A DNA stretch of 64,000 nucleotides from Erysipelotrichaceae bacterium (GTDB lineage Bacteria; Bacillota_I; Bacilli_A; RFN20; CAG-449): NCBI GenBank assembly GCA_015059045.1, contig SVBD01000001.1, positions 140-64,139 on the forward strand, given 5' to 3'. Positions 1 through 64,000 of the stretch are shown in pieces (within the stretch, counting starts at the first letter, position 1; each line of letters starts with the position of its first letter). The notes under the pieces were generated by a model. It was not told the DNA's origin, ran no database searches, and saw only the letters and a program-made list of their open reading frames with translations. The position numbers and the translations under genes were made by a program.

Positions 1-316
1 GATCGTGTTCCAATTTACATGCATCTTCTTTAGCTACATCTTCATTAACTCCTAGTGCAATTAAAGCTTTAGTGAGAATTTGATGTCTTTCATATACATT
101 ACTAGCAATCTTTAATCCTTCTTCAGTAAGAGTAATGTGTCCATTATTATTAACATTAATATATCCATTTTCTCTTAATTTTTTCATAGCGATAGAAACA
201 CTAGGCTTAGAAAAATTCATATTTTCAACTATATCTATAGCCCTAATGTATTGCTTATCTTTTGATAAAATTAAAATCGTTTCTAAATAGTCTTCAGAAG
301 ATTTATAAATGTTCAT
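1..316 (-). CDS. DtxR/MntR-family metal-dependent transcriptional regulator (partial, runs off window start)
   Basis: Not in the ORF track. Manual translation of the minus strand from ATG at 316 gives MNIYKSSEDYLETILIL...RAIDIVENMNFSKPSVSIAMKKL...VYERHQIL...EDACKLEHD, which carries the EDYL, ERH and ACKLEH hallmarks. It is divergent from feoAB. Confidence 0.93.
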   Translation of the reverse strand, partial: MNIYKSSEDYLETILILSKDKQYIRAIDIVENMNFSKPSVSIAMKKLRENGYINVNNNGHITLTEEGLKIASNVYERHQILTKALIALGVNEDVAKEDACKLEHD

Positions 317-396
317 AATTTCAACCTCTTTTTATTATTTTATCACGCTTTATGATAATAAATCAAATATCTTTATTATATATAATAAAAAGAAGG

Positions 397-414
397 AGTT
401 AGTCAAAACTAACT
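397..414. promoter_or_regulatory. Palindromic operator 1, probable DtxR/MntR-family box
   Basis: AGTTAGT-CAAA-ACTAACT is a perfect 7-bp inverted repeat between the regulator and feoA. Confidence 0.75.
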
Positions 415-430
415 TTTTTTTAAGAATTTA

Positions 431-459
431 TTGACATTAAAAAAATATAATAGTATTAT
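431..459 (+). promoter_or_regulatory. sigmaA promoter of the feo operon
   Basis: TTGACA (431-436), 17 bp, TATTAT (454-459). Confidence 0.7.
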
Positions 460-467
460 AATACACG

Positions 468-483
468 GTTAGTTTCGACTAAC
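468..483. promoter_or_regulatory. Palindromic operator 2, probable DtxR/MntR-family box
   Basis: GTTAGT-TTCG-ACTAAC has the same arms and spacing as the box at 397-414 and lies just after the predicted start site. Confidence 0.75.
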
Positions 484-513
484 TATTAAAAGGAATAGAG
501 GAGGAACAATTTT

Positions 514-753
514 ATGCAAAAGAAACTTAGCGAATTTAAAATTGGTGAATCTGGAACAATTATTAAAGTTGATGGCGAAGGCCGTTTGAGAAGAAGATTA
601 TTTGATATGGGAGTTACTCATGGGGCAAAAGTAATTTTAAAAAAGAAAGCCCCACTTGGTGATCCTCTTGAAATTACCATAAGAGGTTATGAACTTACAT
701 TGAGAAAAAGTGAAGCAGAATTAGTTACTCTTGATATGAAAGGAGATAAATAA
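514..753 (+). CDS. feoA: Ferrous iron transport protein A
   Basis: RRRLFDMG and APLGDPLEITIRGYELTLRKSEA motifs; overlaps the feoB start. Confidence 0.96.
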   Translation: MQKKLSEFKIGESGTIIKVDGEGRLRRRLFDMGVTHGAKVILKKKAPLGDPLEITIRGYELTLRKSEAELVTLDMKGDK

Positions 754-3065
754 TGTTACGTTTTGCATTAATAGGAAATCCTAATTCAGGAAAGACAACT
801 TTATTTAACTCTTTGACTGGTTCGACTGCTCACGTTGGAAACTGGCCAGGGGTTACGGTAGATAAAAAAGAAGGTATATATAAAAAAGGTAGTGAAGAAG
901 TTTCTCTTATTGACTTACCTGGTATTTATTCTTTATCTCCTTATTCTCCAGAAGAAGTTATTTCTAGAAACTATATTTTGGATGAAAAACCAGAATGTAT
1001 CATCAATATTGTTGATGCAACAAACTTAGAAAGAAATTTATATTTAACTACTCAATTGATGGAAATTGATATTCCTATTGTTGTGGCATTAAATATGATG
1101 GATGAAGTTAGAAAGAATGGCGACAATATCAATCCTGAAGAATTAGGAAAATTATTTGGTCTACCTGTAGTTGAAATCTCTGCTTTAAAAGAACAAAATA
1201 TCGATAAATTAATGGAAGTAGCTATAGATGCTTCTAAAAAGGTAAGAAAAGCTAAAACCATTATTAGCGATAAACAATTATCTCATTTGATTAGCGATGT
1301 TAATATCGCATTAAAAGGATATAAAGTAGAAAATCCTTTATTTCACGCGATTAAGTTAGTTGAATTAGACGAACTAGAAGCTAAAGCTCATGAGGATGTT
1401 GTACCAATGGTTCAAGAGTTTAAACAAACTTACAATAATGAATTATTTGGTAATGATTTTGAAGCGATTGTAGCGGATAGTAGATATAAATTTATCACAG
1501 ATAATTTGCATAAATTTTGCATTAAGAAAAGAAAAGATAGTGAAATCACATCTTCAGATAAAATTGATAAAGTATTAACACATAAATGGTTTGGAATACC
1601 AATATTCTTAGGAATATTGTTTGTATTATTCCACTTTACATTCTCTGAAAACTTATTCTTCCTTGGATCAATCTTTTCTTTTGAAGGTGTTGAATCATTC
1701 TCTAATAGTGAATTCTTTGCTGGTTCAATTTTCCATGAAGGTGGAATTAATTCTCCAGGGGTAATTCTTCAAAGCTTAATGATAGGAACTACAGATTGGA
1801 TAAGTTCTATTGTTGCTTCATTACTTGAATCTTCACCTGCTTGGGTGAGTGGATTAATTGTTGATGGAGTTTTGGGTGGAGTATTTGCAGTTTTATCATT
1901 TGTTCCTCAAATTCTATTGTTATTCTTATTCTTCTCGATTTTAGAAGATACAGGATATATGGCTCGTGCAGCATTTATTCTAGATCGTATCTTTAGAAAA
2001 TTCGGATTATCCGGAAGATCATTCTTACCGATGATTATGGGATTTGGCTGTAGTATTCCTGCGATGGTTAATACAAGAACATTAGCTGATGAAAATGAAA
2101 AAGTCACTACAATTAGAGTAATACCTTTCTTTAGTTGTGGGGCTAAATTACCAATATTAACCGCGATAGCGGGGGCTATGGTTTCAGTATTTAACTTTCC
2201 AAATCAAGATATTATTGTCTATTCGATGTATGTAATTGGAATGGCTGTTGCAATTACTACAATAATTATTATGAGAAAAACGACAATGAAGGGTGAAGTT
2301 CCTCCATTTATTATGGAATTACCTACTTATCATTTACCTCAATTTAAATCATTAATGATTCACTTATGGGATAAATTAAAACATTTTATTGAAAAAGCAT
2401 TCACCATTATCTTAGCTTCTACAATTATCATTTGGGTATTAAGCAACTTCTCATGGAGTTGGTCATTTGTTGGAGAAGAAGGAATGGATTCTTCAATTCT
2501 TGCTTCGATTGGTAAATTAATTCAACCGATATTCACTCCATTAGGATTTGGTTCACAATTAAGAGTATTTGGATGGGTATTTGCTGTTGCAGCAGTTACT
2601 GGATTAATCGCAAAAGAAAATGTCATTGCAACATTTTTCACACTAGCTTGTTGTATCATTAGTGCCGCTAATAGTGGAGTAATTGATCCTTCTATTGCAG
2701 ATTTATTATTACAATCTGGCGAAGCAAGCGAAGATGGTATATTTGAAGCAATTGCGATGATTCAAGCAACTGGTATTACTTGGCCTGCATTAATATCATT
2801 TATCATATTTAATATGACTACAATTCCTTGTTTTGCAGCAGTTGGTACTGCAAAAGCTGAATTAACTAAAAAACAATTTAGAGGCACATTAGTATTCTGG
2901 CTTGCTACTTCATACATAGTTTCAATGCTTATTTACTTAGCATTATTACCATTTGCTCAAGGATCAAGTTTATGGTGGACTTACCTAATTGTATTATCAG
3001 TAATTGCTCTTATCGTTTTATCTGTATTTTTATACAATAAAATATCAAGAAAGAGAAGTAATTAA
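753..3065 (+). CDS. feoB: Ferrous iron transport protein B
   Basis: GTPase motifs GNPNSGKT, NWPGVTV, DLPG and NMMD; membrane domain with GFGCS and PFIMELP. Confidence 0.97.
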   Translation: MLRFALIGNPNSGKTTLFNSLTGSTAHVGNWPGVTVDKKEGIYKKGSEEVSLIDLPGIYSLSPYSPEEVISRNYILDEKPECIINIVDATNLERNLYLTTQLMEIDIPIVVALNMMDEVRKNGDNINPEELGKLFGLPVVEISALKEQNIDKLMEVAIDASKKVRKAKTIISDKQLSHLISDVNIALKGYKVENPLFHAIKLVELDELEAKAHEDVVPMVQEFKQTYNNELFGNDFEAIVADSRYKFITDNLHKFCIKKRKDSEITSSDKIDKVLTHKWFGIPIFLGILFVLFHFTFSENLFFLGSIFSFEGVESFSNSEFFAGSIFHEGGINSPGVILQSLMIGTTDWISSIVASLLESSPAWVSGLIVDGVLGGVFAVLSFVPQILLLFLFFSILEDTGYMARAAFILDRIFRKFGLSGRSFLPMIMGFGCSIPAMVNTRTLADENEKVTTIRVIPFFSCGAKLPILTAIAGAMVSVFNFPNQDIIVYSMYVIGMAVAITTIIIMRKTTMKGEVPPFIMELPTYHLPQFKSLMIHLWDKLKHFIEKAFTIILASTIIIWVLSNFSWSWSFVGEEGMDSSILASIGKLIQPIFTPLGFGSQLRVFGWVFAVAAVTGLIAKENVIATFFTLACCIISAANSGVIDPSIADLLLQSGEASEDGIFEAIAMIQATGITWPALISFIIFNMTTIPCFAAVGTAKAELTKKQFRGTLVFWLATSYIVSMLIYLALLPFAQGSSLWWTYLIVLSVIALIVLSVFLYNKISRKRSN

Positions 3066-3067
3066 TT

Positions 3068-3259
3068 ATGGAATTAATTGAAATTATCGTTATTATTGCA
3101 TGCGTATTAATCGTTGGAGGAGTAATTGGTAGATATATCTACCGTAGAATTAATAAATTACCTACAGGTGATTGCGCTTGTTGCAGTAATACAAAAAAAG
3201 GTAGCAAATTAGTAAAAGCTTATCGTAAAAAATATAAAAAATGTCCTAATTGTAAATAA
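3068..3259 (+). CDS. FeoB-associated Cys-rich membrane protein
   Basis: One TM helix followed by CACC and CPNC; starts 2 bp after feoB. Confidence 0.8.
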   Translation: MELIEIIVIIACVLIVGGVIGRYIYRRINKLPTGDCACCSNTKKGSKLVKAYRKKYKKCPNCK

Positions 3260-3261
3260 TT

Positions 3262-3294
3262 AAGTCCTCGTTGATTAACGAGGATTTATTTTTT
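3262..3294 (+). terminator. Intrinsic terminator of the feo operon
   Basis: AAGTCCTCGTT-GATT-AACGAGGATTT followed by a T tract. Confidence 0.8.
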
Positions 3295-3333
3295 AAATTA
3301 ATTAGTATAAAATAATAAAAAAGAGGTGATTAA

Positions 3334-4110
3334 ATGGAAATTGCATTAATTATATTAATTCCATTTCTTGGAACCATTATTGGTAGTGCATTTGTTTACT
3401 TGTTAAAGGATAAAATAAATGAAAAAGTTCAAAAAATTCTAATCGGATTTGCATCAGGTGTTATGCTTGCCGCTTCTATTTGGTCTTTATTAATTCCATC
3501 TATTGAATCTTCTTCAAGTATGGGAAATTTATCTTTTATTCCTGAAGTAGTAGGATTTCTTCTTGGGATAGGATTCTTGTTATTACTTGATACTTTAGTT
3601 CCTCATATGCATATTGATAGCGAAGAACCAGAAGGGTTAAAATCAAACGCGAAGAAACAAAATATGTTTCTATTTGCAATTACGCTTCACAATATTCCAG
3701 AAGGTATGGCTGTTGGTGTTGTTCTTGCTAGTGCAATAAATGGAAGTACACCTATTACTATGATGGCAGCTTTATCTCTTTCTATAGGTATTGCATTACA
3801 AAATATTCCAGAAGGAGCAATTGTTTCAACTCCATTAAGAAAAGAAGGTTTATCAAAAAATAAATCATTTATTTATGGAATTCTTTCCGGTATTGTTGAA
3901 CCAATTGCAATTTGTGTAACAATTATTTTTAGTTCGATTATTACTCCAATCCTTCCATATGTTCTATCATTTGCTGCAGGAGCGATGCTTTATGTAATCG
4001 TAGAAGAATTAATTCCTGAAACACAAAGTGGTAAACATACAAATATTGGAACGATCTCCTTTGCAATCGGATTTGTGTTAATGATGATTCTAGATGTTGC
4101 TTTAGGTTAA
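3334..4110 (+). CDS. ZIP (ZupT/GufA) family metal transporter
   Basis: GFASGVMLAAS, LHNIPEG, QNIPEG and EELIPE motifs. Confidence 0.93.
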   Translation: MEIALIILIPFLGTIIGSAFVYLLKDKINEKVQKILIGFASGVMLAASIWSLLIPSIESSSSMGNLSFIPEVVGFLLGIGFLLLLDTLVPHMHIDSEEPEGLKSNAKKQNMFLFAITLHNIPEGMAVGVVLASAINGSTPITMMAALSLSIGIALQNIPEGAIVSTPLRKEGLSKNKSFIYGILSGIVEPIAICVTIIFSSIITPILPYVLSFAAGAMLYVIVEELIPETQSGKHTNIGTISFAIGFVLMMILDVALG

Positions 4111-4143
4111 AAAAAACATCACTTCCTATGAGTGATGTTTTTA
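4111..4143. terminator. Bidirectional terminator between convergent genes
   Basis: AAAAAACATCACT-TCCTATG-AGTGATGTTTTT. Confidence 0.8.
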
Positions 4144-4145
4144 AT

Positions 4146-4787
4146 TTATTCGTAATCTTCTGCTTCAATTAGAGGAGGTAAAACTTCTTTTTCTTCTTTA
4201 ATAGTAAATTTTAAGAAAATAGAAGAGAAAATTATTGAAATGATAAATATGATTAATGCGCCTCCAACATAATATAAAATGCCTAATACGATTAGAAGGA
4301 CAAATAATAGTAAATTTACTCCTATATAGACAACACTTGGAATAAATGCCATATGTCTAATTTCTTCGTTGTTTCTTTCTTTAGCGTTGAATAAGAATGG
4401 ATTATAATTAATGCCACCTAATGTAGCTAAATAGCCAAATATATTAATAAATAAATTATAGATGAAGAAGAAACAAGAAATGATAGAAAGAATTACATTT
4501 GCAAAAAAGATAAATGGGAAACCGATAAAATAAATGATAAATTGAGTTGCGTGTTTTACTTCTTTTCCTTCATTTCTAATTAGATTTTGTAAATGATCTA
4601 TTGGAGATTTGATGCAGTAGTAGACCACTAAAGTTAAGTAGTATAAGCCAATGTAGATTATAGTTACTAAAATAAAAGGTAATAAAGCGATAATTGATAA
4701 TATCTTAAGTGGTAAATTTAATTTCTTATAATTGATAAATGCAAATAATTGAGCATTTAATTTTTTTAAGCTCTCATAGTAATTCAT
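4146..4787 (-). CDS. Hypothetical multi-pass membrane protein
   Basis: 213-aa hydrophobic ORF with a good AAGGAG RBS; no family recognised. Confidence 0.75.
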   Translation of the reverse strand: MNYYESLKKLNAQLFAFINYKKLNLPLKILSIIALLPFILVTIIYIGLYYLTLVVYYCIKSPIDHLQNLIRNEGKEVKHATQFIIYFIGFPFIFFANVILSIISCFFFIYNLFINIFGYLATLGGINYNPFLFNAKERNNEEIRHMAFIPSVVYIGVNLLLFVLLIVLGILYYVGGALIIFIISIIFSSIFLKFTIKEEKEVLPPLIEAEDYE

Positions 4788-4887
4788 ATAAATTCTCCTT
4801 AATAACTAATAAAATTATAAAATAGTAATTATATAAATGCAAATAATTTATTTTTAAGCTTTTATATGTTATTTTGATAAAGGTGAA

Positions 4888-5133
4888 ATGATGAAAAATA
4901 AAAGTATTTTATTAAAACTATTCTTGTGGATCACAACTCTTCTTTTTCTTGCTATCGAACTTTATTTATTTATCGCTCCTTACGTTTGGGGGAAGAATTG
5001 TTCATTGGAAGAAGGTTGTATGAATGAATCTGGAATGCTAATTATTTTAGGTATTTTATTCTTGCCATTATTTTTGATATTCCTGGTCATCTCAATTATT
5101 TCCATATTCAAATTGATAAAAAGAAAGAAATAA
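4888..5133 (+). CDS. Small hypothetical membrane protein (2 TM, Cys pair in the loop)
   Basis: AGGTG RBS, two hydrophobic segments and a basic tail. Confidence 0.65.
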   Translation: MMKNKSILLKLFLWITTLLFLAIELYLFIAPYVWGKNCSLEEGCMNESGMLIILGILFLPLFLIFLVISIISIFKLIKRKK

Positions 5134-5243
5134 TATTTACTAATTTTAATAAATGTCGATTTAAAAATTGACATCTAAAATTAAGATATTTAAAATTATT
5201 AATTAGTATAAATATTTTAAATATTTATTTGTGAGGTAATATT

Positions 5244-5669
5244 TTGGAATACGAAGGAAAAGAAGTATCTCCTTATAAAGGAGTTATTGGATCTTGTATA
5301 TTATTAATTGTATTTCCGTTAGTAATTTATGGAATTTTTTATGCTACTATTTCTAATCTTCAAAATTTAGGTCCCGTACAAACAAATAATGCTGCTTTAG
5401 GACTTGGATTTGGAGTTGGTTTCTTATTTCATATTTCTTGTATTATCGCAGGACTTTTCAAAGGAACATTTAAGGTAGTAATCAATCGTGTTCGTACTTT
5501 CTTTGAAAATTTGTCGTTATCAAAAAAACTAGCCTTTAGATGCTATTGGGATGATATCAAAAGCGAAGGTGTTGTCTTCTGGATATATTTTATAATTATC
5601 GTAGCTAATTTGATGGTTTCGATATATGGATTGTATTCATTCTTCACAATTTATTTTGCAAATTTATAA
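5244..5669 (+). CDS. Hypothetical membrane protein
   Basis: GAGGT RBS, TTG start, about three TM segments. Confidence 0.7.
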   Translation: MEYEGKEVSPYKGVIGSCILLIVFPLVIYGIFYATISNLQNLGPVQTNNAALGLGFGVGFLFHISCIIAGLFKGTFKVVINRVRTFFENLSLSKKLAFRCYWDDIKSEGVVFWIYFIIIVANLMVSIYGLYSFFTIYFANL

Positions 5670-5698
5670 GCGACTAGTTAGTAATAATTAGTTGCTTT

Positions 5699-6754
5699 TT
5701 AATTTAATTTTAGATCTTCGTTTGAATATAAATGAAGTTTATCTTTAAATATATAATCCAAAATAATAGTAAGTATAATAGTCCCTATTACTTGAATACC
5801 AATAATTGATACCCATGTTAATGGATTAGTAGCGCCCATTGTTTCTATTACTGACATTTGTCCTACTAATCCACAGCTACCCATTCCAGCTCCAGCTGAA
5901 GTAGATGTGGTATTTAATAGACATACTCCAATTGGCCCTAAAATGATACTCGTAATTATAGTAGGTAACCATATTGAAGGCTTTTTGATTATATTAGGCC
6001 AATATAACATTGAAGTGCCAATACCAACACTAATAGTTTTTCCTAATGGGTTTTTTGCTCTAAATGATTGAGTTGCAAATCCTATCATTTGTACACTACA
6101 ACCAATTACTGCTGCACCTGCTGCTAAAGGAACATTTCCAATTGAAATAGCGACGCATACAGCTACTGAAGATATAGGCATTGTCAAAATCATTCCCATA
6201 ATTACTGAAATAATTATAGACATGATAAATGGAATTAGAGGCATTGATGTTTCAATAAATAATTGAATTACATAGATTAGATAATATGATGGGTAAATTA
6301 AAATAAATCCGATAACTGATCCAACAAATATATATATTAATGGAATTAACAATATATCAATTGGAGTTTTTTTGATTAATAATTTCTTAACTAATAAAAT
6401 AGTAAAGATAATTACTAGGTAAATATGTAATGGATTTTTACTACCACCATTAATAGTGAAAGTTGGAATAGGTCTATTAGGAGCTTCTAAATTAATTGAA
6501 GAAGAAACACCACCTAAAACACATAATGAAATTAGCTCTAATGGTTGCATATTTTTATCAATAGATAAACTTACTCCTAAAGCAATACCTAACCCCATTA
6601 AATTCATTAAAGTTGTAGCGATATCAATTCCGATTTGAAATCCGTTTCCAATACTAAATAATTGTTTCAAAATTGTTCCAACAATTAATGTTGCAAATAG
6701 TCCTAGTGCCATACCACTAGATGTTTTTGCGATAAAGTCTAATAATTTTTTCAT
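5699..6754 (-). CDS. PTS EIIC-like (EIIC_2/PfoS-R type) membrane protein
   Basis: SGMALGLFATLIVGTI, PISS, AAGAA, GIGTSML and AGMGSCGLVG motifs. Confidence 0.85.
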   Translation of the reverse strand: MKKLLDFIAKTSSGMALGLFATLIVGTILKQLFSIGNGFQIGIDIATTLMNLMGLGIALGVSLSIDKNMQPLELISLCVLGGVSSSINLEAPNRPIPTFTINGGSKNPLHIYLVIIFTILLVKKLLIKKTPIDILLIPLIYIFVGSVIGFILIYPSYYLIYVIQLFIETSMPLIPFIMSIIISVIMGMILTMPISSVAVCVAISIGNVPLAAGAAVIGCSVQMIGFATQSFRAKNPLGKTISVGIGTSMLYWPNIIKKPSIWLPTIITSIILGPIGVCLLNTTSTSAGAGMGSCGLVGQMSVIETMGATNPLTWVSIIGIQVIGTIILTIILDYIFKDKLHLYSNEDLKLN

Positions 6755-6843
6755 ATTACTTCACTTCCTATTATTAAAAAAATTATAAATCAATTATAAA
6801 TTAAAAATAAATACAAAATTATTATTTTAATAATTGCATATAA

Positions 6844-7148
6844 TTTAATGTTGATGTTGGTGTGGCTGAATATAATTTTAAAGATGAGTTTGGAAAAAGC
6901 AAAAGAATTTAATATGAAATTGATTTTGTTGCCAACTCTGGTTCTAGAAGAGTGTATATTCAGTCCGCACAAAATATATCTTCAACTGAAAAAGAGAACA
7001 GGAAAGTAAATCATTAAATAAAGTAGATGATTTTTTAAAAAAAATTATTGTTATAAAAGATGATATAATTCCTTGGTACGATGAAAAAGGAATATTATAT
7101 GTATGAATTAAACAATTTTTATTGGACGAAACTATAATTGGATCTTAA
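6844..7148 (+). pseudogene. C-terminal remnant of an AAA_14/DUF4143 ATP-binding protein
   Basis: Manual translation across two stops and frameshifts: FNVDVGVAEY...KRI*YEIDFVANSGSRRVYIQSA...EQESKSLNKVDD...KKIIVIKDDIIPWYDEKGILYV*IKQFLL. Confidence 0.8.
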
Positions 7149-7201
7149 TTAAGAAACTTAGTAGTTAATTCTATTAAGTTTTTTTTAAATAAGAAAAAGA
7201 A

Positions 7202-7228
7202 TTAGCACTATTTTGTTGACAGTGCTAA
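7202..7228. promoter_or_regulatory. CIRCE element 1 (HrcA operator), overlapping the -35 TTGACA at 7216-7221
   Basis: TTAGCACTA-N9-CAGTGCTAA against the consensus TTAGCACTC-N9-GAGTGCTAA. Confidence 0.9.
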
Positions 7229-7247
7229 AAAATGGTGTATACTATAA

Positions 7248-7274
7248 TTAGCAGTCTTGAATGGAGAGTGCTAA
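7248..7274. promoter_or_regulatory. CIRCE element 2 (HrcA operator), immediately before the clpB RBS
   Basis: TTAGCAGTC-N9-GAGTGCTAA, one mismatch to consensus. Confidence 0.92.
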
Positions 7275-7289
7275 AAAGGAGGTATTGTT

Positions 7290-9848
7290 ATGGATTACAA
7301 TAATATGACTGAAAAGGTAGTAAAAATTATTACTGCATCTCAAGAAATTGCAAAATCTTATTATTCTAGTGAAATTGATGTTCCTCATGTAATTAAGGCG
7401 ATGCTTACTGATGAAAATTCGATGCTAAAAAATGTTTTAGCAAAGATTTCTTGTTCGATTTCTTTAGTGGAACAAACAATTGATGGATTTAATGAGAAAA
7501 AGGCTAAATCATCAAATATTGATAATGTTTACGTTTCAGTGGATGTTAGTAATTTATTTAAAAATGCCGAAAAGTATAAAAAGATTTACGAAGATAAATT
7601 TATTAGCGTAGAACATTTGATTCTAGCAATCTTTGATACTAGACACACTGTCTTAAATCAATTGTTAAAGGTACCAAACTTTGATAAAAAGAAAGTGGAG
7701 TCAGCGATCAAAGAAATTAGAGGTAACTCTAAAGTAGAAGATCAAAATCCAGAAGAAAAATATGAAGCATTAACTAAATATGGTAGAGATTTAACTTTAG
7801 ATGTAGCAAGAGGGAAAATTGATCCAGTTATTGGAAGAGATGAAGAAATTAGAAGAGTGATTCAAATTCTTTCTAGAAAGACAAAAAATAATCCTGTCTT
7901 AATTGGTGAACCAGGTGTGGGTAAAACTGCAATTGTAGAAGGTTTGGCATGGAGAATCTTTAAAGGAGATGTTCCTTTCTCTTTGAAAGATAAAACCATA
8001 TTTGAACTTGATTTAGGGGCTTTAATTGCAGGTGCTAAATATCGTGGCGAATTTGAAGACAGATTAAAAGTAGTCTTAAAAGAAATTAGTGAATCAAATG
8101 GAAAAATCATTTTATTCATTGATGAAATTCATACATTAATTGGAGCAGGTAAAACTGAAGGTGCAATGGATGCTGCTAACTTATTAAAACCAATGTTAGC
8201 ACGTGGTGAATTACATTGTATTGGTGCAACTACATTAGATGAATACCGTAAATATATTGAAAAAGATGCCGCTTTTGAAAGAAGAATGCAAAAAGTTCAA
8301 GTTGATGAACCTACATTAGAAGATACTATTTCTATTTTAAGAGGATTAAAAGAAAGATATGAATCTCATCATGGCGTCCAAATTCTTGACTCTGCTTTAG
8401 TAGCAGCAGCAACTCTATCGGCTCGTTATATTTCAGATCGATTCCTTCCAGATAAGGCATTAGACTTAGTCGATGAAGCTTGTTCTGCAGTAAGAATGCA
8501 AATTGACTCTTTACCAATTGAATTAGATGAAATTAATCGAAAGATAATGCTATTAGAGATTGAAAGAGTTTCTTTATCTAAAGAAGAAAGCGAAGTATCT
8601 AAAGAAAGATTGGAAAAAATGGATAAAGAAATCGCGGATTTACGAGAAAAACAAGCTCAATTTACTTCAAAATGGCAACTTGAAAAGAAAGAGTTGAATG
8701 AGTCTAAAAACGCTAAAAAAGAGCTTGAAAAAGCTAAATTAGAGTTAGATAAAGCAATGCAAAATGCTAACTATCAAGAAGCAAGTAGATTGCAATATTC
8801 TGTTATTCCTGAACTTGAAAAGAAAATTAAATTTTACCAAGAAAAGGATAAAGAAAATAATATGCTTGATGAGGTAGTTGAAGAAGAAAATATTGCCTCT
8901 GTTGTATCTAAATGGACTGGTATTCCAGTTTCAAAATTAAAGCAAAGTGAATCAAATAAAATTCTTCAATTAGCTGATTCACTTTCAAAAAGAGTTATTG
9001 GTCAAGATGAAGCAATCGATAAAGTAACTAGTGCAATTTTACGTTCTAGAGCAGGTATTAATGATGAAAATAAACCAATTGGTTCTTTCCTTTTCCTAGG
9101 TCCAACTGGTGTAGGTAAAACTGAAATTGCAAAATCTCTAGCAGCAAATCTATTTGATTCTGAATCTCAAATTGTTAGAATCGATATGTCTGAATATATG
9201 GAGAAATTCTCAGTCTCCAGACTTGTAGGAGCACCTCCAGGATATGTTGGATATGATGAAGGTGGACAATTAACTGAAGCTGTTAGAAGAAAACCTTATT
9301 CAATTGTTTTATTAGATGAAATTGAAAAAGCTCATCCAGATGTGTTTAATATATTACTTCAAGTGTTAGACGATGGTAGACTTACTGATTCTCATGGTAG
9401 AGTTGTTGATTTTAAAAATACAATTCTAATTATGACTTCTAATATTGGTAGTGAGTATTTATTAGATGGAAACACAAAACAAAATCAAAAGAAAGTAGAA
9501 AATGAACTTAAGAATCATTTTAAACCAGAATTTATTAATCGTGTAGATGACATTATTTATTTCAATTCTTTGGGTGAAGAAGTAATTAAGAAAATTGTTA
9601 ATAAATTTATTAAAGAACTAGAAGAAAGATTATCTAAACTACAAATTAGTATTAATATTTCTGATAGAGCATTAACTGAAATTGTTAATGAAGGATTTGA
9701 TAAAATTTATGGTGCTAGACCATTAAAGAGATTTATTCAAAAAGAAATTGAAACTCCTCTTGCAAGAGAAATTATAAAGGGAACAATAAAAGAAAAATCT
9801 TTAGTCCAAATAGATTTTATTAAAGATGAATTCGTATTTAACAACTAA
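7290..9848 (+). CDS. clpB: ATP-dependent chaperone ClpB
   Basis: Two AAA+ modules ([16 protein letters not shown]), a long coiled-coil middle domain, RIDMSEY and GARPL; 852 aa. Confidence 0.96.
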
Positions 9849-9852
9849 AAAT

Positions 9853-9896
9853 GGGGATGTTTAAAAACCTAAAGTAGGTTTACATCCTCTTTTTTT
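9853..9896 (+). terminator. Intrinsic terminator of clpB
   Basis: Nested hairpin GGGGATGT...AAACCTA-AAG-TAGGTTT-ACATCCTC followed by a T run. Confidence 0.75.
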
Positions 9897-9900
9897 ATAC

Positions 9901-10020
9901 AAACAAATAAAAAAAGAACTTAATATTGATTTCGATGATGAGTACATAGATGGAACTAAATTCGAGGCTAACGCTAATAAATATAAGTTTGTAGGGAAAC
10001 CTATTACTTTTCATAAGAAA
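9901..10020 (+). pseudogene. IS1182-family transposase fragment
   Basis: The frame from 9901 reads KQIKKELNIDFDDEYIDGTKFEANANKYKFVGKP, matching the IS1182 first-catalytic-Asp motif IDGTKxEANANKYxFVW; no start codon. Confidence 0.8.
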
Positions 10021-10092
10021 AATACTATATTTATTCATGTTCCTGAATTAAAAAATATTAAAGATTTAGATAAATTAATAAACTTAATTTTA

Positions 10093-10120
10093 AATATTAA
10101 AATCACCACTTGCATATATT
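10093..10120 (+). promoter_or_regulatory. Candidate sporulation sigmaE-type promoter of murC
   Basis: AATATT (10093-10098), 14 bp, CATATATT (10113-10120). This fits the B. subtilis sigmaE consensus ATAww-14-CATAcanT, but the AT-rich background lowers specificity. Confidence 0.5.
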
Positions 10121-10136
10121 TTAGTGGTGATTTTTT

Positions 10137-11414
10137 ATGAAATTTTATTTAATAGGTATAAAAGGCTCAGGAATGGCTTCCCTTGCTCATATTTTACTTG
10201 ATGAAGGATATGAAGTACGAGGTTCTGATACTATAAAATATATCAATGCCCAAAAGGCATTATTAGAAAGAAAGGTAATAATTGACTCGTTATCAAGCGA
10301 AGAATATTTGAATGCTGACATAATCATTATTGGTCATTTTTTCTTTAATAAAGAGTTAATTAATAAGTTAGATAAATATTCCAAAATATATTTTGAATAT
10401 CATGATTTTTTATCAAATTATTTAGACCAATCTAAACTGATTTCAATATGTGGAAGTCATTCTAAAACAACATTAGTTAAACTTTTTTCTATATCAAATG
10501 AATATAATTCGTTCCTTATTGGAGAAGGTGTTGGAAAGAAAAGAGAAGAGGATCTTTTCTTCTTCTTAGAATCGTGTGAATATCAAAATCACTTTTTAAA
10601 ATATAAGCCTAGGGAAGTAATAATAACTAATATTGATTACGATCATGTAGATTATTTTAAAAATGAAAATGAATATATTAAAGCCTTTCAAAATTTTATC
10701 GAAAATAGTGAGAAAGTGTATTGCTTATTTGATGATGCAAAGAAATTGAAACATAAAAATATGGTTACATATGGATTAAATAAAAATGCTAATTATCATA
10801 TTGAGATAAAAGAAGAATTAGAGGATGAATACTTATTATCTTTTTATAAAGAAACTAAAGAATTAGTGACATTTAATTATGCTAGAAAACCAAATCACTT
10901 TTTAGAATTAATCGCTTCTGTTCTTTCTTTCTATAATGAGCATAATTACGATTTAAACATCATATTAAAAAATATTTCTAATTTCACTTTACCAAGTCAA
11001 AGATTTAATGTTGAAGAGTATAGAGGCAATATAATTATCAATGATTATTGCCATCATCCTTCACAAATAAAATATAATCTGGAACAAATAGATTTTTTTT
11101 ATAAAAGCATTAAAAAAATCGCGATTTTTAAACCGGATAGAACCTCGAGATTAGTCTATTTTAAAGATAGATTTATCAAGGAGTTAGAAAAGTATGATCT
11201 ATCTTTTGTTCTAGATTTGGCTAATACGGAAGAAATAGGGAGTCATAGTTCTATAGAACTATGTACTAGCAAAATAAAGTATATTAAAAGTATATTTGAA
11301 TTAAAGAAATATTTAGTTGAAAATGAAAAGTATGCATTCAGTTTTATGTCTAGTAAAAATTTAAACGATGAGATTAAATCAACTAAATTTATAATTGATG
11401 AAATAAAAATGTGA
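10137..11414 (+). CDS. murC: UDP-N-acetylmuramate--L-alanine ligase (divergent)
   Basis: LIGIKGSGMASLA, ESCEY, ITNIDYDHVDYF and NDYCHHP motifs; the P-loop is altered to GSHSKTT. Confidence 0.85.
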   Translation: MKFYLIGIKGSGMASLAHILLDEGYEVRGSDTIKYINAQKALLERKVIIDSLSSEEYLNADIIIIGHFFFNKELINKLDKYSKIYFEYHDFLSNYLDQSKLISICGSHSKTTLVKLFSISNEYNSFLIGEGVGKKREEDLFFFLESCEYQNHFLKYKPREVIITNIDYDHVDYFKNENEYIKAFQNFIENSEKVYCLFDDAKKLKHKNMVTYGLNKNANYHIEIKEELEDEYLLSFYKETKELVTFNYARKPNHFLELIASVLSFYNEHNYDLNIILKNISNFTLPSQRFNVEEYRGNIIINDYCHHPSQIKYNLEQIDFFYKSIKKIAIFKPDRTSRLVYFKDRFIKELEKYDLSFVLDLANTEEIGSHSSIELCTSKIKYIKSIFELKKYLVENEKYAFSFMSSKNLNDEIKSTKFIIDEIKM

Positions 11415-11469
11415 TTTATTTGAATTTTTCAAATAAAAATATATAATAAACATATACGAGGTAGTAATT

Positions 11470-12894
11470 ATGAATAAATCACTAATGACAGATTATTATG
11501 AATTAACTATGGCAAAAACATATTTTGATCAAAACGAGCAAGATAAAGTTGTTTATTTTGATGTTTTTTACCGAACAAACCCATTTAAAGGTGGATATGC
11601 AATTATGGGAGGACTAGATAATATCATCTCATATATCCAAAACTTTAAAATTGATGAAACAGATATTGAATTTTTAAGAAAAACAGGTGATTTCAGTGAA
11701 GAATTTTTAAAGTATTTAAGTGAGTTAAAATTTACTGGAGATATTTATGCTTGTGAAGATGGAACACCTATTTTCCCTGGAGAACCAGTAATTACGGTAA
11801 AAACAAAAATTATTGAAGCTCAATTGATTGAAACTAGTTTGCTTACATACTTTAATCATGGAACTTTAGTTACTACTGCTGCAAAAAGAATTACTGATGC
11901 CGCGAAGGGAATTCCGGTTATGGAATTTGGAGCTAGAAGAGCTCGTGGTGTTGAATCTGCAGTTGATGCAAGTAAATATGCATATATTGGCGGGTGTGTT
12001 GGAACATCAAATGTTTTAGCAAGTAAACTTTATGACATCCCTTGTCTTGGAACAATGGCGCATTCTTTAGTTTGTGATTATAACAGTGAATATGAAGCAT
12101 TTTTAAACTATGCAAAAAGCAATCCAAATAACTGCGTATTTTTAGTTGACACATTTGATACTTTAAAATCTGGTATTCCTAATGCAATTAGAGTTGCAAA
12201 TGAATATTTAAGGCCAAATGGATACACATTTAAAGGAATTAGAATTGATTCTGGAGACTTGGCATATTTATCTAAAAAAGCAAGAAAAATGCTAGATGAA
12301 GCAGGTTATAAAGATGCTAAAATTTGTTTATCAAATGGACTAGATGAACAAACAATTTTATCATTAAGAAGTCAAGGTGCATGTATTGATTCTATTGGAT
12401 GCGGCGATAATATTGCAGCATCTTTAGAAAGAGTTGGAGGAGTTTATAAATTAGTCGCGGTTGAAGAAAATGGAGTAATAATTCCTAAGATTAAAGTAAG
12501 TAACGATTATAAGAAAACAATTACTCCAGCATTTAAAAAATTGTATCGTTTCTACGATAAAGACACAAATTATGCATTAGGAGACCTAATTAGTTTACAT
12601 GATGAAGTAATTCCAGAAGATGAATATGTTTTGATTTCTCCAATTGAAGAATGGAAAAAATCAACGATTACAAATTATATTTGTAAAGATATTAGAAAAG
12701 AAATCTTTATTAATGGAAAATTAGTTTATTCTTTACCTTCTGTTCATGACAGAAAGAAATATTGTGAAGAGCAATTTAAGACAATATATGAGGAAGTAAA
12801 AAGAAATACATTCCCTCATCAATACTATGTTGACTTAAGTAAAGATTTACTAGAATTAAAGAAAAATATGATTAAAAAATATCGTGGGGAATAA
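11470..12894 (+). CDS. pncB: Nicotinate phosphoribosyltransferase
   Basis: TDYYELTM, EFGARRA, GTMAHS, LVDTFD, IRIDSGD and GVYKL motifs. Confidence 0.95.
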   Translation: MNKSLMTDYYELTMAKTYFDQNEQDKVVYFDVFYRTNPFKGGYAIMGGLDNIISYIQNFKIDETDIEFLRKTGDFSEEFLKYLSELKFTGDIYACEDGTPIFPGEPVITVKTKIIEAQLIETSLLTYFNHGTLVTTAAKRITDAAKGIPVMEFGARRARGVESAVDASKYAYIGGCVGTSNVLASKLYDIPCLGTMAHSLVCDYNSEYEAFLNYAKSNPNNCVFLVDTFDTLKSGIPNAIRVANEYLRPNGYTFKGIRIDSGDLAYLSKKARKMLDEAGYKDAKICLSNGLDEQTILSLRSQGACIDSIGCGDNIAASLERVGGVYKLVAVEENGVIIPKIKVSNDYKKTITPAFKKLYRFYDKDTNYALGDLISLHDEVIPEDEYVLISPIEEWKKSTITNYICKDIRKEIFINGKLVYSLPSVHDRKKYCEEQFKTIYEEVKRNTFPHQYYVDLSKDLLELKKNMIKKYRGE

Positions 12895-12897
12895 AAT

Positions 12898-14256
12898 ATG
12901 AAAACTAGAAATAAAATCATCATTATTGTAGGAAGTGTTACTTTATTATTAGGTGGTGTCTCCGGCGGTCACTATTTATATAGTGAAAACTATAAAATTA
13001 ATGTTCCTGATAAAATAACATTAGATAAACCTACTAAAACATTAACTACTAAAGGTAGAGGTATTTATGATACTGATGGTAATAAAGTTGTTTTAAATGG
13101 TATTAACTATGGTAACTGGTTAATTCAAGAAGAATGGATGAGCGTTAATTCTATTGGTCCAACTAGAGACGAACAAGGTAATTTGTCTATTAAAGATGGA
13201 GTTGTAAATTCTTATTTAGAAATGACTCAAGAAGATTTGGATTTAGCATTTGAAAATAATCCAAATCTAACTAAAGATCAAGTTAAAGAATTACAAGAGT
13301 TATATTTAGATTCGTATTGTACTGAAGAAGATTTTAAAAACATTAAAGATGTTGGATTTAATATGATTCGCTTACCATTTTATTATAGAAATCTTCTTGA
13401 AGGAGATAATGATAATCTAACAATGAAAGAAGATGCGTTTAAATATTTAGATTTTTTCTTAGAAAATTGTAAAAAATATGATTTATTCTGCATTTTAGAT
13501 TTACATGGAGTACCAGGCGGTCAAAATGGATTAGAACACTCTGGCACATTTGATTGCGAATTTTTTACAAATGATAAATACATTGATGTAGTATGTAATT
13601 TATGGAAAGATATCGCTTTACATTATATTAATGATAGACCTGATTTAAGTTATACCATTGCAGCATTTGATATATTAAATGAACCAACGGGAAGTAATCA
13701 TAGAACTGGTAAAGAAGAATGGGTTGTTTTTGATAAAATTTATGATGCAATTAGAAGTGTAGATCAAGATCATATTATATCTATTGAATCATGCTGGTCT
13801 TACTATGGATTTGCTAATCCAAAGAAAATGGGTTGGGAAAATGTTTTATATCAACTACATTTATATAATTGGGATGATCCAAAAGTTAGTTATAATGCAT
13901 TCTTCTATTATAAAAATGCATCCAGATATTTTAGTGATTATAATGTTCCATTATATATTGGTGAATTTACTTTCTTTAATACAGAAAAAGCATGGGAAAA
14001 ATATCTTAATTATTGGACTGATAATAGTATTTCTTGGTCAGTATGGTCTTATAAAGTCTGCACAAATGGCTGGTGGGATTCTACTTGGGGATTATATGTA
14101 AGAAGATTGCATTTATATGATGGTAATTATAAGTTAGATTGTTCTAGTGCAACATACGAAGATATTAAATGGAATTATGAAAATGAAGTCACAAGTAAAA
14201 CTTATGAAACAGGTGACTTATATAAGTATATGACAAACTATTTTAACAATCGATAG
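12898..14256 (+). CDS. Glycoside hydrolase family 5 protein with N-terminal membrane anchor
   Basis: GNWLIQE, IRLP, LDLHGVPGGQ, the acid/base motif LNEP, the nucleophile motif IGEF, and WSYK. Confidence 0.9.
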   Translation: MKTRNKIIIIVGSVTLLLGGVSGGHYLYSENYKINVPDKITLDKPTKTLTTKGRGIYDTDGNKVVLNGINYGNWLIQEEWMSVNSIGPTRDEQGNLSIKDGVVNSYLEMTQEDLDLAFENNPNLTKDQVKELQELYLDSYCTEEDFKNIKDVGFNMIRLPFYYRNLLEGDNDNLTMKEDAFKYLDFFLENCKKYDLFCILDLHGVPGGQNGLEHSGTFDCEFFTNDKYIDVVCNLWKDIALHYINDRPDLSYTIAAFDILNEPTGSNHRTGKEEWVVFDKIYDAIRSVDQDHIISIESCWSYYGFANPKKMGWENVLYQLHLYNWDDPKVSYNAFFYYKNASRYFSDYNVPLYIGEFTFFNTEKAWEKYLNYWTDNSISWSVWSYKVCTNGWWDSTWGLYVRRLHLYDGNYKLDCSSATYEDIKWNYENEVTSKTYETGDLYKYMTNYFNNR

Positions 14257-14261
14257 ACATG

Positions 14262-14292
14262 AAAAAAGCTTTCCAGATGGAAAGCTCTTTTT
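14262..14292. terminator. Bidirectional terminator between GH5 and ackA
   Basis: AAAAAAGCTTTCC-AGAT-GGAAAGCTCTTTTT. Confidence 0.8.
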
Positions 14293-14301
14293 ATTTTATT
14301 T

Positions 14302-15498
14302 TTAGATTTTTAGAATTGAAGCTACGTCTCTAGCAATCATAACTTCTTCGTCAGTTGGGATTACAACAACTTTAATTTTACTATTTGAAGTTGAGATAAT
14401 TCCTTCTTTACCATGAACTATTTCATCGTTTAATTTAGCACTAATTTCTAAGCCTAATGCTTCTTTACATTGTTCAAGGATTTCCCATCTGAAGTATTCT
14501 GAGTTTTCTCCAATACCAGCAGAGAATACGATTAAGTCACAACCACCTAGTCTTACAAAGTATTGACCGATGTAATCTGCAACTCTACGAGCAAACATCT
14601 TAACTGCAAGAATACATCTTTCGTTTCCTTCTTTAGCAGCTTTTTCTACGTCTCTTGTATCATTACTTACACCTGAGATTGCTAATAATCCAGATTTTTT
14701 GTTAAATTCTTGATAAATTTCTTCAGCTGATTTTCCTGTTTGTTTTACTAAGTAAGGCATAACTGAACCATCGATATCACCAGTTCTTGTTCCCATCATA
14801 ACACCTGCTAAAGGAGTTAATCCCATTGATGTAGCTACACATTTTCCATCTTTAATAGCACATAGTGAACTACCCGAACCAATGTGACATGTAATGATTT
14901 TGTTTTGACCTTCTTTTAAGTAGACTTGAGCTTCTTTTGATAAATATAAGTGAGATGTACCATGAGCGCCATAACGTCTTACTTTGTGATCTGTGTAGTA
15001 TTCATATGGACAAGCATACATATAGTCTTCAGGTTCCATTGTTTGATGGAATGCTGTATCAAATACTGCAACGTGTCTTACACCTGGAAGAACTTTTTTG
15101 AATGCTCTAAATCCGATTAAGTGAGCGCCATTATGAAGTGGAGCAAGTGGAATTAAACTTTCAATTTTATTTTCTACATCTTTTGTTAATTCTTCTGAAT
15201 GTGAGAAGTAAGCACCACCTTGAACGATACGGTGACCAACACCTTTGATTTCATCAAGTGTTGCAACGATTCCTTCGTCGACTAATGCTTCTAATAACAT
15301 CTCAACTGCTACTGAATGATCTGGAATATTACAAATTGTTTCTACCTTTTCTTTTCCAGCAGGTTTAATTTGGAAGATAGCATCTTCGTGACCGATTCTA
15401 TCGGCAATTCCTGAACAGATTACTTTTTCTTCAGGCATTTCGTAAAGTTTGAACTTCAAAGATGAAGAACCAGCGTTAACTGCAATAATTTTTGACAT
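14302..15498 (-). CDS. ackA: Acetate kinase
   Basis: NAGSSSLK, GHRIV, APLHN, FDTAFH and PTDEE motifs. Start moved to ATG 15498 (MSKII), which has an AGGAGG RBS. Confidence 0.96.
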   Translation of the reverse strand: MSKIIAVNAGSSSLKFKLYEMPEEKVICSGIADRIGHEDAIFQIKPAGKEKVETICNIPDHSVAVEMLLEALVDEGIVATLDEIKGVGHRIVQGGAYFSHSEELTKDVENKIESLIPLAPLHNGAHLIGFRAFKKVLPGVRHVAVFDTAFHQTMEPEDYMYACPYEYYTDHKVRRYGAHGTSHLYLSKEAQVYLKEGQNKIITCHIGSGSSLCAIKDGKCVATSMGLTPLAGVMMGTRTGDIDGSVMPYLVKQTGKSAEEIYQEFNKKSGLLAISGVSNDTRDVEKAAKEGNERCILAVKMFARRVADYIGQYFVRLGGCDLIVFSAGIGENSEYFRWEILEQCKEALGLEISAKLNDEIVHGKEGIISTSNSKIKVVVIPTDEEVMIARDVASILKI

Positions 15499-15696
15499 AA
15501 TATATGTCCTCCTAAACGAATTAATCATACTTGAAATAAATGTTATTATCAAGTTTATTTAAAAATTAAGTGGTTATTCTTCTTTTTTCAAGACTGTTTA
15601 TTATAAATAATAAAATAAAATCATAAAAGTTATTTTAATTGTTTGCTTCTCATTTTTTATTTGTTATTATAATAATGTTGCAAAGGAGGGTAATTT

Positions 15697-17592
15697 ATGG
15701 CTTATGGATTACTTTATGACTTTTTATTTGGTCAATCAATAGAAGCACACAATTATTTTGGAGCTCATTTTACTAAAATAAATGGCAAAGAAGGCGTTAT
15801 CTTTAGAGTATATGCACCACTTGCAAAACAAGTATCTGTAATTGGTGAATTTAACTCATGGGATCCAAGAGTTCACGTAATGAGTAAAATTGAAGACAGT
15901 GGAGTATTTGAAGTATTTGTTCCAGGTGTTGTTCAATATCAATCATATAAATATCATATCTTAGGCGCAAATGATGTCTACTTTGATAAAGCAGACCCAT
16001 TTGCATTCTATTCTGAATTCAAACCAGGCAGTTGTTCAAGAACATATAATCTTGATGGATTTATTTGGCATGATGAAGAATTTATCAAAAATCGTTCTAG
16101 AAACTTTGATAAACCAGTTTCAATTTATGAAATGCATTTGGGTTCTTGGCTTGGAATGGTTGATGGAAGATATCTTTCATATGAAGAAGTGGCTGATCAC
16201 TTAATTAAATATGTTAAAGAAAATGGATTTACTCATGTAGAAATTATGCCTATTACTCAATATCCATTTGATGGATCTTGGGGATACCAAGCAACTGGTT
16301 TCTTCAGTGTTGATTCAAGATACGGAAATCCATTCCAACTTATGTCATTTGTAGATAGATTACACCAAGCTGGTATTGGAGTAATTTTAGATTTCGTTTT
16401 AGTTCACTTTGCAACTGACGAATTTGGTTTATGCAAATTTGATGGTTCAAATTTATTTGAAGGCCAAGGTGAAAATGAAAAGTCACAATGGGGATCATAT
16501 TTATTTGATCTAGGAAAAGATCCAGTTAGATCATTCTTAATGTCATCAGTTAACTTCTTTATTTCATATTTCCACTTTGATGGTATTAGATTTGATGCGA
16601 TTAGTAATGTAATTTATTATCATGGAGATACTAGTAAAGGGGAAAATGCTGGGGCAATCGAATTTGTAAAAAGATTAACTGGTAAGATGCACTTATTCCA
16701 TCCAAATGTAATGTTAATTGCTGAAGACTCTTCTGCTTATGCTGGAGTAACTAAACCTCTAGAATATGGCGGGTTAGGCTTTGACTACAAATGGGATTTA
16801 GGATGGATGAATGATACTTTAAAATATTATGGTAAAGATCCAATTTATCGTAAATATCATCACCACCAATTAACTTTCTCAATGGCTTACTTCTATGCAG
16901 ATAACTTTATGTTACCTTTATCACATGATGAGGTAGTCCATGGAAAGGGAACTATCATTAATAAGATGTGGGGAAACTATGAACAAAAATTTGCTCAAAT
17001 TAGAAACCTATATACTTATCAATGGTCTCACCCAGGTAAGAAATTAAATTTTATGGGTAACGAACTTGCTTCATTTGATGAATGGAATGAAACTAAATCT
17101 CTACCATGGAATTTAAAGACATTTCCAGCACATGATTCAATTTCTAGATTAATTAGAGATTTGAACTTAATTTATCAAAACGAAAAAGCTATGCATTTTG
17201 AAGAACATAACCCAGTTCGTTTCAAATGGCTTATGGCGGATAATACTGAACAATCAATCTATGCATTTGAAAGAAGTGTAGGAGATGAAAAATTAGTATT
17301 TGTATTTAATATGACACCACATTACTATGAAAACTATGATGTTGGAGTAGATAATTTAGGTGAATATGAAGAAATCTTTAACTCAGATAAAGATGTATAT
17401 GGAGGCTATAATCAATATAATGGTTTACCTTTAAAAGCTTATGAAGGATTATGCTTCAATCATCCATATAAGATTACAATTAAACTTGCATCATTTGGTG
17501 CGATGATCTTTAAATGGAGAAAAGAACAACCAAAAGTTGAACAAAAAGAAACACAAACAACAAAGCAAACTAACAAAAAAGAAAGTAAGTAA
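15697..17592 (+). CDS. glgB: 1,4-alpha-glucan branching enzyme
   Basis: IYEMHLGSW, SWGYQ, DGIRFDA, AEDS, WDLGWMND, LSHDEVVHGK and HPGKKL motifs. Confidence 0.96.
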   Translation: MAYGLLYDFLFGQSIEAHNYFGAHFTKINGKEGVIFRVYAPLAKQVSVIGEFNSWDPRVHVMSKIEDSGVFEVFVPGVVQYQSYKYHILGANDVYFDKADPFAFYSEFKPGSCSRTYNLDGFIWHDEEFIKNRSRNFDKPVSIYEMHLGSWLGMVDGRYLSYEEVADHLIKYVKENGFTHVEIMPITQYPFDGSWGYQATGFFSVDSRYGNPFQLMSFVDRLHQAGIGVILDFVLVHFATDEFGLCKFDGSNLFEGQGENEKSQWGSYLFDLGKDPVRSFLMSSVNFFISYFHFDGIRFDAISNVIYYHGDTSKGENAGAIEFVKRLTGKMHLFHPNVMLIAEDSSAYAGVTKPLEYGGLGFDYKWDLGWMNDTLKYYGKDPIYRKYHHHQLTFSMAYFYADNFMLPLSHDEVVHGKGTIINKMWGNYEQKFAQIRNLYTYQWSHPGKKLNFMGNELASFDEWNETKSLPWNLKTFPAHDSISRLIRDLNLIYQNEKAMHFEEHNPVRFKWLMADNTEQSIYAFERSVGDEKLVFVFNMTPHYYENYDVGVDNLGEYEEIFNSDKDVYGGYNQYNGLPLKAYEGLCFNHPYKITIKLASFGAMIFKWRKEQPKVEQKETQTTKQTNKKESK

Positions 17593-17603
17593 GGAGAATT
17601 ACA

Positions 17604-20006
17604 ATGTTTACAAACAAAGCTGAATTTAAAAAAGAATTTAAGAAAAGATGCGTAACAAAATATGGTGTAGATATGTCTAGATGTCATATCACAGAGCTAT
17701 ATGAAGTTCTTGGTACAATGGTTAGAGACTATTGCGCTGAAGATTGGAAAACATCAAAAGATTTTGTTGCAAACAATCACGAAAAACAATTAGTTTACTT
17801 CTCAATGGAATTCTTAATTGGTCGTTTATTGGTCAACAATATGCAAAACTTAGGAATCTACCAAATTGCTAAAGAAGGATTAAATGATTTAGGAATTGAT
17901 ATTCACGAATTAGAAGAACAAGAATCAGATGCAGGTTTAGGAAATGGTGGTTTAGGCCGCCTTGCTGCTTGTTTCCTAGATTCAATTGCTTCTCTTGGTT
18001 ATCCAGGACATGGAAACTGTATTCGTTATGAATATGGATTCTTCAAACAAAAAATTATTAATGGTAGACAAGTAGAAGTACCAGATCAATGGTTACAAAA
18101 TACAAACGTTTGGGAAATTAAAAAACCAAAACACGCAGTAGAAGTCAAATTCTATGGACGTGCTGAAACATATCAAGATGTTGATGGTTGCATTAGAAGT
18201 AGAACAGTTGATGCGATGACAGTAAAAGCTGTTCCATATGATGTTCCAGTTATCGGATACAAAAATAAAGTAGTTAATACTTTAAGATTATGGTCTGCTG
18301 AACCTAGTGCTGAAAATTTACCTTCAAATCAATCATTTGAACAATATTTACAAGCATTAAAAGAATTATGTCATGGTTTATATCCAGATGATTCAACTGA
18401 ACATGGAAGAATTTTAAGATTAAGACAACAATATTTCTTAGTTTCTGCTGGTTTACAATCGATGGTTCGTGGACACAAGAGAAGAGAAGGAAGACTTGAT
18501 AACATTTGCGAAAAATTCGTCTTCCAATTAAACGATACTCACCCAATTTTAGCAATCCCTGAAATTATGAGAATTTTAATGGACGAAAACGGATTTGGTT
18601 GGGATGAAGCTTGGTATCAAGTTACTCATATGATGGCTTACACAAACCATACAATTATGGCTGAAGCTTTAGAAAAATGGCCAGTAAGTTACGTTTCTAA
18701 CTTATTACCACGTGTTTATATGATTATTGAAGAAATCAACCGTAGAACAATCTTAGAATTAAGAGCAAAAGGTTATGATGAAAACTTCATTAATTCAGTT
18801 AAAATTATTAAAGATGGTATGATTCATATGACTAACTTAGGAATTCATGCTTGTTTCTCAGTAAATGGTGTTGCTAAATTACATACTCAAATTTGTTGTG
18901 AATCTACATTCAAAGATTTCTACAGATTATATCCAGAAAAATTCAATAACAAGACAAATGGTATTACACATAGAAGATGGTTTGTATGTGCAAACCCTGA
19001 ATACGCTAAACTTGTTACAAGTTTAATATCTGATAAATGGATTACAAATCCAGATAATTTAGAAGAATTATTAAAACATGTTGATAATAAAGAAGTTCAA
19101 GATAAATTCTTATCAATCAAACATGATAACAAAATTAGACTTGCTGATTATGTTTTAAAACATAACAACATTGAAATTGATCCTAATTCAATCTTTGATG
19201 TTCAAATTAAAAGACTTCATGCATATAAACGTCAATTAATGAACATCTTTAGAATTATGTATTTCTACAAGAAGATGAAAGCTGATTCAAACTTTAGAAT
19301 TGCTCCTCATACATATGTCTTTGGCGCTAAAGCAGCTCCAAGTTACTACTTAGCTAAGAAAATCATTGAATTAATCAATGCAGTTGCTAACGTTGTAAAT
19401 AATGATCCAGAAATCTCAAAATATATGAAAGTAGTTTTCATTGAAAACTATGGTGTATCTTCAGCGGAAGTAATCATTCCAGCTGCTGATGTCAGTGAGC
19501 AAATCTCTACAGCAGGTAAAGAAGCTTCTGGTACTTCAAATATGAAATTTATGATTAATGGTGCTTTAACATTAGGTACACTTGATGGCGCTAACGTTGA
19601 AATTGATCAATTAGTTGGTAGCGATAATGATGTTATCTTTGGTATGAAGACAGAAGAATTAGACCAAATTAGAAGAGAAGGTTCTTATTCTCCATGGGAT
19701 ATTTATCACCATGACTATTGGATTAAAACAGTTGTTGATTCTTTAGTTGATGGTTCTTGGAGTCCAAATAGAGATGACTTCAAAGTTATCTTTGATGAAG
19801 TTATGTATCGTAACGATGAATATTTCATCTTAAAAGATTTCAATATGTACATTGAAGCATCATTAAAAATGGATGAAAAATACCAAGATAGAAATTCTTG
19901 GGCAAGATCATGCTTAATCAATACTGCTAAAGCTGGTTACTTCTCAAGTGATAGAACAATTGAACAATACGTTGAAGATATCTGGCACTTAAAGAAAATT
20001 GCTTAA
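17604..20006 (+). CDS. glgP: Glycogen/alpha-glucan phosphorylase
   Basis: GLGNGGLGRLAAC, QLNDTHP, KRLHAYKRQ and the PLP motif EASGTSNMK. Confidence 0.96.
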   Translation: MFTNKAEFKKEFKKRCVTKYGVDMSRCHITELYEVLGTMVRDYCAEDWKTSKDFVANNHEKQLVYFSMEFLIGRLLVNNMQNLGIYQIAKEGLNDLGIDIHELEEQESDAGLGNGGLGRLAACFLDSIASLGYPGHGNCIRYEYGFFKQKIINGRQVEVPDQWLQNTNVWEIKKPKHAVEVKFYGRAETYQDVDGCIRSRTVDAMTVKAVPYDVPVIGYKNKVVNTLRLWSAEPSAENLPSNQSFEQYLQALKELCHGLYPDDSTEHGRILRLRQQYFLVSAGLQSMVRGHKRREGRLDNICEKFVFQLNDTHPILAIPEIMRILMDENGFGWDEAWYQVTHMMAYTNHTIMAEALEKWPVSYVSNLLPRVYMIIEEINRRTILELRAKGYDENFINSVKIIKDGMIHMTNLGIHACFSVNGVAKLHTQICCESTFKDFYRLYPEKFNNKTNGITHRRWFVCANPEYAKLVTSLISDKWITNPDNLEELLKHVDNKEVQDKFLSIKHDNKIRLADYVLKHNNIEIDPNSIFDVQIKRLHAYKRQLMNIFRIMYFYKKMKADSNFRIAPHTYVFGAKAAPSYYLAKKIIELINAVANVVNNDPEISKYMKVVFIENYGVSSAEVIIPAADVSEQISTAGKEASGTSNMKFMINGALTLGTLDGANVEIDQLVGSDNDVIFGMKTEELDQIRREGSYSPWDIYHHDYWIKTVVDSLVDGSWSPNRDDFKVIFDEVMYRNDEYFILKDFNMYIEASLKMDEKYQDRNSWARSCLINTAKAGYFSSDRTIEQYVEDIWHLKKIA

Positions 20007-20039
20007 TTAAATCAATCAAACAATTTTTGCTAATTAATT

Positions 20040-20068
20040 ATCCCTTCTTAAAAGAAGGGATTTTTTTA
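20040..20068 (+). terminator. Intrinsic terminator of glgBP
   Basis: ATCCCTTCTT-AA-AAGAAGGGAT followed by a T run. Confidence 0.8.
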
Positions 20069-20120
20069 TTGTTTAAAAAAAATAAAACTTTTTAAGATAA
20101 ATTTTCCAAAAAAACCCTAA

Positions 20121-20328
20121 CTAATCAATATTGTATTAAATGAAAATATTAATGAAAATGATGTTTCTATTACTTCAAGTGAATTACTTGGTGAATCTAT
20201 TGAAATTAAATCTTCTTTCTTTGATGCAAGAATAAAAGTGGCTAATGAATATGAAAAAAGATCGTATGTCTATAGATATCATTTCTAAGTATACTGGATT
20301 GAGTTTAGAAGAAATTAATAAGTTATAA
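20121..20328 (+). pseudogene. Internally deleted Rpn-family (PD-(D/E)XK nuclease/putative transposase) remnant
   Basis: One frame reads LINIVLNENI...SELLGESIEIKSSFFDARIK, like an Rpn N-terminus. It is joined in another frame to MNMKKDRMSIDIISKYTGLSLEEINKL*, a typical Rpn C-terminal tail. Confidence 0.7.
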
Positions 20329-20379
20329 CAAACATGGCTAGAGGTGTAATACTCCTATTTTTTTAAAAAAAGTAATGGA

Positions 20380-20832
20380 TTAGCCATTACTTCTTACTTT
20401 TAATATTAATTCTTGAATTTCTTCGTCAGAATAAACTTTAATTCCATTTTGTTCTAATAATTCAGTGGTAAATCCCTTTCCTGAAACTACATTTCTTGAG
20501 AAGGTTCCATCATAAATTTGATGAACGCCACATGAAGGAGATCGTTCTTTAAAAATTGCATAACTTACATTATTTCTTTTAGCAATTTCTAATACTTTTA
20601 AAGCTCCATCCATATAGTTTTTAGTTACATCTAAATCGATTTCAGACATTACCTTATCTCCAACTCTTTCAGAAGGAATTCTAGGCGTAGGTAGACCACC
20701 AAATACTTCTGCACACACTGGAATATACTCAACTTTATCTTGTATTGATATTAATAAGTCTCTTGCGTTATTTCTACCATTCCATTTGCAATTTTCACCT
20801 AATAGGCAGTGACTAATAAGAATTTTTATCAT
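20380..20832 (-). CDS. DUF523 (2-thiouracil desulfidase-like) protein
   Basis: ISHCLLGENCKWNG, VCAEVFGGLPTPR and KERSPSCG motifs. Confidence 0.92.
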   Translation of the reverse strand: MIKILISHCLLGENCKWNGRNNARDLLISIQDKVEYIPVCAEVFGGLPTPRIPSERVGDKVMSEIDLDVTKNYMDGALKVLEIAKRNNVSYAIFKERSPSCGVHQIYDGTFSRNVVSGKGFTTELLEQNGIKVYSDEEIQELILKVRSNG

Positions 20833-20897
20833 AATTTTACTTCAACCTTTAATTTTTACTTCATTTAATATATTATATTAAACGCTAGGTGTTTTAA

Positions 20898-21545
20898 ATG
20901 GAAAAGTTAGAAATTATTAATCTTTATGATAAAGATGTCGTATTAAATATTAATTTGGCTAGTAAAGATTCACGTACTATTGGTCTTGTTGGTGGTCATT
21001 TATATTTAACATTAAAACCTAGTTATAATCTTCATTTGCTAAAAGTAAGATTAGAAAAAGTCTTTGATAGAAAGAAAATACATGAATTAAATTCTTCTTT
21101 CTATATCACTCCTTATTATGTCGATGTCTTAGGTGAAAGAAAAAGACTAGTAGACTTAAGTAAAGGGCAAAAACGAATTTCTAAAGAGGATTTCGTTGTT
21201 GAAAATGAAAAAGATTTACAAAAGAAAATTAAAACTTTAGCGAAAGATATTATTACTTCAAGAGTAATAAAATATCAAAAGATCATGAGCATACCAGTCA
21301 ACTATCAAGTAAAGATCACTAATATGAGGTCTAGTATTGGTAAAAATTACTATCAAAAGAAATTATTAACTTTTGATCATAATTTAATTCATTATTCTTT
21401 AGAAATCATAGATTCGGTAGTAATTCACGAATTAGCGCATTATTTTATCCAAAATCACTCACCTGAATTTTATAAAATAGTGCTAAATTATATGCCAAAT
21501 TATCGAAAAATAAGAAAAAAACTAATTATAGGAGAACGTCAATGA
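20898..21545 (+). CDS. YgjP/DUF45-family metallopeptidase-like protein
   Basis: IDSVVIHELAH...NHSPEFY motif. Confidence 0.85.
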   Translation: MEKLEIINLYDKDVVLNINLASKDSRTIGLVGGHLYLTLKPSYNLHLLKVRLEKVFDRKKIHELNSSFYITPYYVDVLGERKRLVDLSKGQKRISKEDFVVENEKDLQKKIKTLAKDIITSRVIKYQKIMSIPVNYQVKITNMRSSIGKNYYQKKLLTFDHNLIHYSLEIIDSVVIHELAHYFIQNHSPEFYKIVLNYMPNYRKIRKKLIIGERQ

Positions 21546-22264
21546 TTAAAGTAATTACATCAGTAAAAAATCAATTAATTAAAGATTTAGTTAGTTTAAA
21601 ATCTTCTTCAATTAAAAAGAAGGAGAATCGTTTTCTTATTGAAGGAGACGATTTAGTTTCACTTGCTTATGAAAATAATCAATTAGATATGATTTTAACA
21701 TTAGAGGAGAACTTATCTTATCCTGATATAGAGCAAATTATCACTTCAGAACAAATATTTGAAAAATTATCAAATAATAAATCACCTTCTAAAATTATTG
21801 GAGTTGCTCATTTTTCAAATAAAGAGATAAAAGGAGATAGAATCATCTTTTTGGATAATGTTCAAGACCCAGGAAATGTTGGAACAATTATTAGAACTGC
21901 ATTAAGCTTTTCTTATTCTGGAGTAGTTTTAGGTAACAATTCCGCATCGATGTATAATGATAAAGTCATTCAATCAACAAAAGGTGCTATATTTAAAATT
22001 CCAGTAATAGAAAATATTTCTTTATCTTTATTAAAAGATAAAGGATATCAAATTATTTCTACTTCATTACAAAATGCTTGTAACTATAAAGAATTTAATC
22101 CAAATGGTAAATTTGTTTTAGTCTTTGGAAATGAAGGACAAGGAATAAGTGAAGAAACATTGAAATTATCGGATGTATTAATTAAAATTAATATGGATCA
22201 TATCGATTCATTAAATGTAGCCATTGCTGCAGGAATTCTTATGAACCATTATCGAGGAGAATAA
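21542..22264 (+). CDS. TrmH/SpoU-family RNA methyltransferase
   Basis: QDPGNVGTIIRT, FGNEGQG and DSLNVAIA motifs. Confidence 0.93.
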   Translation: MIKVITSVKNQLIKDLVSLKSSSIKKKENRFLIEGDDLVSLAYENNQLDMILTLEENLSYPDIEQIITSEQIFEKLSNNKSPSKIIGVAHFSNKEIKGDRIIFLDNVQDPGNVGTIIRTALSFSYSGVVLGNNSASMYNDKVIQSTKGAIFKIPVIENISLSLLKDKGYQIISTSLQNACNYKEFNPNGKFVLVFGNEGQGISEETLKLSDVLIKINMDHIDSLNVAIAAGILMNHYRGE

Positions 22265-22963
22265 ATGAAAAGAGTAGTCATTTGTCTACATGGCTTGATT
22301 AAAGATGCCCCTCATGATTTTGTTCCATTTAAGAAATATGTTGAAGAACTAAATTTAGATTTCGAAGTGGACTTACTCATGTTGTATGATATTAGTAACA
22401 AGAAAACTTTTAAATTTAAAAACAAAGTTAAGTTACTACATAAAGTCATAGCCGATTACGAAGAAAAAGGATATGAAATTATCCTTGTCGGTTATTCTTT
22501 TTCATGTGGATTATGCGCGAAAATGGCTAAAAAACATAAAATTTCTAAAATTATTCTTGTCTCTCCAGTATTTAAAATTTTAACTAGAAAAGGTATTAAA
22601 TATTACTTTGGTTTATTTTTCAAATCATTTAAATTAAGAGCTAAAGCGACTGTTAACAAAAAGAAGAGAAATCGTTTAAAGAAAATGAATTCTTTATATT
22701 TATTTGATTTATTAGCGTCTTGTTTCTATTCATTATCTAGAACTAATAAACTTTATAAAAGAATTAAATGTCCATTATTTATTATGTTTGGAGAATTTGA
22801 TGATATTTCCGAACCAACATTAATTGGTAAAATAAGAAAACAAGTTCATCATAGTGTTAATGTTAATATTAAATTCTATAAAGGAGCAAATCACGTATTT
22901 ATCATGTCTAATAAGGTTGATAAAATTCCTTATTATAATGATATGATTAATTTTATTAATTAA
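22265..22963 (+). CDS. Alpha/beta-fold hydrolase
   Basis: CLHG, nucleophile elbow VGYSFS, GEFD and ANH. Confidence 0.8.
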   Translation: MKRVVICLHGLIKDAPHDFVPFKKYVEELNLDFEVDLLMLYDISNKKTFKFKNKVKLLHKVIADYEEKGYEIILVGYSFSCGLCAKMAKKHKISKIILVSPVFKILTRKGIKYYFGLFFKSFKLRAKATVNKKKRNRLKKMNSLYLFDLLASCFYSLSRTNKLYKRIKCPLFIMFGEFDDISEPTLIGKIRKQVHHSVNVNIKFYKGANHVFIMSNKVDKIPYYNDMINFIN

Positions 22964-22984
22964 CTTATATAAATATTTTGAATC

Positions 22985-23022
22985 AGCCAACTGCACTAGC
23001 AAATAGAAAGGTTGGCTTTTTT
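22985..23022 (+). terminator. Intrinsic terminator abutting the poly-G promoter
   Basis: AGCCAAC...GTTGGCT followed by a T run. Confidence 0.65.
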
Positions 23023-23054
23023 ATTGACAAAAATATGCGGGGGGGGGGTATAAT
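23023..23054 (+). promoter_or_regulatory. sigmaA promoter with G10 homopolymer in the spacer (copy 1)
   Basis: TTGACA (23024-23029), AAAATATGC, G10 (23039-23048), TATAAT (23049-23054); spacer 19 bp. Confidence 0.9.
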
Positions 23055-23095
23055 TTTTATGAATATATAATTAATTATATAAATGGAGGTTCCAT

Positions 23096-25357
23096 ATGAA
23101 TAATAAGAATAGAAAATCGTTTCGTTTTACATTATCTTTCCTTTTAGCGGCTTTTTTAGGTTTTGGAATGGTTTCTTGTGGAGAAAATAATAATCCTATA
23201 AGTAATCAATCATCTCAAGAATCTATTAGCGAAAATGTTAGTTCTAACGAAGATAGTTCATTTGTATCATCTGAATCAAGTGAAGAATCTTCTAATGAAG
23301 AAACATCAGAAGAAGAAAGTAGTGAATTACCACCATCTTCAGAAGTAACAAGTGAGGATGCAACATCAGAAGAAATAAGTTCAAATGTAACAAGTGAAGA
23401 ATCTTCTAATGAAGAAACATCAGAAGAAGAAAGTAGTGAATTACCACCATCTTCAGAAGTAACAAGTGAAGATGCAACATCAGAAGAAATAAGTTCAGAA
23501 GTAACAAGTGAAGAATCTTCAAGTGAAGAAACATCAGAAGAAGAAAGTAGTGAATTACCACCATCTTCAGAAGTAACAAGTGAAGATGCAACATCAGAAG
23601 AAATAAGTTCAGAAGTAACAAGTGAAGAATCTTCAAGCGAAGAAACATCAGAGGAAGAAAGTATCGAACATACTCATGTTTACGAAGAAGAAATATTAGT
23701 AGAACCAACATGTGAAAAAAAAGGTTATACAAAATATACATGTCATTGTGGTGATATTTATGTGGAAACTATTCCTGAATTAGGACACGATTTAACTTAT
23801 CATCCAGCTATTGCTCCATCATGTACAACTCCAGGATGTAATGATTATGAATCATGTAATAGATGTGATTATACAACTTTAGAAACTATACCAGCATTAG
23901 GTCATAATGAAGCAACAACCCCACAAATTGATCCTACATGTACTAGTGTAGGATATACAGAAGTAATATATTGCTCAGTATGTGATGAAATTTTTGTGGA
24001 GAAAGAAGAAATTCCAGCATTGGGACATTCATATGAAGAAGAAATATCAGTAGAACCAACATGTACAGAAGAAGGTTATACAAAATATACATGTCATTGT
24101 GGTGATATTTATGTGGAAACTATTCCTGAATTAGGACACGATTTAACTTATCATTCAGCTATTGCTCCATCATGTACAATACCTGGATGTAATGATTATG
24201 AATATTGTAATAGATGTGATTATACAACTTTAGAAGAAATACCAGCATTAGGTCATAATGAAGTAACAATCCCACAAATTGATCCAACATGTGAAGGAGT
24301 AGGATATACAGAAGTAATATATTGCTCAGTATGTGAAGAAATTTTAGTGGATAAAGAAGAAATTCCTGCAGTAGGACATACATATGAAGAAGATGTGATA
24401 GCTCCAACATGTACAGAAGAAGGTTATACAAAATATACATGTCATTGTGGCGATACATATAATGATAATTATGTAGATGTCTTAGGACATACATATGAAG
24501 AAGAAGTTGTAGAACCAACATGTACAGAAGAAGGTTATACAAAATATACATGTCATTGTGGCGGTATATATAAAAATAATTATGTAGATGCTTTAAATCA
24601 TAATTTTGTTGATGGATTATGTGAAAATTGTGGATGTGAATATTATTATAGTCAAGACTTATTATATGATTTAGTTGAAAACAATGGTGAATATTATTAT
24701 CGTGTTGAAGGTAATGGAAATAATAAAAATAGTGAAATTGTAATTCCTTCAATGCATAATGGATATCCAGTTAAAGAAATTGGATATGGAGCATTTAAAG
24801 GAGTCGGAATAACAAGTCTCATATTCTTAAAAAATTCAAATGTTGAATTAATAGAAGCTAGTGCATTTGAAAATTGCCAATATTTAAATAAAATAATTTG
24901 GCCTGATAGTTTAAAGAAAATAGAACAAAATGCTTTTTTTGGTTGTGTTAAACTTATTAGAATTAAATTTCCTGAATCTTTAGAAGAAATTGAACCTGGA
25001 ATATTCCAAAATTGTGAATCGTTAATTAGTGTTGAATTTCCAAGTAAAATTACTAAATTAAATGGTTATTTATTTGGTAATTGTTCTTCATTACAAAAAG
25101 TAGTGACCAAAGGTGAAATTGAAACTATTGGCGATAGTTTATTTGCATATTGTAATAAATTGGAGTACTTTATAATTCCTTGGACTGTAGAAAACATGGG
25201 TGGAAAAGTATTTGAAGGCTGTGACAATGTTGTCATTTATTGTGAATTTGAAGAAGAGCAATTTGGTTGGTCGGTATTATGGAATCAAGGTAATAGACCT
25301 GTTTATTGGAAAGGCCAATGGGAATATGTAGACGGAATTCCTACTCCAATTGAATAA
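23096..25357 (+). CDS. Surface lipoprotein with Ser/Glu repeats, Cys/His-rich repeats and BspA-type (LRR_5) leucine-rich repeats
   Basis: Lipobox-like MVSC after a signal peptide; PTC..GY...C..C...LGH repeats; repeated IxxxAFxxCxxL units; GGAGG RBS. Confidence 0.88.
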   Translation: MNNKNRKSFRFTLSFLLAAFLGFGMVSCGENNNPISNQSSQESISENVSSNEDSSFVSSESSEESSNEETSEEESSELPPSSEVTSEDATSEEISSNVTSEESSNEETSEEESSELPPSSEVTSEDATSEEISSEVTSEESSSEETSEEESSELPPSSEVTSEDATSEEISSEVTSEESSSEETSEEESIEHTHVYEEEILVEPTCEKKGYTKYTCHCGDIYVETIPELGHDLTYHPAIAPSCTTPGCNDYESCNRCDYTTLETIPALGHNEATTPQIDPTCTSVGYTEVIYCSVCDEIFVEKEEIPALGHSYEEEISVEPTCTEEGYTKYTCHCGDIYVETIPELGHDLTYHSAIAPSCTIPGCNDYEYCNRCDYTTLEEIPALGHNEVTIPQIDPTCEGVGYTEVIYCSVCEEILVDKEEIPAVGHTYEEDVIAPTCTEEGYTKYTCHCGDTYNDNYVDVLGHTYEEEVVEPTCTEEGYTKYTCHCGGIYKNNYVDALNHNFVDGLCENCGCEYYYSQDLLYDLVENNGEYYYRVEGNGNNKNSEIVIPSMHNGYPVKEIGYGAFKGVGITSLIFLKNSNVELIEASAFENCQYLNKIIWPDSLKKIEQNAFFGCVKLIRIKFPESLEEIEPGIFQNCESLISVEFPSKITKLNGYLFGNCSSLQKVVTKGEIETIGDSLFAYCNKLEYFIIPWTVENMGGKVFEGCDNVVIYCEFEEEQFGWSVLWNQGNRPVYWKGQWEYVDGIPTPIE
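23277..23663 (+). repeat. Coding tandem repeat, 114-bp unit (38 aa), about 3.4 copies
   Basis: CAAGTGAAGAATCTTC recurs at 23277, 23391, 23505 and 23619; the copies are nearly identical. Confidence 0.93.
23681..24604 (+). repeat. Coding duplication: two 351-bp units (117 aa) followed by two 111-bp units (37 aa)
   Basis: YEE..PTC units start at 23681, 24032, 24383 and 24494. Confidence 0.88.
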
Positions 25358-25521
25358 TAATCGATCAATTTTGAAGGTCACATTTGTGGCCTTTTAATTG
25401 TTGTTTCATTTTTTATGAATATAATTTGATTCTAAAATTCGATATTTATAGAATTGATATAATTTTAAAAATAAACATAATCTATTTGCATTTTATAAAT
25501 TTATATTTATAATATTAAAAG

Positions 25522-25750
25522 AAGCGTAAGAAGACAAAAGCCAATTAATAGGTAAAAGAGAGTTTCTCATATGGTGAAAGAGAAATAACTGAAAAGATTG
25601 AAACTTATCACTTCCTAGCTATGTTTCTGAACTAATAGTAAGTTACATCGGTTGTGCGTTATAGCTAAATGAAGGTGTCTAGAGAATATTATTCTAGAAA
25701 CTAAGGTGGTACCGCGTATTTCAACGTCCTTAGAAATAGGGACGTTTTTA
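25522..25750 (+). promoter_or_regulatory. T-box riboswitch (Ile)
   Basis: AGAGA and GGTGAAA stem I motifs, specifier ATC at 25607-25609, T-box AAGGTGGTACCGCG at 25703-25716, and terminator AACGTCCT...AGGGACGTTTTT. Confidence 0.92.
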
Positions 25751-25770
25751 TATTTTAAGGAGGAAAATTC

Positions 25771-28515
25771 ATGGAATTAAAAGACACATTATTGATGGGT
25801 AAAACTAATTTTGAAATGAGAGGTAACCTATCTAATAAAGAACCATTAATGTTAAAGAAATGGGAAGAAGATAATCTTTATAAGAAGGAACAAGAAAAGA
25901 ATAAAGGCAATAGACAATATGTACTACATGATGGTCCACCATACGCTAATGGGGATATGCACTGTGGACATATGTTAAATCGTATCTTAAAAGATATTAT
26001 TTTACGTTATAAATCAATGTCTGGTTTTGATACACCTTTCTATCCTGGTTGGGATACTCATGGTTTACCAATTGAAAATGCAGTAACTAAATCAGGAGTA
26101 AATAGAAAAACTACTCCTCCAGCAGAATTTAGAAAAAAATGTGAAGAATATGCTTATAAGCAAGTTGATCGTCAAATGGCTCAAATCAAGCGTTTAGGAA
26201 TTGGAGCTGATTTTGATGATAAATATATCACATTACAAAAAACATTTGAAAAAGATCAAATTAGAGTATTTAAAGAAATGGCTCTAAAAGATTTCATTTA
26301 TAAAGGGTTAAAACCTGTTTATTGGTCTCCATCAAGTGAATCTGCTCTTGCAGAAGCTGAAATTGAATACTTTGATGTTGAAGCTAAAACTATCTTTGTT
26401 CGTTTCAAAGTAGTAGATGGAAAAGGTGTTTTAAATCCTGAAACAGATTACTTTGTAATCTGGACTACAACTCCTTGGACAATTCCTGCTAACTTAGCTA
26501 TCTGTGTTAATGAATTACTAGAATATGGTTTATTTAAAACAGAAAAAGGTAATTTAGTTTTCTTAACATGCTTACAAGATGATTTAAAAGCTAAATTAGG
26601 TTTAGAAACTTGTGAATTAGTTAAAACATTTAAAGGTAAAGAATTTGAAGGAATTACTACTAAACATCCTTTATACGATAGAGAATCAATTTTAATTTTA
26701 GGTAATCACGTAACTGCTGATGCAGGTACAGGATGTGTACATACTGCTCCAGGTCATGGTGCTGATGACTTTAATGTCGGCGCTAAATATCATTTACCAC
26801 CATACTGTCCAGTTGATGAACATGGTATGATGGATGAAACTTGTGGAGAAAGATTACAAGGATTATTCTATGAAAAAGCAAATGAAGAAGTTCTAGTAAT
26901 GTTACAAGAAGTTGATGCTTTATTACATATGGAAAGTATTACTCACTCATATCCACATGACTGGAGAACTAAAAAACCTGTTATCTTTAGAGCGACTCCT
27001 CAATGGTTCTGTTCTATTGATAAAATTAGAAGTGAATTATTAGAACAAATTGATAAAGTTAATTGGACTCCATCTTGGGGTAAATTAAGAATGCACAATA
27101 TGATTAAAGATAGAGGAGATTGGTGTATTTCTCGTCAAAGATTATGGGGTGTACCAATTCCAATTATCTATAATGAAGATGGAACTCCAATTATGGAAAA
27201 AGAAGTCTTTGATCATATTGAAGAATTAGTTGGTCAATTTGGATCAAATGTTTGGTTTGAAAGAGAAGCAAAAGATTTATTACCAGATGGATACACAAAT
27301 CCAGCTTCACCAAATGGAAACTTCAGAAAAGAAACAGACATCATGGATGTATGGTTTGATTCAGGCTCATCATTCTTTACAGAAATAAGAAGAGGATATA
27401 ACTTCCCAGTTGATTTATACTTAGAAGGTAGTGACCAATATCGTGGTTGGTTTAACTCTTCATTAATTATCTCAGTTGCAACTAAAGGTGTTGCTCCATA
27501 TAAAAATGTTTTATCACATGGATTTATTCTTGATGGTAAAGGACAAAAAATGTCTAAATCATTAGGTAATGGTATTGATCCTAATAAGATTATCAATGTC
27601 TATGGGGCTGATATCTTAAGATTATGGTGTGCAACAGTAGATTATCAAAGTGATGTTAGAATTTCTGAAGATTTAATTAAGAAAGTATCAGATACATATC
27701 GTAAGATTAGAAACACATTTAAATTCATGTTAGCAAACCTTAACGATACAGAAACTGAATCATTTAATTATGAATTAAATCATGTTGAAACATTTACTAA
27801 ATTAGGTCAATATGTTCTAGCAAGTTTAGAAGATACAAAGAATAAAGTAATTGCTTATTACGATAACTATGATTTCTCAAATGCAATGTCAGCTTTATTA
27901 AACTTCTTAACTGGAGATTGTTCAGCTCTTTACTTCTCAATTGCAAAAGATCCTTTATATTGTAATAGTAAAGATGATTCTTTAAGAAGAGAAATTCAAA
28001 CAGTTATCTATCATGTAGTTCATACAATGAGTAGATTATTTGCGCCTGTATTATGTTTTACAATGGATGAAGTATATCAAAATATTCCTCATAAAGATAA
28101 AGAACATATTTCATTAGAGGATATGCCTCAAGTTACTCATGAATATGATGCTTCATTATTAGAAGAATTTAATTTATTTAAAGAAGTTAGAGATCAAGTA
28201 ATGAAAGCTTTAGAAGAAGCAAGAGCAAATCAAGTAATTCGTTCATCTCAAGAAGCTAAAGTAACTTTAAATATTAAAGACAGTAAAGCTAAAGCATTAT
28301 TTGAATCATTTACTAAAGAAGAATTAAGATTATTCTTTATTGTAAGTGAAGTAGAATTATCTAGTGAAGTTCAACCTACAGACTTTGAATTAGTAAGTGT
28401 CAATGTTATTCACCACGAAGGACAAAAGTGTGAAAGATGTTGGAATTACTTTGATGAATTAGTAAAACATGAAGAAAATTGCATTTGTGCAAGATGTAAA
28501 AAGGTAATTGAATAA
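25771..28515 (+). CDS. ileS: Isoleucine--tRNA ligase (type 1)
   Basis: DGPPYANG, HCGH (HIGH variant), WTTTPWT, GSDQYRGWF, KMSKS and a C-terminal Zn finger. Confidence 0.97.
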   Translation: MELKDTLLMGKTNFEMRGNLSNKEPLMLKKWEEDNLYKKEQEKNKGNRQYVLHDGPPYANGDMHCGHMLNRILKDIILRYKSMSGFDTPFYPGWDTHGLPIENAVTKSGVNRKTTPPAEFRKKCEEYAYKQVDRQMAQIKRLGIGADFDDKYITLQKTFEKDQIRVFKEMALKDFIYKGLKPVYWSPSSESALAEAEIEYFDVEAKTIFVRFKVVDGKGVLNPETDYFVIWTTTPWTIPANLAICVNELLEYGLFKTEKGNLVFLTCLQDDLKAKLGLETCELVKTFKGKEFEGITTKHPLYDRESILILGNHVTADAGTGCVHTAPGHGADDFNVGAKYHLPPYCPVDEHGMMDETCGERLQGLFYEKANEEVLVMLQEVDALLHMESITHSYPHDWRTKKPVIFRATPQWFCSIDKIRSELLEQIDKVNWTPSWGKLRMHNMIKDRGDWCISRQRLWGVPIPIIYNEDGTPIMEKEVFDHIEELVGQFGSNVWFEREAKDLLPDGYTNPASPNGNFRKETDIMDVWFDSGSSFFTEIRRGYNFPVDLYLEGSDQYRGWFNSSLIISVATKGVAPYKNVLSHGFILDGKGQKMSKSLGNGIDPNKIINVYGADILRLWCATVDYQSDVRISEDLIKKVSDTYRKIRNTFKFMLANLNDTETESFNYELNHVETFTKLGQYVLASLEDTKNKVIAYYDNYDFSNAMSALLNFLTGDCSALYFSIAKDPLYCNSKDDSLRREIQTVIYHVVHTMSRLFAPVLCFTMDEVYQNIPHKDKEHISLEDMPQVTHEYDASLLEEFNLFKEVRDQVMKALEEARANQVIRSSQEAKVTLNIKDSKAKALFESFTKEELRLFFIVSEVELSSEVQPTDFELVSVNVIHHEGQKCERCWNYFDELVKHEENCICARCKKVIE

Positions 28516-29123
28516 TGAAAGAAAAGTTAGTTAATTTACATGAATTATGTAAAAAATACCATATATACTTCTATTTGATTATGGTAGGATTAATCGCTCT
28601 TGATTTAACTACTAAATATGTGATGGAAGCAATTTTACTTGATGCACCAAATCATAGGATAGAAGTAATTGATGGCTTCTTTACCTTGAGTTTAGTTTAC
28701 AATCCAGGAGCATTCTCTGGAATGCTAGGTGATAGTATTTTTGGAAGAATTATTTTAATGTTATTGTCTCTTATATGTGGAGTAGTAATGTTATGGTATT
28801 TCATTAAATCATTTTCTAAAATGGGTAAATTAGAGTTGTTTGGTATTACTTTAGCAATTCCAGGTACCTTAGGAAACTTATGGGATCGTACTTTACAAGT
28901 CTTTGGTCTACAAGAAGGAGTAATCGACTTCTTGGAATTTGATTTGGGCTTTATGGTATGGAATACATTTAATATCGCTGATTCATTACTTGTAATTGGT
29001 ATTATTGCTTTTGCAGTTGGATATCTAATTAGAGACAGTAAAGAAGAGAAGAAAAAAGAACAAGAACGTTTGAAATTCTATGAAGAAAAGAAAAACGAGG
29101 AAGAAGAGTTAAAAGATGAATAA
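28515..29123 (+). CDS. lspA: Lipoprotein signal peptidase II
   Basis: DLTTK, NPGAFS, GNLWDR, VIDF and FNIAD motifs; ileS-lspA-rluD synteny. Confidence 0.93.
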   Translation: MKEKLVNLHELCKKYHIYFYLIMVGLIALDLTTKYVMEAILLDAPNHRIEVIDGFFTLSLVYNPGAFSGMLGDSIFGRIILMLLSLICGVVMLWYFIKSFSKMGKLELFGITLAIPGTLGNLWDRTLQVFGLQEGVIDFLEFDLGFMVWNTFNIADSLLVIGIIAFAVGYLIRDSKEEKKKEQERLKFYEEKKNEEEELKDE

Positions 29124-30030
29124 AGTAGTAGTCACAAATGAATTTGAACAAACTCGTTTAGATGCATTTTTAGTAACTCTTTTAGATGGTAAATCAAGAA
29201 GTTACGCTCAAAAGGTAATTGAAGAAGGTAAATGTCTAGTCAATGGTAAAACAAGCAAACACTCTTATAAAATAAGAGTGAATGATGTAATTGAATATGA
29301 TTTATTAGAAGAAAAACAATTAAACTTAGAAAAGAAAGACATCTCTTTAGATATTATTTATCAAGATGAAGATATCGTTGTGATTAATAAACCTAGAGGA
29401 ATGGTGGTTCACCCTTCTAATGGTCATTATGATGGAGATACATTAGTTAATGCATTATTATATTCAATCAAAGATTTATCAAGCATTAATGGGGTAGTGC
29501 GCCCAGGTATTGTTCATCGTATTGATAAAAATACTTCTGGCTTACTTGTAGTCGCTAAAAATGATACCGCTCATATTTTCCTTCAAGAACAATTAAAGGA
29601 TCATTCAATGCATAGAGAATACTATGCTTTAGTGGAAGGAGTAATTCCTCATACTGATATTAAAATTGATGCGCCAATTGGAAAAGATCCTAAAGATAGA
29701 TTAAAAAGAGCAATTGATATCTATGAAGGAAAAGACGCAGTAACTCATGTTCACGTTGAAGAAAGATTTAAAGAACATACACTTGTTTCTTGTAGACTTG
29801 AAACTGGTAGAACTCATCAAATTAGAGTTCATTTAAGATATATTAATCACCCAATTGTTGGTGATCCAGAATATGGTAAAAGACATCAAAAATTCTCTTG
29901 TTCAGGACAAATGTTACATGCGTATAAATTAACTTTTATTCATCCAACAACAAAGAAAGAGATGACATTTACTTGTCCTAGAGATAGTGAATTTGAATGT
30001 GTATTAGAACAAGCAAGAAATTTAAAATAA
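29116..30030 (+). CDS. rluD: RluA/RluD-family pseudouridine synthase
   Basis: S4 domain, NKPRGMVVHP, HRIDKNTSG and TGRTHQIRVH motifs. Confidence 0.9.
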   Translation: MNKVVVTNEFEQTRLDAFLVTLLDGKSRSYAQKVIEEGKCLVNGKTSKHSYKIRVNDVIEYDLLEEKQLNLEKKDISLDIIYQDEDIVVINKPRGMVVHPSNGHYDGDTLVNALLYSIKDLSSINGVVRPGIVHRIDKNTSGLLVVAKNDTAHIFLQEQLKDHSMHREYYALVEGVIPHTDIKIDAPIGKDPKDRLKRAIDIYEGKDAVTHVHVEERFKEHTLVSCRLETGRTHQIRVHLRYINHPIVGDPEYGKRHQKFSCSGQMLHAYKLTFIHPTTKKEMTFTCPRDSEFECVLEQARNLK

Positions 30031-30059
30031 AAAAAGTATCCGCTCGGATACTTTTTTTT
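30030..30059 (+). terminator. Intrinsic terminator of the ileS operon
   Basis: AAAAAAGTATCCG-CT-CGGATACTTTTTTTT. Confidence 0.85.
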
Positions 30060-30104
30060 GTTGATGAATTAACTAAGAAAGTTATAATCTGTGCACATAA
30101 TAAC

Positions 30105-30137
30105 ATTGACAAAAATATGCGGGGGGGGGGGTATAAT
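30105..30137 (+). promoter_or_regulatory. sigmaA promoter with G11 homopolymer in the spacer (copy 2)
   Basis: TTGACA (30106-30111), AAAATATGC, G11 (30121-30131), TATAAT (30132-30137); spacer 20 bp; otherwise identical to 23023-23054. Confidence 0.9.
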
Positions 30138-30165
30138 AATTATAAATTAAATTAGGGGATAAAAT

Positions 30166-31326
30166 ATGGGACAATTAGATAATTATAACCAAATGATTAA
30201 TGAACTTGAAATTTTTAAAAATTTAAAAATTTCTTCGATGGTTTTAGAAAAAGAAAGTATAACGTTAAAAAATAATATTAATGAACAAATGTTAGCAAAT
30301 ATTTTTGATAATTCATATGATCCAAATATAAAACAATATGTTAAAGAATTTTTAAAACAACGGGATGATAATAATTTCATTGATAAATTAATTTGTAAAG
30401 CAAAACAATCATTAAAAAATAAAATTTATGAAAGCGAATATAAAATGCGTAAATTAAATTGTAAAAAAATCATCATTAATTTTCTTTTCTCAATATTAAT
30501 TCTTTGCCTTTTATCTACTGGGATATTTTTATTTATAAAAGAAGGATATTCAAACAATGCAACAAGTCTTACTTTAGGGATAATTCCAACTTTTATAACT
30601 ATTGGTGCTTATTATTTATGGAAATCTGGAAACAATACAAAGTCAATAGGACTTATAATGTTAGAAATTGGATATTTTATTATTTCTTTGCTCATAATGT
30701 ATGCCGGTGGTAATGCAACTCATAAAGGTTCTTTACCTTTTTATATTTTTCATTATTTGTTATTAGTGGCAATATTTACACTTATTATTAATTGGATACA
30801 CATATTAAAAAATATAAGGTCAAAAAAAGAGAATTTACATGCAATAGTTCTAAATTGTAAAAATTACGATTTCAATATGTTTGAATATTATTTTAATAAA
30901 TTAAATTATTTAGAAAATCAATTAAGTGAATTGAAAAAAAATATAAATAAAACAAATGAATTAATTACAGTTGCTAAAAGAAAAGCTAAAATTTTACCTC
31001 AAAAATATATTGATTACATTAGTCCGTTTGATAATGTTCCTGCCGTGTTTGATATTTTTAATATTGCAAAAGATAAAAGAGCATTTACAATCAATGAAGT
31101 TATTAATGTCTATATTGAAGATGAATTTAAAAAGGAGCAAAGACTACATATGAATACTATGGAAGAATTAAATAAAAAAAGAAATAATTTTTATAATAAT
31201 GTCATAAATCAAAATAATCAATTGCTAAATGATATTAAAAAACAAGGCAAATATTTGTCGGAAATTGAAAATAAAATTAAAAACATAGAAATACCTTCTA
31301 CAATTGATGTAAGAATTATAGATTAA
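30166..31326 (+). CDS. Hypothetical membrane protein (about 4 central TM helices flanked by coiled-coil-like regions)
   Basis: 386-aa ORF, very AT-rich, AGGGG RBS; no family recognised. Confidence 0.75.
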   Translation: MGQLDNYNQMINELEIFKNLKISSMVLEKESITLKNNINEQMLANIFDNSYDPNIKQYVKEFLKQRDDNNFIDKLICKAKQSLKNKIYESEYKMRKLNCKKIIINFLFSILILCLLSTGIFLFIKEGYSNNATSLTLGIIPTFITIGAYYLWKSGNNTKSIGLIMLEIGYFIISLLIMYAGGNATHKGSLPFYIFHYLLLVAIFTLIINWIHILKNIRSKKENLHAIVLNCKNYDFNMFEYYFNKLNYLENQLSELKKNINKTNELITVAKRKAKILPQKYIDYISPFDNVPAVFDIFNIAKDKRAFTINEVINVYIEDEFKKEQRLHMNTMEELNKKRNNFYNNVINQNNQLLNDIKKQGKYLSEIENKIKNIEIPSTIDVRIID

Positions 31327-31383
31327 ATTATGATATAAAAATGTAATTATTATTAATATGTAGCAATAAGGAGGAAAGGATAA

Positions 31384-32289
31384 TTAGACAGTTTTCTTAT
31401 AATTAACGAAGTTAATTTTACAAATGTGAGATAATTCTTCTTTTCCGAATTTATTAATAAATTCTTGAGTGAATTCGTCTACTTTTGTAGATGCACCTTT
31501 TGGAATATCCATTTGATATTTTTCATTTAATACTTTCATTTCTTTTAAGAAACAGTATCTAGCAATCATTGAACTTACTGCAATTGAAGGATACCAAGAT
31601 TCACCTTTAGTTTTAAATGTAATATTTTTAGTTACAACTTTTTCTTCATATTGAAGATATTCATAATACTTATCTACCTCACAGAATTGATCAATAAAGC
31701 AAGGAGTATCATTTTCTTTTATTTTTTCTTTGACATTTAGTAAAGCTTTATTATGTAATAGGGCTTTAATTTTATTCATAGAATAACCATTATTTACTAA
31801 CTCATTATATTTATCGTTCGTGCATGTTAATTTAGAAAATACGACTTTATCTAAAAGAGAAGGAACAATTTCTAAAATCTTTTCATCAGTTAATTTTTTT
31901 GAATCATTAACTTTTAATTCCTTTAATAAGTCGATATCACTTTCTTTAATATAAGAAGCAACAACGATTACTGGACCAAAGAAATCACCAGTTCCTACTT
32001 CATCAGAACCAATTTGATTATTAACATTTAACCAATAATAATCAATCTTTTCCTTTTTAGGATTAATAGTTGCAGTTACATCCCAAATTAACGCTTCATT
32101 TAATGCATTTGCTCCAGAAAAAACAGCTTTTAATCCTTTTTTAGAAGAGTAAATGGTAATAACAACATCATCAATGGTTTTAGTTTTCCATAAGATATAT
32201 TCACCCACATCAAAAACTAGATCTTCCTTATAGAAGATTTCCATCTTTTCTAATGTTTCTTGAGTAATCTTTAAAGTTACGTAGTCCAT
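31384..32289 (-). CDS. rnhC: Ribonuclease HIII
   Basis: IGSDEVGTGDFFGP, DSKKL and IDQF motifs with an N-terminal extension; divergent from mutS2 as in Bacilli. Confidence 0.93.
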   Translation of the reverse strand: MDYVTLKITQETLEKMEIFYKEDLVFDVGEYILWKTKTIDDVVITIYSSKKGLKAVFSGANALNEALIWDVTATINPKKEKIDYYWLNVNNQIGSDEVGTGDFFGPVIVVASYIKESDIDLLKELKVNDSKKLTDEKILEIVPSLLDKVVFSKLTCTNDKYNELVNNGYSMNKIKALLHNKALLNVKEKIKENDTPCFIDQFCEVDKYYEYLQYEEKVVTKNITFKTKGESWYPSIAVSSMIARYCFLKEMKVLNEKYQMDIPKGASTKVDEFTQEFINKFGKEELSHICKINFVNYKKTV

Positions 32290-32408
32290 TTTTTCACCTG
32301 TTTCTATTGTATCACTTTTATTCTCACTACTAAAAGATAATTTAAATTATTAGAACATTTATTAAATCTATTAATTTAATTAATGTTTTTTGGTATAAAT
32401 ATAATTAG

Positions 32409-34721
32409 GTGATTATGGTGAAAGATATTTATAAAGCCTTTGAATTTGATATTATCAAAGAAAATTTAGAAAAATATGTTAAAGGTGAAGTTGCCTTAAG
32501 ACAAATTAGAGAACTAGAAATGTTTACTTCTTCAGAAGAACTTAAGAAAGAATTAAGTTATTTAGAAGAAATGATTTCATATACTTTAAAATATCGTTCA
32601 CTTGTTATTAATCCTCATAATGATATAGTCTATCAATTAATTTCACTTACTAAAGATGGAGTAGGATCAATTGAGTTCTTTTATCAAATATCATCCCTTT
32701 TAGAAAACGTTGATATTTTAAAAGAAGAATCATCTAAAGATGATAAATATCCTTTAATCATGGAAATGCTATCAAATTTAATTTCTATTCCTTCATTAAA
32801 GAATCAAATTGATCACATTATTACTAGAGATTTACAAATCTCTGATAATGCTTCAAGTGAATTAAGAAGTATTAGACGTAATTTAAGAAATGAAGAACAA
32901 GGACAAAGTAAATTAATTAATTCTCTTGTTTTAAGATATAAAGATATTTTAAATAGTGAAAAATATACAATGAGAAATTCTTCTTATGTATTACCAGTTA
33001 AATCCAGTTATAAAAATTCTGTAAGTGGAATTGTTGTAGATGAATCAGATAGTAAATTAACGGTTTTTATTGAACCAACTGAAATCTTAGAATCAAATAA
33101 TAAAATCGCCAGATTAAAAGAAAAAGAGTATGAAGAAATTAAAAGAATTCTTAAAGAGCTCTCTATTTATACTTTAAAATATATTGAACCATTAAGATCT
33201 AACATTGATATTGTTAATAGATTAGATTTCCTTTTAGCGAAGGCTAATTATGCTTTAGATATTAAAGCGGAAGTAGCAAATATTACTAATGAAAGAGTGA
33301 TATATTTAAAAAATGCTCGCCATCCTTTAATTGATAAAGATAAAGTAGTCAGTAATTCATTCTTTTTAGATAAACAAAAGATTATGGTCATTTCTGGCCC
33401 TAATGCTGGTGGTAAAACAGTTTGTTTAAAAGTTATTGGCTTACTTGTTATTATGAATCAATGTGGACTTGCTTTGCCAACAAGTGAAAAGGCTAATTTA
33501 TGTTTCTTTGATAAGATTTTTGTTGATATGGGTGATAATCAATCATTAATGGATAATTTATCTACTTTCTCAGGTCATATTAAAAATTTAAAAGAAATTT
33601 TAGATGAAGTTACTAAAGACTCTTTAGTAATTTTAGATGAACTTGGAACAGGAACTTCACCTTTAGAAGGAGAAGCTTTAGGTGTAGGTGTTATTACTCA
33701 TCTTAACAATTTAGGTTGTTTTGGTATTTTTACAAGCCATTATGAAGGATTAAAATCTTTTGCTTTAGAAAATGAATATATATTAAATGCTTCAATGGCA
33801 TTTGATGAAGAGAATATTGTTCCTACTTACCATCTTCGTTTGGGAGTTGCAGGTAAATCATATGGAATTGAATTAAGTCAAAGAATGGGTGTAGAAGAAA
33901 ATGTTATTTCTTTATCTAAAGAATATTTAGAAAATAAAGTAAAATCTGATAAAGAAGTCACTCTTGCACTTTTAAACCAAAGACTTGAAGAAAACGAATT
34001 TATTAAAATGGAACTTCTTAGAAAAGAAGAAGAACTAGATAAAAGAAATATCGAATTAGAAAGAGAAATCGAAAAATATAAGCGTTTAGAGAATAAAATC
34101 TTCTTGGAAAGTGAAAAGGAAAAAGAAAAACTTATTCAAAAAGCTAAAGAAGAAATTGAAGAAATTATGGATGAATTTAAAAAGTCATCTTCTTATAAAA
34201 TGCACGAAGTAATTGCTTCCAAAAAGAAACTTGATGATCTTTCTTCTATAGAAGAAGAGGAAGAATCAATTAGCAAAGTGATCAATGTAAATGATTACGT
34301 AAGAATTATCGATTCTGATATTACAGGAAAAGTAATTAGAATCAAAGGGGATAAGATTTCTTTAATTAGTGAACAAGGAATGAATTTAAATGTTAAATTG
34401 TCACAAGTAGAAAGATACTTCCCTAAAAAGAAAGTAAAAAAAGTTCAAACTACTTCACTTTTTAAAACTACAAAAATTGTTAAATTAGAATGCAATTTAA
34501 TCGGTTTAAGAGTTGAAGAAGCTCTTTTGGAACTTGATAAATATATTGATGATGCCATTGTGGCAAGATATAAAGAAGTAAGAATTGTTCATGGATCAGG
34601 AACTGGAGCGTTAAGAGAAGCAGTTCATAATTATTTAAATCGAAGAAAAGAAATAAAGTCATATCGTCTTGGTGGCCTTGGAGAAGGTGGCGTTGGCGCA
34701 ACGGTGGTATATTTTAAATGA
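32409..34721 (+). CDS. mutS2: MutS2 endonuclease/ribosome collision sensor
   Basis: SGPNAGGKT, LSTFSGH, LDELGTGT and a C-terminal Smr domain (VHGSGTGALR). Confidence 0.94.
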   Translation: MIMVKDIYKAFEFDIIKENLEKYVKGEVALRQIRELEMFTSSEELKKELSYLEEMISYTLKYRSLVINPHNDIVYQLISLTKDGVGSIEFFYQISSLLENVDILKEESSKDDKYPLIMEMLSNLISIPSLKNQIDHIITRDLQISDNASSELRSIRRNLRNEEQGQSKLINSLVLRYKDILNSEKYTMRNSSYVLPVKSSYKNSVSGIVVDESDSKLTVFIEPTEILESNNKIARLKEKEYEEIKRILKELSIYTLKYIEPLRSNIDIVNRLDFLLAKANYALDIKAEVANITNERVIYLKNARHPLIDKDKVVSNSFFLDKQKIMVISGPNAGGKTVCLKVIGLLVIMNQCGLALPTSEKANLCFFDKIFVDMGDNQSLMDNLSTFSGHIKNLKEILDEVTKDSLVILDELGTGTSPLEGEALGVGVITHLNNLGCFGIFTSHYEGLKSFALENEYILNASMAFDEENIVPTYHLRLGVAGKSYGIELSQRMGVEENVISLSKEYLENKVKSDKEVTLALLNQRLEENEFIKMELLRKEEELDKRNIELEREIEKYKRLENKIFLESEKEKEKLIQKAKEEIEEIMDEFKKSSSYKMHEVIASKKKLDDLSSIEEEEESISKVINVNDYVRIIDSDITGKVIRIKGDKISLISEQGMNLNVKLSQVERYFPKKKVKKVQTTSLFKTTKIVKLECNLIGLRVEEALLELDKYIDDAIVARYKEVRIVHGSGTGALREAVHNYLNRRKEIKSYRLGGLGEGGVGATVVYFK

Positions 34722-36469
34722 ATGAATTAATTAAAGCTAAAATTGATTTACTTACCTCTAAACCTGGCGTATATCTAATGAAAGATATCAAAGGTACAAT
34801 TATTTATGTGGGTAAAGCAAAATCATTAATCAATCGAGTTAAACAATACTTTCTAAGACCTCAAGAAGGTAAAGTTTTTCGTATGGTTAGAGAAATTAAT
34901 GATTTTGATACAATTGAAACTTTAAGTGAAAAAGAAGCATTATTATTAGAAATAAATTTAATTAGAAAATATTATCCAAAATACAATGTGTTATTAAAAG
35001 ATGGTAAATCTTATCCTTATATTGCTTTAAAAAAGAAAAATGATCCATTTTTAAAAATTGCATATAAGGATAATGATAAGAATTTTAAATACTTTGGTCC
35101 ATATCCAAATTCAAAAGCAGTATACTCCACTATTGACTTATTAAATAAGCTTTTCCCATTAAGAAAATGTCAAACATTGAGAAAGGAACCTTGTTTATAT
35201 TATCATTTAGGCAATTGTCTAGGTCCTTGTATTAACAAAATAAATCAAGATGAATATTTAGAACTTACTGATAAAATTACTAAATTCTTAAATGGGGATA
35301 CTAGCAAAGTTAAAAGTGAAGTTTTGAAGAAGATGAATCTTTACAGCCAAAATTTAGAATTTGAAAAAGCTTTAGAAATGAAAAATATTCTTGATGCGAT
35401 TGAAGAAATAAATAAGAAGCAAGCGATAATGATGCAAGATCACATTGATCGAGATATTATCGCAAGTAGTTCTAGAGAAGGTTATTTTTCTTTATGCATT
35501 ATGACTTATCGAAAAGGAATTTTACTTGGAAAGAATTTATTTGTTCAAGAAATATTCGATCAAGAAAAAGAAGAAATCATTTCTAGTGTTTTCCAATATT
35601 ATATTAATCATGAAATGCCTAAAGAAATAATTATTGCAGATAAGGAACTTGCTAAGGATCTTTCATATTTACTTGAGAGCAAGGTAATTTCACCTTCTCG
35701 AGGAAGTAAAAGGGATATGTTATTAATCGCTCTAGAAAACGCGAAAAAGGGGCTAGATGAACATTTCTTAACAGCAAGACTTGAAGATGATTCTCTTTCA
35801 TTATTAGAAGAACTTGGAAATTTATTAAATATTAAGATTCCTCTACATATTGAATTATTTGATAATTCACATTTACAAGGAAGTTATCCAGTTGGAGCCA
35901 TGGTTGTTTTTAAAAATGGAAATAAAGCACCTTCTTTATATCGAAAATACAATATTAAAGAATCTGAAGGAAAAGATGATTTAAAATCAATGGAAGAAGT
36001 ACTAACTAGAAGATATTCTAGATTAATTTTAGAGAATAAAGATATGCCTGATTTAATTATTGTTGATGGAGGTCAAAATCAAATTAATGTCGCTTTAGAG
36101 GTTATTGATAATTTAGGATTAGATATTCCTGTAGCGGGTCTTTATAAAAATGATAAGCATCATACATCGGGATTAATTTATCAAGGTGAGATGTATAATA
36201 TTGAACCTAAGTCACGTCTTTTCTTAATGCTAGTTAGAATGCAAGATGAAGTTCATCGCTATGCAATTAGTACTCATCGAAATAAGAGAAGTAAAGGAAT
36301 TACTTCTTCATTCCTAGATGAAATTAAAGGACTTGGTAAAAAACGTTTAGAAAGTTTGTTAAAAGCATATCCTACTAAGGAAGATTTAAATAAAGCAAGT
36401 GTAGAAGAACTTCAAACTATTGTACCTTTAAATATCGCTCTTGAAATTAAGAATAAATTAAATAAATAA
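34718..36469 (+). CDS. uvrC: Excinuclease ABC subunit C
   Basis: GIY-YIG motif PGVYLM..IYVGKAK, FDNSH, VDGG and DEVHRYAI. Confidence 0.96.
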   Translation: MNELIKAKIDLLTSKPGVYLMKDIKGTIIYVGKAKSLINRVKQYFLRPQEGKVFRMVREINDFDTIETLSEKEALLLEINLIRKYYPKYNVLLKDGKSYPYIALKKKNDPFLKIAYKDNDKNFKYFGPYPNSKAVYSTIDLLNKLFPLRKCQTLRKEPCLYYHLGNCLGPCINKINQDEYLELTDKITKFLNGDTSKVKSEVLKKMNLYSQNLEFEKALEMKNILDAIEEINKKQAIMMQDHIDRDIIASSSREGYFSLCIMTYRKGILLGKNLFVQEIFDQEKEEIISSVFQYYINHEMPKEIIIADKELAKDLSYLLESKVISPSRGSKRDMLLIALENAKKGLDEHFLTARLEDDSLSLLEELGNLLNIKIPLHIELFDNSHLQGSYPVGAMVVFKNGNKAPSLYRKYNIKESEGKDDLKSMEEVLTRRYSRLILENKDMPDLIIVDGGQNQINVALEVIDNLGLDIPVAGLYKNDKHHTSGLIYQGEMYNIEPKSRLFLMLVRMQDEVHRYAISTHRNKRSKGITSSFLDEIKGLGKKRLESLLKAYPTKEDLNKASVEELQTIVPLNIALEIKNKLNK

Positions 36470-36495
36470 CCTAAATTTATTTCTCGCATATTCTA
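36468..36495 (+). promoter_or_regulatory. Candidate sigmaK-type promoter of gerE
   Basis: AACC (36468-36471), 15 bp, CATATTCTA (36487-36495). This resembles mACm-16-CATAnnnTa; gerE is sigmaK-dependent in B. subtilis. Confidence 0.45.
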
Positions 36496-36515
36496 TATTG
36501 TAATAGGATAAATTT

Positions 36516-36719
36516 ATGTCATCAATTTTAACTAAAAGAGAAAAAGAAATATTTGAGTTGTTAATTCAAAATAAATCTACAAGCGAAATCGCTAATATAC
36601 TTTATGTATCTGAAAAAACAATTCGTAATCATATATCTAATGTAATGGGTAAATTATCAGTCAAAGGTAGAGCCCAAGCAGTTTGTGAATTATTACGAAT
36701 GAATGAATTAACTCTTTAA
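36516..36719 (+). CDS. gerE: Spore-coat regulator GerE (stand-alone LuxR HTH)
   Basis: LTKREKEIFELLIQ...SEKTIRNHISNVMGKLSVKGRAQAVCELLRMNEL closely follows B. subtilis GerE; gerE-murI-gerM synteny. Confidence 0.88.
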   Translation: MSSILTKREKEIFELLIQNKSTSEIANILYVSEKTIRNHISNVMGKLSVKGRAQAVCELLRMNELTL

Positions 36720-36769
36720 GACAACCAAAAATTTGGTTGTTTTATTTTATTTCACCATATATTTATAAT

Positions 36770-37396
36770 ATGAAAATATGTCTATATGATTCAGGTATTG
36801 GAGTAATTCCATTTTTAAAAGTAATATTAAGAAAGAAAATCTACAATGATTATTATTTATATATTGATGATAATAACTTTCCTTATGGCGATAAATGTGA
36901 TGAAGAATTACTAAAAATACTAAAAAAAGTAATAAAATACGTAGAAAATAATGATTTCGATTACTTATTTATATGTTGTAATACAATTTCTAGAATATTT
37001 TTAAAAAATCAAATAGAATCAAAAGTAAAGGTAAAAACAATTTTAGAAGAAAATATTAAAGATAAAAAGGAATTTAAATTACTATGTACCCCTAGTTTAT
37101 CAAATAATATTGATAATTCTATAAATGGAAATAATCTTGCTAAATATATTACAGATAATAATTTATATAAAATAATTGAATTTATTAATTTCATTAAAAA
37201 CGAAAAAATAATTTTAGGATGCACTCATTACCATTTGATAAAAGATTTATTAGAAATTTTTAAAGTTAATTATATTTCTAACGAAGAACAAATATTTAAT
37301 GGTATCGAATCATCTAAAGAATTAAATATTTATGTTAAAGAGAAAGATTATTTAGAAATAAAAAAATATATAAAAGTAGGAATTAAAATTTATTAA
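36770..37396 (+). CDS. murI: Glutamate racemase (shortened, divergent)
   Basis: YDSGIG, FPYGDK, and catalytic CNT and GCTHY motifs. Start moved to ATG 36770 (MKICLYDSG). Confidence 0.85.
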   Translation: MKICLYDSGIGVIPFLKVILRKKIYNDYYLYIDDNNFPYGDKCDEELLKILKKVIKYVENNDFDYLFICCNTISRIFLKNQIESKVKVKTILEENIKDKKEFKLLCTPSLSNNIDNSINGNNLAKYITDNNLYKIIEFINFIKNEKIILGCTHYHLIKDLLEIFKVNYISNEEQIFNGIESSKELNIYVKEKDYLEIKKYIKVGIKIY

Positions 37397-37424
37397 CTCA
37401 TATATACTTAACTGAGGTAAATAT

Positions 37425-38501
37425 ATGAGAAAATTTTTTAAAAAACTAAAAAGTAAGTTTTCAGTTTATTTTATTACTGGTTCAAAAAAAGAAAGAAAAC
37501 AAAAAAGATCTTTATCTAAAAAAGAAAGAATTATAAAGTACACGACAATTATTTTATTTCCAGTTTTAGCAATTACTTCTGGAGTAATTTTAGGTTTTAG
37601 AGATTATAATAACAAAAATCATAAAGTGGAAGATGTTCTTGTAGTTACTACAAGTGGAGTAAAAAGAAAAATCTTCTTAGTTTCTTCTGATAATTATACA
37701 ATCCCTCTTACAGTAACGATGGAACAAAGAACAACTTTACAACAAGAAATTGTTGATGTATTTGATATGTTAAAAACAACATCTAAAGCAAATTCCACTT
37801 ATGTATCAGGTTTTATTAATGAAAATACAAAACTAAAAAGTTTTAATTTAGAAAATAAAGTTTTAGAACTTAATATGAGTGAAGAATTTTTCCAAACTGA
37901 ATTTAATAATGTTAACGTTATTGAAGCATTGACATTAACATTTTTACAATTTGAAGAAATTGAAGAAATTAAATTATTTGTAGAAGGACAAGAAGTAAAT
38001 TATTATAATCAAATACCAATACCAAGTTCATTAGATTATTCCTTTGGAATAAATAATGAAATCGCTAGTATTAAAGATATGAGAAACAAAGAAAAAGTTG
38101 TTGTCTTTGGTAAAAGACAATACGATAAAGAAACTAGTTATTTAGTCCCAGTTACTTTATATTGCGATAAAGGTGAAAGTGATAATATCACTTTTGTAAA
38201 TGGGATAAAAAGAAAATTTAGATCTGATTCGTTATTAAGGCAAGTTTCTTTATATCAAGGAATTGAAAATATGCAAGAAGCAAATGAAGATTTTATTTTA
38301 AAAGTAAATTCTACTTCTCTTACAGATGAAAATTACGTCAGTAAAGATTTGTTTGATTTAGTTAATATGTCTTTAGAATTAATGGGCAAAGATCAATTAG
38401 TATCATTTAACCTAGAAGGGGAAAGCGTTCAAGTAGATGGGGTATATGAATTAGAAGATTATTCTGTATCTTCTACCGTGATTAATGAAGTAAAACTATA
38501 A
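37425..38501 (+). CDS. gerM: GerMN-domain protein, GerM-like
   Basis: Single TM, then YTIPLT...LELNMSEEF...EALTLTFLQFEEIEEIKLFVEG...GINNE...YLVPVT, i.e. two GerMN-like domains; directly after murI as in Bacillus. Confidence 0.78.
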   Translation: MRKFFKKLKSKFSVYFITGSKKERKQKRSLSKKERIIKYTTIILFPVLAITSGVILGFRDYNNKNHKVEDVLVVTTSGVKRKIFLVSSDNYTIPLTVTMEQRTTLQQEIVDVFDMLKTTSKANSTYVSGFINENTKLKSFNLENKVLELNMSEEFFQTEFNNVNVIEALTLTFLQFEEIEEIKLFVEGQEVNYYNQIPIPSSLDYSFGINNEIASIKDMRNKEKVVVFGKRQYDKETSYLVPVTLYCDKGESDNITFVNGIKRKFRSDSLLRQVSLYQGIENMQEANEDFILKVNSTSLTDENYVSKDLFDLVNMSLELMGKDQLVSFNLEGESVQVDGVYELEDYSVSSTVINEVKL

Positions 38502-38606
38502 TAATTTTAGCCGGATTATTGATTATAATATATCTGGCTTTTTTATTTTAAAAAATTATTAAAAAATGTTTGCATTTTAATATCGTTGTGATACAATAAA
38601 CACGCT

Positions 38607-38683
38607 GGCCTTGTAGCTCAGCTGGATAGAGCAACGGCCTTCTAAGCCGTAGGTCGCCGGTTCGAATCCGTCCAAGGTCGCCA
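38607..38683 (+). tRNA. tRNA-Arg(TCT)
   Basis: 77-nt cloverleaf from GGCCTTG to CAAGGTCGCCA; anticodon arm ACGGC-CTTCTAA-GCCGT; GGTTCGAATCC T loop; CCA encoded. Confidence 0.97.
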
Positions 38684-38781
38684 TTATTAGAAGTTAAGAC
38701 AATCGAAATGATTGTCTTTTTTCTTATCAATAGTTGATAAATGGATTTTGGTTTGAGAAAATAAATACATGAGGTTGTATT

Positions 38782-39738
38782 ATGAATAAAATATTAAAAT
38801 GTTTATTATTTACATCTATTGTTTCTACTCCAATAGTGACTACTTCTTGTGGCATCGCTGAAAAGTATACTTTTGCTTTGGGATATAAAACTACTTATGC
38901 TTCACAAAATGATTTTACAAGCAATTTCATTCAAGTTGATGCAGTATCAATGATTTTAGATTCTAGAGGAATAGTTAAAGATATTATGTTTGATAGCGTT
39001 AAATTTACTTTAGGTGTAAATGTAAAAACTGATTATACATTTATTTATAAACCAATTGGTAATACGGTTATTGATGGTGAAGTTAAATCATATATTGAAC
39101 TAGGAGAACTTGGTGTTAATAATCCTCTTACAAAAGAAAGCTTTGACAAAGACATAGAGAAATACGCTAGTTTTTGTAAAAGAAAAACAATTGATGAAAT
39201 CTTTATGTTTAAGCATCAACTTCCAACTCTCGCGGATATTAATATTGATGTAACAAATTATAATGATGCAATTAATAATGCTTTAAGTAAAGAATCAAAT
39301 CAATTTAAATTAAAAGAAAGCGCTAAAGTTGGGTTGGCATTCTCATCTACATTTGGAAAAAACTCTGAAGGCGTAAGTGCAAGTATAATATTTCAAGGTA
39401 TTGTAGAAGATGATAATAAAATAGCTAAATCATTTACTGATGAGATTGTTTATGAGGTAAATGAAGCTCAAATTGTTAATTCTAAAATTGTATTTACTCC
39501 TAAAGATAATCAATTATCTATTCAAGATAATGTGCTATATAGTAGGTTTGATTTGGTAAATAATATTTCATTAAAAGATCAAAGTCTAGTTTCTCATTTA
39601 GATGAATTAAATCGTTATGATGAATTTATTATAAATAAGAATGATGAATCGATTTTAGATGAGAATATAATATTAGATCATTATGATTTAGAAAGATTAA
39701 ATAATTTAACTATTAAGACATTTTCTAGTGCAAAATAA
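38782..39738 (+). CDS. Lipoprotein, degenerate paralog of the downstream FMN-binding-like lipoprotein
   Basis: Lipobox-like TTSC; segments align by eye with 39863-40876 (LDSRGIVKDIMFDSV, KSYIELG, KTIDEI). Confidence 0.7.
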   Translation: MNKILKCLLFTSIVSTPIVTTSCGIAEKYTFALGYKTTYASQNDFTSNFIQVDAVSMILDSRGIVKDIMFDSVKFTLGVNVKTDYTFIYKPIGNTVIDGEVKSYIELGELGVNNPLTKESFDKDIEKYASFCKRKTIDEIFMFKHQLPTLADINIDVTNYNDAINNALSKESNQFKLKESAKVGLAFSSTFGKNSEGVSASIIFQGIVEDDNKIAKSFTDEIVYEVNEAQIVNSKIVFTPKDNQLSIQDNVLYSRFDLVNNISLKDQSLVSHLDELNRYDEFIINKNDESILDENIILDHYDLERLNNLTIKTFSSAK

Positions 39739-39862
39739 ATTACAAATAATAAGTTTTGTAGTAAATTTAATATTTTATATTATTTTGTAAAAAACATATT
39801 GATAAAAAAATATTTATTTGCTATTATTACTATGGTCTAAATTAAATAGGAGGTAGACTTAA

Positions 39863-40876
39863 ATGAAAAAAAGTAAATTATTATTAGCTGCTGCATTATT
39901 AGTTTCAGGTTCGTTGGTATCTTGTGGCAATAAAGAAGCAGCAAAAATGACAGTTGGTGTTGGTTATAATGGTGCTTTCTCAGTTAAAACTGCTGGTGCA
40001 CAATTAGATTTAACTGCAGCATTCGCTTCATTCGACAAAGATGGAAAAATTATTGATGCTCGTTTAGACGTAGTTCAATTAAAATTCACATCTAATGAAG
40101 AAAAAACAGGTTTAGCTTTAACAAACACAAACGTTGATTCTTCTTACAGCGTTACATCTAAATTAGAATTAGGTGATGCTTATGCTATGAAAGGTTCTTC
40201 AGGAATTGGTAAAGAAGTTGACGAACAAATCGAAGCATTTGCTGATTGGACAGTAGGAAAAACTGTTGCAGAAGTAAGAGCTGCAATCCCAGAAGGTGCT
40301 GGACATGGTACAGCTGTTCACGCTGACTTAACAACATCTGTTACAATTACAGTTGATGCATTCATCGATGCATTACAATGTGCTTATGACAACAGAACAA
40401 CTACAACATATGATGTAGTTGAAGGCGCTAAAGCTGGTATCGCTTTACAATCAGGTTTAGCTTATAACTATGGTAACCCAACAAAAGAATTAGACGTAGT
40501 TGTTGCTGGTGCTATGGTTAAAGATGGCAAAGTTGTTGCTGGTACATTCGACCAAGTTGTTTACCCAGTTGCAATCGCTGAAGATGGTGCTTTAAGTGGA
40601 GATACATCTTCTAAATACTTAACAAACGGTGTATTAAAATCTAAGAAAGTATTAAAAGATGCTTATGCAATGCAAGTTGCTTCACCATTAGAAAAAGGTG
40701 AATGGTACCAACAAGCTGAAGTATTAGATGCTGCAGTTGTAGGTTTAGGACAAGCTGAAATTACAGCATTAGTTAAAGGCGAAGGTGCTTTAGCTGGTTG
40801 TACAATGACAGCTTCTTCATACTTAGCTGCTTATGCAAAAGCTGTTAAATATGCTCCATTAGCAGACGTTGCTTAA
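39863..40876 (+). CDS. Lipoprotein with two FMN-binding-like domains (putative ApbE substrate)
   Basis: Lipobox LVSC; internal duplication (DGKI..D, SKxxLxDAYAM, E..EQ/EWYQQ); candidate flavinylation sites TTSVT and AGCT; adjacent to the apbE cluster. Confidence 0.72.
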   Translation: MKKSKLLLAAALLVSGSLVSCGNKEAAKMTVGVGYNGAFSVKTAGAQLDLTAAFASFDKDGKIIDARLDVVQLKFTSNEEKTGLALTNTNVDSSYSVTSKLELGDAYAMKGSSGIGKEVDEQIEAFADWTVGKTVAEVRAAIPEGAGHGTAVHADLTTSVTITVDAFIDALQCAYDNRTTTTYDVVEGAKAGIALQSGLAYNYGNPTKELDVVVAGAMVKDGKVVAGTFDQVVYPVAIAEDGALSGDTSSKYLTNGVLKSKKVLKDAYAMQVASPLEKGEWYQQAEVLDAAVVGLGQAEITALVKGEGALAGCTMTASSYLAAYAKAVKYAPLADVA

Positions 40877-40900
40877 TTAGTATATTAATAACTAAAATTT

Positions 40901-40964
40901 AAGACGAAGTTAATCTTCGTCTTTTTTTATACATAATAAAAACGCTTCAATTAAGAAGCGTTTT
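40901..40964. terminator. Two hairpin terminators between convergent units
   Basis: AAGACGAAG-TTAAT-CTTCGTCTTTTTTT and AAAACGCTTC-AATTAA-GAAGCGTTTT. Confidence 0.8.
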
Positions 40965-41511
40965 AGTTTTTAACAGGAGCGACAAATTTAATATGTTTAT
41001 CTAATTTAGATAAAACTAGTGAAGAGGCAAATGAAGTTAACATTCCAGTTACGACTCCAGTAATCATTAATACCGGTAGATACATAATTAAGCCATAGGA
41101 GTTATAAATTATCATTACGACTATCATTTGGCCAACACCATGGAATACTGCGCTAGAACAAGATAATCCATAGATTGAGAATAATTTAGTTTTATATAGA
41201 ATTAATGCTATTAGACTTGATACTAGCCATCCTGAGAATGATAAGAAGAAACTTATTGAGAATATACCACTTCGTAGTAAACCAACTAGTAGAACTCTTA
41301 AAAAGCCAATGGATAAATATTCTTTAGGAGAGTAATAATATAAAACTATTAGTCCTATCGTATTGGCTAAACCTAGTTTTACCCCGGGTATTGCAATTGG
41401 TAGAGGAATCATAGATTCAACTATATTTAAAATAATTCCAATTGCTAAAAATAAACTAAGTTGAGTCATCTTTCTTATTGTCGAGGCGTTATTAGTATGA
41501 GTTTTCTTCAT
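40963..41511 (-). CDS. Gx transporter family / heptaprenyl diphosphate synthase component I-like membrane protein
   Basis: VESMIP, PGVKLGLAN and HGVGQ motifs. Start moved to ATG 41511, which has a GGAGG RBS. Confidence 0.88.
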   Translation of the reverse strand: MKKTHTNNASTIRKMTQLSLFLAIGIILNIVESMIPLPIAIPGVKLGLANTIGLIVLYYYSPKEYLSIGFLRVLLVGLLRSGIFSISFFLSFSGWLVSSLIALILYKTKLFSIYGLSCSSAVFHGVGQMIVVMIIYNSYGLIMYLPVLMITGVVTGMLTSFASSLVLSKLDKHIKFVAPVKN

Positions 41512-41956
41512 ATTTACTACCTCCATATACAATAATGTCACCAGAATTTTGTAAAGAAGCGCTAATTACAATTCTTACATCGTTAGGAATACAAACAATT
41601 GGGAGATTAACCATATTAACCCATCCTTGTTTGAAACAAGTATTATCATAACATTCTACTTCTTTAACTCTAACTCCTTTTTCTTTATCAAGTTCAATGA
41701 CAAAGTCATTGATTAATCTAGGATAGTCTTCTTTTTTTAAAGTGATAATTTGAGTTTCTTCAAGAGTATTTAAATCAATAGTATATTTATCTAATCTTTG
41801 ATTTTGATGATAGATATTAACATAGCGATGATCTTTAGAGTTAAATGATTGATTATATAATAAAATTCCCACAAGAAAACCAATTGCTAGTAGTAAACTA
41901 ATAGCAATGACAAAAATATCATGAATTTTAAATTTTAATGTGAAATTTTTATTCAT
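41492..41956 (-). CDS. NusG domain II (DUF1312)-containing protein
   Basis: N-terminal TM and VRVKEVECYDNTCFKQGWV...IVCIPN; sits between apbE and the Gx gene. Confidence 0.88.
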   Translation of the reverse strand: MNKNFTLKFKIHDIFVIAISLLLAIGFLVGILLYNQSFNSKDHRYVNIYHQNQRLDKYTIDLNTLEETQIITLKKEDYPRLINDFVIELDKEKGVRVKEVECYDNTCFKQGWVNMVNLPIVCIPNDVRIVISASLQNSGDIIVYGGSKYEENSY

Positions 41957-43253
41957 AGGTAATTGTTATTTTTTCTCCTTTAACTTCAGTATTTTCTTTT
42001 AAACTATTTGAAATATAGATATGCATATTATCATTATTATCAACATCCATAATTACATAACTTAAGTCATGATTTGGATAAAGTGATAGTAATGTTTCTC
42101 TTAAAGTTCTACTTTCTTCAATACTAGCGTTTACAAAGGCAGTAGAGAAAGCATCTAATTCACCATTAGTGAATGTATTTGATATTAATGTAACACTTGC
42201 ATGATGTAAAGAAGATTCTCCAGTATAAGGATTAATAATATGATGACGATAAATACGCTTATTATCTTCAGTAGTGAAGTAATATGATTTATCAGAAGTA
42301 TAATTAGCGGATGTAGATAAAGAGTAATCTTCATATAGTTTAATAGTAACTGCGACTTCTCTTAAGAATCCATTCGCGGTTCTAGGATCTGTAATACTCA
42401 TATTTTGATAATATGGTTCTACATAATCAAATTTAGAAAGGGAAGTAATTGAACTAGAGCCTGAATTGATAAATCCTTTAGTATATCCATTACTTACTAA
42501 AATGTCTTTAATAATATCGGTAGCATAACCTTTAGCAATACCTCCAGAAGTAATAATAGGGCGGAATTGTGAATTATTTTGACTTCTTTCATATCCATCT
42601 AAATCTTCAATGGCATTAAATATAACACTTTTATTTTCATCATTAAAAGTCATAATGTTTTCAATATCTTTTAATGTTGGAGAGCTAAGTTTTAAATCAT
42701 TTACAATTCCTTGACTTGAAGAAGAGAAATAAGGATCTAATTCATATAACATATTTGAATCATAACTTACTTCTTCTAAAACATAATCCCAATAAGAAGT
42801 TAGTTGACCCATATAGAAATTAAATAATCCATTTGTTTCTAAAGTTAATTTGTGTCCTAATTTTAGTAAGTTATAAAGTTCTTCAGAACAGAATATTTCT
42901 TCTCCTGTTGCATAAGAATCATTTACAGTTTTAATATTAGTTACAATAGTAGATTCATCTTTATCATAGTAATAATGGTGGCGATCCACTTTCTTATGTA
43001 AATCAACAACATTATCTAAAAATAATGTTTCTAGATTTGTATAAAAATCTTCACTTATTTCTTTATTATTAAATTCTTTATAATAAAGGACGCTCATGAC
43101 GGTATTAAAAGGGAAGACTACAGTATTTTTAGTAGTGGTAATAAAAGTTGTGGATGATGAAAAAGTAATCCATTCACCAGTAGGTGAAGAATTATTGCAA
43201 GAAACTAATAGCGATGTCATTAACAATAATGATAGTTTACTTATTTTTTTCAT
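41949..43253 (-). CDS. apbE: FAD:protein FMN transferase (lipoprotein)
   Basis: LVSC lipobox, GGIAKGYATD, LSTSANY, HHIINPYTG and DAFSTA motifs. Start moved to ATG 43253, which has an AGGAG RBS. Confidence 0.9.
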   Translation of the reverse strand: MKKISKLSLLLMTSLLVSCNNSSPTGEWITFSSSTTFITTTKNTVVFPFNTVMSVLYYKEFNNKEISEDFYTNLETLFLDNVVDLHKKVDRHHYYYDKDESTIVTNIKTVNDSYATGEEIFCSEELYNLLKLGHKLTLETNGLFNFYMGQLTSYWDYVLEEVSYDSNMLYELDPYFSSSSQGIVNDLKLSSPTLKDIENIMTFNDENKSVIFNAIEDLDGYERSQNNSQFRPIITSGGIAKGYATDIIKDILVSNGYTKGFINSGSSSITSLSKFDYVEPYYQNMSITDPRTANGFLREVAVTIKLYEDYSLSTSANYTSDKSYYFTTEDNKRIYRHHIINPYTGESSLHHASVTLISNTFTNGELDAFSTAFVNASIEESRTLRETLLSLYPNHDLSYVIMDVDNNDNMHIYISNSLKENTEVKGEKITITYE

Positions 43254-43316
43254 AATCTCTCCTTTAATAATTCCATACAAAATACAAACAAAATTATATT
43301 CTTTATATTTTATATG

Positions 43317-43345
43317 AAAAGGTGACATATACATATATGCCACCT
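43317..43345 (-). terminator. Probable terminator between rnfB and apbE
   Basis: The minus strand reads AGGTGGCATATA-TG-TATATGTCACCTTTT. Confidence 0.65.
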
Positions 43346-43353
43346 GTAAAATT

Positions 43354-43668
43354 TTATTTTACTTCAACAGTAGTTCCATCAGGACCAGGTGTTTCATGTA
43401 AATATGTTTTAATAGCTTCTTTAGCTTCTGCTTTTGCAACTCTACATGGAGCAAGAGTAGCAACTTGTTTTGTAACTAAAGCGTTAGCAAATCCTGAACA
43501 TCCAGGATAGCCACAGCCACCACAGTTAGCGCCTGGTAACATATTTGTTACTGCTTCTAATCTTGGATCTTCTTCAACTCTTAAGAATTTATCTGCAAGA
43601 GCAAGAACTAGTCCTAAAACGCCTGAGATACCTAAAGTAACAGCCATTGCGATTAAAATCTCAATCAT
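43354..43668 (-). CDS. rnfB: Rnf complex subunit B, short form (TM plus single FeS domain)
   Basis: EEDPR and LPGANCGGCGYPGC...C motifs; only 104 aa, with no ferredoxin-type repeats. Confidence 0.88.
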   Translation of the reverse strand: MIEILIAMAVTLGISGVLGLVLALADKFLRVEEDPRLEAVTNMLPGANCGGCGYPGCSGFANALVTKQVATLAPCRVAKAEAKEAIKTYLHETPGPDGTTVEVK

Positions 43669-43888
43669 TTTCCTTTTCTCCTTCTTTTTCTTCGTTTGGT
43701 TGATTACTTGGATGATGTGAACATGAGGTTAGTGAACAACCTTCACAATATTCTGATGGGTCGATACATCCTTCTGGTTTCTTGGTTTTCTTATTTAATA
43801 GATAAGTACCAACAAATAGAAAGACGCATACGACAACTACACCAATCGAACCAAGTAATTTACCTGTTTCACTAATTAATAAATACAT
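43661..43888 (-). CDS. Small membrane-anchored Cys/His-rich protein inside the rnf operon
   Basis: TM helix then C-x6-CxxC-x4-C-xHH; overlaps the rnfA stop and the rnfB start. Confidence 0.78.
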   Translation of the reverse strand: MYLLISETGKLLGSIGVVVVCVFLFVGTYLLNKKTKKPEGCIDPSEYCEGCSLTSCSHHPSNQPNEEKEGEKEND

Positions 43889-44463
43889 TAGAATGAAAAT
43901 CCGCTGAAAGCGTAGAATGCCATAGCCATTAATCCAGCAGTGATTAATGCAATAGCGCTACCTTTAAATGCTTTTGGCATTTCTTGATTATCTAATCTAG
44001 TTCTGATATGAGAGAAGATAACAATGATTAACATATAACCAACAGCAATTGATGCAGAATAAACTATTGTTTGTAATAAGTTATATTCATTTGAAACTAA
44101 GTCTAAACAAACTTGTAATACAACACAGTTTGTTGTAATTAATGGAAGATATACACCAAGAGCTTTATAAAGACTTGGAACATATTTCTTTAAGAAGAAT
44201 TCTAATAATTGAACAAATGAAGCAATTACTAAAATAAATACGATTAATTCTAGATAACTAGCTAATCCTAAAGCGACTAATAATTTGTCTAAGAAGAAAC
44301 AAATGATTGCGGATAATACGACTACGCAAGTTAATGCAAGTCCCATACCTACTGCGCTTGATGTTTTTTTACTAACCCCTAAGAAAGGACAAATACCTAA
44401 GAATCTAGAGAGGATAATATTACTACCTAATAAAGCAGTGAAAGCAATACCGAATAATTCCAT
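43888..44463 (-). CDS. rnfA: Rnf complex subunit A
   Basis: FLGICPFLGVS and LPLITTNC motifs. Confidence 0.94.
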   Translation of the reverse strand: MELFGIAFTALLGSNIILSRFLGICPFLGVSKKTSSAVGMGLALTCVVVLSAIICFFLDKLLVALGLASYLELIVFILVIASFVQLLEFFLKKYVPSLYKALGVYLPLITTNCVVLQVCLDLVSNEYNLLQTIVYSASIAVGYMLIIVIFSHIRTRLDNQEMPKAFKGSAIALITAGLMAMAFYAFSGFSF

Positions 44464-44477
44464 TGTTCTATCCCTCC

Positions 44478-45110
44478 TTATTTACTAGCCTTTTTTTGTT
44501 TAACAGCATTCATAATAACTGTGTATGCTGCAACAACAAGACCTAATGTGATAAATGCACCTGTGTTCTTTGCAAATTCTTTGATTGCATAGTCTGCAGG
44601 AATAATTTGTACTGAATTACCAGCCCAAGATAAAGCACCTGTTCCTAATAATTCTCTGAAGAATGCAACAATGATAATTGCCATAGCAAAACCTGCTGCA
44701 TAACCAACTGCGTCAACGATAGAATCAGTTACATTGTTTTTAGAAGCAAATGATTCAGCTCTACCAAGAATGATACAGTTAACAACGATTAATGAAATGA
44801 ATGAACCAAGTGATTGATATACATCATATGGTAAGAAAGCATGGAATAACATATCAACGATTGAAACTAAAGTAGCAATGATGATGATGTAAACTGGAAT
44901 TCTAACTTCGTTTGGAACAATCTTTCTAATTGCTGAAATAATAATGTTAGAGAATAATAATACGCCAAATACACATAAAGACATGTAAACAGCGTTTTCA
45001 ACTGTGTTAGTTGTACCTAAAGCAGGACACATACCTAAGAAAATTACAAGAATTGGATTTTCGTAGATAAGGCCATTTAAGAATATTTTTAATTTGTTTT
45101 TCATCTTCAC
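44478..45110 (-). CDS. rnfE: Rnf complex subunit E
   Basis: ENP..LGMCPAL, VRIP and LIVVNCIILGRAE motifs. Confidence 0.94.
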   Translation of the reverse strand: MKMKNKLKIFLNGLIYENPILVIFLGMCPALGTTNTVENAVYMSLCVFGVLLFSNIIISAIRKIVPNEVRIPVYIIIIATLVSIVDMLFHAFLPYDVYQSLGSFISLIVVNCIILGRAESFASKNNVTDSIVDAVGYAAGFAMAIIIVAFFRELLGTGALSWAGNSVQIIPADYAIKEFAKNTGAFITLGLVVAAYTVIMNAVKQKKASK

Positions 45111-45116
45111 GGCCTC

Positions 45117-45653
45117 CTATTTGTTATATGCTGCTAAATAATCTGTAGTACAAGCAGTTACAGCGTTACTAATTGCTTGGTAAGTTACAGATGAACCAGT
45201 TTGAGCTTTACCAGCTTCTAAGTTGTTAATGTTATTTTTGTCGGCACTTAACCAATCCATAAATTTAGCACCTTGAGCTGATTCACCATGACTTAATGGA
45301 ACATAGTTATTAATCTTACCTTCAGCGTATGAAATTGTGAATTTAATAGGTGTTGACTTACCAGCAAAACCTACTACTGAACATGTATAAACATAACCGA
45401 TTGAAGTTGTTTTATCAGCATCAGAGAAGATTTCTTCTTTTAATGTAACACCAATTTTTGCTAAAGCTTCAGGAATTGCTAATTCTGAACGAGCTGCATA
45501 GTTTTCAAAGTGTGTAAAGTAAGCAGCATTAGCTCTATCGAATTCACCTTTAGCAATAGCATCTTTTGTGAAATAATTTGTAACAGCAAGAACGCCACCA
45601 CATAAGCATCCAACTGTTCCTAAGAAAATAGGAAGTTTAATCATTTTATTCAT
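45117..45653 (-). CDS. rnfG: Rnf complex subunit G (FMN-binding)
   Basis: N-terminal TM, GF, HGES..G, and TGSSVT at the usual SGAT position; lies between rnfD and rnfE. Confidence 0.85.
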   Translation of the reverse strand: MNKMIKLPIFLGTVGCLCGGVLAVTNYFTKDAIAKGEFDRANAAYFTHFENYAARSELAIPEALAKIGVTLKEEIFSDADKTTSIGYVYTCSVVGFAGKSTPIKFTISYAEGKINNYVPLSHGESAQGAKFMDWLSADKNNINNLEAGKAQTGSSVTYQAISNAVTACTTDYLAAYNK

Positions 45654-45669
45654 ATTTCATATCCTCCTA

Positions 45670-47277
45670 TTAATTTCCTAAGCTTACGTGTAATTCGCAA
45701 GCTGATTTAACGATTTCTTGAATACCGTTCATAGAATATGTTACACCAGTATTTCCTGCAGCAGTAATAGTTGTATCTGTAGTGAAATCACTATTAGCGT
45801 AATCGTATCCTGATAATTGTTCGTTTACTTTAGAACCATAAGCAGCACCAGCAAATCCACCTTTACCGATAGAGATACCTAATACTTTATCTGATTCAGT
45901 TGAAATAGCAACAAGTAATGTTGTTTTGCTGTGAGATGAGTGACCAGCCATATCAATTGAGAATTCGCCTGCAACACTATAGACAACAGCAACTTGGTTT
46001 CCGTTTTCATCTACAATTGAGTAGATTGATTGTAAATTACCAACTGTTGGTAATGCAGTTGAAGGAGTATTTCCTTCATATAATGCGAATTCATAGTTAT
46101 TTTCTTCCATGAATCCATAATTTGTTGTTGCAACTAATTCATCATATTCTTGTCTACCAATACCATTAATTGTATTGACTTCTTTACCACCGTTTGTGAA
46201 CCAAGCAGCACATACTACAGCAGCGATTGTAGCAGCTGATGTACCAAATGTAACTAATGATTTTCTTAATTGTTTATCTCCAGTCTTACCTGTGATTAAT
46301 GAATCAAGTGATGGAGAAATCATATTAACGATTGCGATTGAGTAAACAACACCTTCAGCACCATTTGTACAAATTCTTATTAACATAGTTAATAAAGCAG
46401 CAATTGTACCGACTAAACAGTTTCCAAATGGAGAAGTTGGAGTTGTAACTGGATCAGTTAACATGAAGACAGCACCGAATGCAGCGCCACCTAAACCAAC
46501 GTGGAATACAACATATAATAATGGGTTTTCAAATCCTAAGATTAAACCAATTAATAATGAAGTAACAGCGATTGTTCCTAAATAGAAAGCAGGAGCTCTC
46601 CAGTTAATAACACCTCTGATTGATAGTACAACACCTAATATAATAATAAGGATAGTGAATGTTTCACCCATTGTACCAAAATAGTTACCTAATAAGATAT
46701 CCATCATTGAATATCCTTCAAGTGCGAAGCTACCTAACCATTGTTGTGAAGAATTTACAACACCAGTTAATGTTGCACCAGTTGTTGCATCTAAACCTGC
46801 AGTTACATCTTTAGGAGCAGACATATCGAAGCATAATTGAACTAAGATTCTACCCATTGCAGCAGGGTTGAAGATGTTTTTGCCGAAACCACCAAATACC
46901 AATTTAGCGATAACAGTTGAGAAGATTGAACCAACAACAATTACATAGTAGCTTGTCCAAACTGGGCAACATAATGTGAAGATAATTGCTGTAATCCATG
47001 AATAGTTATGAATGACATCATAACCAATTTTCTTTAATAATGTTTTATCTTTCTTATTTGTTAATACAGTATTGATTGCATCGCAACCTGCTGTAACAGC
47101 AAGAGCAACAACCATTAATAAGATTGATTTTAAACCATAACCAGCACCTAATTTAATAAATGAAGTAACTACTGCTGCTAACCATACGATTGCAAGAGCA
47201 ATACCAAGTTCGATCATGATTTGTAATGTTGATTTTTTAGTCCTTAAATAAGGAGCTGAATTTGTTTTATATGCCAT
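45670..47277 (-). CDS. rnfD: Rnf complex subunit D with C-terminal FMN-binding-like extension
   Basis: FGGFGKNIFNPA, TTGAT, GET and FMLTDPVTTP motifs, plus a soluble tail of about 170 aa containing TGVTYS. Confidence 0.9.
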   Translation of the reverse strand: MAYKTNSAPYLRTKKSTLQIMIELGIALAIVWLAAVVTSFIKLGAGYGLKSILLMVVALAVTAGCDAINTVLTNKKDKTLLKKIGYDVIHNYSWITAIIFTLCCPVWTSYYVIVVGSIFSTVIAKLVFGGFGKNIFNPAAMGRILVQLCFDMSAPKDVTAGLDATTGATLTGVVNSSQQWLGSFALEGYSMMDILLGNYFGTMGETFTILIIILGVVLSIRGVINWRAPAFYLGTIAVTSLLIGLILGFENPLLYVVFHVGLGGAAFGAVFMLTDPVTTPTSPFGNCLVGTIAALLTMLIRICTNGAEGVVYSIAIVNMISPSLDSLITGKTGDKQLRKSLVTFGTSAATIAAVVCAAWFTNGGKEVNTINGIGRQEYDELVATTNYGFMEENNYEFALYEGNTPSTALPTVGNLQSIYSIVDENGNQVAVVYSVAGEFSIDMAGHSSHSKTTLLVAISTESDKVLGISIGKGGFAGAAYGSKVNEQLSGYDYANSDFTTDTTITAAGNTGVTYSMNGIQEIVKSACELHVSLGN

Positions 47278-47291
47278 TTTGTTCTTCCTCC

Positions 47292-48596
47292 TTATTTCTT
47301 TTGTGATAATTTAAATCTTGTTACTGTTTTAGCGTTCTTCATTGCATCTGTTAATTCGATTCTTGAAGGACATGAATATGAACACATACCACATTCAACA
47401 CAAGACATAACATTTAATTTAATCATTCTGTCATAATCTTTTGCTTTTAAAGCGCGTCTAATTTCAACTGGTTGTAATCCAGCAGGGCAGTGATGTGTAC
47501 AACTTCCACATCTTAAACATGGTTCTTCCTTATATGTTTTTGCTTTAAGGATTGTTAATGCACCCATTTGCATATACATAGGGAATAAATCAGTGTTTAC
47601 TGCTTTACTACACATTGGTCCACCTGGAATTAAGTTGATATCTAATTCGTGGTTAACACCGACTGCATCGATTAATTCTTTTGCTAATGTACCAATTTTA
47701 CAAACTACGTTAGTAGGATTTAAGACTGCGTCACCAGAAACTGTAATTGTTCTTTCTGAAATTGGATGACCTTTTAAAAGTACGCTACCAATTGAAATAA
47801 CTGTTTGACCATTACTGATTACAACACCAATTTCACCTGGTAAACGATCGTATTCTTTATGGAATACTTCTTTAATTAATGTTCTTTCCCATCCCATTGG
47901 ATAAACATCTGGGACTTCTTGAACAACAACGTTTGGATGTGAATCTAGTTGAGCACGAATTGCATCTCTAACTTCTTCTTTGTGAACTTTGATAGCGATA
48001 ATTGCTTTTTCTGCACCACTAGCTTTCATTAATAATTCACAACCATTTAATAAGTCTTCTACATTATCCTTCATTGTTACGAAGTCTGTAGTAAGGAATG
48101 GTTCACATTCAACACCATTAACTAATAATGTGTGAATACCTTTTGGGTTATTGTATTTTACATAAGTAGGGAACCCAGCACCACCTAAACCAACTAATCC
48201 AGCTTCTTTAATAGCTTCGAAGATTTCTTCTTTTGTGCTATCAAGAGTAACAGTTTTTAATGGATCACTTGGAGTGTTTAGACCATCGCTTTCAATAACG
48301 ATGTGTTTGGTTGGTCTATTAGCACTTGTACTGAATACATTTTCAAATTCTAATACTGTTCCTGAGACTGATGAGTAAATAGGAACATAGAAGTCAGTTC
48401 TTTCAGCAATTCTTTGTCCAACCTTAACTTTGTCTCCAGGAGCAACTAAAACTTTGATTGCTGTGTTATTTGGAGCCATAGTAGGAAAATAGACTTTAGA
48501 ACCCTTCTTAGAATCTAAGTGAATGATTTCAGAATGCTTTGATAGTTCTTTATGACCATCTAAGTGTCTACGACCGACAGATCTAAATAAAATCAT
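47292..48596 (-). CDS. rnfC: Rnf complex subunit C
   Basis: GLGGAGFPT, NGVECEP and two CxxCxxCxxxCP motifs. Confidence 0.95.
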   Translation of the reverse strand: MILFRSVGRRHLDGHKELSKHSEIIHLDSKKGSKVYFPTMAPNNTAIKVLVAPGDKVKVGQRIAERTDFYVPIYSSVSGTVLEFENVFSTSANRPTKHIVIESDGLNTPSDPLKTVTLDSTKEEIFEAIKEAGLVGLGGAGFPTYVKYNNPKGIHTLLVNGVECEPFLTTDFVTMKDNVEDLLNGCELLMKASGAEKAIIAIKVHKEEVRDAIRAQLDSHPNVVVQEVPDVYPMGWERTLIKEVFHKEYDRLPGEIGVVISNGQTVISIGSVLLKGHPISERTITVSGDAVLNPTNVVCKIGTLAKELIDAVGVNHELDINLIPGGPMCSKAVNTDLFPMYMQMGALTILKAKTYKEEPCLRCGSCTHHCPAGLQPVEIRRALKAKDYDRMIKLNVMSCVECGMCSYSCPSRIELTDAMKNAKTVTRFKLSQKK

Positions 48597-48762
48597 TTTT
48601 CTCTTCCTCTCTTCTTAACGGAACAATTATAACACTATTATTTACTAAATACATTAAAAATTTATTTTTAAAACAAAGTTTTTTTAAAAATATTCTGTTA
48701 TTTTATTTTTGATAAAAAAATATCAATTAAAATTTTTAATTAGGTTGAAATATATATAAATA

Positions 48763-49281
48763 GTGTTAAAATTAGTTAATTGGAAAGAAGGGATTGTAGT
48801 GTTTATTTTATTATTTTTAATATGGTTGCTATTTAATAACTACTACGCTTGGGATATTTATTTCTTAGAAATTGTCTTATTTGGATTATTTGTTTGTTCC
48901 TTAGTTTATTTATTTGTTATTAAATTTACACCAATCACATTTAAAAGAGATTTAAGAATTTCTATGAATGTATTATGGATACTTTTATATTTCCTAGTGC
49001 TAATTAAAGAAGTAATTATCGCTAATATAAAAGTTTTAAAAATAATTTTAAGTAGAAAAGATAAACCTGAACCTGAAATTGTTACCTTTAACCTACCAGT
49101 TAAATCGAAGTTACTTAGAGTAATGCTTGCTAATGCAATTACATTAACTCCTGGTACTATCACAATTTCATTACAAGATGATAAGTATATCGTTCACTGC
49201 TTAAAAAGAGAGTTTATCGAAGGCTTTGAAGATTCACAATTAGTTAGAATCATCAAACGAATTGAAGGAGGTAAAAAATAA
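48763..49281 (+). CDS. mrpE: Na+/H+ antiporter subunit E (MrpE/MbhA-like)
   Basis: LANAITLTPGT and VHCL motifs; the true start may be GTG 48799. Confidence 0.9.
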   Translation: MLKLVNWKEGIVVFILLFLIWLLFNNYYAWDIYFLEIVLFGLFVCSLVYLFVIKFTPITFKRDLRISMNVLWILLYFLVLIKEVIIANIKVLKIILSRKDKPEPEIVTFNLPVKSKLLRVMLANAITLTPGTITISLQDDKYIVHCLKREFIEGFEDSQLVRIIKRIEGGKK

Positions 49282-49282
49282 T

Positions 49283-49588
49283 ATGACTATAGAATTAGCT
49301 TATGAAATTTTAATTACCTCAGCTCTAATTATTTTAGCGCTAAGCATTATGACCGCAATTATTAAATCGATAATTGGACCTAGATTAACAGATAGAATTG
49401 TATCTGTAAATATGGTTGGTACATGTGTAGTTTCATGTATTGTATTATTAACTATTTATTTAAAAGAGAGTTTTCTTTTAGATATGAGTTTAATTTATGT
49501 TATTATTTCATTTATTGCCGTTGTAGTTTTGACAAACGTATTTGTTAACAAATACGAAGAAAACAAAGAAAAGGATGGTGATGAGTAA
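49283..49588 (+). CDS. mrpF: Na+/H+ antiporter subunit F
   Basis: GPRLTDRIV motif. Start moved to ATG 49283 behind AGGAGG. Confidence 0.9.
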   Translation: MTIELAYEILITSALIILALSIMTAIIKSIIGPRLTDRIVSVNMVGTCVVSCIVLLTIYLKESFLLDMSLIYVIISFIAVVVLTNVFVNKYEENKEKDGDE

Positions 49589-49941
49589 TGGAATGGGTAC
49601 AATTTGCCTTTGCAGCATTATTTATTTTAATTGGTGCAATTGTAATTGCTATTGGTGTTGTTGGATCACTTAAATACAAATATGTATTAAACCGTATGCA
49701 TTCTGCTGCATTACTTGATTCACTAGGAATCTTTATGATTTGTTTGGGTTCAGCTATTGCAAATGGCTTTGATTCTACTTCAATTAAAATTCTTTTCATT
49801 GCATTTGTATTATGGGTCACAAGTCCGATTTGTTCACACTTAATTGCAAAATTAGAATTTATTACTGATAAGAATTTGAAAGATGAAATTCTTAATGATT
49901 TAGAAGGAATAAAGGAGGATAATGACGATGATCGTATTTAA
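49588..49941 (+). CDS. mrpG: Na+/H+ antiporter subunit G
   Basis: NRMHSA..DSLG and SPICSH motifs. Confidence 0.9.
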   Translation: MEWVQFAFAALFILIGAIVIAIGVVGSLKYKYVLNRMHSAALLDSLGIFMICLGSAIANGFDSTSIKILFIAFVLWVTSPICSHLIAKLEFITDKNLKDEILNDLEGIKEDNDDDRI

Positions 49942-50218
49942 AATTTTATTGTTAGTTATCCTTGTAATTTGTGCAATTTCTGTTGCTTTTGTTAAGAACA
50001 ATTTAGCGGCAGTAGTTGTATACATGTCAAGTTCTTGTGTTATGACATTAGTGTGGATTTTATTAGAATCCCCAGACTTAGCTATTACAGAAGCTGCAGT
50101 AGGAGCTGGTATTACTAGTGTTCTGTTCTTTATTACTTTAAAGAAATTGCAGCTTATCGACACTACTTTAAACTCTATTAATTCTAAAAAGGAAGAGGGT
50201 GAATCAGATGAAAAATAA
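49922..50218 (+). CDS. DUF4040 / MbhD-like antiporter subunit
   Basis: SPDLAITEAAVGAG motif. Confidence 0.9.
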   Translation: MTMIVFKILLLVILVICAISVAFVKNNLAAVVVYMSSSCVMTLVWILLESPDLAITEAAVGAGITSVLFFITLKKLQLIDTTLNSINSKKEEGESDEK

Positions 50219-51086
50219 ATTGTTTGATGAAAACTTAGACCTTCTTGAAAAAGTTAGTGATGATGTTGAAATCGTTGAAGATAAAGTTGATGAAGATATT
50301 GTCATTATTCCTACAAAAACACGTAAAAAAGTAGAAAAAGGCGAAGAAAAAATCATGTATGGTTTATTCGCTGGATTAGCATTTTTATGCTTCTTAATGC
50401 TAATTGTTGTACTATTAGTTAGTGTAACTTATTTACCAATATTTGGTTCAAATGCTGATAACTTAACATTAAATGAAATTGTTAAAGAATATATCGAAAA
50501 TGGTATTGAACAAACTGGTGCGACAAACTTTGTAACAGGTATGATTTTAGATTATCGTGCTTTTGATACATTAGGTGAATCGTTCGTATTATTCTCATCT
50601 GTAACTTGCGTTATGATTCTTTTAGAAAAATTCCAAGATCCAGATGAACCTAAGATTGAAAAAATCAAATTATTCCATGATCCAATTTTACGTTATGGAG
50701 CAAGTATTATGGTTCCAATCATTTTTGTATTTGGTGGATATGTAATTCTTAATGGATCTATTTCTCCAGGTGGAGGATTCTCTGGTGGGGCTATTATGGG
50801 TGCAGGGTTGATCTTATACTCATTAGCATTTAGAGAAGAAAAAATTAAAAAATTATTTAATATTAAAACATTTAAAACAATTACATCTGTTTCATTATTA
50901 ACTTATTGTGGTTGTAAAGCAGTTTCCTTCTATACATCTGTAAATGGACCAGTTATCCATACATTTGGTATTCCTGGTGCTATTTTCTCAGGCGGATTTA
51001 TCTTTATTTTAAACTGCTGTGTAGGATTAGTTGTCGCATGTACAATGTTTGGCTTCTATCTATTATTTAAGAGAGGAGAAATTTAA
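50208..51086 (+). CDS. mrpB: Na+/H+ antiporter subunit B (MbhE+F-like fusion)
   Basis: NFVTGMILDYRAFDTLGE and SPGGGFSGG motifs. Start moved to ATG 50208. Confidence 0.9.
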   Translation: MKNKLFDENLDLLEKVSDDVEIVEDKVDEDIVIIPTKTRKKVEKGEEKIMYGLFAGLAFLCFLMLIVVLLVSVTYLPIFGSNADNLTLNEIVKEYIENGIEQTGATNFVTGMILDYRAFDTLGESFVLFSSVTCVMILLEKFQDPDEPKIEKIKLFHDPILRYGASIMVPIIFVFGGYVILNGSISPGGGFSGGAIMGAGLILYSLAFREEKIKKLFNIKTFKTITSVSLLTYCGCKAVSFYTSVNGPVIHTFGIPGAIFSGGFIFILNCCVGLVVACTMFGFYLLFKRGEI

Positions 51087-51088
51087 TT

Positions 51089-51472
51089 ATGGATTTACTT
51101 CTTTCACGTTATTTAGAAGCTGTTGCAATTATATTATTTGCTATTGGCTTCTCAATCCTATTATTTAATAGAAACTTAATGAAGAAAATCATGGGTCTTA
51201 ACATCATGGATACAGGTATGTATTTGCTTCTTGCTTCAATTGGTTATATTGAAGGATTAGACGCTCCAGTTGGTGGACCTAATGCAGAACATATTTATAC
51301 AGATTTTATTAACCCAATTCCAGCTGGTTTAGTATTAACTGGTATTGTTGTTTCTGTATCAGTTACTGCAATTATGTTAAGTTTAACTATTAGACTTTAT
51401 TCACGTTATCATACATTAAATCTTGATGAAATCTTTAGAAAGATTCAAAAAGATGAAGAAGAGGGGGAATAG
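51089..51472 (+). CDS. mrpC: Na+/H+ antiporter subunit C
   Basis: NLMKKIMGL and NPIPAGLVLTGIVV motifs. Confidence 0.92.
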   Translation: MDLLLSRYLEAVAIILFAIGFSILLFNRNLMKKIMGLNIMDTGMYLLLASIGYIEGLDAPVGGPNAEHIYTDFINPIPAGLVLTGIVVSVSVTAIMLSLTIRLYSRYHTLNLDEIFRKIQKDEEEGE

Positions 51473-51475
51473 AAT

Positions 51476-52981
51476 ATGGATTTTATTATTAATTTACCTC
51501 TCATTACTATCATTTTAGGATTTGTATTAGCAGTACTTACATCTTTCCTAAATGAAAAAATCTCTAGAATTTTAACCTTATGCTATGAAGTTATTGCAAC
51601 TGCATTTGGAATCATTTTGACAATTTATACAATGGATAAAGGTTATATTGAATACCAATTAGGTCACTTAACCGCACCATTCTGTAACCAAATTAGATTT
51701 GGTCCATATGAAAGCTTATTAGCAACTCTAGTTCCTACAGTTATGTTCTTAGCAATTATTGCTGGAAAACTTCATACTAAAAGAGATATTGTTCAACAAA
51801 AAGAACATTCGTTCTATACTTTATTAAATTTAATTTTATTAGCGATTCTTTCTATCATTTATACAGATGATATCTTTACAGGATTCGTATTCTTAGAAAT
51901 CTTAACTTTAGGAAGTATTGGAATTACCATGATTAAAAATCATGGTCGTCAAATCGCTGCAGCTTTAAGATATATGATCTTTAACTTATTAGGTTCAGGA
52001 TTATTCTTACTTGGTTGTATTTTCCTTTATGGTGAAACTGGCTATTTATCAATGTCTTATATTCAAGATGTTGTTACTGATTTGTTTGCACAAGGAAAAG
52101 GTGATTTTGGTTTAGTTATTACATTTACTTTAATTGTCACTGGTTTAGGTATTAAATCAGGATTATTCCCATTCTATTTCTGGATGGGTGATACATATGG
52201 AGGAAATACCACAACTGCAAGTAGTGTTCTTTCAGGCTTAATTTCAAAAGGATATATTATTTTAGCTATTAAAATGATTTATCGTGCATTTGGAATTGAC
52301 AATGTTATGCAAACTGAACTTCTAAATGTATTATTTGTTTTAGGTGCTTGTGGTATGATCTTTGGATCTGTTACTGCAATTAAACAAAAAGTATTAAATA
52401 AGATGGTTTCTTATTCTTCGGCTGCTCAAATTGGATATATCTATTTAGGAATTGGTTTAGGTCCAGCTGGTTTAATTGCTGCAACATTCCACATTATGAC
52501 TCACTCAATTTGTAAGTCCTTGTTATTTAGCTGTTCAAATAGATTAATTGATTGTTCTGGAAAGAAACGTAAGTTTGAAAACTTAAGAGGAGCAGGTCTT
52601 GTCGATAAAGTAGCAGGTGTTGGCTTTACAGTTGGTGCTTTATCAATGGTAGGATGTCCTTTCTTAGCAGGATTTGTCTCTAAATATTTATTTATTACTA
52701 ATTCGATGGTAGATATTTCAACTCCATGGTTATTAATTAGAGCAATAATTACAGTAATTGCATTATTAGGTTCAACTCTATTAAATACAATTTATTATTT
52801 AAGAACTGTAATTACAATTTACTCACCAGTTAAGAAAAATGAAGTTGAATTAGTTAGAAATAAATATGATGTAGGATTTGTTGTTTCTACATGCTTATTT
52901 ATCGCTTTAATTTTTGCATTAGGCTTATTCCCTTCAACAATAATTGAAATTATTGGTCAAGGAATAGGGCTATTAGGATAG
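51476..52981 (+). CDS. MrpD/NuoN-like proton-conducting subunit 1
   Basis: FVFLE, IKSGLFP, AAQIGY, HSICK and FVSK motifs. Confidence 0.92.
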   Translation: MDFIINLPLITIILGFVLAVLTSFLNEKISRILTLCYEVIATAFGIILTIYTMDKGYIEYQLGHLTAPFCNQIRFGPYESLLATLVPTVMFLAIIAGKLHTKRDIVQQKEHSFYTLLNLILLAILSIIYTDDIFTGFVFLEILTLGSIGITMIKNHGRQIAAALRYMIFNLLGSGLFLLGCIFLYGETGYLSMSYIQDVVTDLFAQGKGDFGLVITFTLIVTGLGIKSGLFPFYFWMGDTYGGNTTTASSVLSGLISKGYIILAIKMIYRAFGIDNVMQTELLNVLFVLGACGMIFGSVTAIKQKVLNKMVSYSSAAQIGYIYLGIGLGPAGLIAATFHIMTHSICKSLLFSCSNRLIDCSGKKRKFENLRGAGLVDKVAGVGFTVGALSMVGCPFLAGFVSKYLFITNSMVDISTPWLLIRAIITVIALLGSTLLNTIYYLRTVITIYSPVKKNEVELVRNKYDVGFVVSTCLFIALIFALGLFPSTIIEIIGQGIGLLG

Positions 52982-52990
52982 GAGATAATT

Positions 52991-54451
52991 ATGGAAGTAT
53001 TAATTTTAATCCCACTTATCCTTTGTATTGTTATGGGAATTTCTTTATATTTTGTTAAGTCAAATAAAAAGGTTTTAGATATTATGTTATTATCTACAAC
53101 CGCTGTAACATTTATTTTGGCGTTTGTCTTATTATTCGTTAATCAACCTTTAAGACTTGGATTATTCTCAATTACTAATGATCTAACAATTTTATTCAAA
53201 ATTGATGAAATTGGTAAAATCTTTGGTGCTTTATTTGCATTTATTTGGTTTGTAGTTTCAATTTTCTCAATTAAATATATGGATCATGAAGAAAATGTAA
53301 ATAAATTCTATGCATACACAGTATTAACTCTTTCATTTATGATTGGTTTAGCTTATGCAGGAAATTTATTAACTATGTATTTAGTATTTGAATTAGTTAC
53401 ATTATCTTCAATGCCACTTGTTATGCATTCAAAAACAAAAGAATCAAAGAGTGCTGCATTAAAATATTTATTCTACTCATTAGGTGGTGGATTCTTAGGT
53501 TTAATTGCAGTAGTTGCAGGAATTCATTTTTCTAGTAACTTTGGTGAATTTGTTTTTGGTGGTTCTTTAAATACAATTTCTAGTAGTGCATTACCTTTTG
53601 TTCAAATTGCATTATTATGTGGATTAATTGGGTTTGGGGCTAAAGCTGGTGTATTCCCATTACAAGCATGGCTTCCAACTGCTCACCCAGTTGCACCAAG
53701 TCCTGCTAGTGCTCTTTTATCTGGTGTAATTACTAAAGCTGGTGTAATTGTAATTATTAGATTAGTTCTTTATACATTTGGTTACTCATTTATGAAGGGA
53801 ACATATTTACAATATGTTTGGGAAACATTATTGTTGATTACAATTTTACTTGGTTCTACTTTAGCGTTATTACAAAAAACATTCAAAAGAAGACTTGCTT
53901 ATTCGTCTATTTCACAACTATCTTATGTTTTACTTGGAATTTGTTCGTTAACTGAAGTAGGATTCTATGGCTCAATTCTTCATGTATTATCTCACGCGAT
54001 GATAAAAGTTGGATTATTCCTAGTTGCAGGTTATTTAATTCATGAATTTGAAATTCATAGCGTTGATGAAATGGAAGGACTTGGTAAGAAATCACCAATT
54101 ACAATGTGGTGCTATACATTATTCTCAATTGCTTTAATTGGTGTTCCTCCAACTGGAGCATTCTTCTCTAAATGGTATTTAGCTCTTGGATCATTAGAAA
54201 GTGGATTAACTTTCTTTGATTACTTTGGAGCGGTTGTATTACTTATTTCTGCAATATTAACAGCAGTATACTTATTATCTATAAGCATTAAAGCATTCTT
54301 CCCTAAAGAGAAGAAAGAAGTTTCAAAAGTAAAAGAACCATTGTTAATGGTTATTCCTCTAATTATTCTTGTAGTTGGAGTATTTGTAGTTGGTATCTTC
54401 TCAACTCAAATTATTGAAATATTCATTTCAAGTGTATGGGAGGTGTTATAG
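52991..54451 (+). CDS. MrpD/NuoM-like proton-conducting subunit 2
   Basis: VFE, AKAGVFPLQAWLP, ASALLSG..TK and RRLAYSSISQ motifs. Confidence 0.92.
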   Translation: MEVLILIPLILCIVMGISLYFVKSNKKVLDIMLLSTTAVTFILAFVLLFVNQPLRLGLFSITNDLTILFKIDEIGKIFGALFAFIWFVVSIFSIKYMDHEENVNKFYAYTVLTLSFMIGLAYAGNLLTMYLVFELVTLSSMPLVMHSKTKESKSAALKYLFYSLGGGFLGLIAVVAGIHFSSNFGEFVFGGSLNTISSSALPFVQIALLCGLIGFGAKAGVFPLQAWLPTAHPVAPSPASALLSGVITKAGVIVIIRLVLYTFGYSFMKGTYLQYVWETLLLITILLGSTLALLQKTFKRRLAYSSISQLSYVLLGICSLTEVGFYGSILHVLSHAMIKVGLFLVAGYLIHEFEIHSVDEMEGLGKKSPITMWCYTLFSIALIGVPPTGAFFSKWYLALGSLESGLTFFDYFGAVVLLISAILTAVYLLSISIKAFFPKEKKEVSKVKEPLLMVIPLIILVVGVFVVGIFSTQIIEIFISSVWEVL

Positions 54452-54452
54452 T

Positions 54453-55907
54453 ATGCCAAGTTGGATTTTATTAATTATTGCTTTCTTACCAATTGTTGGT
54501 GGAGCATTAATTGGATTAATTAAAAATAATTTTAAATTAACAAAAATATTATCTTACGTAGTTGTAATATTAACTTCAATTGCAACTTGGTTAGCAATTT
54601 TCTTAATTAAAGAAGATAAATTCTTAATTTTAGAAATTGTGAAAAATTATGAAATTTGTTTAAAATTTGATAATTTTGGTAAAGTTTTTGCGGGAATGGT
54701 TTCAATTCTTTGGCCTCTTGCTTTGATGTATTCATTTGGATATATGAAACACGATGCTAGAAAACAAACATACAATATGTTCTATGTTATGACATTTGGT
54801 GTTGTTCTTGGTTTAGCGTTCTCTGAAAACTTATTAACAATGTTCTGTTTCTATGAAATGTTGACATTTATCACATTACCATTAATTGTTCATCCTGCTA
54901 CTTCAGAAGCTAGAAAAGCAGGTAGATTCTACCTTTACTTCTCATTATCTGGATCAAGTTTATCTTTAGTAGGTATGATTCTTATTACCTCATTCTTAGG
55001 AACAAATAGTTTTGAATTAGCATTTGGATCTACTGCATCGGCAAATATGTTATTCCAAATGGGTTACTTATTATGTTTCTTCGGATTTGGTGTAAAGAGT
55101 GCAATTTTCCCACTTCATTTCTGGTTACCAATGGCGGGTGCTGCGCCAACTCCAACAACAGCGTTATTACATGCCGTTGCAGTTGTTAAAGCAGGTTTAT
55201 TTGCATTATTAAGAGTTACATTCTATAATCGTGGTGCTTACTTTGTTGCGGGAACAGCAATTCAATATGTTGTTATGATTATTGCTTGTGTGACTATTAT
55301 TTATGGTTCTGCAAAAGCATTAAAAGAACAACATTTAAAACGTAGATTCGCTTATTCTACTATTTCAAATTTATCTTATATTGTTTTAGCATTATCCTTT
55401 ATGAATTATATTGGTTTAATTGCTGCATTAGTTCATCTAGTAATGCACTCTGTTACAAAGATTTGCCTATTCTTTGTATGTGGTGAAGTTATTGAAAATT
55501 CTGAAGCTAAATATGTCTATCAATTAGATGGATTCGCTAAAAAAATGCCTTTAACATTTGTTGCTTATACTTTAGCAGCTTGTTCTATTACTGGTGTTCC
55601 TCTATTTGCAGGATTCGTTTCTAAATATTATATCATTTCTGCGGGATTAGAATTAGGTAATGTTTTCTCATTAATTGGAGTAATCTGTTTGATTTTATCT
55701 GCAATTATGACTGCAGTTTATTCGCTACAAATTTCATTTAAAGCATTTGTAAATAAACCAAATCAACTTGGTGAAGAAGTTTATAAGCGCGCAAATGAAA
55801 AGAGTAAAGAAATGTTAATTCCAATTTGCGTATTTGCAATAGTCTGTGTAATTCTTGGTGTTAGTTCAACATGGTTTGTTGACTTACTAATGAATCTGTT
55901 TAATTAA
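54453..55907 (+). CDS. MrpD/NuoL-like proton-conducting subunit 3
   Basis: FYE, VKSAIFPLHFWLP, APTPTTALLHA and RRFAYSTIS motifs. Start moved to ATG 54453 behind GGAGG. Confidence 0.92.
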   Translation: MPSWILLIIAFLPIVGGALIGLIKNNFKLTKILSYVVVILTSIATWLAIFLIKEDKFLILEIVKNYEICLKFDNFGKVFAGMVSILWPLALMYSFGYMKHDARKQTYNMFYVMTFGVVLGLAFSENLLTMFCFYEMLTFITLPLIVHPATSEARKAGRFYLYFSLSGSSLSLVGMILITSFLGTNSFELAFGSTASANMLFQMGYLLCFFGFGVKSAIFPLHFWLPMAGAAPTPTTALLHAVAVVKAGLFALLRVTFYNRGAYFVAGTAIQYVVMIIACVTIIYGSAKALKEQHLKRRFAYSTISNLSYIVLALSFMNYIGLIAALVHLVMHSVTKICLFFVCGEVIENSEAKYVYQLDGFAKKMPLTFVAYTLAACSITGVPLFAGFVSKYYIISAGLELGNVFSLIGVICLILSAIMTAVYSLQISFKAFVNKPNQLGEEVYKRANEKSKEMLIPICVFAIVCVILGVSSTWFVDLLMNLFN

Positions 55908-55920
55908 AGGGGGTAGAAAT

Positions 55921-57936
55921 ATGAATTTATTTTTAGTTTTATTCTTAGTTTTATTCCCTCTATTAGGTGGAGTATTAGTATGGTTCTTAGGTAATAAATT
56001 ACCTAAATTTAGAGAAGTCTTTGCAATAAGTGTTAATGCTTTAGAATTAATCGCAATGATTTTATTGATTGTATTTAATATAGGAAGCTCATCTTTAATC
56101 ACATTAGATAAAATTTGTGGTATTGGATTAAGTTTTAAAGTTGGAACCTTTAATTTAATTTACGGTTTCTTGTCTGTATTTCTTTGGATGGTAACAATTA
56201 CTTTCTCAAAAGAATACATGCATCATTACCAAAATAAAGGAAGATATTACTTCTTCTATTTATTAACTTTAAGTGGTGTAATGGGAGTTTTCTTATCTGG
56301 AGATTTCATGACAACATTCATCTTCTTTGAAATTATGTCATTCTGTTCTTATCCATTAATCATTCATGATGAAAAAGAAGAAAGTAAAAAAGCTGGTTTA
56401 ACATATTTATCAATTGCTGTTATTTCCGGTATGATTCTATTAATGGGCTTATTTATTTTATACGCTCAACTTGGAACACTTAACTTTGATTTAATTAAAT
56501 CATTAACTCAAGGTCAACCACTAACTCTTCCAGTATTTGTCGGTGGCTTATTAGTATTTATTGGATTTGGTGCAAAGGCGGGTATGTATCCACTTCATAT
56601 TTGGTTACCAAAAGCTCACGCAGTTGCTCCTGCTCCTGCTAGTGCACTTTTATCAGGTATTATGACAAAGACTGGTGTCTTTGGAATTATTGTTCTTTGT
56701 AGTAATCTATTCTTCACTAGTGAACAATTTGCAACTATTTTATTGGTTATTGCTTTAATTACCATGGTTCTTGGAGCAGTATTAGCGTTATTTAGTGTTA
56801 ACTTAAAAAGAACTCTTGCTTGTTCTTCAATGTCACAAATTGGTTTTATACTAACTGGTTTAGCATTTATGTTATTACTTGGTGAACATGGAACATTAGG
56901 TGGATTAGGTGCTTTCTTACACATGATCAACCACTCATTTATTAAGTTAGTCTTATTTATGTGTGCGGGTGTAGTTGTAATGAACTTACATGCATTAAAC
57001 TTAAATGATATTCAAGGATTTGGCCGCAAGAAACCACTTCTTCTAGTATGTTTCTTAATTGGTGCTTTAGGTATTATGGGTATTCCTTTCTTTAATGGTT
57101 ACGTATCTAAAACAATGATTCATGAAGCGATCGTTGAATATATTGTTCATCATCACTTAGAAGGTGGAATGCTATTCTTATTTAAATCAATTGAGTACTT
57201 ATTCTTATTCTCAGGTGGATTAACAATTGCTTATATGCTTAAATTATTTGTTTGTCTATTTGTTGAAAAACATCCAACTAGACAAGAAGAATTTGATAAT
57301 ATGAAGAATTATTTATCTCCATTAAGTAAAGGTTTATTAATTCTTTCTTGTATTATGATTCCTGCAATTGGTATTTTACCAAATATGGTTCCACTTGCTT
57401 TAATTAATCATGCAAGCGAATTCTTTGGAGTTCATCATTTAGATCATAGTATCGCTTTCTTTAGTTGGACTAATTTAAAAGGTTCATTAATCTCTATTGC
57501 AATTGGTATTGCAGTATACTTCTTACTAGTAAGATTAGTATTTGAAAGTAAGAAACATGAGTATAAGGATTTATATCCAAGAGTATTAGATTTAGAAACT
57601 CTAGTGTATATTCCACTTCTAAAAGGTTTCTTCTATATGCTTGCTTATATTTTAAGAGTATTAGATTTATTCTTAGATGCAGTAGTTGCATTACTTAGAA
57701 AAACTGTTCTTAAATCTCATTCATACCATTTTGAGAAACATTCTCTTGCATATAGATTTGGTAATATGATTGATAAAAAGAAAGATGATGAATCACATAA
57801 ATATGCAGAAAAAGCAGATCAAATGTATAATGCAGTATTTATGGCTCAAAGAAATTTATCTAACTCATTCACATTTACTTTATCAATGTTGTGTCTAGGT
57901 ATAATTATCATTATCACATTTGTATTAATTTTCTAA
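55921..57936 (+). CDS. MrpA/D (NuoL/HyfB-like) proton-conducting subunit 4 with C-terminal extension
   Basis: FFE, AKAGMYPLHIWLP and SSMSQIG motifs; a long C-terminal amphipathic segment and a final TM. Confidence 0.92.
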   Translation: MNLFLVLFLVLFPLLGGVLVWFLGNKLPKFREVFAISVNALELIAMILLIVFNIGSSSLITLDKICGIGLSFKVGTFNLIYGFLSVFLWMVTITFSKEYMHHYQNKGRYYFFYLLTLSGVMGVFLSGDFMTTFIFFEIMSFCSYPLIIHDEKEESKKAGLTYLSIAVISGMILLMGLFILYAQLGTLNFDLIKSLTQGQPLTLPVFVGGLLVFIGFGAKAGMYPLHIWLPKAHAVAPAPASALLSGIMTKTGVFGIIVLCSNLFFTSEQFATILLVIALITMVLGAVLALFSVNLKRTLACSSMSQIGFILTGLAFMLLLGEHGTLGGLGAFLHMINHSFIKLVLFMCAGVVVMNLHALNLNDIQGFGRKKPLLLVCFLIGALGIMGIPFFNGYVSKTMIHEAIVEYIVHHHLEGGMLFLFKSIEYLFLFSGGLTIAYMLKLFVCLFVEKHPTRQEEFDNMKNYLSPLSKGLLILSCIMIPAIGILPNMVPLALINHASEFFGVHHLDHSIAFFSWTNLKGSLISIAIGIAVYFLLVRLVFESKKHEYKDLYPRVLDLETLVYIPLLKGFFYMLAYILRVLDLFLDAVVALLRKTVLKSHSYHFEKHSLAYRFGNMIDKKKDDESHKYAEKADQMYNAVFMAQRNLSNSFTFTLSMLCLGIIIIITFVLIF

Positions 57937-57961
57937 AAAGGTGCTTCGGCATCTTTTTTTT
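57936..57961 (+). terminator. Intrinsic terminator of the mrp-like operon
   Basis: AAAAGGTGC-TTCG-GCATCTTTTTTT. Confidence 0.85.
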
Positions 57962-58026
57962 GACCTAAAAAAATAAAGTATAAATTTTATGAATTATTTG
58001 ATAAGATATATAAAGAGGTGTAAAAG

Positions 58027-59595
58027 ATGAAATTATTTAAATTATTTAAAATAATTTTTATTACTTGTATATCATTAATCCTCACTAGTTGCGGATTAAT
58101 TGGTTTTGATAATTCAAGTATGGATTCGTCTTTTAATATTGAGGACTTAGGCGATTATGCGGGTCACAATATTACACTTTCAATGATTAATCAAGCTAGT
58201 GATATTAAAACTTTAGATTCTACAGGTGAACAAAACATTTTAGTTTTACCAGTTACTTTTAAAGATTATCCATTAAAATTAATGGGGTTAGAAGAAGAAA
58301 TTGTTATTTCTAACATTAATAAAGCATTTTTTGGAGAAACAAATCAAACTGGATTTGAATCAGTTAGATCATATTATAAAAAATCAAGTTATGATAAATT
58401 AATTTTAAATGGAGAAGTCGCTCCACTTTTTACATTAGATTTAACATTAAAAGAAGTTGTAAAATATAAATCAAATTCTGATTATTTTGATCCTTCTTAT
58501 GTTGTTTTAGAAAAAGCTTGTGAAAATTTTAAAGCTAATTATAAAGGTGATATTAGTAAATTTGATTTGGATAAAGATGGATATTTTGATGCTGTATGGG
58601 TAATGTATATTAACCCATATGTTGATGATGACACAACTAGTTGGTATAAACTTTATGATAAGAATTTTTATAATTCAAGTTATTATAATGAGGTACAAGA
58701 ATTACTTTGGGCATATACATATTGGGACTTTACTACAAAAGCAAATGTAAACTCTCTTCAACCTTTTGCTTATTGTTTTGCTTCGTATAGTTTTTTATGG
58801 GATAAAGCATATTATGATGCAGATGGTAATAAATTAGTTGATTCCCATACAATTATTCATGAAACAGGCCATTTATTAGGTTTAGATGATTATTATAACT
58901 ATGATTATGAACAAAATATAACCGCGCCAATTGGAGCAATTGATATGATGGATAATAATGTTGGCGATCACAATTCATATTCTAAATATCTATTAGAATG
59001 GCTAGAACCACAAATTGTTAAAAACGAAGGAACATATCATTTAGAACCACTTGGAAAAAGTCCAATGTGCTTATTAATTCCTGCGAGAATTGAAGAATTT
59101 AGTAATTCACCTTTTAATGAATATTTATTAATAGAATATTACACACCAGATTATTTAAATAAAAATGATTCATTAGATAAATATGATAATGGCATTATAA
59201 TGCCAAATGAAAATGGAGTAAGAGTATATCATATAGATTCTCGTTTAGGACTTTTTGAATGGTCATTACTTAGAAATGAATTTGTTTATAAAGGATTTAC
59301 AAATCAATATGTTAATACTGAAAATAAATATGTAAGTATTGCAACAAGTAATACTCCTTCATATTCTGCTTCTGGTTATAGATTAATTACTTTATTATCA
59401 TCATTTAAAAATACAAATAAAGCATATTATTATCAAGATCGAGTCAATAATATGGCGGACTCTCGTGATTTATATAAAGAAGGCGACACGATTAGTAAAT
59501 ATACTTTTAACTCAAATAATTCATTGAATTATAGTATAACTTTTACAAATATGAATAACGAAGGAGTAGATGTAGTTATTACATCTAATAATTAA
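58027..59595 (+). CDS. M6-family (immune inhibitor A-like) metalloprotease lipoprotein
   Basis: LTSC lipobox, SVRSYYKKSSY, FDLDKDGYFD, HETGHLLGLDDYY and EYLLIEYYTP motifs. Confidence 0.88.
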   Translation: MKLFKLFKIIFITCISLILTSCGLIGFDNSSMDSSFNIEDLGDYAGHNITLSMINQASDIKTLDSTGEQNILVLPVTFKDYPLKLMGLEEEIVISNINKAFFGETNQTGFESVRSYYKKSSYDKLILNGEVAPLFTLDLTLKEVVKYKSNSDYFDPSYVVLEKACENFKANYKGDISKFDLDKDGYFDAVWVMYINPYVDDDTTSWYKLYDKNFYNSSYYNEVQELLWAYTYWDFTTKANVNSLQPFAYCFASYSFLWDKAYYDADGNKLVDSHTIIHETGHLLGLDDYYNYDYEQNITAPIGAIDMMDNNVGDHNSYSKYLLEWLEPQIVKNEGTYHLEPLGKSPMCLLIPARIEEFSNSPFNEYLLIEYYTPDYLNKNDSLDKYDNGIIMPNENGVRVYHIDSRLGLFEWSLLRNEFVYKGFTNQYVNTENKYVSIATSNTPSYSASGYRLITLLSSFKNTNKAYYYQDRVNNMADSRDLYKEGDTISKYTFNSNNSLNYSITFTNMNNEGVDVVITSNN

Positions 59596-59597
59596 AT

Positions 59598-60317
59598 ATG
59601 ATTACAGTAGGTATATTTGGAATTAATGATGATCAAAATAAGATTGTCTCTAGAATGATTAAAAAATATTTTAAAGATAAAGAAACTTTAAAAATAGACT
59701 TTTCAAGTGATTCAAATAAGTTTTTAGACACGATTGAAAAAAATGGTGCTTTTGATATTGTAGTTATTGATTTAGATTATTCTAGAATAAATGGATTAAA
59801 TATTGCTTCAGAAGTTTCTAAACGAAATGAAAATTCTTATATCATCCTTTTATCAAAAAGTAAACAAGATGCTTATGAAGGTATTAAAATTGGTGTAATT
59901 GATTATATTTTAAAACCTATTATTGATGAAGAATTTGTCACTTCAATAGAAAAAGCTTATAAATTAATCATTAGTGAAAATGTAAAATATTTAAAATACA
60001 AAACATCGGATGGATATAAAAGGATTAACATAAATAACATTATTTATGTTGAGGCTGAAAAACATTATCAACATATATATCTAAAAAATAATAAGAAAGT
60101 TACAATCCGTTCGACGATTAAAAAATTGGAAGAAGAATTATCATCACTTACTAATCAATTTGTAAAAACTCATAGCTCATTTTTAGTTAATATTGATTTT
60201 ATTAAAGAAATTAATAAGTATATCATTATTTTAACTAATACAAATATTGTACCAATTTCTAAAAATTTAAAGAGTGGAGTAAAAGCTAAAATTAATCAAT
60301 ATTATTCGAAAAATTAA
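59598..60317 (+). CDS. LytTR-family response regulator (orphan)
   Basis: Receiver domain (VIDLD, NGL, YILKP) plus LytTR domain (IIYVEA, FVKTHSSFLVN, VPIS); no kinase adjacent. Confidence 0.9.
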   Translation: MITVGIFGINDDQNKIVSRMIKKYFKDKETLKIDFSSDSNKFLDTIEKNGAFDIVVIDLDYSRINGLNIASEVSKRNENSYIILLSKSKQDAYEGIKIGVIDYILKPIIDEEFVTSIEKAYKLIISENVKYLKYKTSDGYKRININNIIYVEAEKHYQHIYLKNNKKVTIRSTIKKLEEELSSLTNQFVKTHSSFLVNIDFIKEINKYIIILTNTNIVPISKNLKSGVKAKINQYYSKN

Positions 60318-60410
60318 ATTTAAACCGCTTACAATGACTATTTGTGCCTAAAAATTACCTAATTATGCCAAAGCACTTTTTAACAAATATATTTTGAATA
60401 TATTTAAGTT

Positions 60411-60612
60411 ATCAGTTGTTTCCCAATGCTTCGTAGAACAATTGATTTGCGTTTAGTATAGTTTAAAACGTAGAATTCTAATACTAAATGTATGGCTAAC
60501 GTCTATAGCTTATATTTGGTAACGCGCTTTCAAATTTTAGGGTTTTATTGTTTTTGCTAATTAGGTGCATAATTGATTCAAAAAATGTCATCGTCGTGAT
60601 GATATTTTTTTT
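60411..60612 (+). ncRNA. Candidate structured small RNA downstream of the LytTR gene
   Basis: No credible ORF; hairpins at 60411-60446 and 60449-60491; terminator at 60580-60612; family not recognised. Confidence 0.4.
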
Positions 60613-60643
60613 ATTTTTTGGTATGATAATTAAAGGTGATTAT

Positions 60644-61288
60644 ATGAAATATAAAAATATCGTTTTTGATTTTAATGGAACTATAATTAATGATGTTGAT
60701 TTATGTATTAATTTACTTAATGAAATGTTAGTTATGAAAAATCATCAAGAAGTAAGAAGAGAAGATTACTTCGATATTTTTACATTTCCTATAATTGAAT
60801 ATTATAAAAAAGCTGGATTTGATTTTGTTGGCTATACTTTTGAAGAATTAGCTACCTATTTTATTAATAAATATCAAACGGCTAGCTATGAAGTAAATTT
60901 ATATGATAATGTCATTGATTTGTTTAGACTACTAAGAAATAAAGGTATTAATTTATATATTTTAAGTGCTAGTCAAAAAGAAAATTTGATGAAACAAGTA
61001 ATTCATTTTAATATTGATAAATATTTTAATGATGTTTTAGGAATTGATAATATTTATGCAAAAAGTAAATTAGACATTGCAAAAGCTTATTTTATAGAAC
61101 ATGATATTAATTCTAAAGATACTTTATTTATAGGTGATACATTACATGATTATGAAGTGTCTAAAGAATTAGGTTGTGATTGCATTTTAATGAGTTTAGG
61201 ACATCAAAGTAAGAAGGTCCTATCAAAGTCCAATAATATGATTTTAGACTCATATAAGGAATTAATTGATTATTTATGCTTAGATTAG
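60644..61288 (+). CDS. HAD-family hydrolase (phosphoglycolate phosphatase-like)
   Basis: FDFNGT, LSAS and IGDTLHD motifs. Start moved to ATG 60644 behind AAGGTG. Confidence 0.9.
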   Translation: MKYKNIVFDFNGTIINDVDLCINLLNEMLVMKNHQEVRREDYFDIFTFPIIEYYKKAGFDFVGYTFEELATYFINKYQTASYEVNLYDNVIDLFRLLRNKGINLYILSASQKENLMKQVIHFNIDKYFNDVLGIDNIYAKSKLDIAKAYFIEHDINSKDTLFIGDTLHDYEVSKELGCDCILMSLGHQSKKVLSKSNNMILDSYKELIDYLCLD

Positions 61289-61932
61289 TAATTTTTGATA
61301 TGGATGGAACAATCCTAGATAATGAAGAATTTACAATTTCCTCAAAAGTGATTGAAGGTAAGAAATTAGGTTATAACATAAGTGAAGATATTGCTAAAAA
61401 TACTTTAGGAATGTCAACAAAGAAATCTAAAGAATATTTTGCTTCAATTTATGGAGATGATTTCCCATATGACTATTTTAGACAAAAAAGATTTGACTAT
61501 ATTTTTGATGATATTAAAAAAAGTGGGATTAAATATAAAAAAGGGACTTTAGAATTATTAAATTATCTTAAAGAAAATAATTATTTAATAGCCCTTTGTA
61601 CTTCTTCAACAATAAAATATATCAATGAATATAAGAAGTATACATCAATATTTGATATGTTTGATGTAATTATTACAGGTGAACAAATTAAAAATGGTAA
61701 ACCTAATCCAGAAATATTTAATAAAGCTATGGAAATATTAAATGTTAAACCTCAAGAAACACTAGTTATTGAAGATTCTAATAATGGAATTCTAGCGGGT
61801 ATAAATTCTAATAGCGATGTAATTATGATTCCTGATTTAGTAGGACCTAATGATGAAGTTAAGAAACATCAAATAAAGATTTTTAATTCTTTATTAGATG
61901 TAATAGAATATATACATAATTTAAAAAAATAG
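61276..61932 (+). CDS. HAD-family phosphatase
   Basis: FDMDGT, GKPNPEIF and IEDS..G motifs. Confidence 0.92.
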   Translation: MLRLVIFDMDGTILDNEEFTISSKVIEGKKLGYNISEDIAKNTLGMSTKKSKEYFASIYGDDFPYDYFRQKRFDYIFDDIKKSGIKYKKGTLELLNYLKENNYLIALCTSSTIKYINEYKKYTSIFDMFDVIITGEQIKNGKPNPEIFNKAMEILNVKPQETLVIEDSNNGILAGINSNSDVIMIPDLVGPNDEVKKHQIKIFNSLLDVIEYIHNLKK

Positions 61933-61942
61933 GAGAATAAAT

Positions 61943-62443
61943 ATGGTAATTATTAATGTAAAAGATTTTGGTAAAATTAAAGTTGAATTAGACTATGATA
62001 ATGCAAAAAATACCTGCGCTAACTTTGTTAGTTTGGCAAGAAGTGGATTCTATAATGGATTAACTTTCCATCGTATTATTCGTGGTTTTATGATTCAAGG
62101 CGGAGATCCAAAAGGTAATGGAACTGGTGGACCAGGTTATGGAATCAAAGGTGAATTCAAAATTAATGGATATGATAATAAAATAAGTCACGAAAGAGGA
62201 GTTATATCAATGGCTAGAGCAATGCATCCTGATTCAGCGGGAAGCCAATTCTTTATCATGCATAAAGATGGAACATACTTAGATGGTCAATATGCCGGAT
62301 TTGGTAAAGTAGTTGAAGGTATTGAAGTAGTTGATCAAATTGCAAAAGTTAGAACTACTCCAAGTGATAAACCTTATGAAGCAGTAGTTATTGAATCAAT
62401 TGAAGTTATTGATGAACCAGTATTAGAGGTTGAAAAAATTTAA
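61943..62443 (+). CDS. Cyclophilin-type peptidyl-prolyl isomerase
   Basis: FHRIIRGFMIQGGDP, SMAR and AGSQFFI motifs. Confidence 0.95.
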   Translation: MVIINVKDFGKIKVELDYDNAKNTCANFVSLARSGFYNGLTFHRIIRGFMIQGGDPKGNGTGGPGYGIKGEFKINGYDNKISHERGVISMARAMHPDSAGSQFFIMHKDGTYLDGQYAGFGKVVEGIEVVDQIAKVRTTPSDKPYEAVVIESIEVIDEPVLEVEKI

Positions 62444-62449
62444 TTTATT

Positions 62450-64000
62450 ATGAATAAAGAAATTGTTTTATCTGTACATGGATTAGTTGATTTTCTTTTA
62501 AGAAGAGGCGATATTGACAATCGAATCTATAATTCTAATGCGATGAGTGAAGGCACTAGAATTCATTTAAGATATCAACAAATTCAATCCGGAGAATATT
62601 TAAAGGAACAATATTTAGAAACTAAACTAGATATTGATGATTTTACTTTTGTCTTATCAGGTAGAGCAGATGGAATAATTGTTAATGAAGATAAAGTAAT
62701 TATTGATGAAATTAAGTCAACTGTTAGTGACTTAGATAAATTCTATGAGGAACAAAAAGAATGGCATCTAGGTCAAGCAAAAGTTTATGCCTATATGTAT
62801 TTGAAGATGAATAATCTAAAGAAATGTGGTGTTAGGTTAACTTATATTTCTCAATTAGATTTTTCAGATAAATTAATTCTAAATTTCACTTATTCATTTG
62901 AAGAATTAGAAGAATTTATCGTTGATTTATGTAAAAAATACTTGGTATTTTATACTTCTCTTTATAAACATAAATTATTAAAGAAGCATACTGCAGAAGA
63001 ATTGTCTTTCCCATTTGAAAATTATCGTCCAGGACAAAGAGATTTAGCTAAATATGTTTATGGAGCTATTTTAAATAATGAATCAGTATTTATAGAAGCG
63101 CCTACAGGAATTGGTAAAACTATGTCTACTTTATTTCCTTCAGTAAAAGCTTTTTCTTCACTTGATATCGATAAAATATTTTATCTATCTGCTAAAAATG
63201 TAGCAAAAAATGTTGCTTTTGATGCTTGCAAATTGTTAATTAAAAAAGGATTAGTAATTAGGGCTATTAAACTTTCCTCAAAAGAAAAATTATGCCGTTG
63301 TGATTCTAGAAAATGTAATCCAGATGAATGTCCTTTTACTAAAGGTTATTACGATAAATTAATGTCTGTTATCAGTGAAACTATCAAAAAATATGATGCT
63401 ATTGATGAAAATATCGTTAATCAAATTGCTGATGAACAATTAATGTGTCCTTTTGAATTACAGTTAGATTTAAGTTTATATTGTGATGTAATTATTTGTG
63501 ATTACAATTATCTATTTGATCCATTAGTATATTTAAAAAGATTTTTTGAACAAGAAATTACACCATATGTAGCTTTAATTGATGAAGCTCATAACCTTGT
63601 TGATCGATCTAGAGATATGTATTCGGCAACGATAGATAATAATATGTTAAAGAATCTTCGTCATGAATTTAAAAGATTTAAAGCTTTATCTTTTAAAAAG
63701 TCATTAAGAAAATTAATTAACTATATAGATGAACAAAAAGAGAATATAGATGAAGAATATATTAGAGTTGAAGAAAATTTTGATTCAAAATTCTATTCTT
63801 TAGTAGAGAATGCATTTAAAAACTTCCAAGATATTATGAAAAACTTTCCAGAATATACAACTAATTTATTTTTAGAAAGTTTTAGAATGTTAAATAGATT
63901 TTTAAAAATTAGTGATTATATAGATGAATCGTTTGCCTTATATTATCAAATAATTGATGATGAAGTAGTAGTTAATATTCGTTGTGTAGATTCTTCTAAA
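62450..64000 (+). CDS. Rad3/DinG-family FeS helicase with N-terminal PD-(D/E)XK nuclease domain (partial, runs off window end)
   Basis: Not in the ORF track. Manual translation: MNKEIVLSVHGLVDFLLRRGDID...GTRIH...GRADG...DEIKS...APTGIGKT...KEKLC..C.P..CP...CPFE...CDYNY.FDP...DEAHNL. Confidence 0.9.
   Translation, partial: MNKEIVLSVHGLVDFLLRRGDIDNRIYNSNAMSEGTRIHLRYQQIQSGEYLKEQYLETKLDIDDFTFVLSGRADGIIVNEDKVIIDEIKSTVSDLDKFYEEQKEWHLGQAKVYAYMYLKMNNLKKCGVRLTYISQLDFSDKLILNFTYSFEELEEFIVDLCKKYLVFYTSLYKHKLLKKHTAEELSFPFENYRPGQRDLAKYVYGAILNNESVFIEAPTGIGKTMSTLFPSVKAFSSLDIDKIFYLSAKNVAKNVAFDACKLLIKKGLVIRAIKLSSKEKLCRCDSRKCNPDECPFTKGYYDKLMSVISETIKKYDAIDENIVNQIADEQLMCPFELQLDLSLYCDVIICDYNYLFDPLVYLKRFFEQEITPYVALIDEAHNLVDRSRDMYSATIDNNMLKNLRHEFKRFKALSFKKSLRKLINYIDEQKENIDEEYIRVEENFDSKFYSLVENAFKNFQDIMKNFPEYTTNLFLESFRMLNRFLKISDYIDESFALYYQIIDDEVVVNIRCVDSSK

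What the first reader, a model, noticed from the sequence alone, without database searches (positions are those of the whole stretch)
23023..30137. Shared poly-G promoter cassette in front of two unrelated envelope genes: a candidate reusable phase-variation switch
Seen: ATTGACAAAAATATGC-(G)n-TATAAT occurs at 23023-23054 (G10) and 30105-30137 (G11). These are the only long G runs I found in this AT-rich window. The copies are identical except for run length, and their flanks and downstream genes share nothing. Both have perfect -35 and -10 hexamers with spacers of 19 and 20 bp, and both sit just after a terminator. Established: sigmaA needs about 17 bp, and slippage in spacer homopolymers switches expression (Neisseria porA poly-G, Mycoplasma vlp poly-A). 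Inference: G8 would be ON and both loci are OFF or weak as assembled. The same module at non-homologous genes suggests a genome-wide set of contingency promoters, spread by copying or kept by a common binding factor.
Basis: partly seen in the sequence, partly recalled or inferred. Interest (0 to 1): 0.85.

Follow-up and report, generated by a model that had tools for sequence, protein, structure and literature searches.

The report
Poly-G switch promoters in gut Bacilli
Two identical promoters with a slippery run of G's between their two recognition boxes sit in front of two unrelated envelope genes of an uncultured gut bacterium, and they most likely act as random on/off switches of a kind long known in pathogens but here used across a whole uncultured lineage.

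Summary
ATTGACAAAAATATGC-Gn-TATAAT stands at 23023-23054 (G10) and 30105-30137 (G11). These are the only G/C runs of 7 or more in the window, and the two copies share nothing beyond this 32-33 nt core. They precede a size-variable BspA-LRR lipoprotein and an orphan membrane protein.

They are two of five poly-G spacer promoters in this 1.44-Mb, 29%-GC uncultured Bacilli genome. The same design occurs in 95 of 401 genomes of its order (reversed control 0; poly-C version 2 of 401).

Run length varies:
- G9, G10 and G12 at site 1 in near-identical strains.
- Between orthologous and paralogous cassettes in relatives.
- G7 to G13 over 47 contigs of a distant gut bacterium with the identical fixed part, where interrupted runs stay constant.

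Ordinary promoters of this genome peak at a 17-bp spacer, so 19 and 20 bp should be weak or off.

Best reading: slipped-strand phase-variable promoters of the porA/tp0126 kind, new members in a new lineage. Not shown: the start site, the effect of length, and switching within a lineage. Unexplained: assembled spacers cluster at 18-19 bp, G is always on the sense strand, C precedes the run, and AAA follows the -35.

The parts
22979..23022 (+). hairpin followed by a U-run after the upstream hydrolase gene (22265-22963); plausible intrinsic terminator that insulates site 1
   Evidence: -15.1 kcal/mol, z -3.4, 1 of 200 shuffles folds as well; not called by the consensus scan
23024..23029 (+). site 1, -35 hexamer TTGACA
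23030..23038 (+). site 1, fixed part of the spacer AAAATATGC
23039..23048 (+). site 1, G10 run; G12 in run X3 and G9 in run X5
   Evidence: table 4: GG put in behind 23038 in X3; 1 left out at 23045 in X5
23049..23054 (+). site 1, -10 hexamer TATAAT; spacer 19 bp as assembled
23096..25357 (+). gene 1: 753-aa lipoprotein (lipobox MVSC read by eye, Ser/Glu-rich repeats, Cys repeats, C-terminal BspA-type LRR) with in-frame tandem repeats of 114, 351 and 111 nt; RBS GGAGG at 23085-23089
   Evidence: (LRR_5, E 5.4e-35)
30029..30058 (.). two-way terminator hairpin after rluD (29116-30030)
30061..30088 (+). second promoter-like site TTGATG-16-TATAAT upstream of site 2 (consensus match only)
30106..30111 (+). 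site 2, -35 hexamer TTGACA
30112..30120 (+). site 2, fixed part of the spacer AAAATATGC
30121..30131 (+). site 2, G11 run; contigs of the probable source run break inside it after the tenth G
   Evidence: records 7 and 8 overlap at 30101-30130
30132..30137 (+). site 2, -10 hexamer TATAAT; spacer 20 bp as assembled
30166..31326 (+). gene 2: 386-aa protein with a central block of hydrophobic helices between coiled-coil-like parts (read by eye); no Pfam family; no relative in 30 genomes of the family

Best explanation
Each site is a housekeeping-sigma (sigma-A type) promoter. Its spacer holds a fixed 9-nt part and a hypermutable run of G on the sense strand that abuts the -10 box. Slipped-strand mispairing at replication adds or removes a G. 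This moves the perfect -35 in or out of register with the perfect -10 (17 bp at G8, 18 at G9). Transcription of the gene behind it is thereby switched, heritably and reversibly, between high, low and off in single lineages. The two genes are a size-variable BspA-LRR surface lipoprotein and an orphan membrane protein. At the assembled lengths (19 and 20 bp) most cells of the sampled population should express both genes weakly or not at all. Shown: the architecture, its excess over chance, its recurrence through the order, run-length polymorphism between strains and samples, and the 17-bp preference of ordinary promoters in this genome. Inferred: the start site, the effect of length on transcription, the ON length, and the rate and reversibility of switching.
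For: Architecture.
- Perfect TTGACA and TATAAT hexamers at both sites.
- Only 4 other perfect pairs at 17 bp exist in the whole genome.

Runs are kept by selection.
- G/C runs of 6-7 are depleted: 3 seen, 21-33 expected.
- Runs of 8 or more are in excess: 7 seen, 0.45-0.84 expected.
- 5 of the 8 runs of 7 or more abut a -10 box behind a -35-like hexamer.

Polymorphism.
- Site 1 is G10 in X1, G12 in X3 and G9 in X5, on contigs whose flanks differ by only a few letters.
- X1's contigs break with 30-nt overlaps exactly at 23023-23052 and 30101-30130. The two sites share only 26 nt, so a 31-mer graph needs reads of another run length to branch there. A G10 allele at site 2 would do it (my inference).
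- Orthologous cassettes differ between species: G042 G11 against G022 G10, and G9 against G10.
- Four cassettes in G013 read G8, G10, G11 and G12.
- At a 60%-GC gut locus with the identical fixed part, 47 uninterrupted runs span G7:1, G8:1, G9:9, G10:17, G11:8, G12:5, G13:6. In contrast, 14 interrupted runs all read G6-A-G4.

Class.
- TTGACA-N4-12-G8+-N0-5-TANNNT occurs in 95 of 401 genomes of the order, in 7 of 8 families, with 0 hits for the reversed control.

The -35 is under selection although out of register. That makes sense only if in-register lengths occur (inference).

Calibration.
- Ordinary TTGACA plus near-consensus -10 pairs in this genome peak at 17 bp: 25, against 4-14 at other spacings.

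Gene content.
- Of 36 sites read, 29 precede lipoproteins, pilin-like, secreted or membrane proteins, 5 precede regulators and 2 precede others (read by eye; Pfam support).

Precedent.
- Poly-G between the -35 and -10 of T. pallidum tp0126 is optimal at 17 bp, and N. meningitidis porA works the same way (passages of PMC7864442).
Against: - No RNA data. No start site and no length-to-expression link is shown.
- All run-level data are contigs, which cannot show minor alleles. Depth in X3 and X5 is only about 11-12, and homopolymer errors could mimic plus or minus 1 and could cause the contig breaks.
- Site 2 is not bridged by any listed contig of X3-X5.
- Assembled spacers cluster at 18-19 bp (78 of 135 listed sites, by eye), with only 12 at 17. 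The distant locus also has its mode at 19 bp. This fits populations that are mostly off, but it equally fits an optimum other than 17.
- mutS and mutL are intact, so no general slippage-prone background exists.
- The near-total use of G rather than C (95 against 2 of 401 genomes) is not required by a pure spacer-length switch.
Confidence: 0.75

Rival explanations
1. The promoters do vary in length, but their working length is not 17 bp. With a G-tract, and the A-tract that often follows the -35, the active spacer would be 18-19 bp. The sites would then be on or partly on as assembled, and slippage would turn them down.
For: - Spacer tally of 135 listed sites (by eye): 18 bp 31, 19 bp 47, 17 bp 12, 16 bp 5.
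- The mode is G10 (19 bp) in 17 of 47 contigs of the distant locus.
- AAA follows the -35 in about 57 of 135 poly-G promoters (by eye). It does so in only 2 of 25 ordinary 17-bp promoters and 36 of 592 TTGACA words of this genome.
- G on the sense strand is nearly obligatory, which hints at a structural or contact role for the run.
Against: - In the two tested precedents the optimum is 17 bp despite a poly-G spacer (tp0126 and porA, passages of PMC7864442).
- Ordinary promoters of this genome peak at 17.
- There is a second hump at 15 bp (14 sites) with a dip at 16-17. This is what populations that are mostly off on either side of 17 would give.
- Coding and RBS-type runs in the family also centre on G9 (by eye), which points to a mutational preferred length rather than a functional one.
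Confidence: 0.12
2. The G-run is a fixed promoter element, for instance one that supplies G at -14 as in extended -10 promoters. The length differences would then be neutral drift or assembly error, with no switching role.
For: - The run always abuts the -10, or lies 1 nt off it, and is always G on the sense strand. G therefore stands at -14 whatever the length.
- mutS and mutL are intact.
- All length data come from assemblies.
Against: - An element independent of the -35 would not keep a perfect TTGACA at a constant 9 nt from the run in so many lineages.
- Ranges of G7-G13 and G9-G12 exceed assembly error, and interrupted runs of similar composition are invariant: 14 of 14 read G6-A-G4.
- One or two G's would suffice for a -14 contact, yet runs of 6-7 are purged from the genome.
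Confidence: 0.08
3. On origin: the two window copies are one cassette copied from one gene to the other, or a portable element, or are held identical by a dedicated binding protein. They would not be two independently shaped promoters.
For: - 16 + 6 nt are identical outside the run.
- A third promoter in the genome shares ATTGACAAAAATA.
- Several relatives carry 3-8 copies of one cassette: G021, G013, G192, G063, G595, G751.
- In G013 the shared stretch runs about 45 nt further upstream, in front of different genes.
- The identical fixed part stands in family f8 (G083) and in a 60%-GC gut bacterium, there also before a protein with the same Cys repeat.
Against: - Identity stops at the hexamers, and I saw no terminal repeats or duplicated flanks when reading the alignment.
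- Twelve of the shared letters are the consensus hexamers. AAA after the -35 and C before the run are class-wide, which leaves about 4-5 free positions.
- A scan of 241 million records for exactly this word is bound to find chance matches.
- There is no palindrome or other sign of a protein site.
Confidence: 0.05

Closest known systems
Neisseria meningitidis porA promoter (poly-G between -35 and -10)
   Same: A homopolymeric G run lies in the spacer of a sigma-70-type promoter of a surface protein gene, and run length sets the spacer and hence expression (passages of PMC7864442; abstract of PMC3639595 seen in the listing).
   Different: porA is a single locus in a Gram-negative pathogen. Here the design is repeated five times per genome and through an order of uncultured gut Bacilli. 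The run abuts the -10, with a fixed 9-nt part on the -35 side. No expression data exist here.
Treponema pallidum tp0126 and tpr genes (poly-G tracts in several promoters)
   Same: A set of poly-G promoters precedes unrelated or paralogous envelope genes. tp0126 has the run between -35 and -10 with its optimum at 17 bp. Tracts of 7-11 G vary within isolates, with 9 G commonest (passages of PMC7864442).
   Different: In tprL the run overlaps the -10 region and does not change the spacing (same passages). The organism is a spirochaete pathogen. Here perfect hexamers and a stereotyped layout are shared across many genera.
Mycoplasma hyorhinis vlp genes (poly-A in the promoter spacer)
   Same: Size-variable surface lipoproteins with in-frame tandem repeats stand behind promoters whose spacer homopolymer slips, in a wall-less relative within the same broad group (recalled, not from a call; the Vlp system is listed in PMC11868660).
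   Different: The vlp genes are paralogues that share their whole 5' region, and the run is poly-A. Here the genes are unrelated, the shared part is 32-33 nt, and the run is poly-G in a 29%-GC genome.
Campylobacter and Helicobacter poly-G contingency loci
   Same: Many G8-G13 tracts per small genome are associated with surface structures, and intermediate run lengths are depleted (recalled; PhasomeIt paper PMC6321876 seen as listing and abstract only).
   Different: Those tracts are mostly inside reading frames, and those organisms lack mutS/mutL-type repair (recalled). Here about 45 of 100 tracts in the family are promoter spacers (by eye), and mutS and mutL are present.

Membership tests
Simple-sequence-repeat phase-variable promoter (porA / tp0126 type) | A homopolymeric tract of about 8 or more lies between recognisable -35 and -10 hexamers | tested here: met
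   TTGACA-N9-G10/G11-TATAAT at both sites
Simple-sequence-repeat phase-variable promoter (porA / tp0126 type) | Tract length differs between strains or samples while the flanks stay the same | tested here: met
   site 1 is G10 (X1), G12 (X3) and G9 (X5). Site 2 is not bridged by listed contigs of other runs. The class also varies between orthologues and over 47 contigs of a distant locus.
Simple-sequence-repeat phase-variable promoter (porA / tp0126 type) | Length heterogeneity within one population or clone | tested here: inconclusive
   contigs of X1 break with 30-nt overlaps exactly at both runs, as a mixed run length would cause. Contigs cannot show minor alleles, and sequencing error could do the same.
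Simple-sequence-repeat phase-variable promoter (porA / tp0126 type) | Promoter activity depends on tract length, with an optimum near a 17-bp spacer | not testable with these tools
   Only indirect: ordinary promoters of the genome peak at 17 bp.
Simple-sequence-repeat phase-variable promoter (porA / tp0126 type) | Transcription starts just downstream of the -10 box | not tested
   No RNA run was laid.
Simple-sequence-repeat phase-variable promoter (porA / tp0126 type) | The controlled genes encode surface or envelope functions | tested here: met
   BspA-LRR lipoprotein and a membrane protein; 29 of 36 sites of the class read (by eye, with Pfam support for a subset).
Mycoplasma vlp-type shared promoter region of a lipoprotein gene family | The genes behind the shared promoter are paralogues with a homologous 5' region | tested here: not met
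   proteins unrelated, best E 0.62; identity limited to the 32-33 nt core
Mobile promoter-bearing element (MITE- or IS-like) | Shared sequence beyond the promoter, terminal repeats, duplicated target sites | tested here: not met
   no similarity outside the core in 80 nt on either side. I ran no separate scan for inverted repeats.

The most novel reading that the evidence does not exclude
The cassette is more than a spacer of variable length. It would be a conserved, portable promoter design made of TTGACA, an A-tract, a C junction and a sense-strand G-run that abuts the -10. Its working geometry would differ from the canonical 17 bp, or it would be read by a dedicated factor. It would also move between genes and between distant gut Firmicutes: the identical fixed part stands in a 29%-GC Bacilli genome and in a 60%-GC human-gut bacterium, both times before proteins with the same Cys repeat.
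Probability: 0.15. Interest if true: 0.75.

Novelty: new member of a known kind. Interest (0 to 1): 0.5.

Why it matters
Phase variation through slippery repeats has been worked out almost wholly in cultured pathogens. I found no paper on it for these organisms. Here a stereotyped poly-G promoter marks envelope genes, pilin-like genes and a few regulators. It does so across an uncultured, small-genome order of gut Bacilli and in patches of its class. If it works as proposed:
- The run lengths in metagenomes are a direct read-out of which surface antigens are on in a gut population.
- The pattern TTGACA-N9-Gn-TATAAT gives a cheap way to list contingency genes in genomes that cannot be grown.
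- The strict strand choice and the clustering at 18-19 bp give testable questions about how G-tract spacers are read by RNA polymerase.

Tried and rejected
- The consensus promoter scan has no power in this AT-rich DNA: 83 sites found against 87.9 expected. I used it only for the terminator at 30029-30058 and to note the second promoter-like site.
- Relatives of gene 2: none in the genome-contig scan, none in 30 genomes of the family, and only unnamed clusters in the protein atlas. No orthologous promoter could therefore be compared.
- Places next to ileS in other genomes: none of 80 loci around IleRS relatives (best 77% identity) had a TTGACA...G-run...TATAAT cassette. Five G7-G10 runs were seen there in other contexts.
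- Idea that mismatch repair is missing: rejected. MutS_I lies in an open 843-aa frame and MutL_C in an open 609-aa frame.
- Known RNA element: no Rfam match at gathering score in 20000-33000.
- Mobile element: rejected for the window copies.
- Assembly artefact from poly-G read tails: rejected by reasoning. The runs sit in mid-contig at one fixed place in a promoter, and X1 contigs at depth 57-67 match the assembled lengths without gaps.
- Site 2 in other strains: none of the listed pieces of X3, X4 or X5 bridges 30121-30131 (table 8, which is cut). Nothing can be said.
- Literature: 78, 1, 0, 158 and 75 papers matched the five searches. None of those listed deals with poly-G promoters in these organisms. 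'RF39' was my own guess at the order and is not confirmed by any search. Of PMC7864442 and PMC11868660 I saw passages only; of the other papers I saw listings and abstract starts. Supplements were not consulted.
- Tallies marked 'by eye' (about 45 of 100 rows; spacer lengths, C before the run and AAA after the -35 in 135 distinct listed sites; gene classes) were read from the outputs, not scripted. 73 further matches and 20 were not listed and are not in the tallies. The flank filter (not-C at the left end, not-G at the right) drops some runs, for example three of the four G013 sites.

Full report
**What is there.** Searches confirm the motif at both places. Site 1 is TTGACA (23024-23029), AAAATATGC, G10 (23039-23048) and TATAAT (23049-23054). 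Site 2 is TTGACA (30106-30111), AAAATATGC, G11 (30121-30131) and TATAAT (30132-30137). The spacers are 19 and 20 bp. No further copy appears at up to 3 mismatches in the window, and none of 100 shuffles gave two matches. The whole genome holds only these two at up to 2 mismatches. That genome is G000: 1,441,741 bases, 33 contigs, 28.7% G+C, 95% complete. An alignment of about 190 nt around each site shows identity only in ATTGACAAAAATATGC, the run and TATAAT.

Site 1 follows a hairpin with a U-run (22979-23022; -15.1 kcal/mol, z -3.4). Site 2 lies 47 nt behind a strong two-way terminator (30029-30058). A further promoter-like site, TTGATG-16-TATAAT at 30061-30088, stands between them.

**The genes.**
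- Gene 1 (23096-25357, RBS GGAGG 7 nt before the ATG) is a 753-aa lipoprotein. By eye it has a lipobox, Ser/Glu-rich repeats and Cys repeats. Its C-terminal BspA-type LRR is supported by Pfam LRR_5, E 5.4e-35.
- Gene 1 carries in-frame tandem repeats of 114 nt x3.4, 351 nt x2.2 and 111 nt x2, the build of a size-variable surface protein.
- Gene 2 (30166-31326) is a 386-aa protein with a central hydrophobic block and no Pfam family. It has no relative in a scan of species genomes or in 30 genomes of its family, and only unnamed look-alikes in the atlas.
- The two proteins are unrelated.
- Neighbours are housekeeping genes: ileS, lspA, rluD, rnhB and mutS2.

**The organism.** The nearest IleRS loci carry titles such as 'Bacilli bacterium' MAG (77% identity) and 'Erysipelotrichaceae bacterium' MAGs from ruminants, at 52-64%. 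Runs that hold the stretch are animal gut and faeces metagenomes.

**More than chance, and part of a set.**
- In G000, G/C runs of length 5 are as expected (140 seen, 130-181 expected).
- Runs of 6 and 7 are depleted (2 and 1 seen; 18.6-28.5 and 2.7-4.5 expected).
- Runs of 8 or more are in excess (7 seen, 0.45-0.84 expected).
- Five of the eight runs of 7 or more abut a -10-like box behind a -35-like hexamer, always with G on the sense strand:
  - The two window sites.
  - C15:39158 (TTGACA-N9-G9-T-TATAAT), before a 154-aa membrane protein.
  - C21:27301 (ATTGACAAAAATAGTCAA-G9-TATTAT), before a frameshifted lipoprotein-like frame.
  - C21:28663 (TTGATT-N6-G9-TATAAT), before three small proteins without a family.

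**In relatives.**
- With perfect hexamers the design occurs at 16 sites in 7 of 41 relatives, all in the window's family.
- With TANNNT as the -10 it occurs in 95 of 401 genomes of the order (7 of 8 families, 27 of 70 genera). The reversed control gave 0 in every genome.
- The same pattern with C's instead of G's occurs in 2 of the same 401 genomes.
- In a class-wide sample it occurs in 30 of 401 genomes. Outside the order that is 19 of 351, confined to 5 of 27 families. Some genomes hold 13-20 sites.
- A census of all G runs of 8 or more in the 31 genomes of the family gave 100 rows. By my reading about 45 are promoter spacers of this kind and about 10 more are weaker candidates. The rest lie just before start codons, right after lipobox Cys codons, in Ser-rich coding parts, or elsewhere. 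At most one is a poly-C spacer.

**Does the run vary?** Only contigs were available.
- In the probable source run X1 (depth about 57-67) the contigs match G10 and G11 without gaps. They break with 30-nt overlaps at exactly 23023-23052 and 30101-30130.
- The two sites share only 26 nt, so a 31-mer graph should not branch there unless reads with another run length exist. A G10 allele at site 2 would create exactly these two nodes. This is my inference, and sequencing error could do the same.
- In X3 a contig with 4 other letters over 288 nt has GG put in (G12). In X5 a contig with 14 other letters over about 345 nt has one G left out (G9).
- Between species, cassettes with identical flanks differ: G042 G11 against G022 G10, and G9 against G10.
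- G013 has four cassettes with G8, G10, G11 and G12.

A metagenome scan for the exact fixed part plus run plus TATAAT found 66 contigs.
- 64 are one locus of a 60%-GC bacterium, many from records labelled human gut.
- The cassette there stands before a 137-aa Cys-repeat protein and a 247-aa protein with a TAT signal and lipobox.
- Its 47 uninterrupted runs read G7:1, G8:1, G9:9, G10:17, G11:8, G12:5 and G13:6.
- All 14 interrupted runs read G6-A-G4. Three further contigs have other interrupted forms.
- 12 of the 14 interrupted runs are on contigs where the two downstream genes are missing.
- Interrupted runs thus act as an internal control for assembly error, and they suggest the pure run is kept only while there is a gene to switch. 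These contigs may, however, be one lineage.

**What length is 'on'?** In G000, TTGACA paired with a near-consensus -10 and no G-run peaks sharply at 17 bp: 25 pairs against 4-14 at each other spacing from 10 to 26. The polymerase of this organism therefore has the usual preference. G8 would give 17 bp and G9 18 bp. The assembled 19 and 20 bp should be weak or off. This is inference. For precedent, passages of PMC7864442 state that the tp0126 poly-G between -35 and -10 is optimal at 17 bp. They also state that porA works by spacer length, and that tprE/G/J need eight G or fewer.

**What it controls.** Of the 16 perfect-hexamer sites in the family, 6 precede lipoproteins, 5 membrane proteins, 3 regulators (two LytTR, one AraC type) and 2 others, one of them a VWA-domain protein. 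Twenty further sites were picked from three other families:
- 3 pilin-like proteins (N_methyl confirmed for the 2 tested).
- 5 signal-anchored secreted proteins.
- 3 lipoproteins, one again with BspA LRR.
- 6 membrane proteins.
- 1 Acyl_transf_3 acyltransferase.
- 2 LytTR regulators.

The classes were read by eye, with Pfam support for a subset.

**Against, and unexplained.**
- There is no RNA evidence of any kind.
- mutS and mutL are intact.
- Among 135 distinct listed sites, the spacers by eye are: 12-13 bp 3, 14 bp 7, 15 bp 14, 16 bp 5, 17 bp 12, 18 bp 31, 19 bp 47, 20 bp 10, and 21-23 bp 6. Assembled states thus avoid 16-17 and pile up at 18-19 and 15.
- This fits populations that are mostly off on either side of 17, together with a mutational preferred length near G9-G10. 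Coding runs also centre on G9. It also leaves room for a non-canonical optimum.
- The base before the run is C in about four fifths of the listed sites.
- AAA follows the -35 in about 57 of 135 poly-G promoters, but in only 2 of 25 ordinary 17-bp promoters and 36 of 592 TTGACA words of G000.
- The choice of G over C is nearly absolute. A G at -14, as in extended -10 promoters, would explain the last point (inference from recalled promoter biology). The others have no explanation yet.

**Origin of the two identical copies.** Twelve of the 22 shared letters outside the run are the consensus hexamers. Of the other ten, the A-tract and the C are class-wide, which leaves about 4-5 free positions. 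With ten promoter pairs in the genome, chance identity is not negligible. The same fixed part recurs in another family (G083) and in the 60%-GC bacterium. On the other hand, many relatives carry several copies of one cassette. In G013 the shared stretch extends about 45 nt upstream in front of different genes, so copying happens in this lineage. The Cys repeat of gene 1 is weakly shared with the protein behind the 60%-GC cassette (E 1e-4). I leave this open. No sign of a binding site was found.

**Verdict.** It is untested for the ON length and for expression, and open for copying and a binding factor. It works like porA and tp0126 and meets the sequence-level criteria of that kind. The functional criteria could not be tested. 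It is a new member of a known kind, notable for its spread through an uncultured gut lineage and for four regularities that a plain spacer-length switch does not require.

Noticed in passing
window 23277-24590: Gene 1 holds in-frame tandem repeats (114 nt x3.4 at 97%, 351 nt x2.2, 111 nt x2). Contigs of all four runs break there, and X3 shows 3-nt indels at 23610 and 23651, so the protein is probably size-variable as well.
   Followed up: partly
window 30061-30088: A second promoter-like site (TTGATG-16-TATAAT) lies between the rluD terminator and site 2. If real, gene 2 would have a basal promoter, and its transcript would run through the G-run.
   Followed up: no
L102 (G000:C21:24500-30500), about 2360-4190: An insert of about 1.8 kb is flanked by a duplicated 5' part of a Gate-domain (nucleoside recognition) gene. 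It carries both poly-G promoters of contig C21, three small proteins without a family and a frameshifted lipoprotein-like frame.
   Followed up: partly
L103 (G000:C10:12500-16500), 1946-2032 on the - strand: A G8 run lies inside a 28-codon leader frame whose stop overlaps the start of a 160-aa frame, next to an XRE-like gene. None of the three frames past the run fuses to the downstream frame.
   Followed up: partly
genomes G015, G019, G021, G043, G045 and others (rows): G8-G12 runs also lie directly after the lipobox Cys codon, or in Ser-rich coding parts, of lipoprotein genes, and 5-12 nt before start codons. One coding run differs between three genomes (G9, G11, G12). This points to translational phase variation beside the promoter type.
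   Followed up: no
L104-L169 (metagenome contigs): One locus of a 60%-GC gut bacterium has the identical TTGACAAAAATATGC-Gn-TATAAT, with G7-G13 over 47 contigs. Where its two downstream genes are missing, the run is mostly interrupted (G6-A-G4) and invariant.
   Followed up: partly
G000 contigs C9 (end), C16 (start), C19 (start), C13:93-117: Small contigs of 4-5.6 kb end in A44-A65 runs, and one has an internal A25 followed by TA repeats. These may be assembly artefacts or foreign sequence in the bin.
   Followed up: no
G000:C17:188000-188300 (outside the window): A G/C-richer stretch holds a repeated unit (…CGTTATACGGAGATTTG…) and a C8 run that is not in a promoter context.
   Followed up: no
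L008 and L018 (G001, G013), about 20-110 nt behind the -10: Orthologous binding-protein-like lipoprotein genes behind poly-G promoters (A+G9 against G8) have a long conserved leader (…ATGTAAGCGCTTAC…). A similar word stands before a G9 run in G017. This may be a regulatory leader.
   Followed up: no
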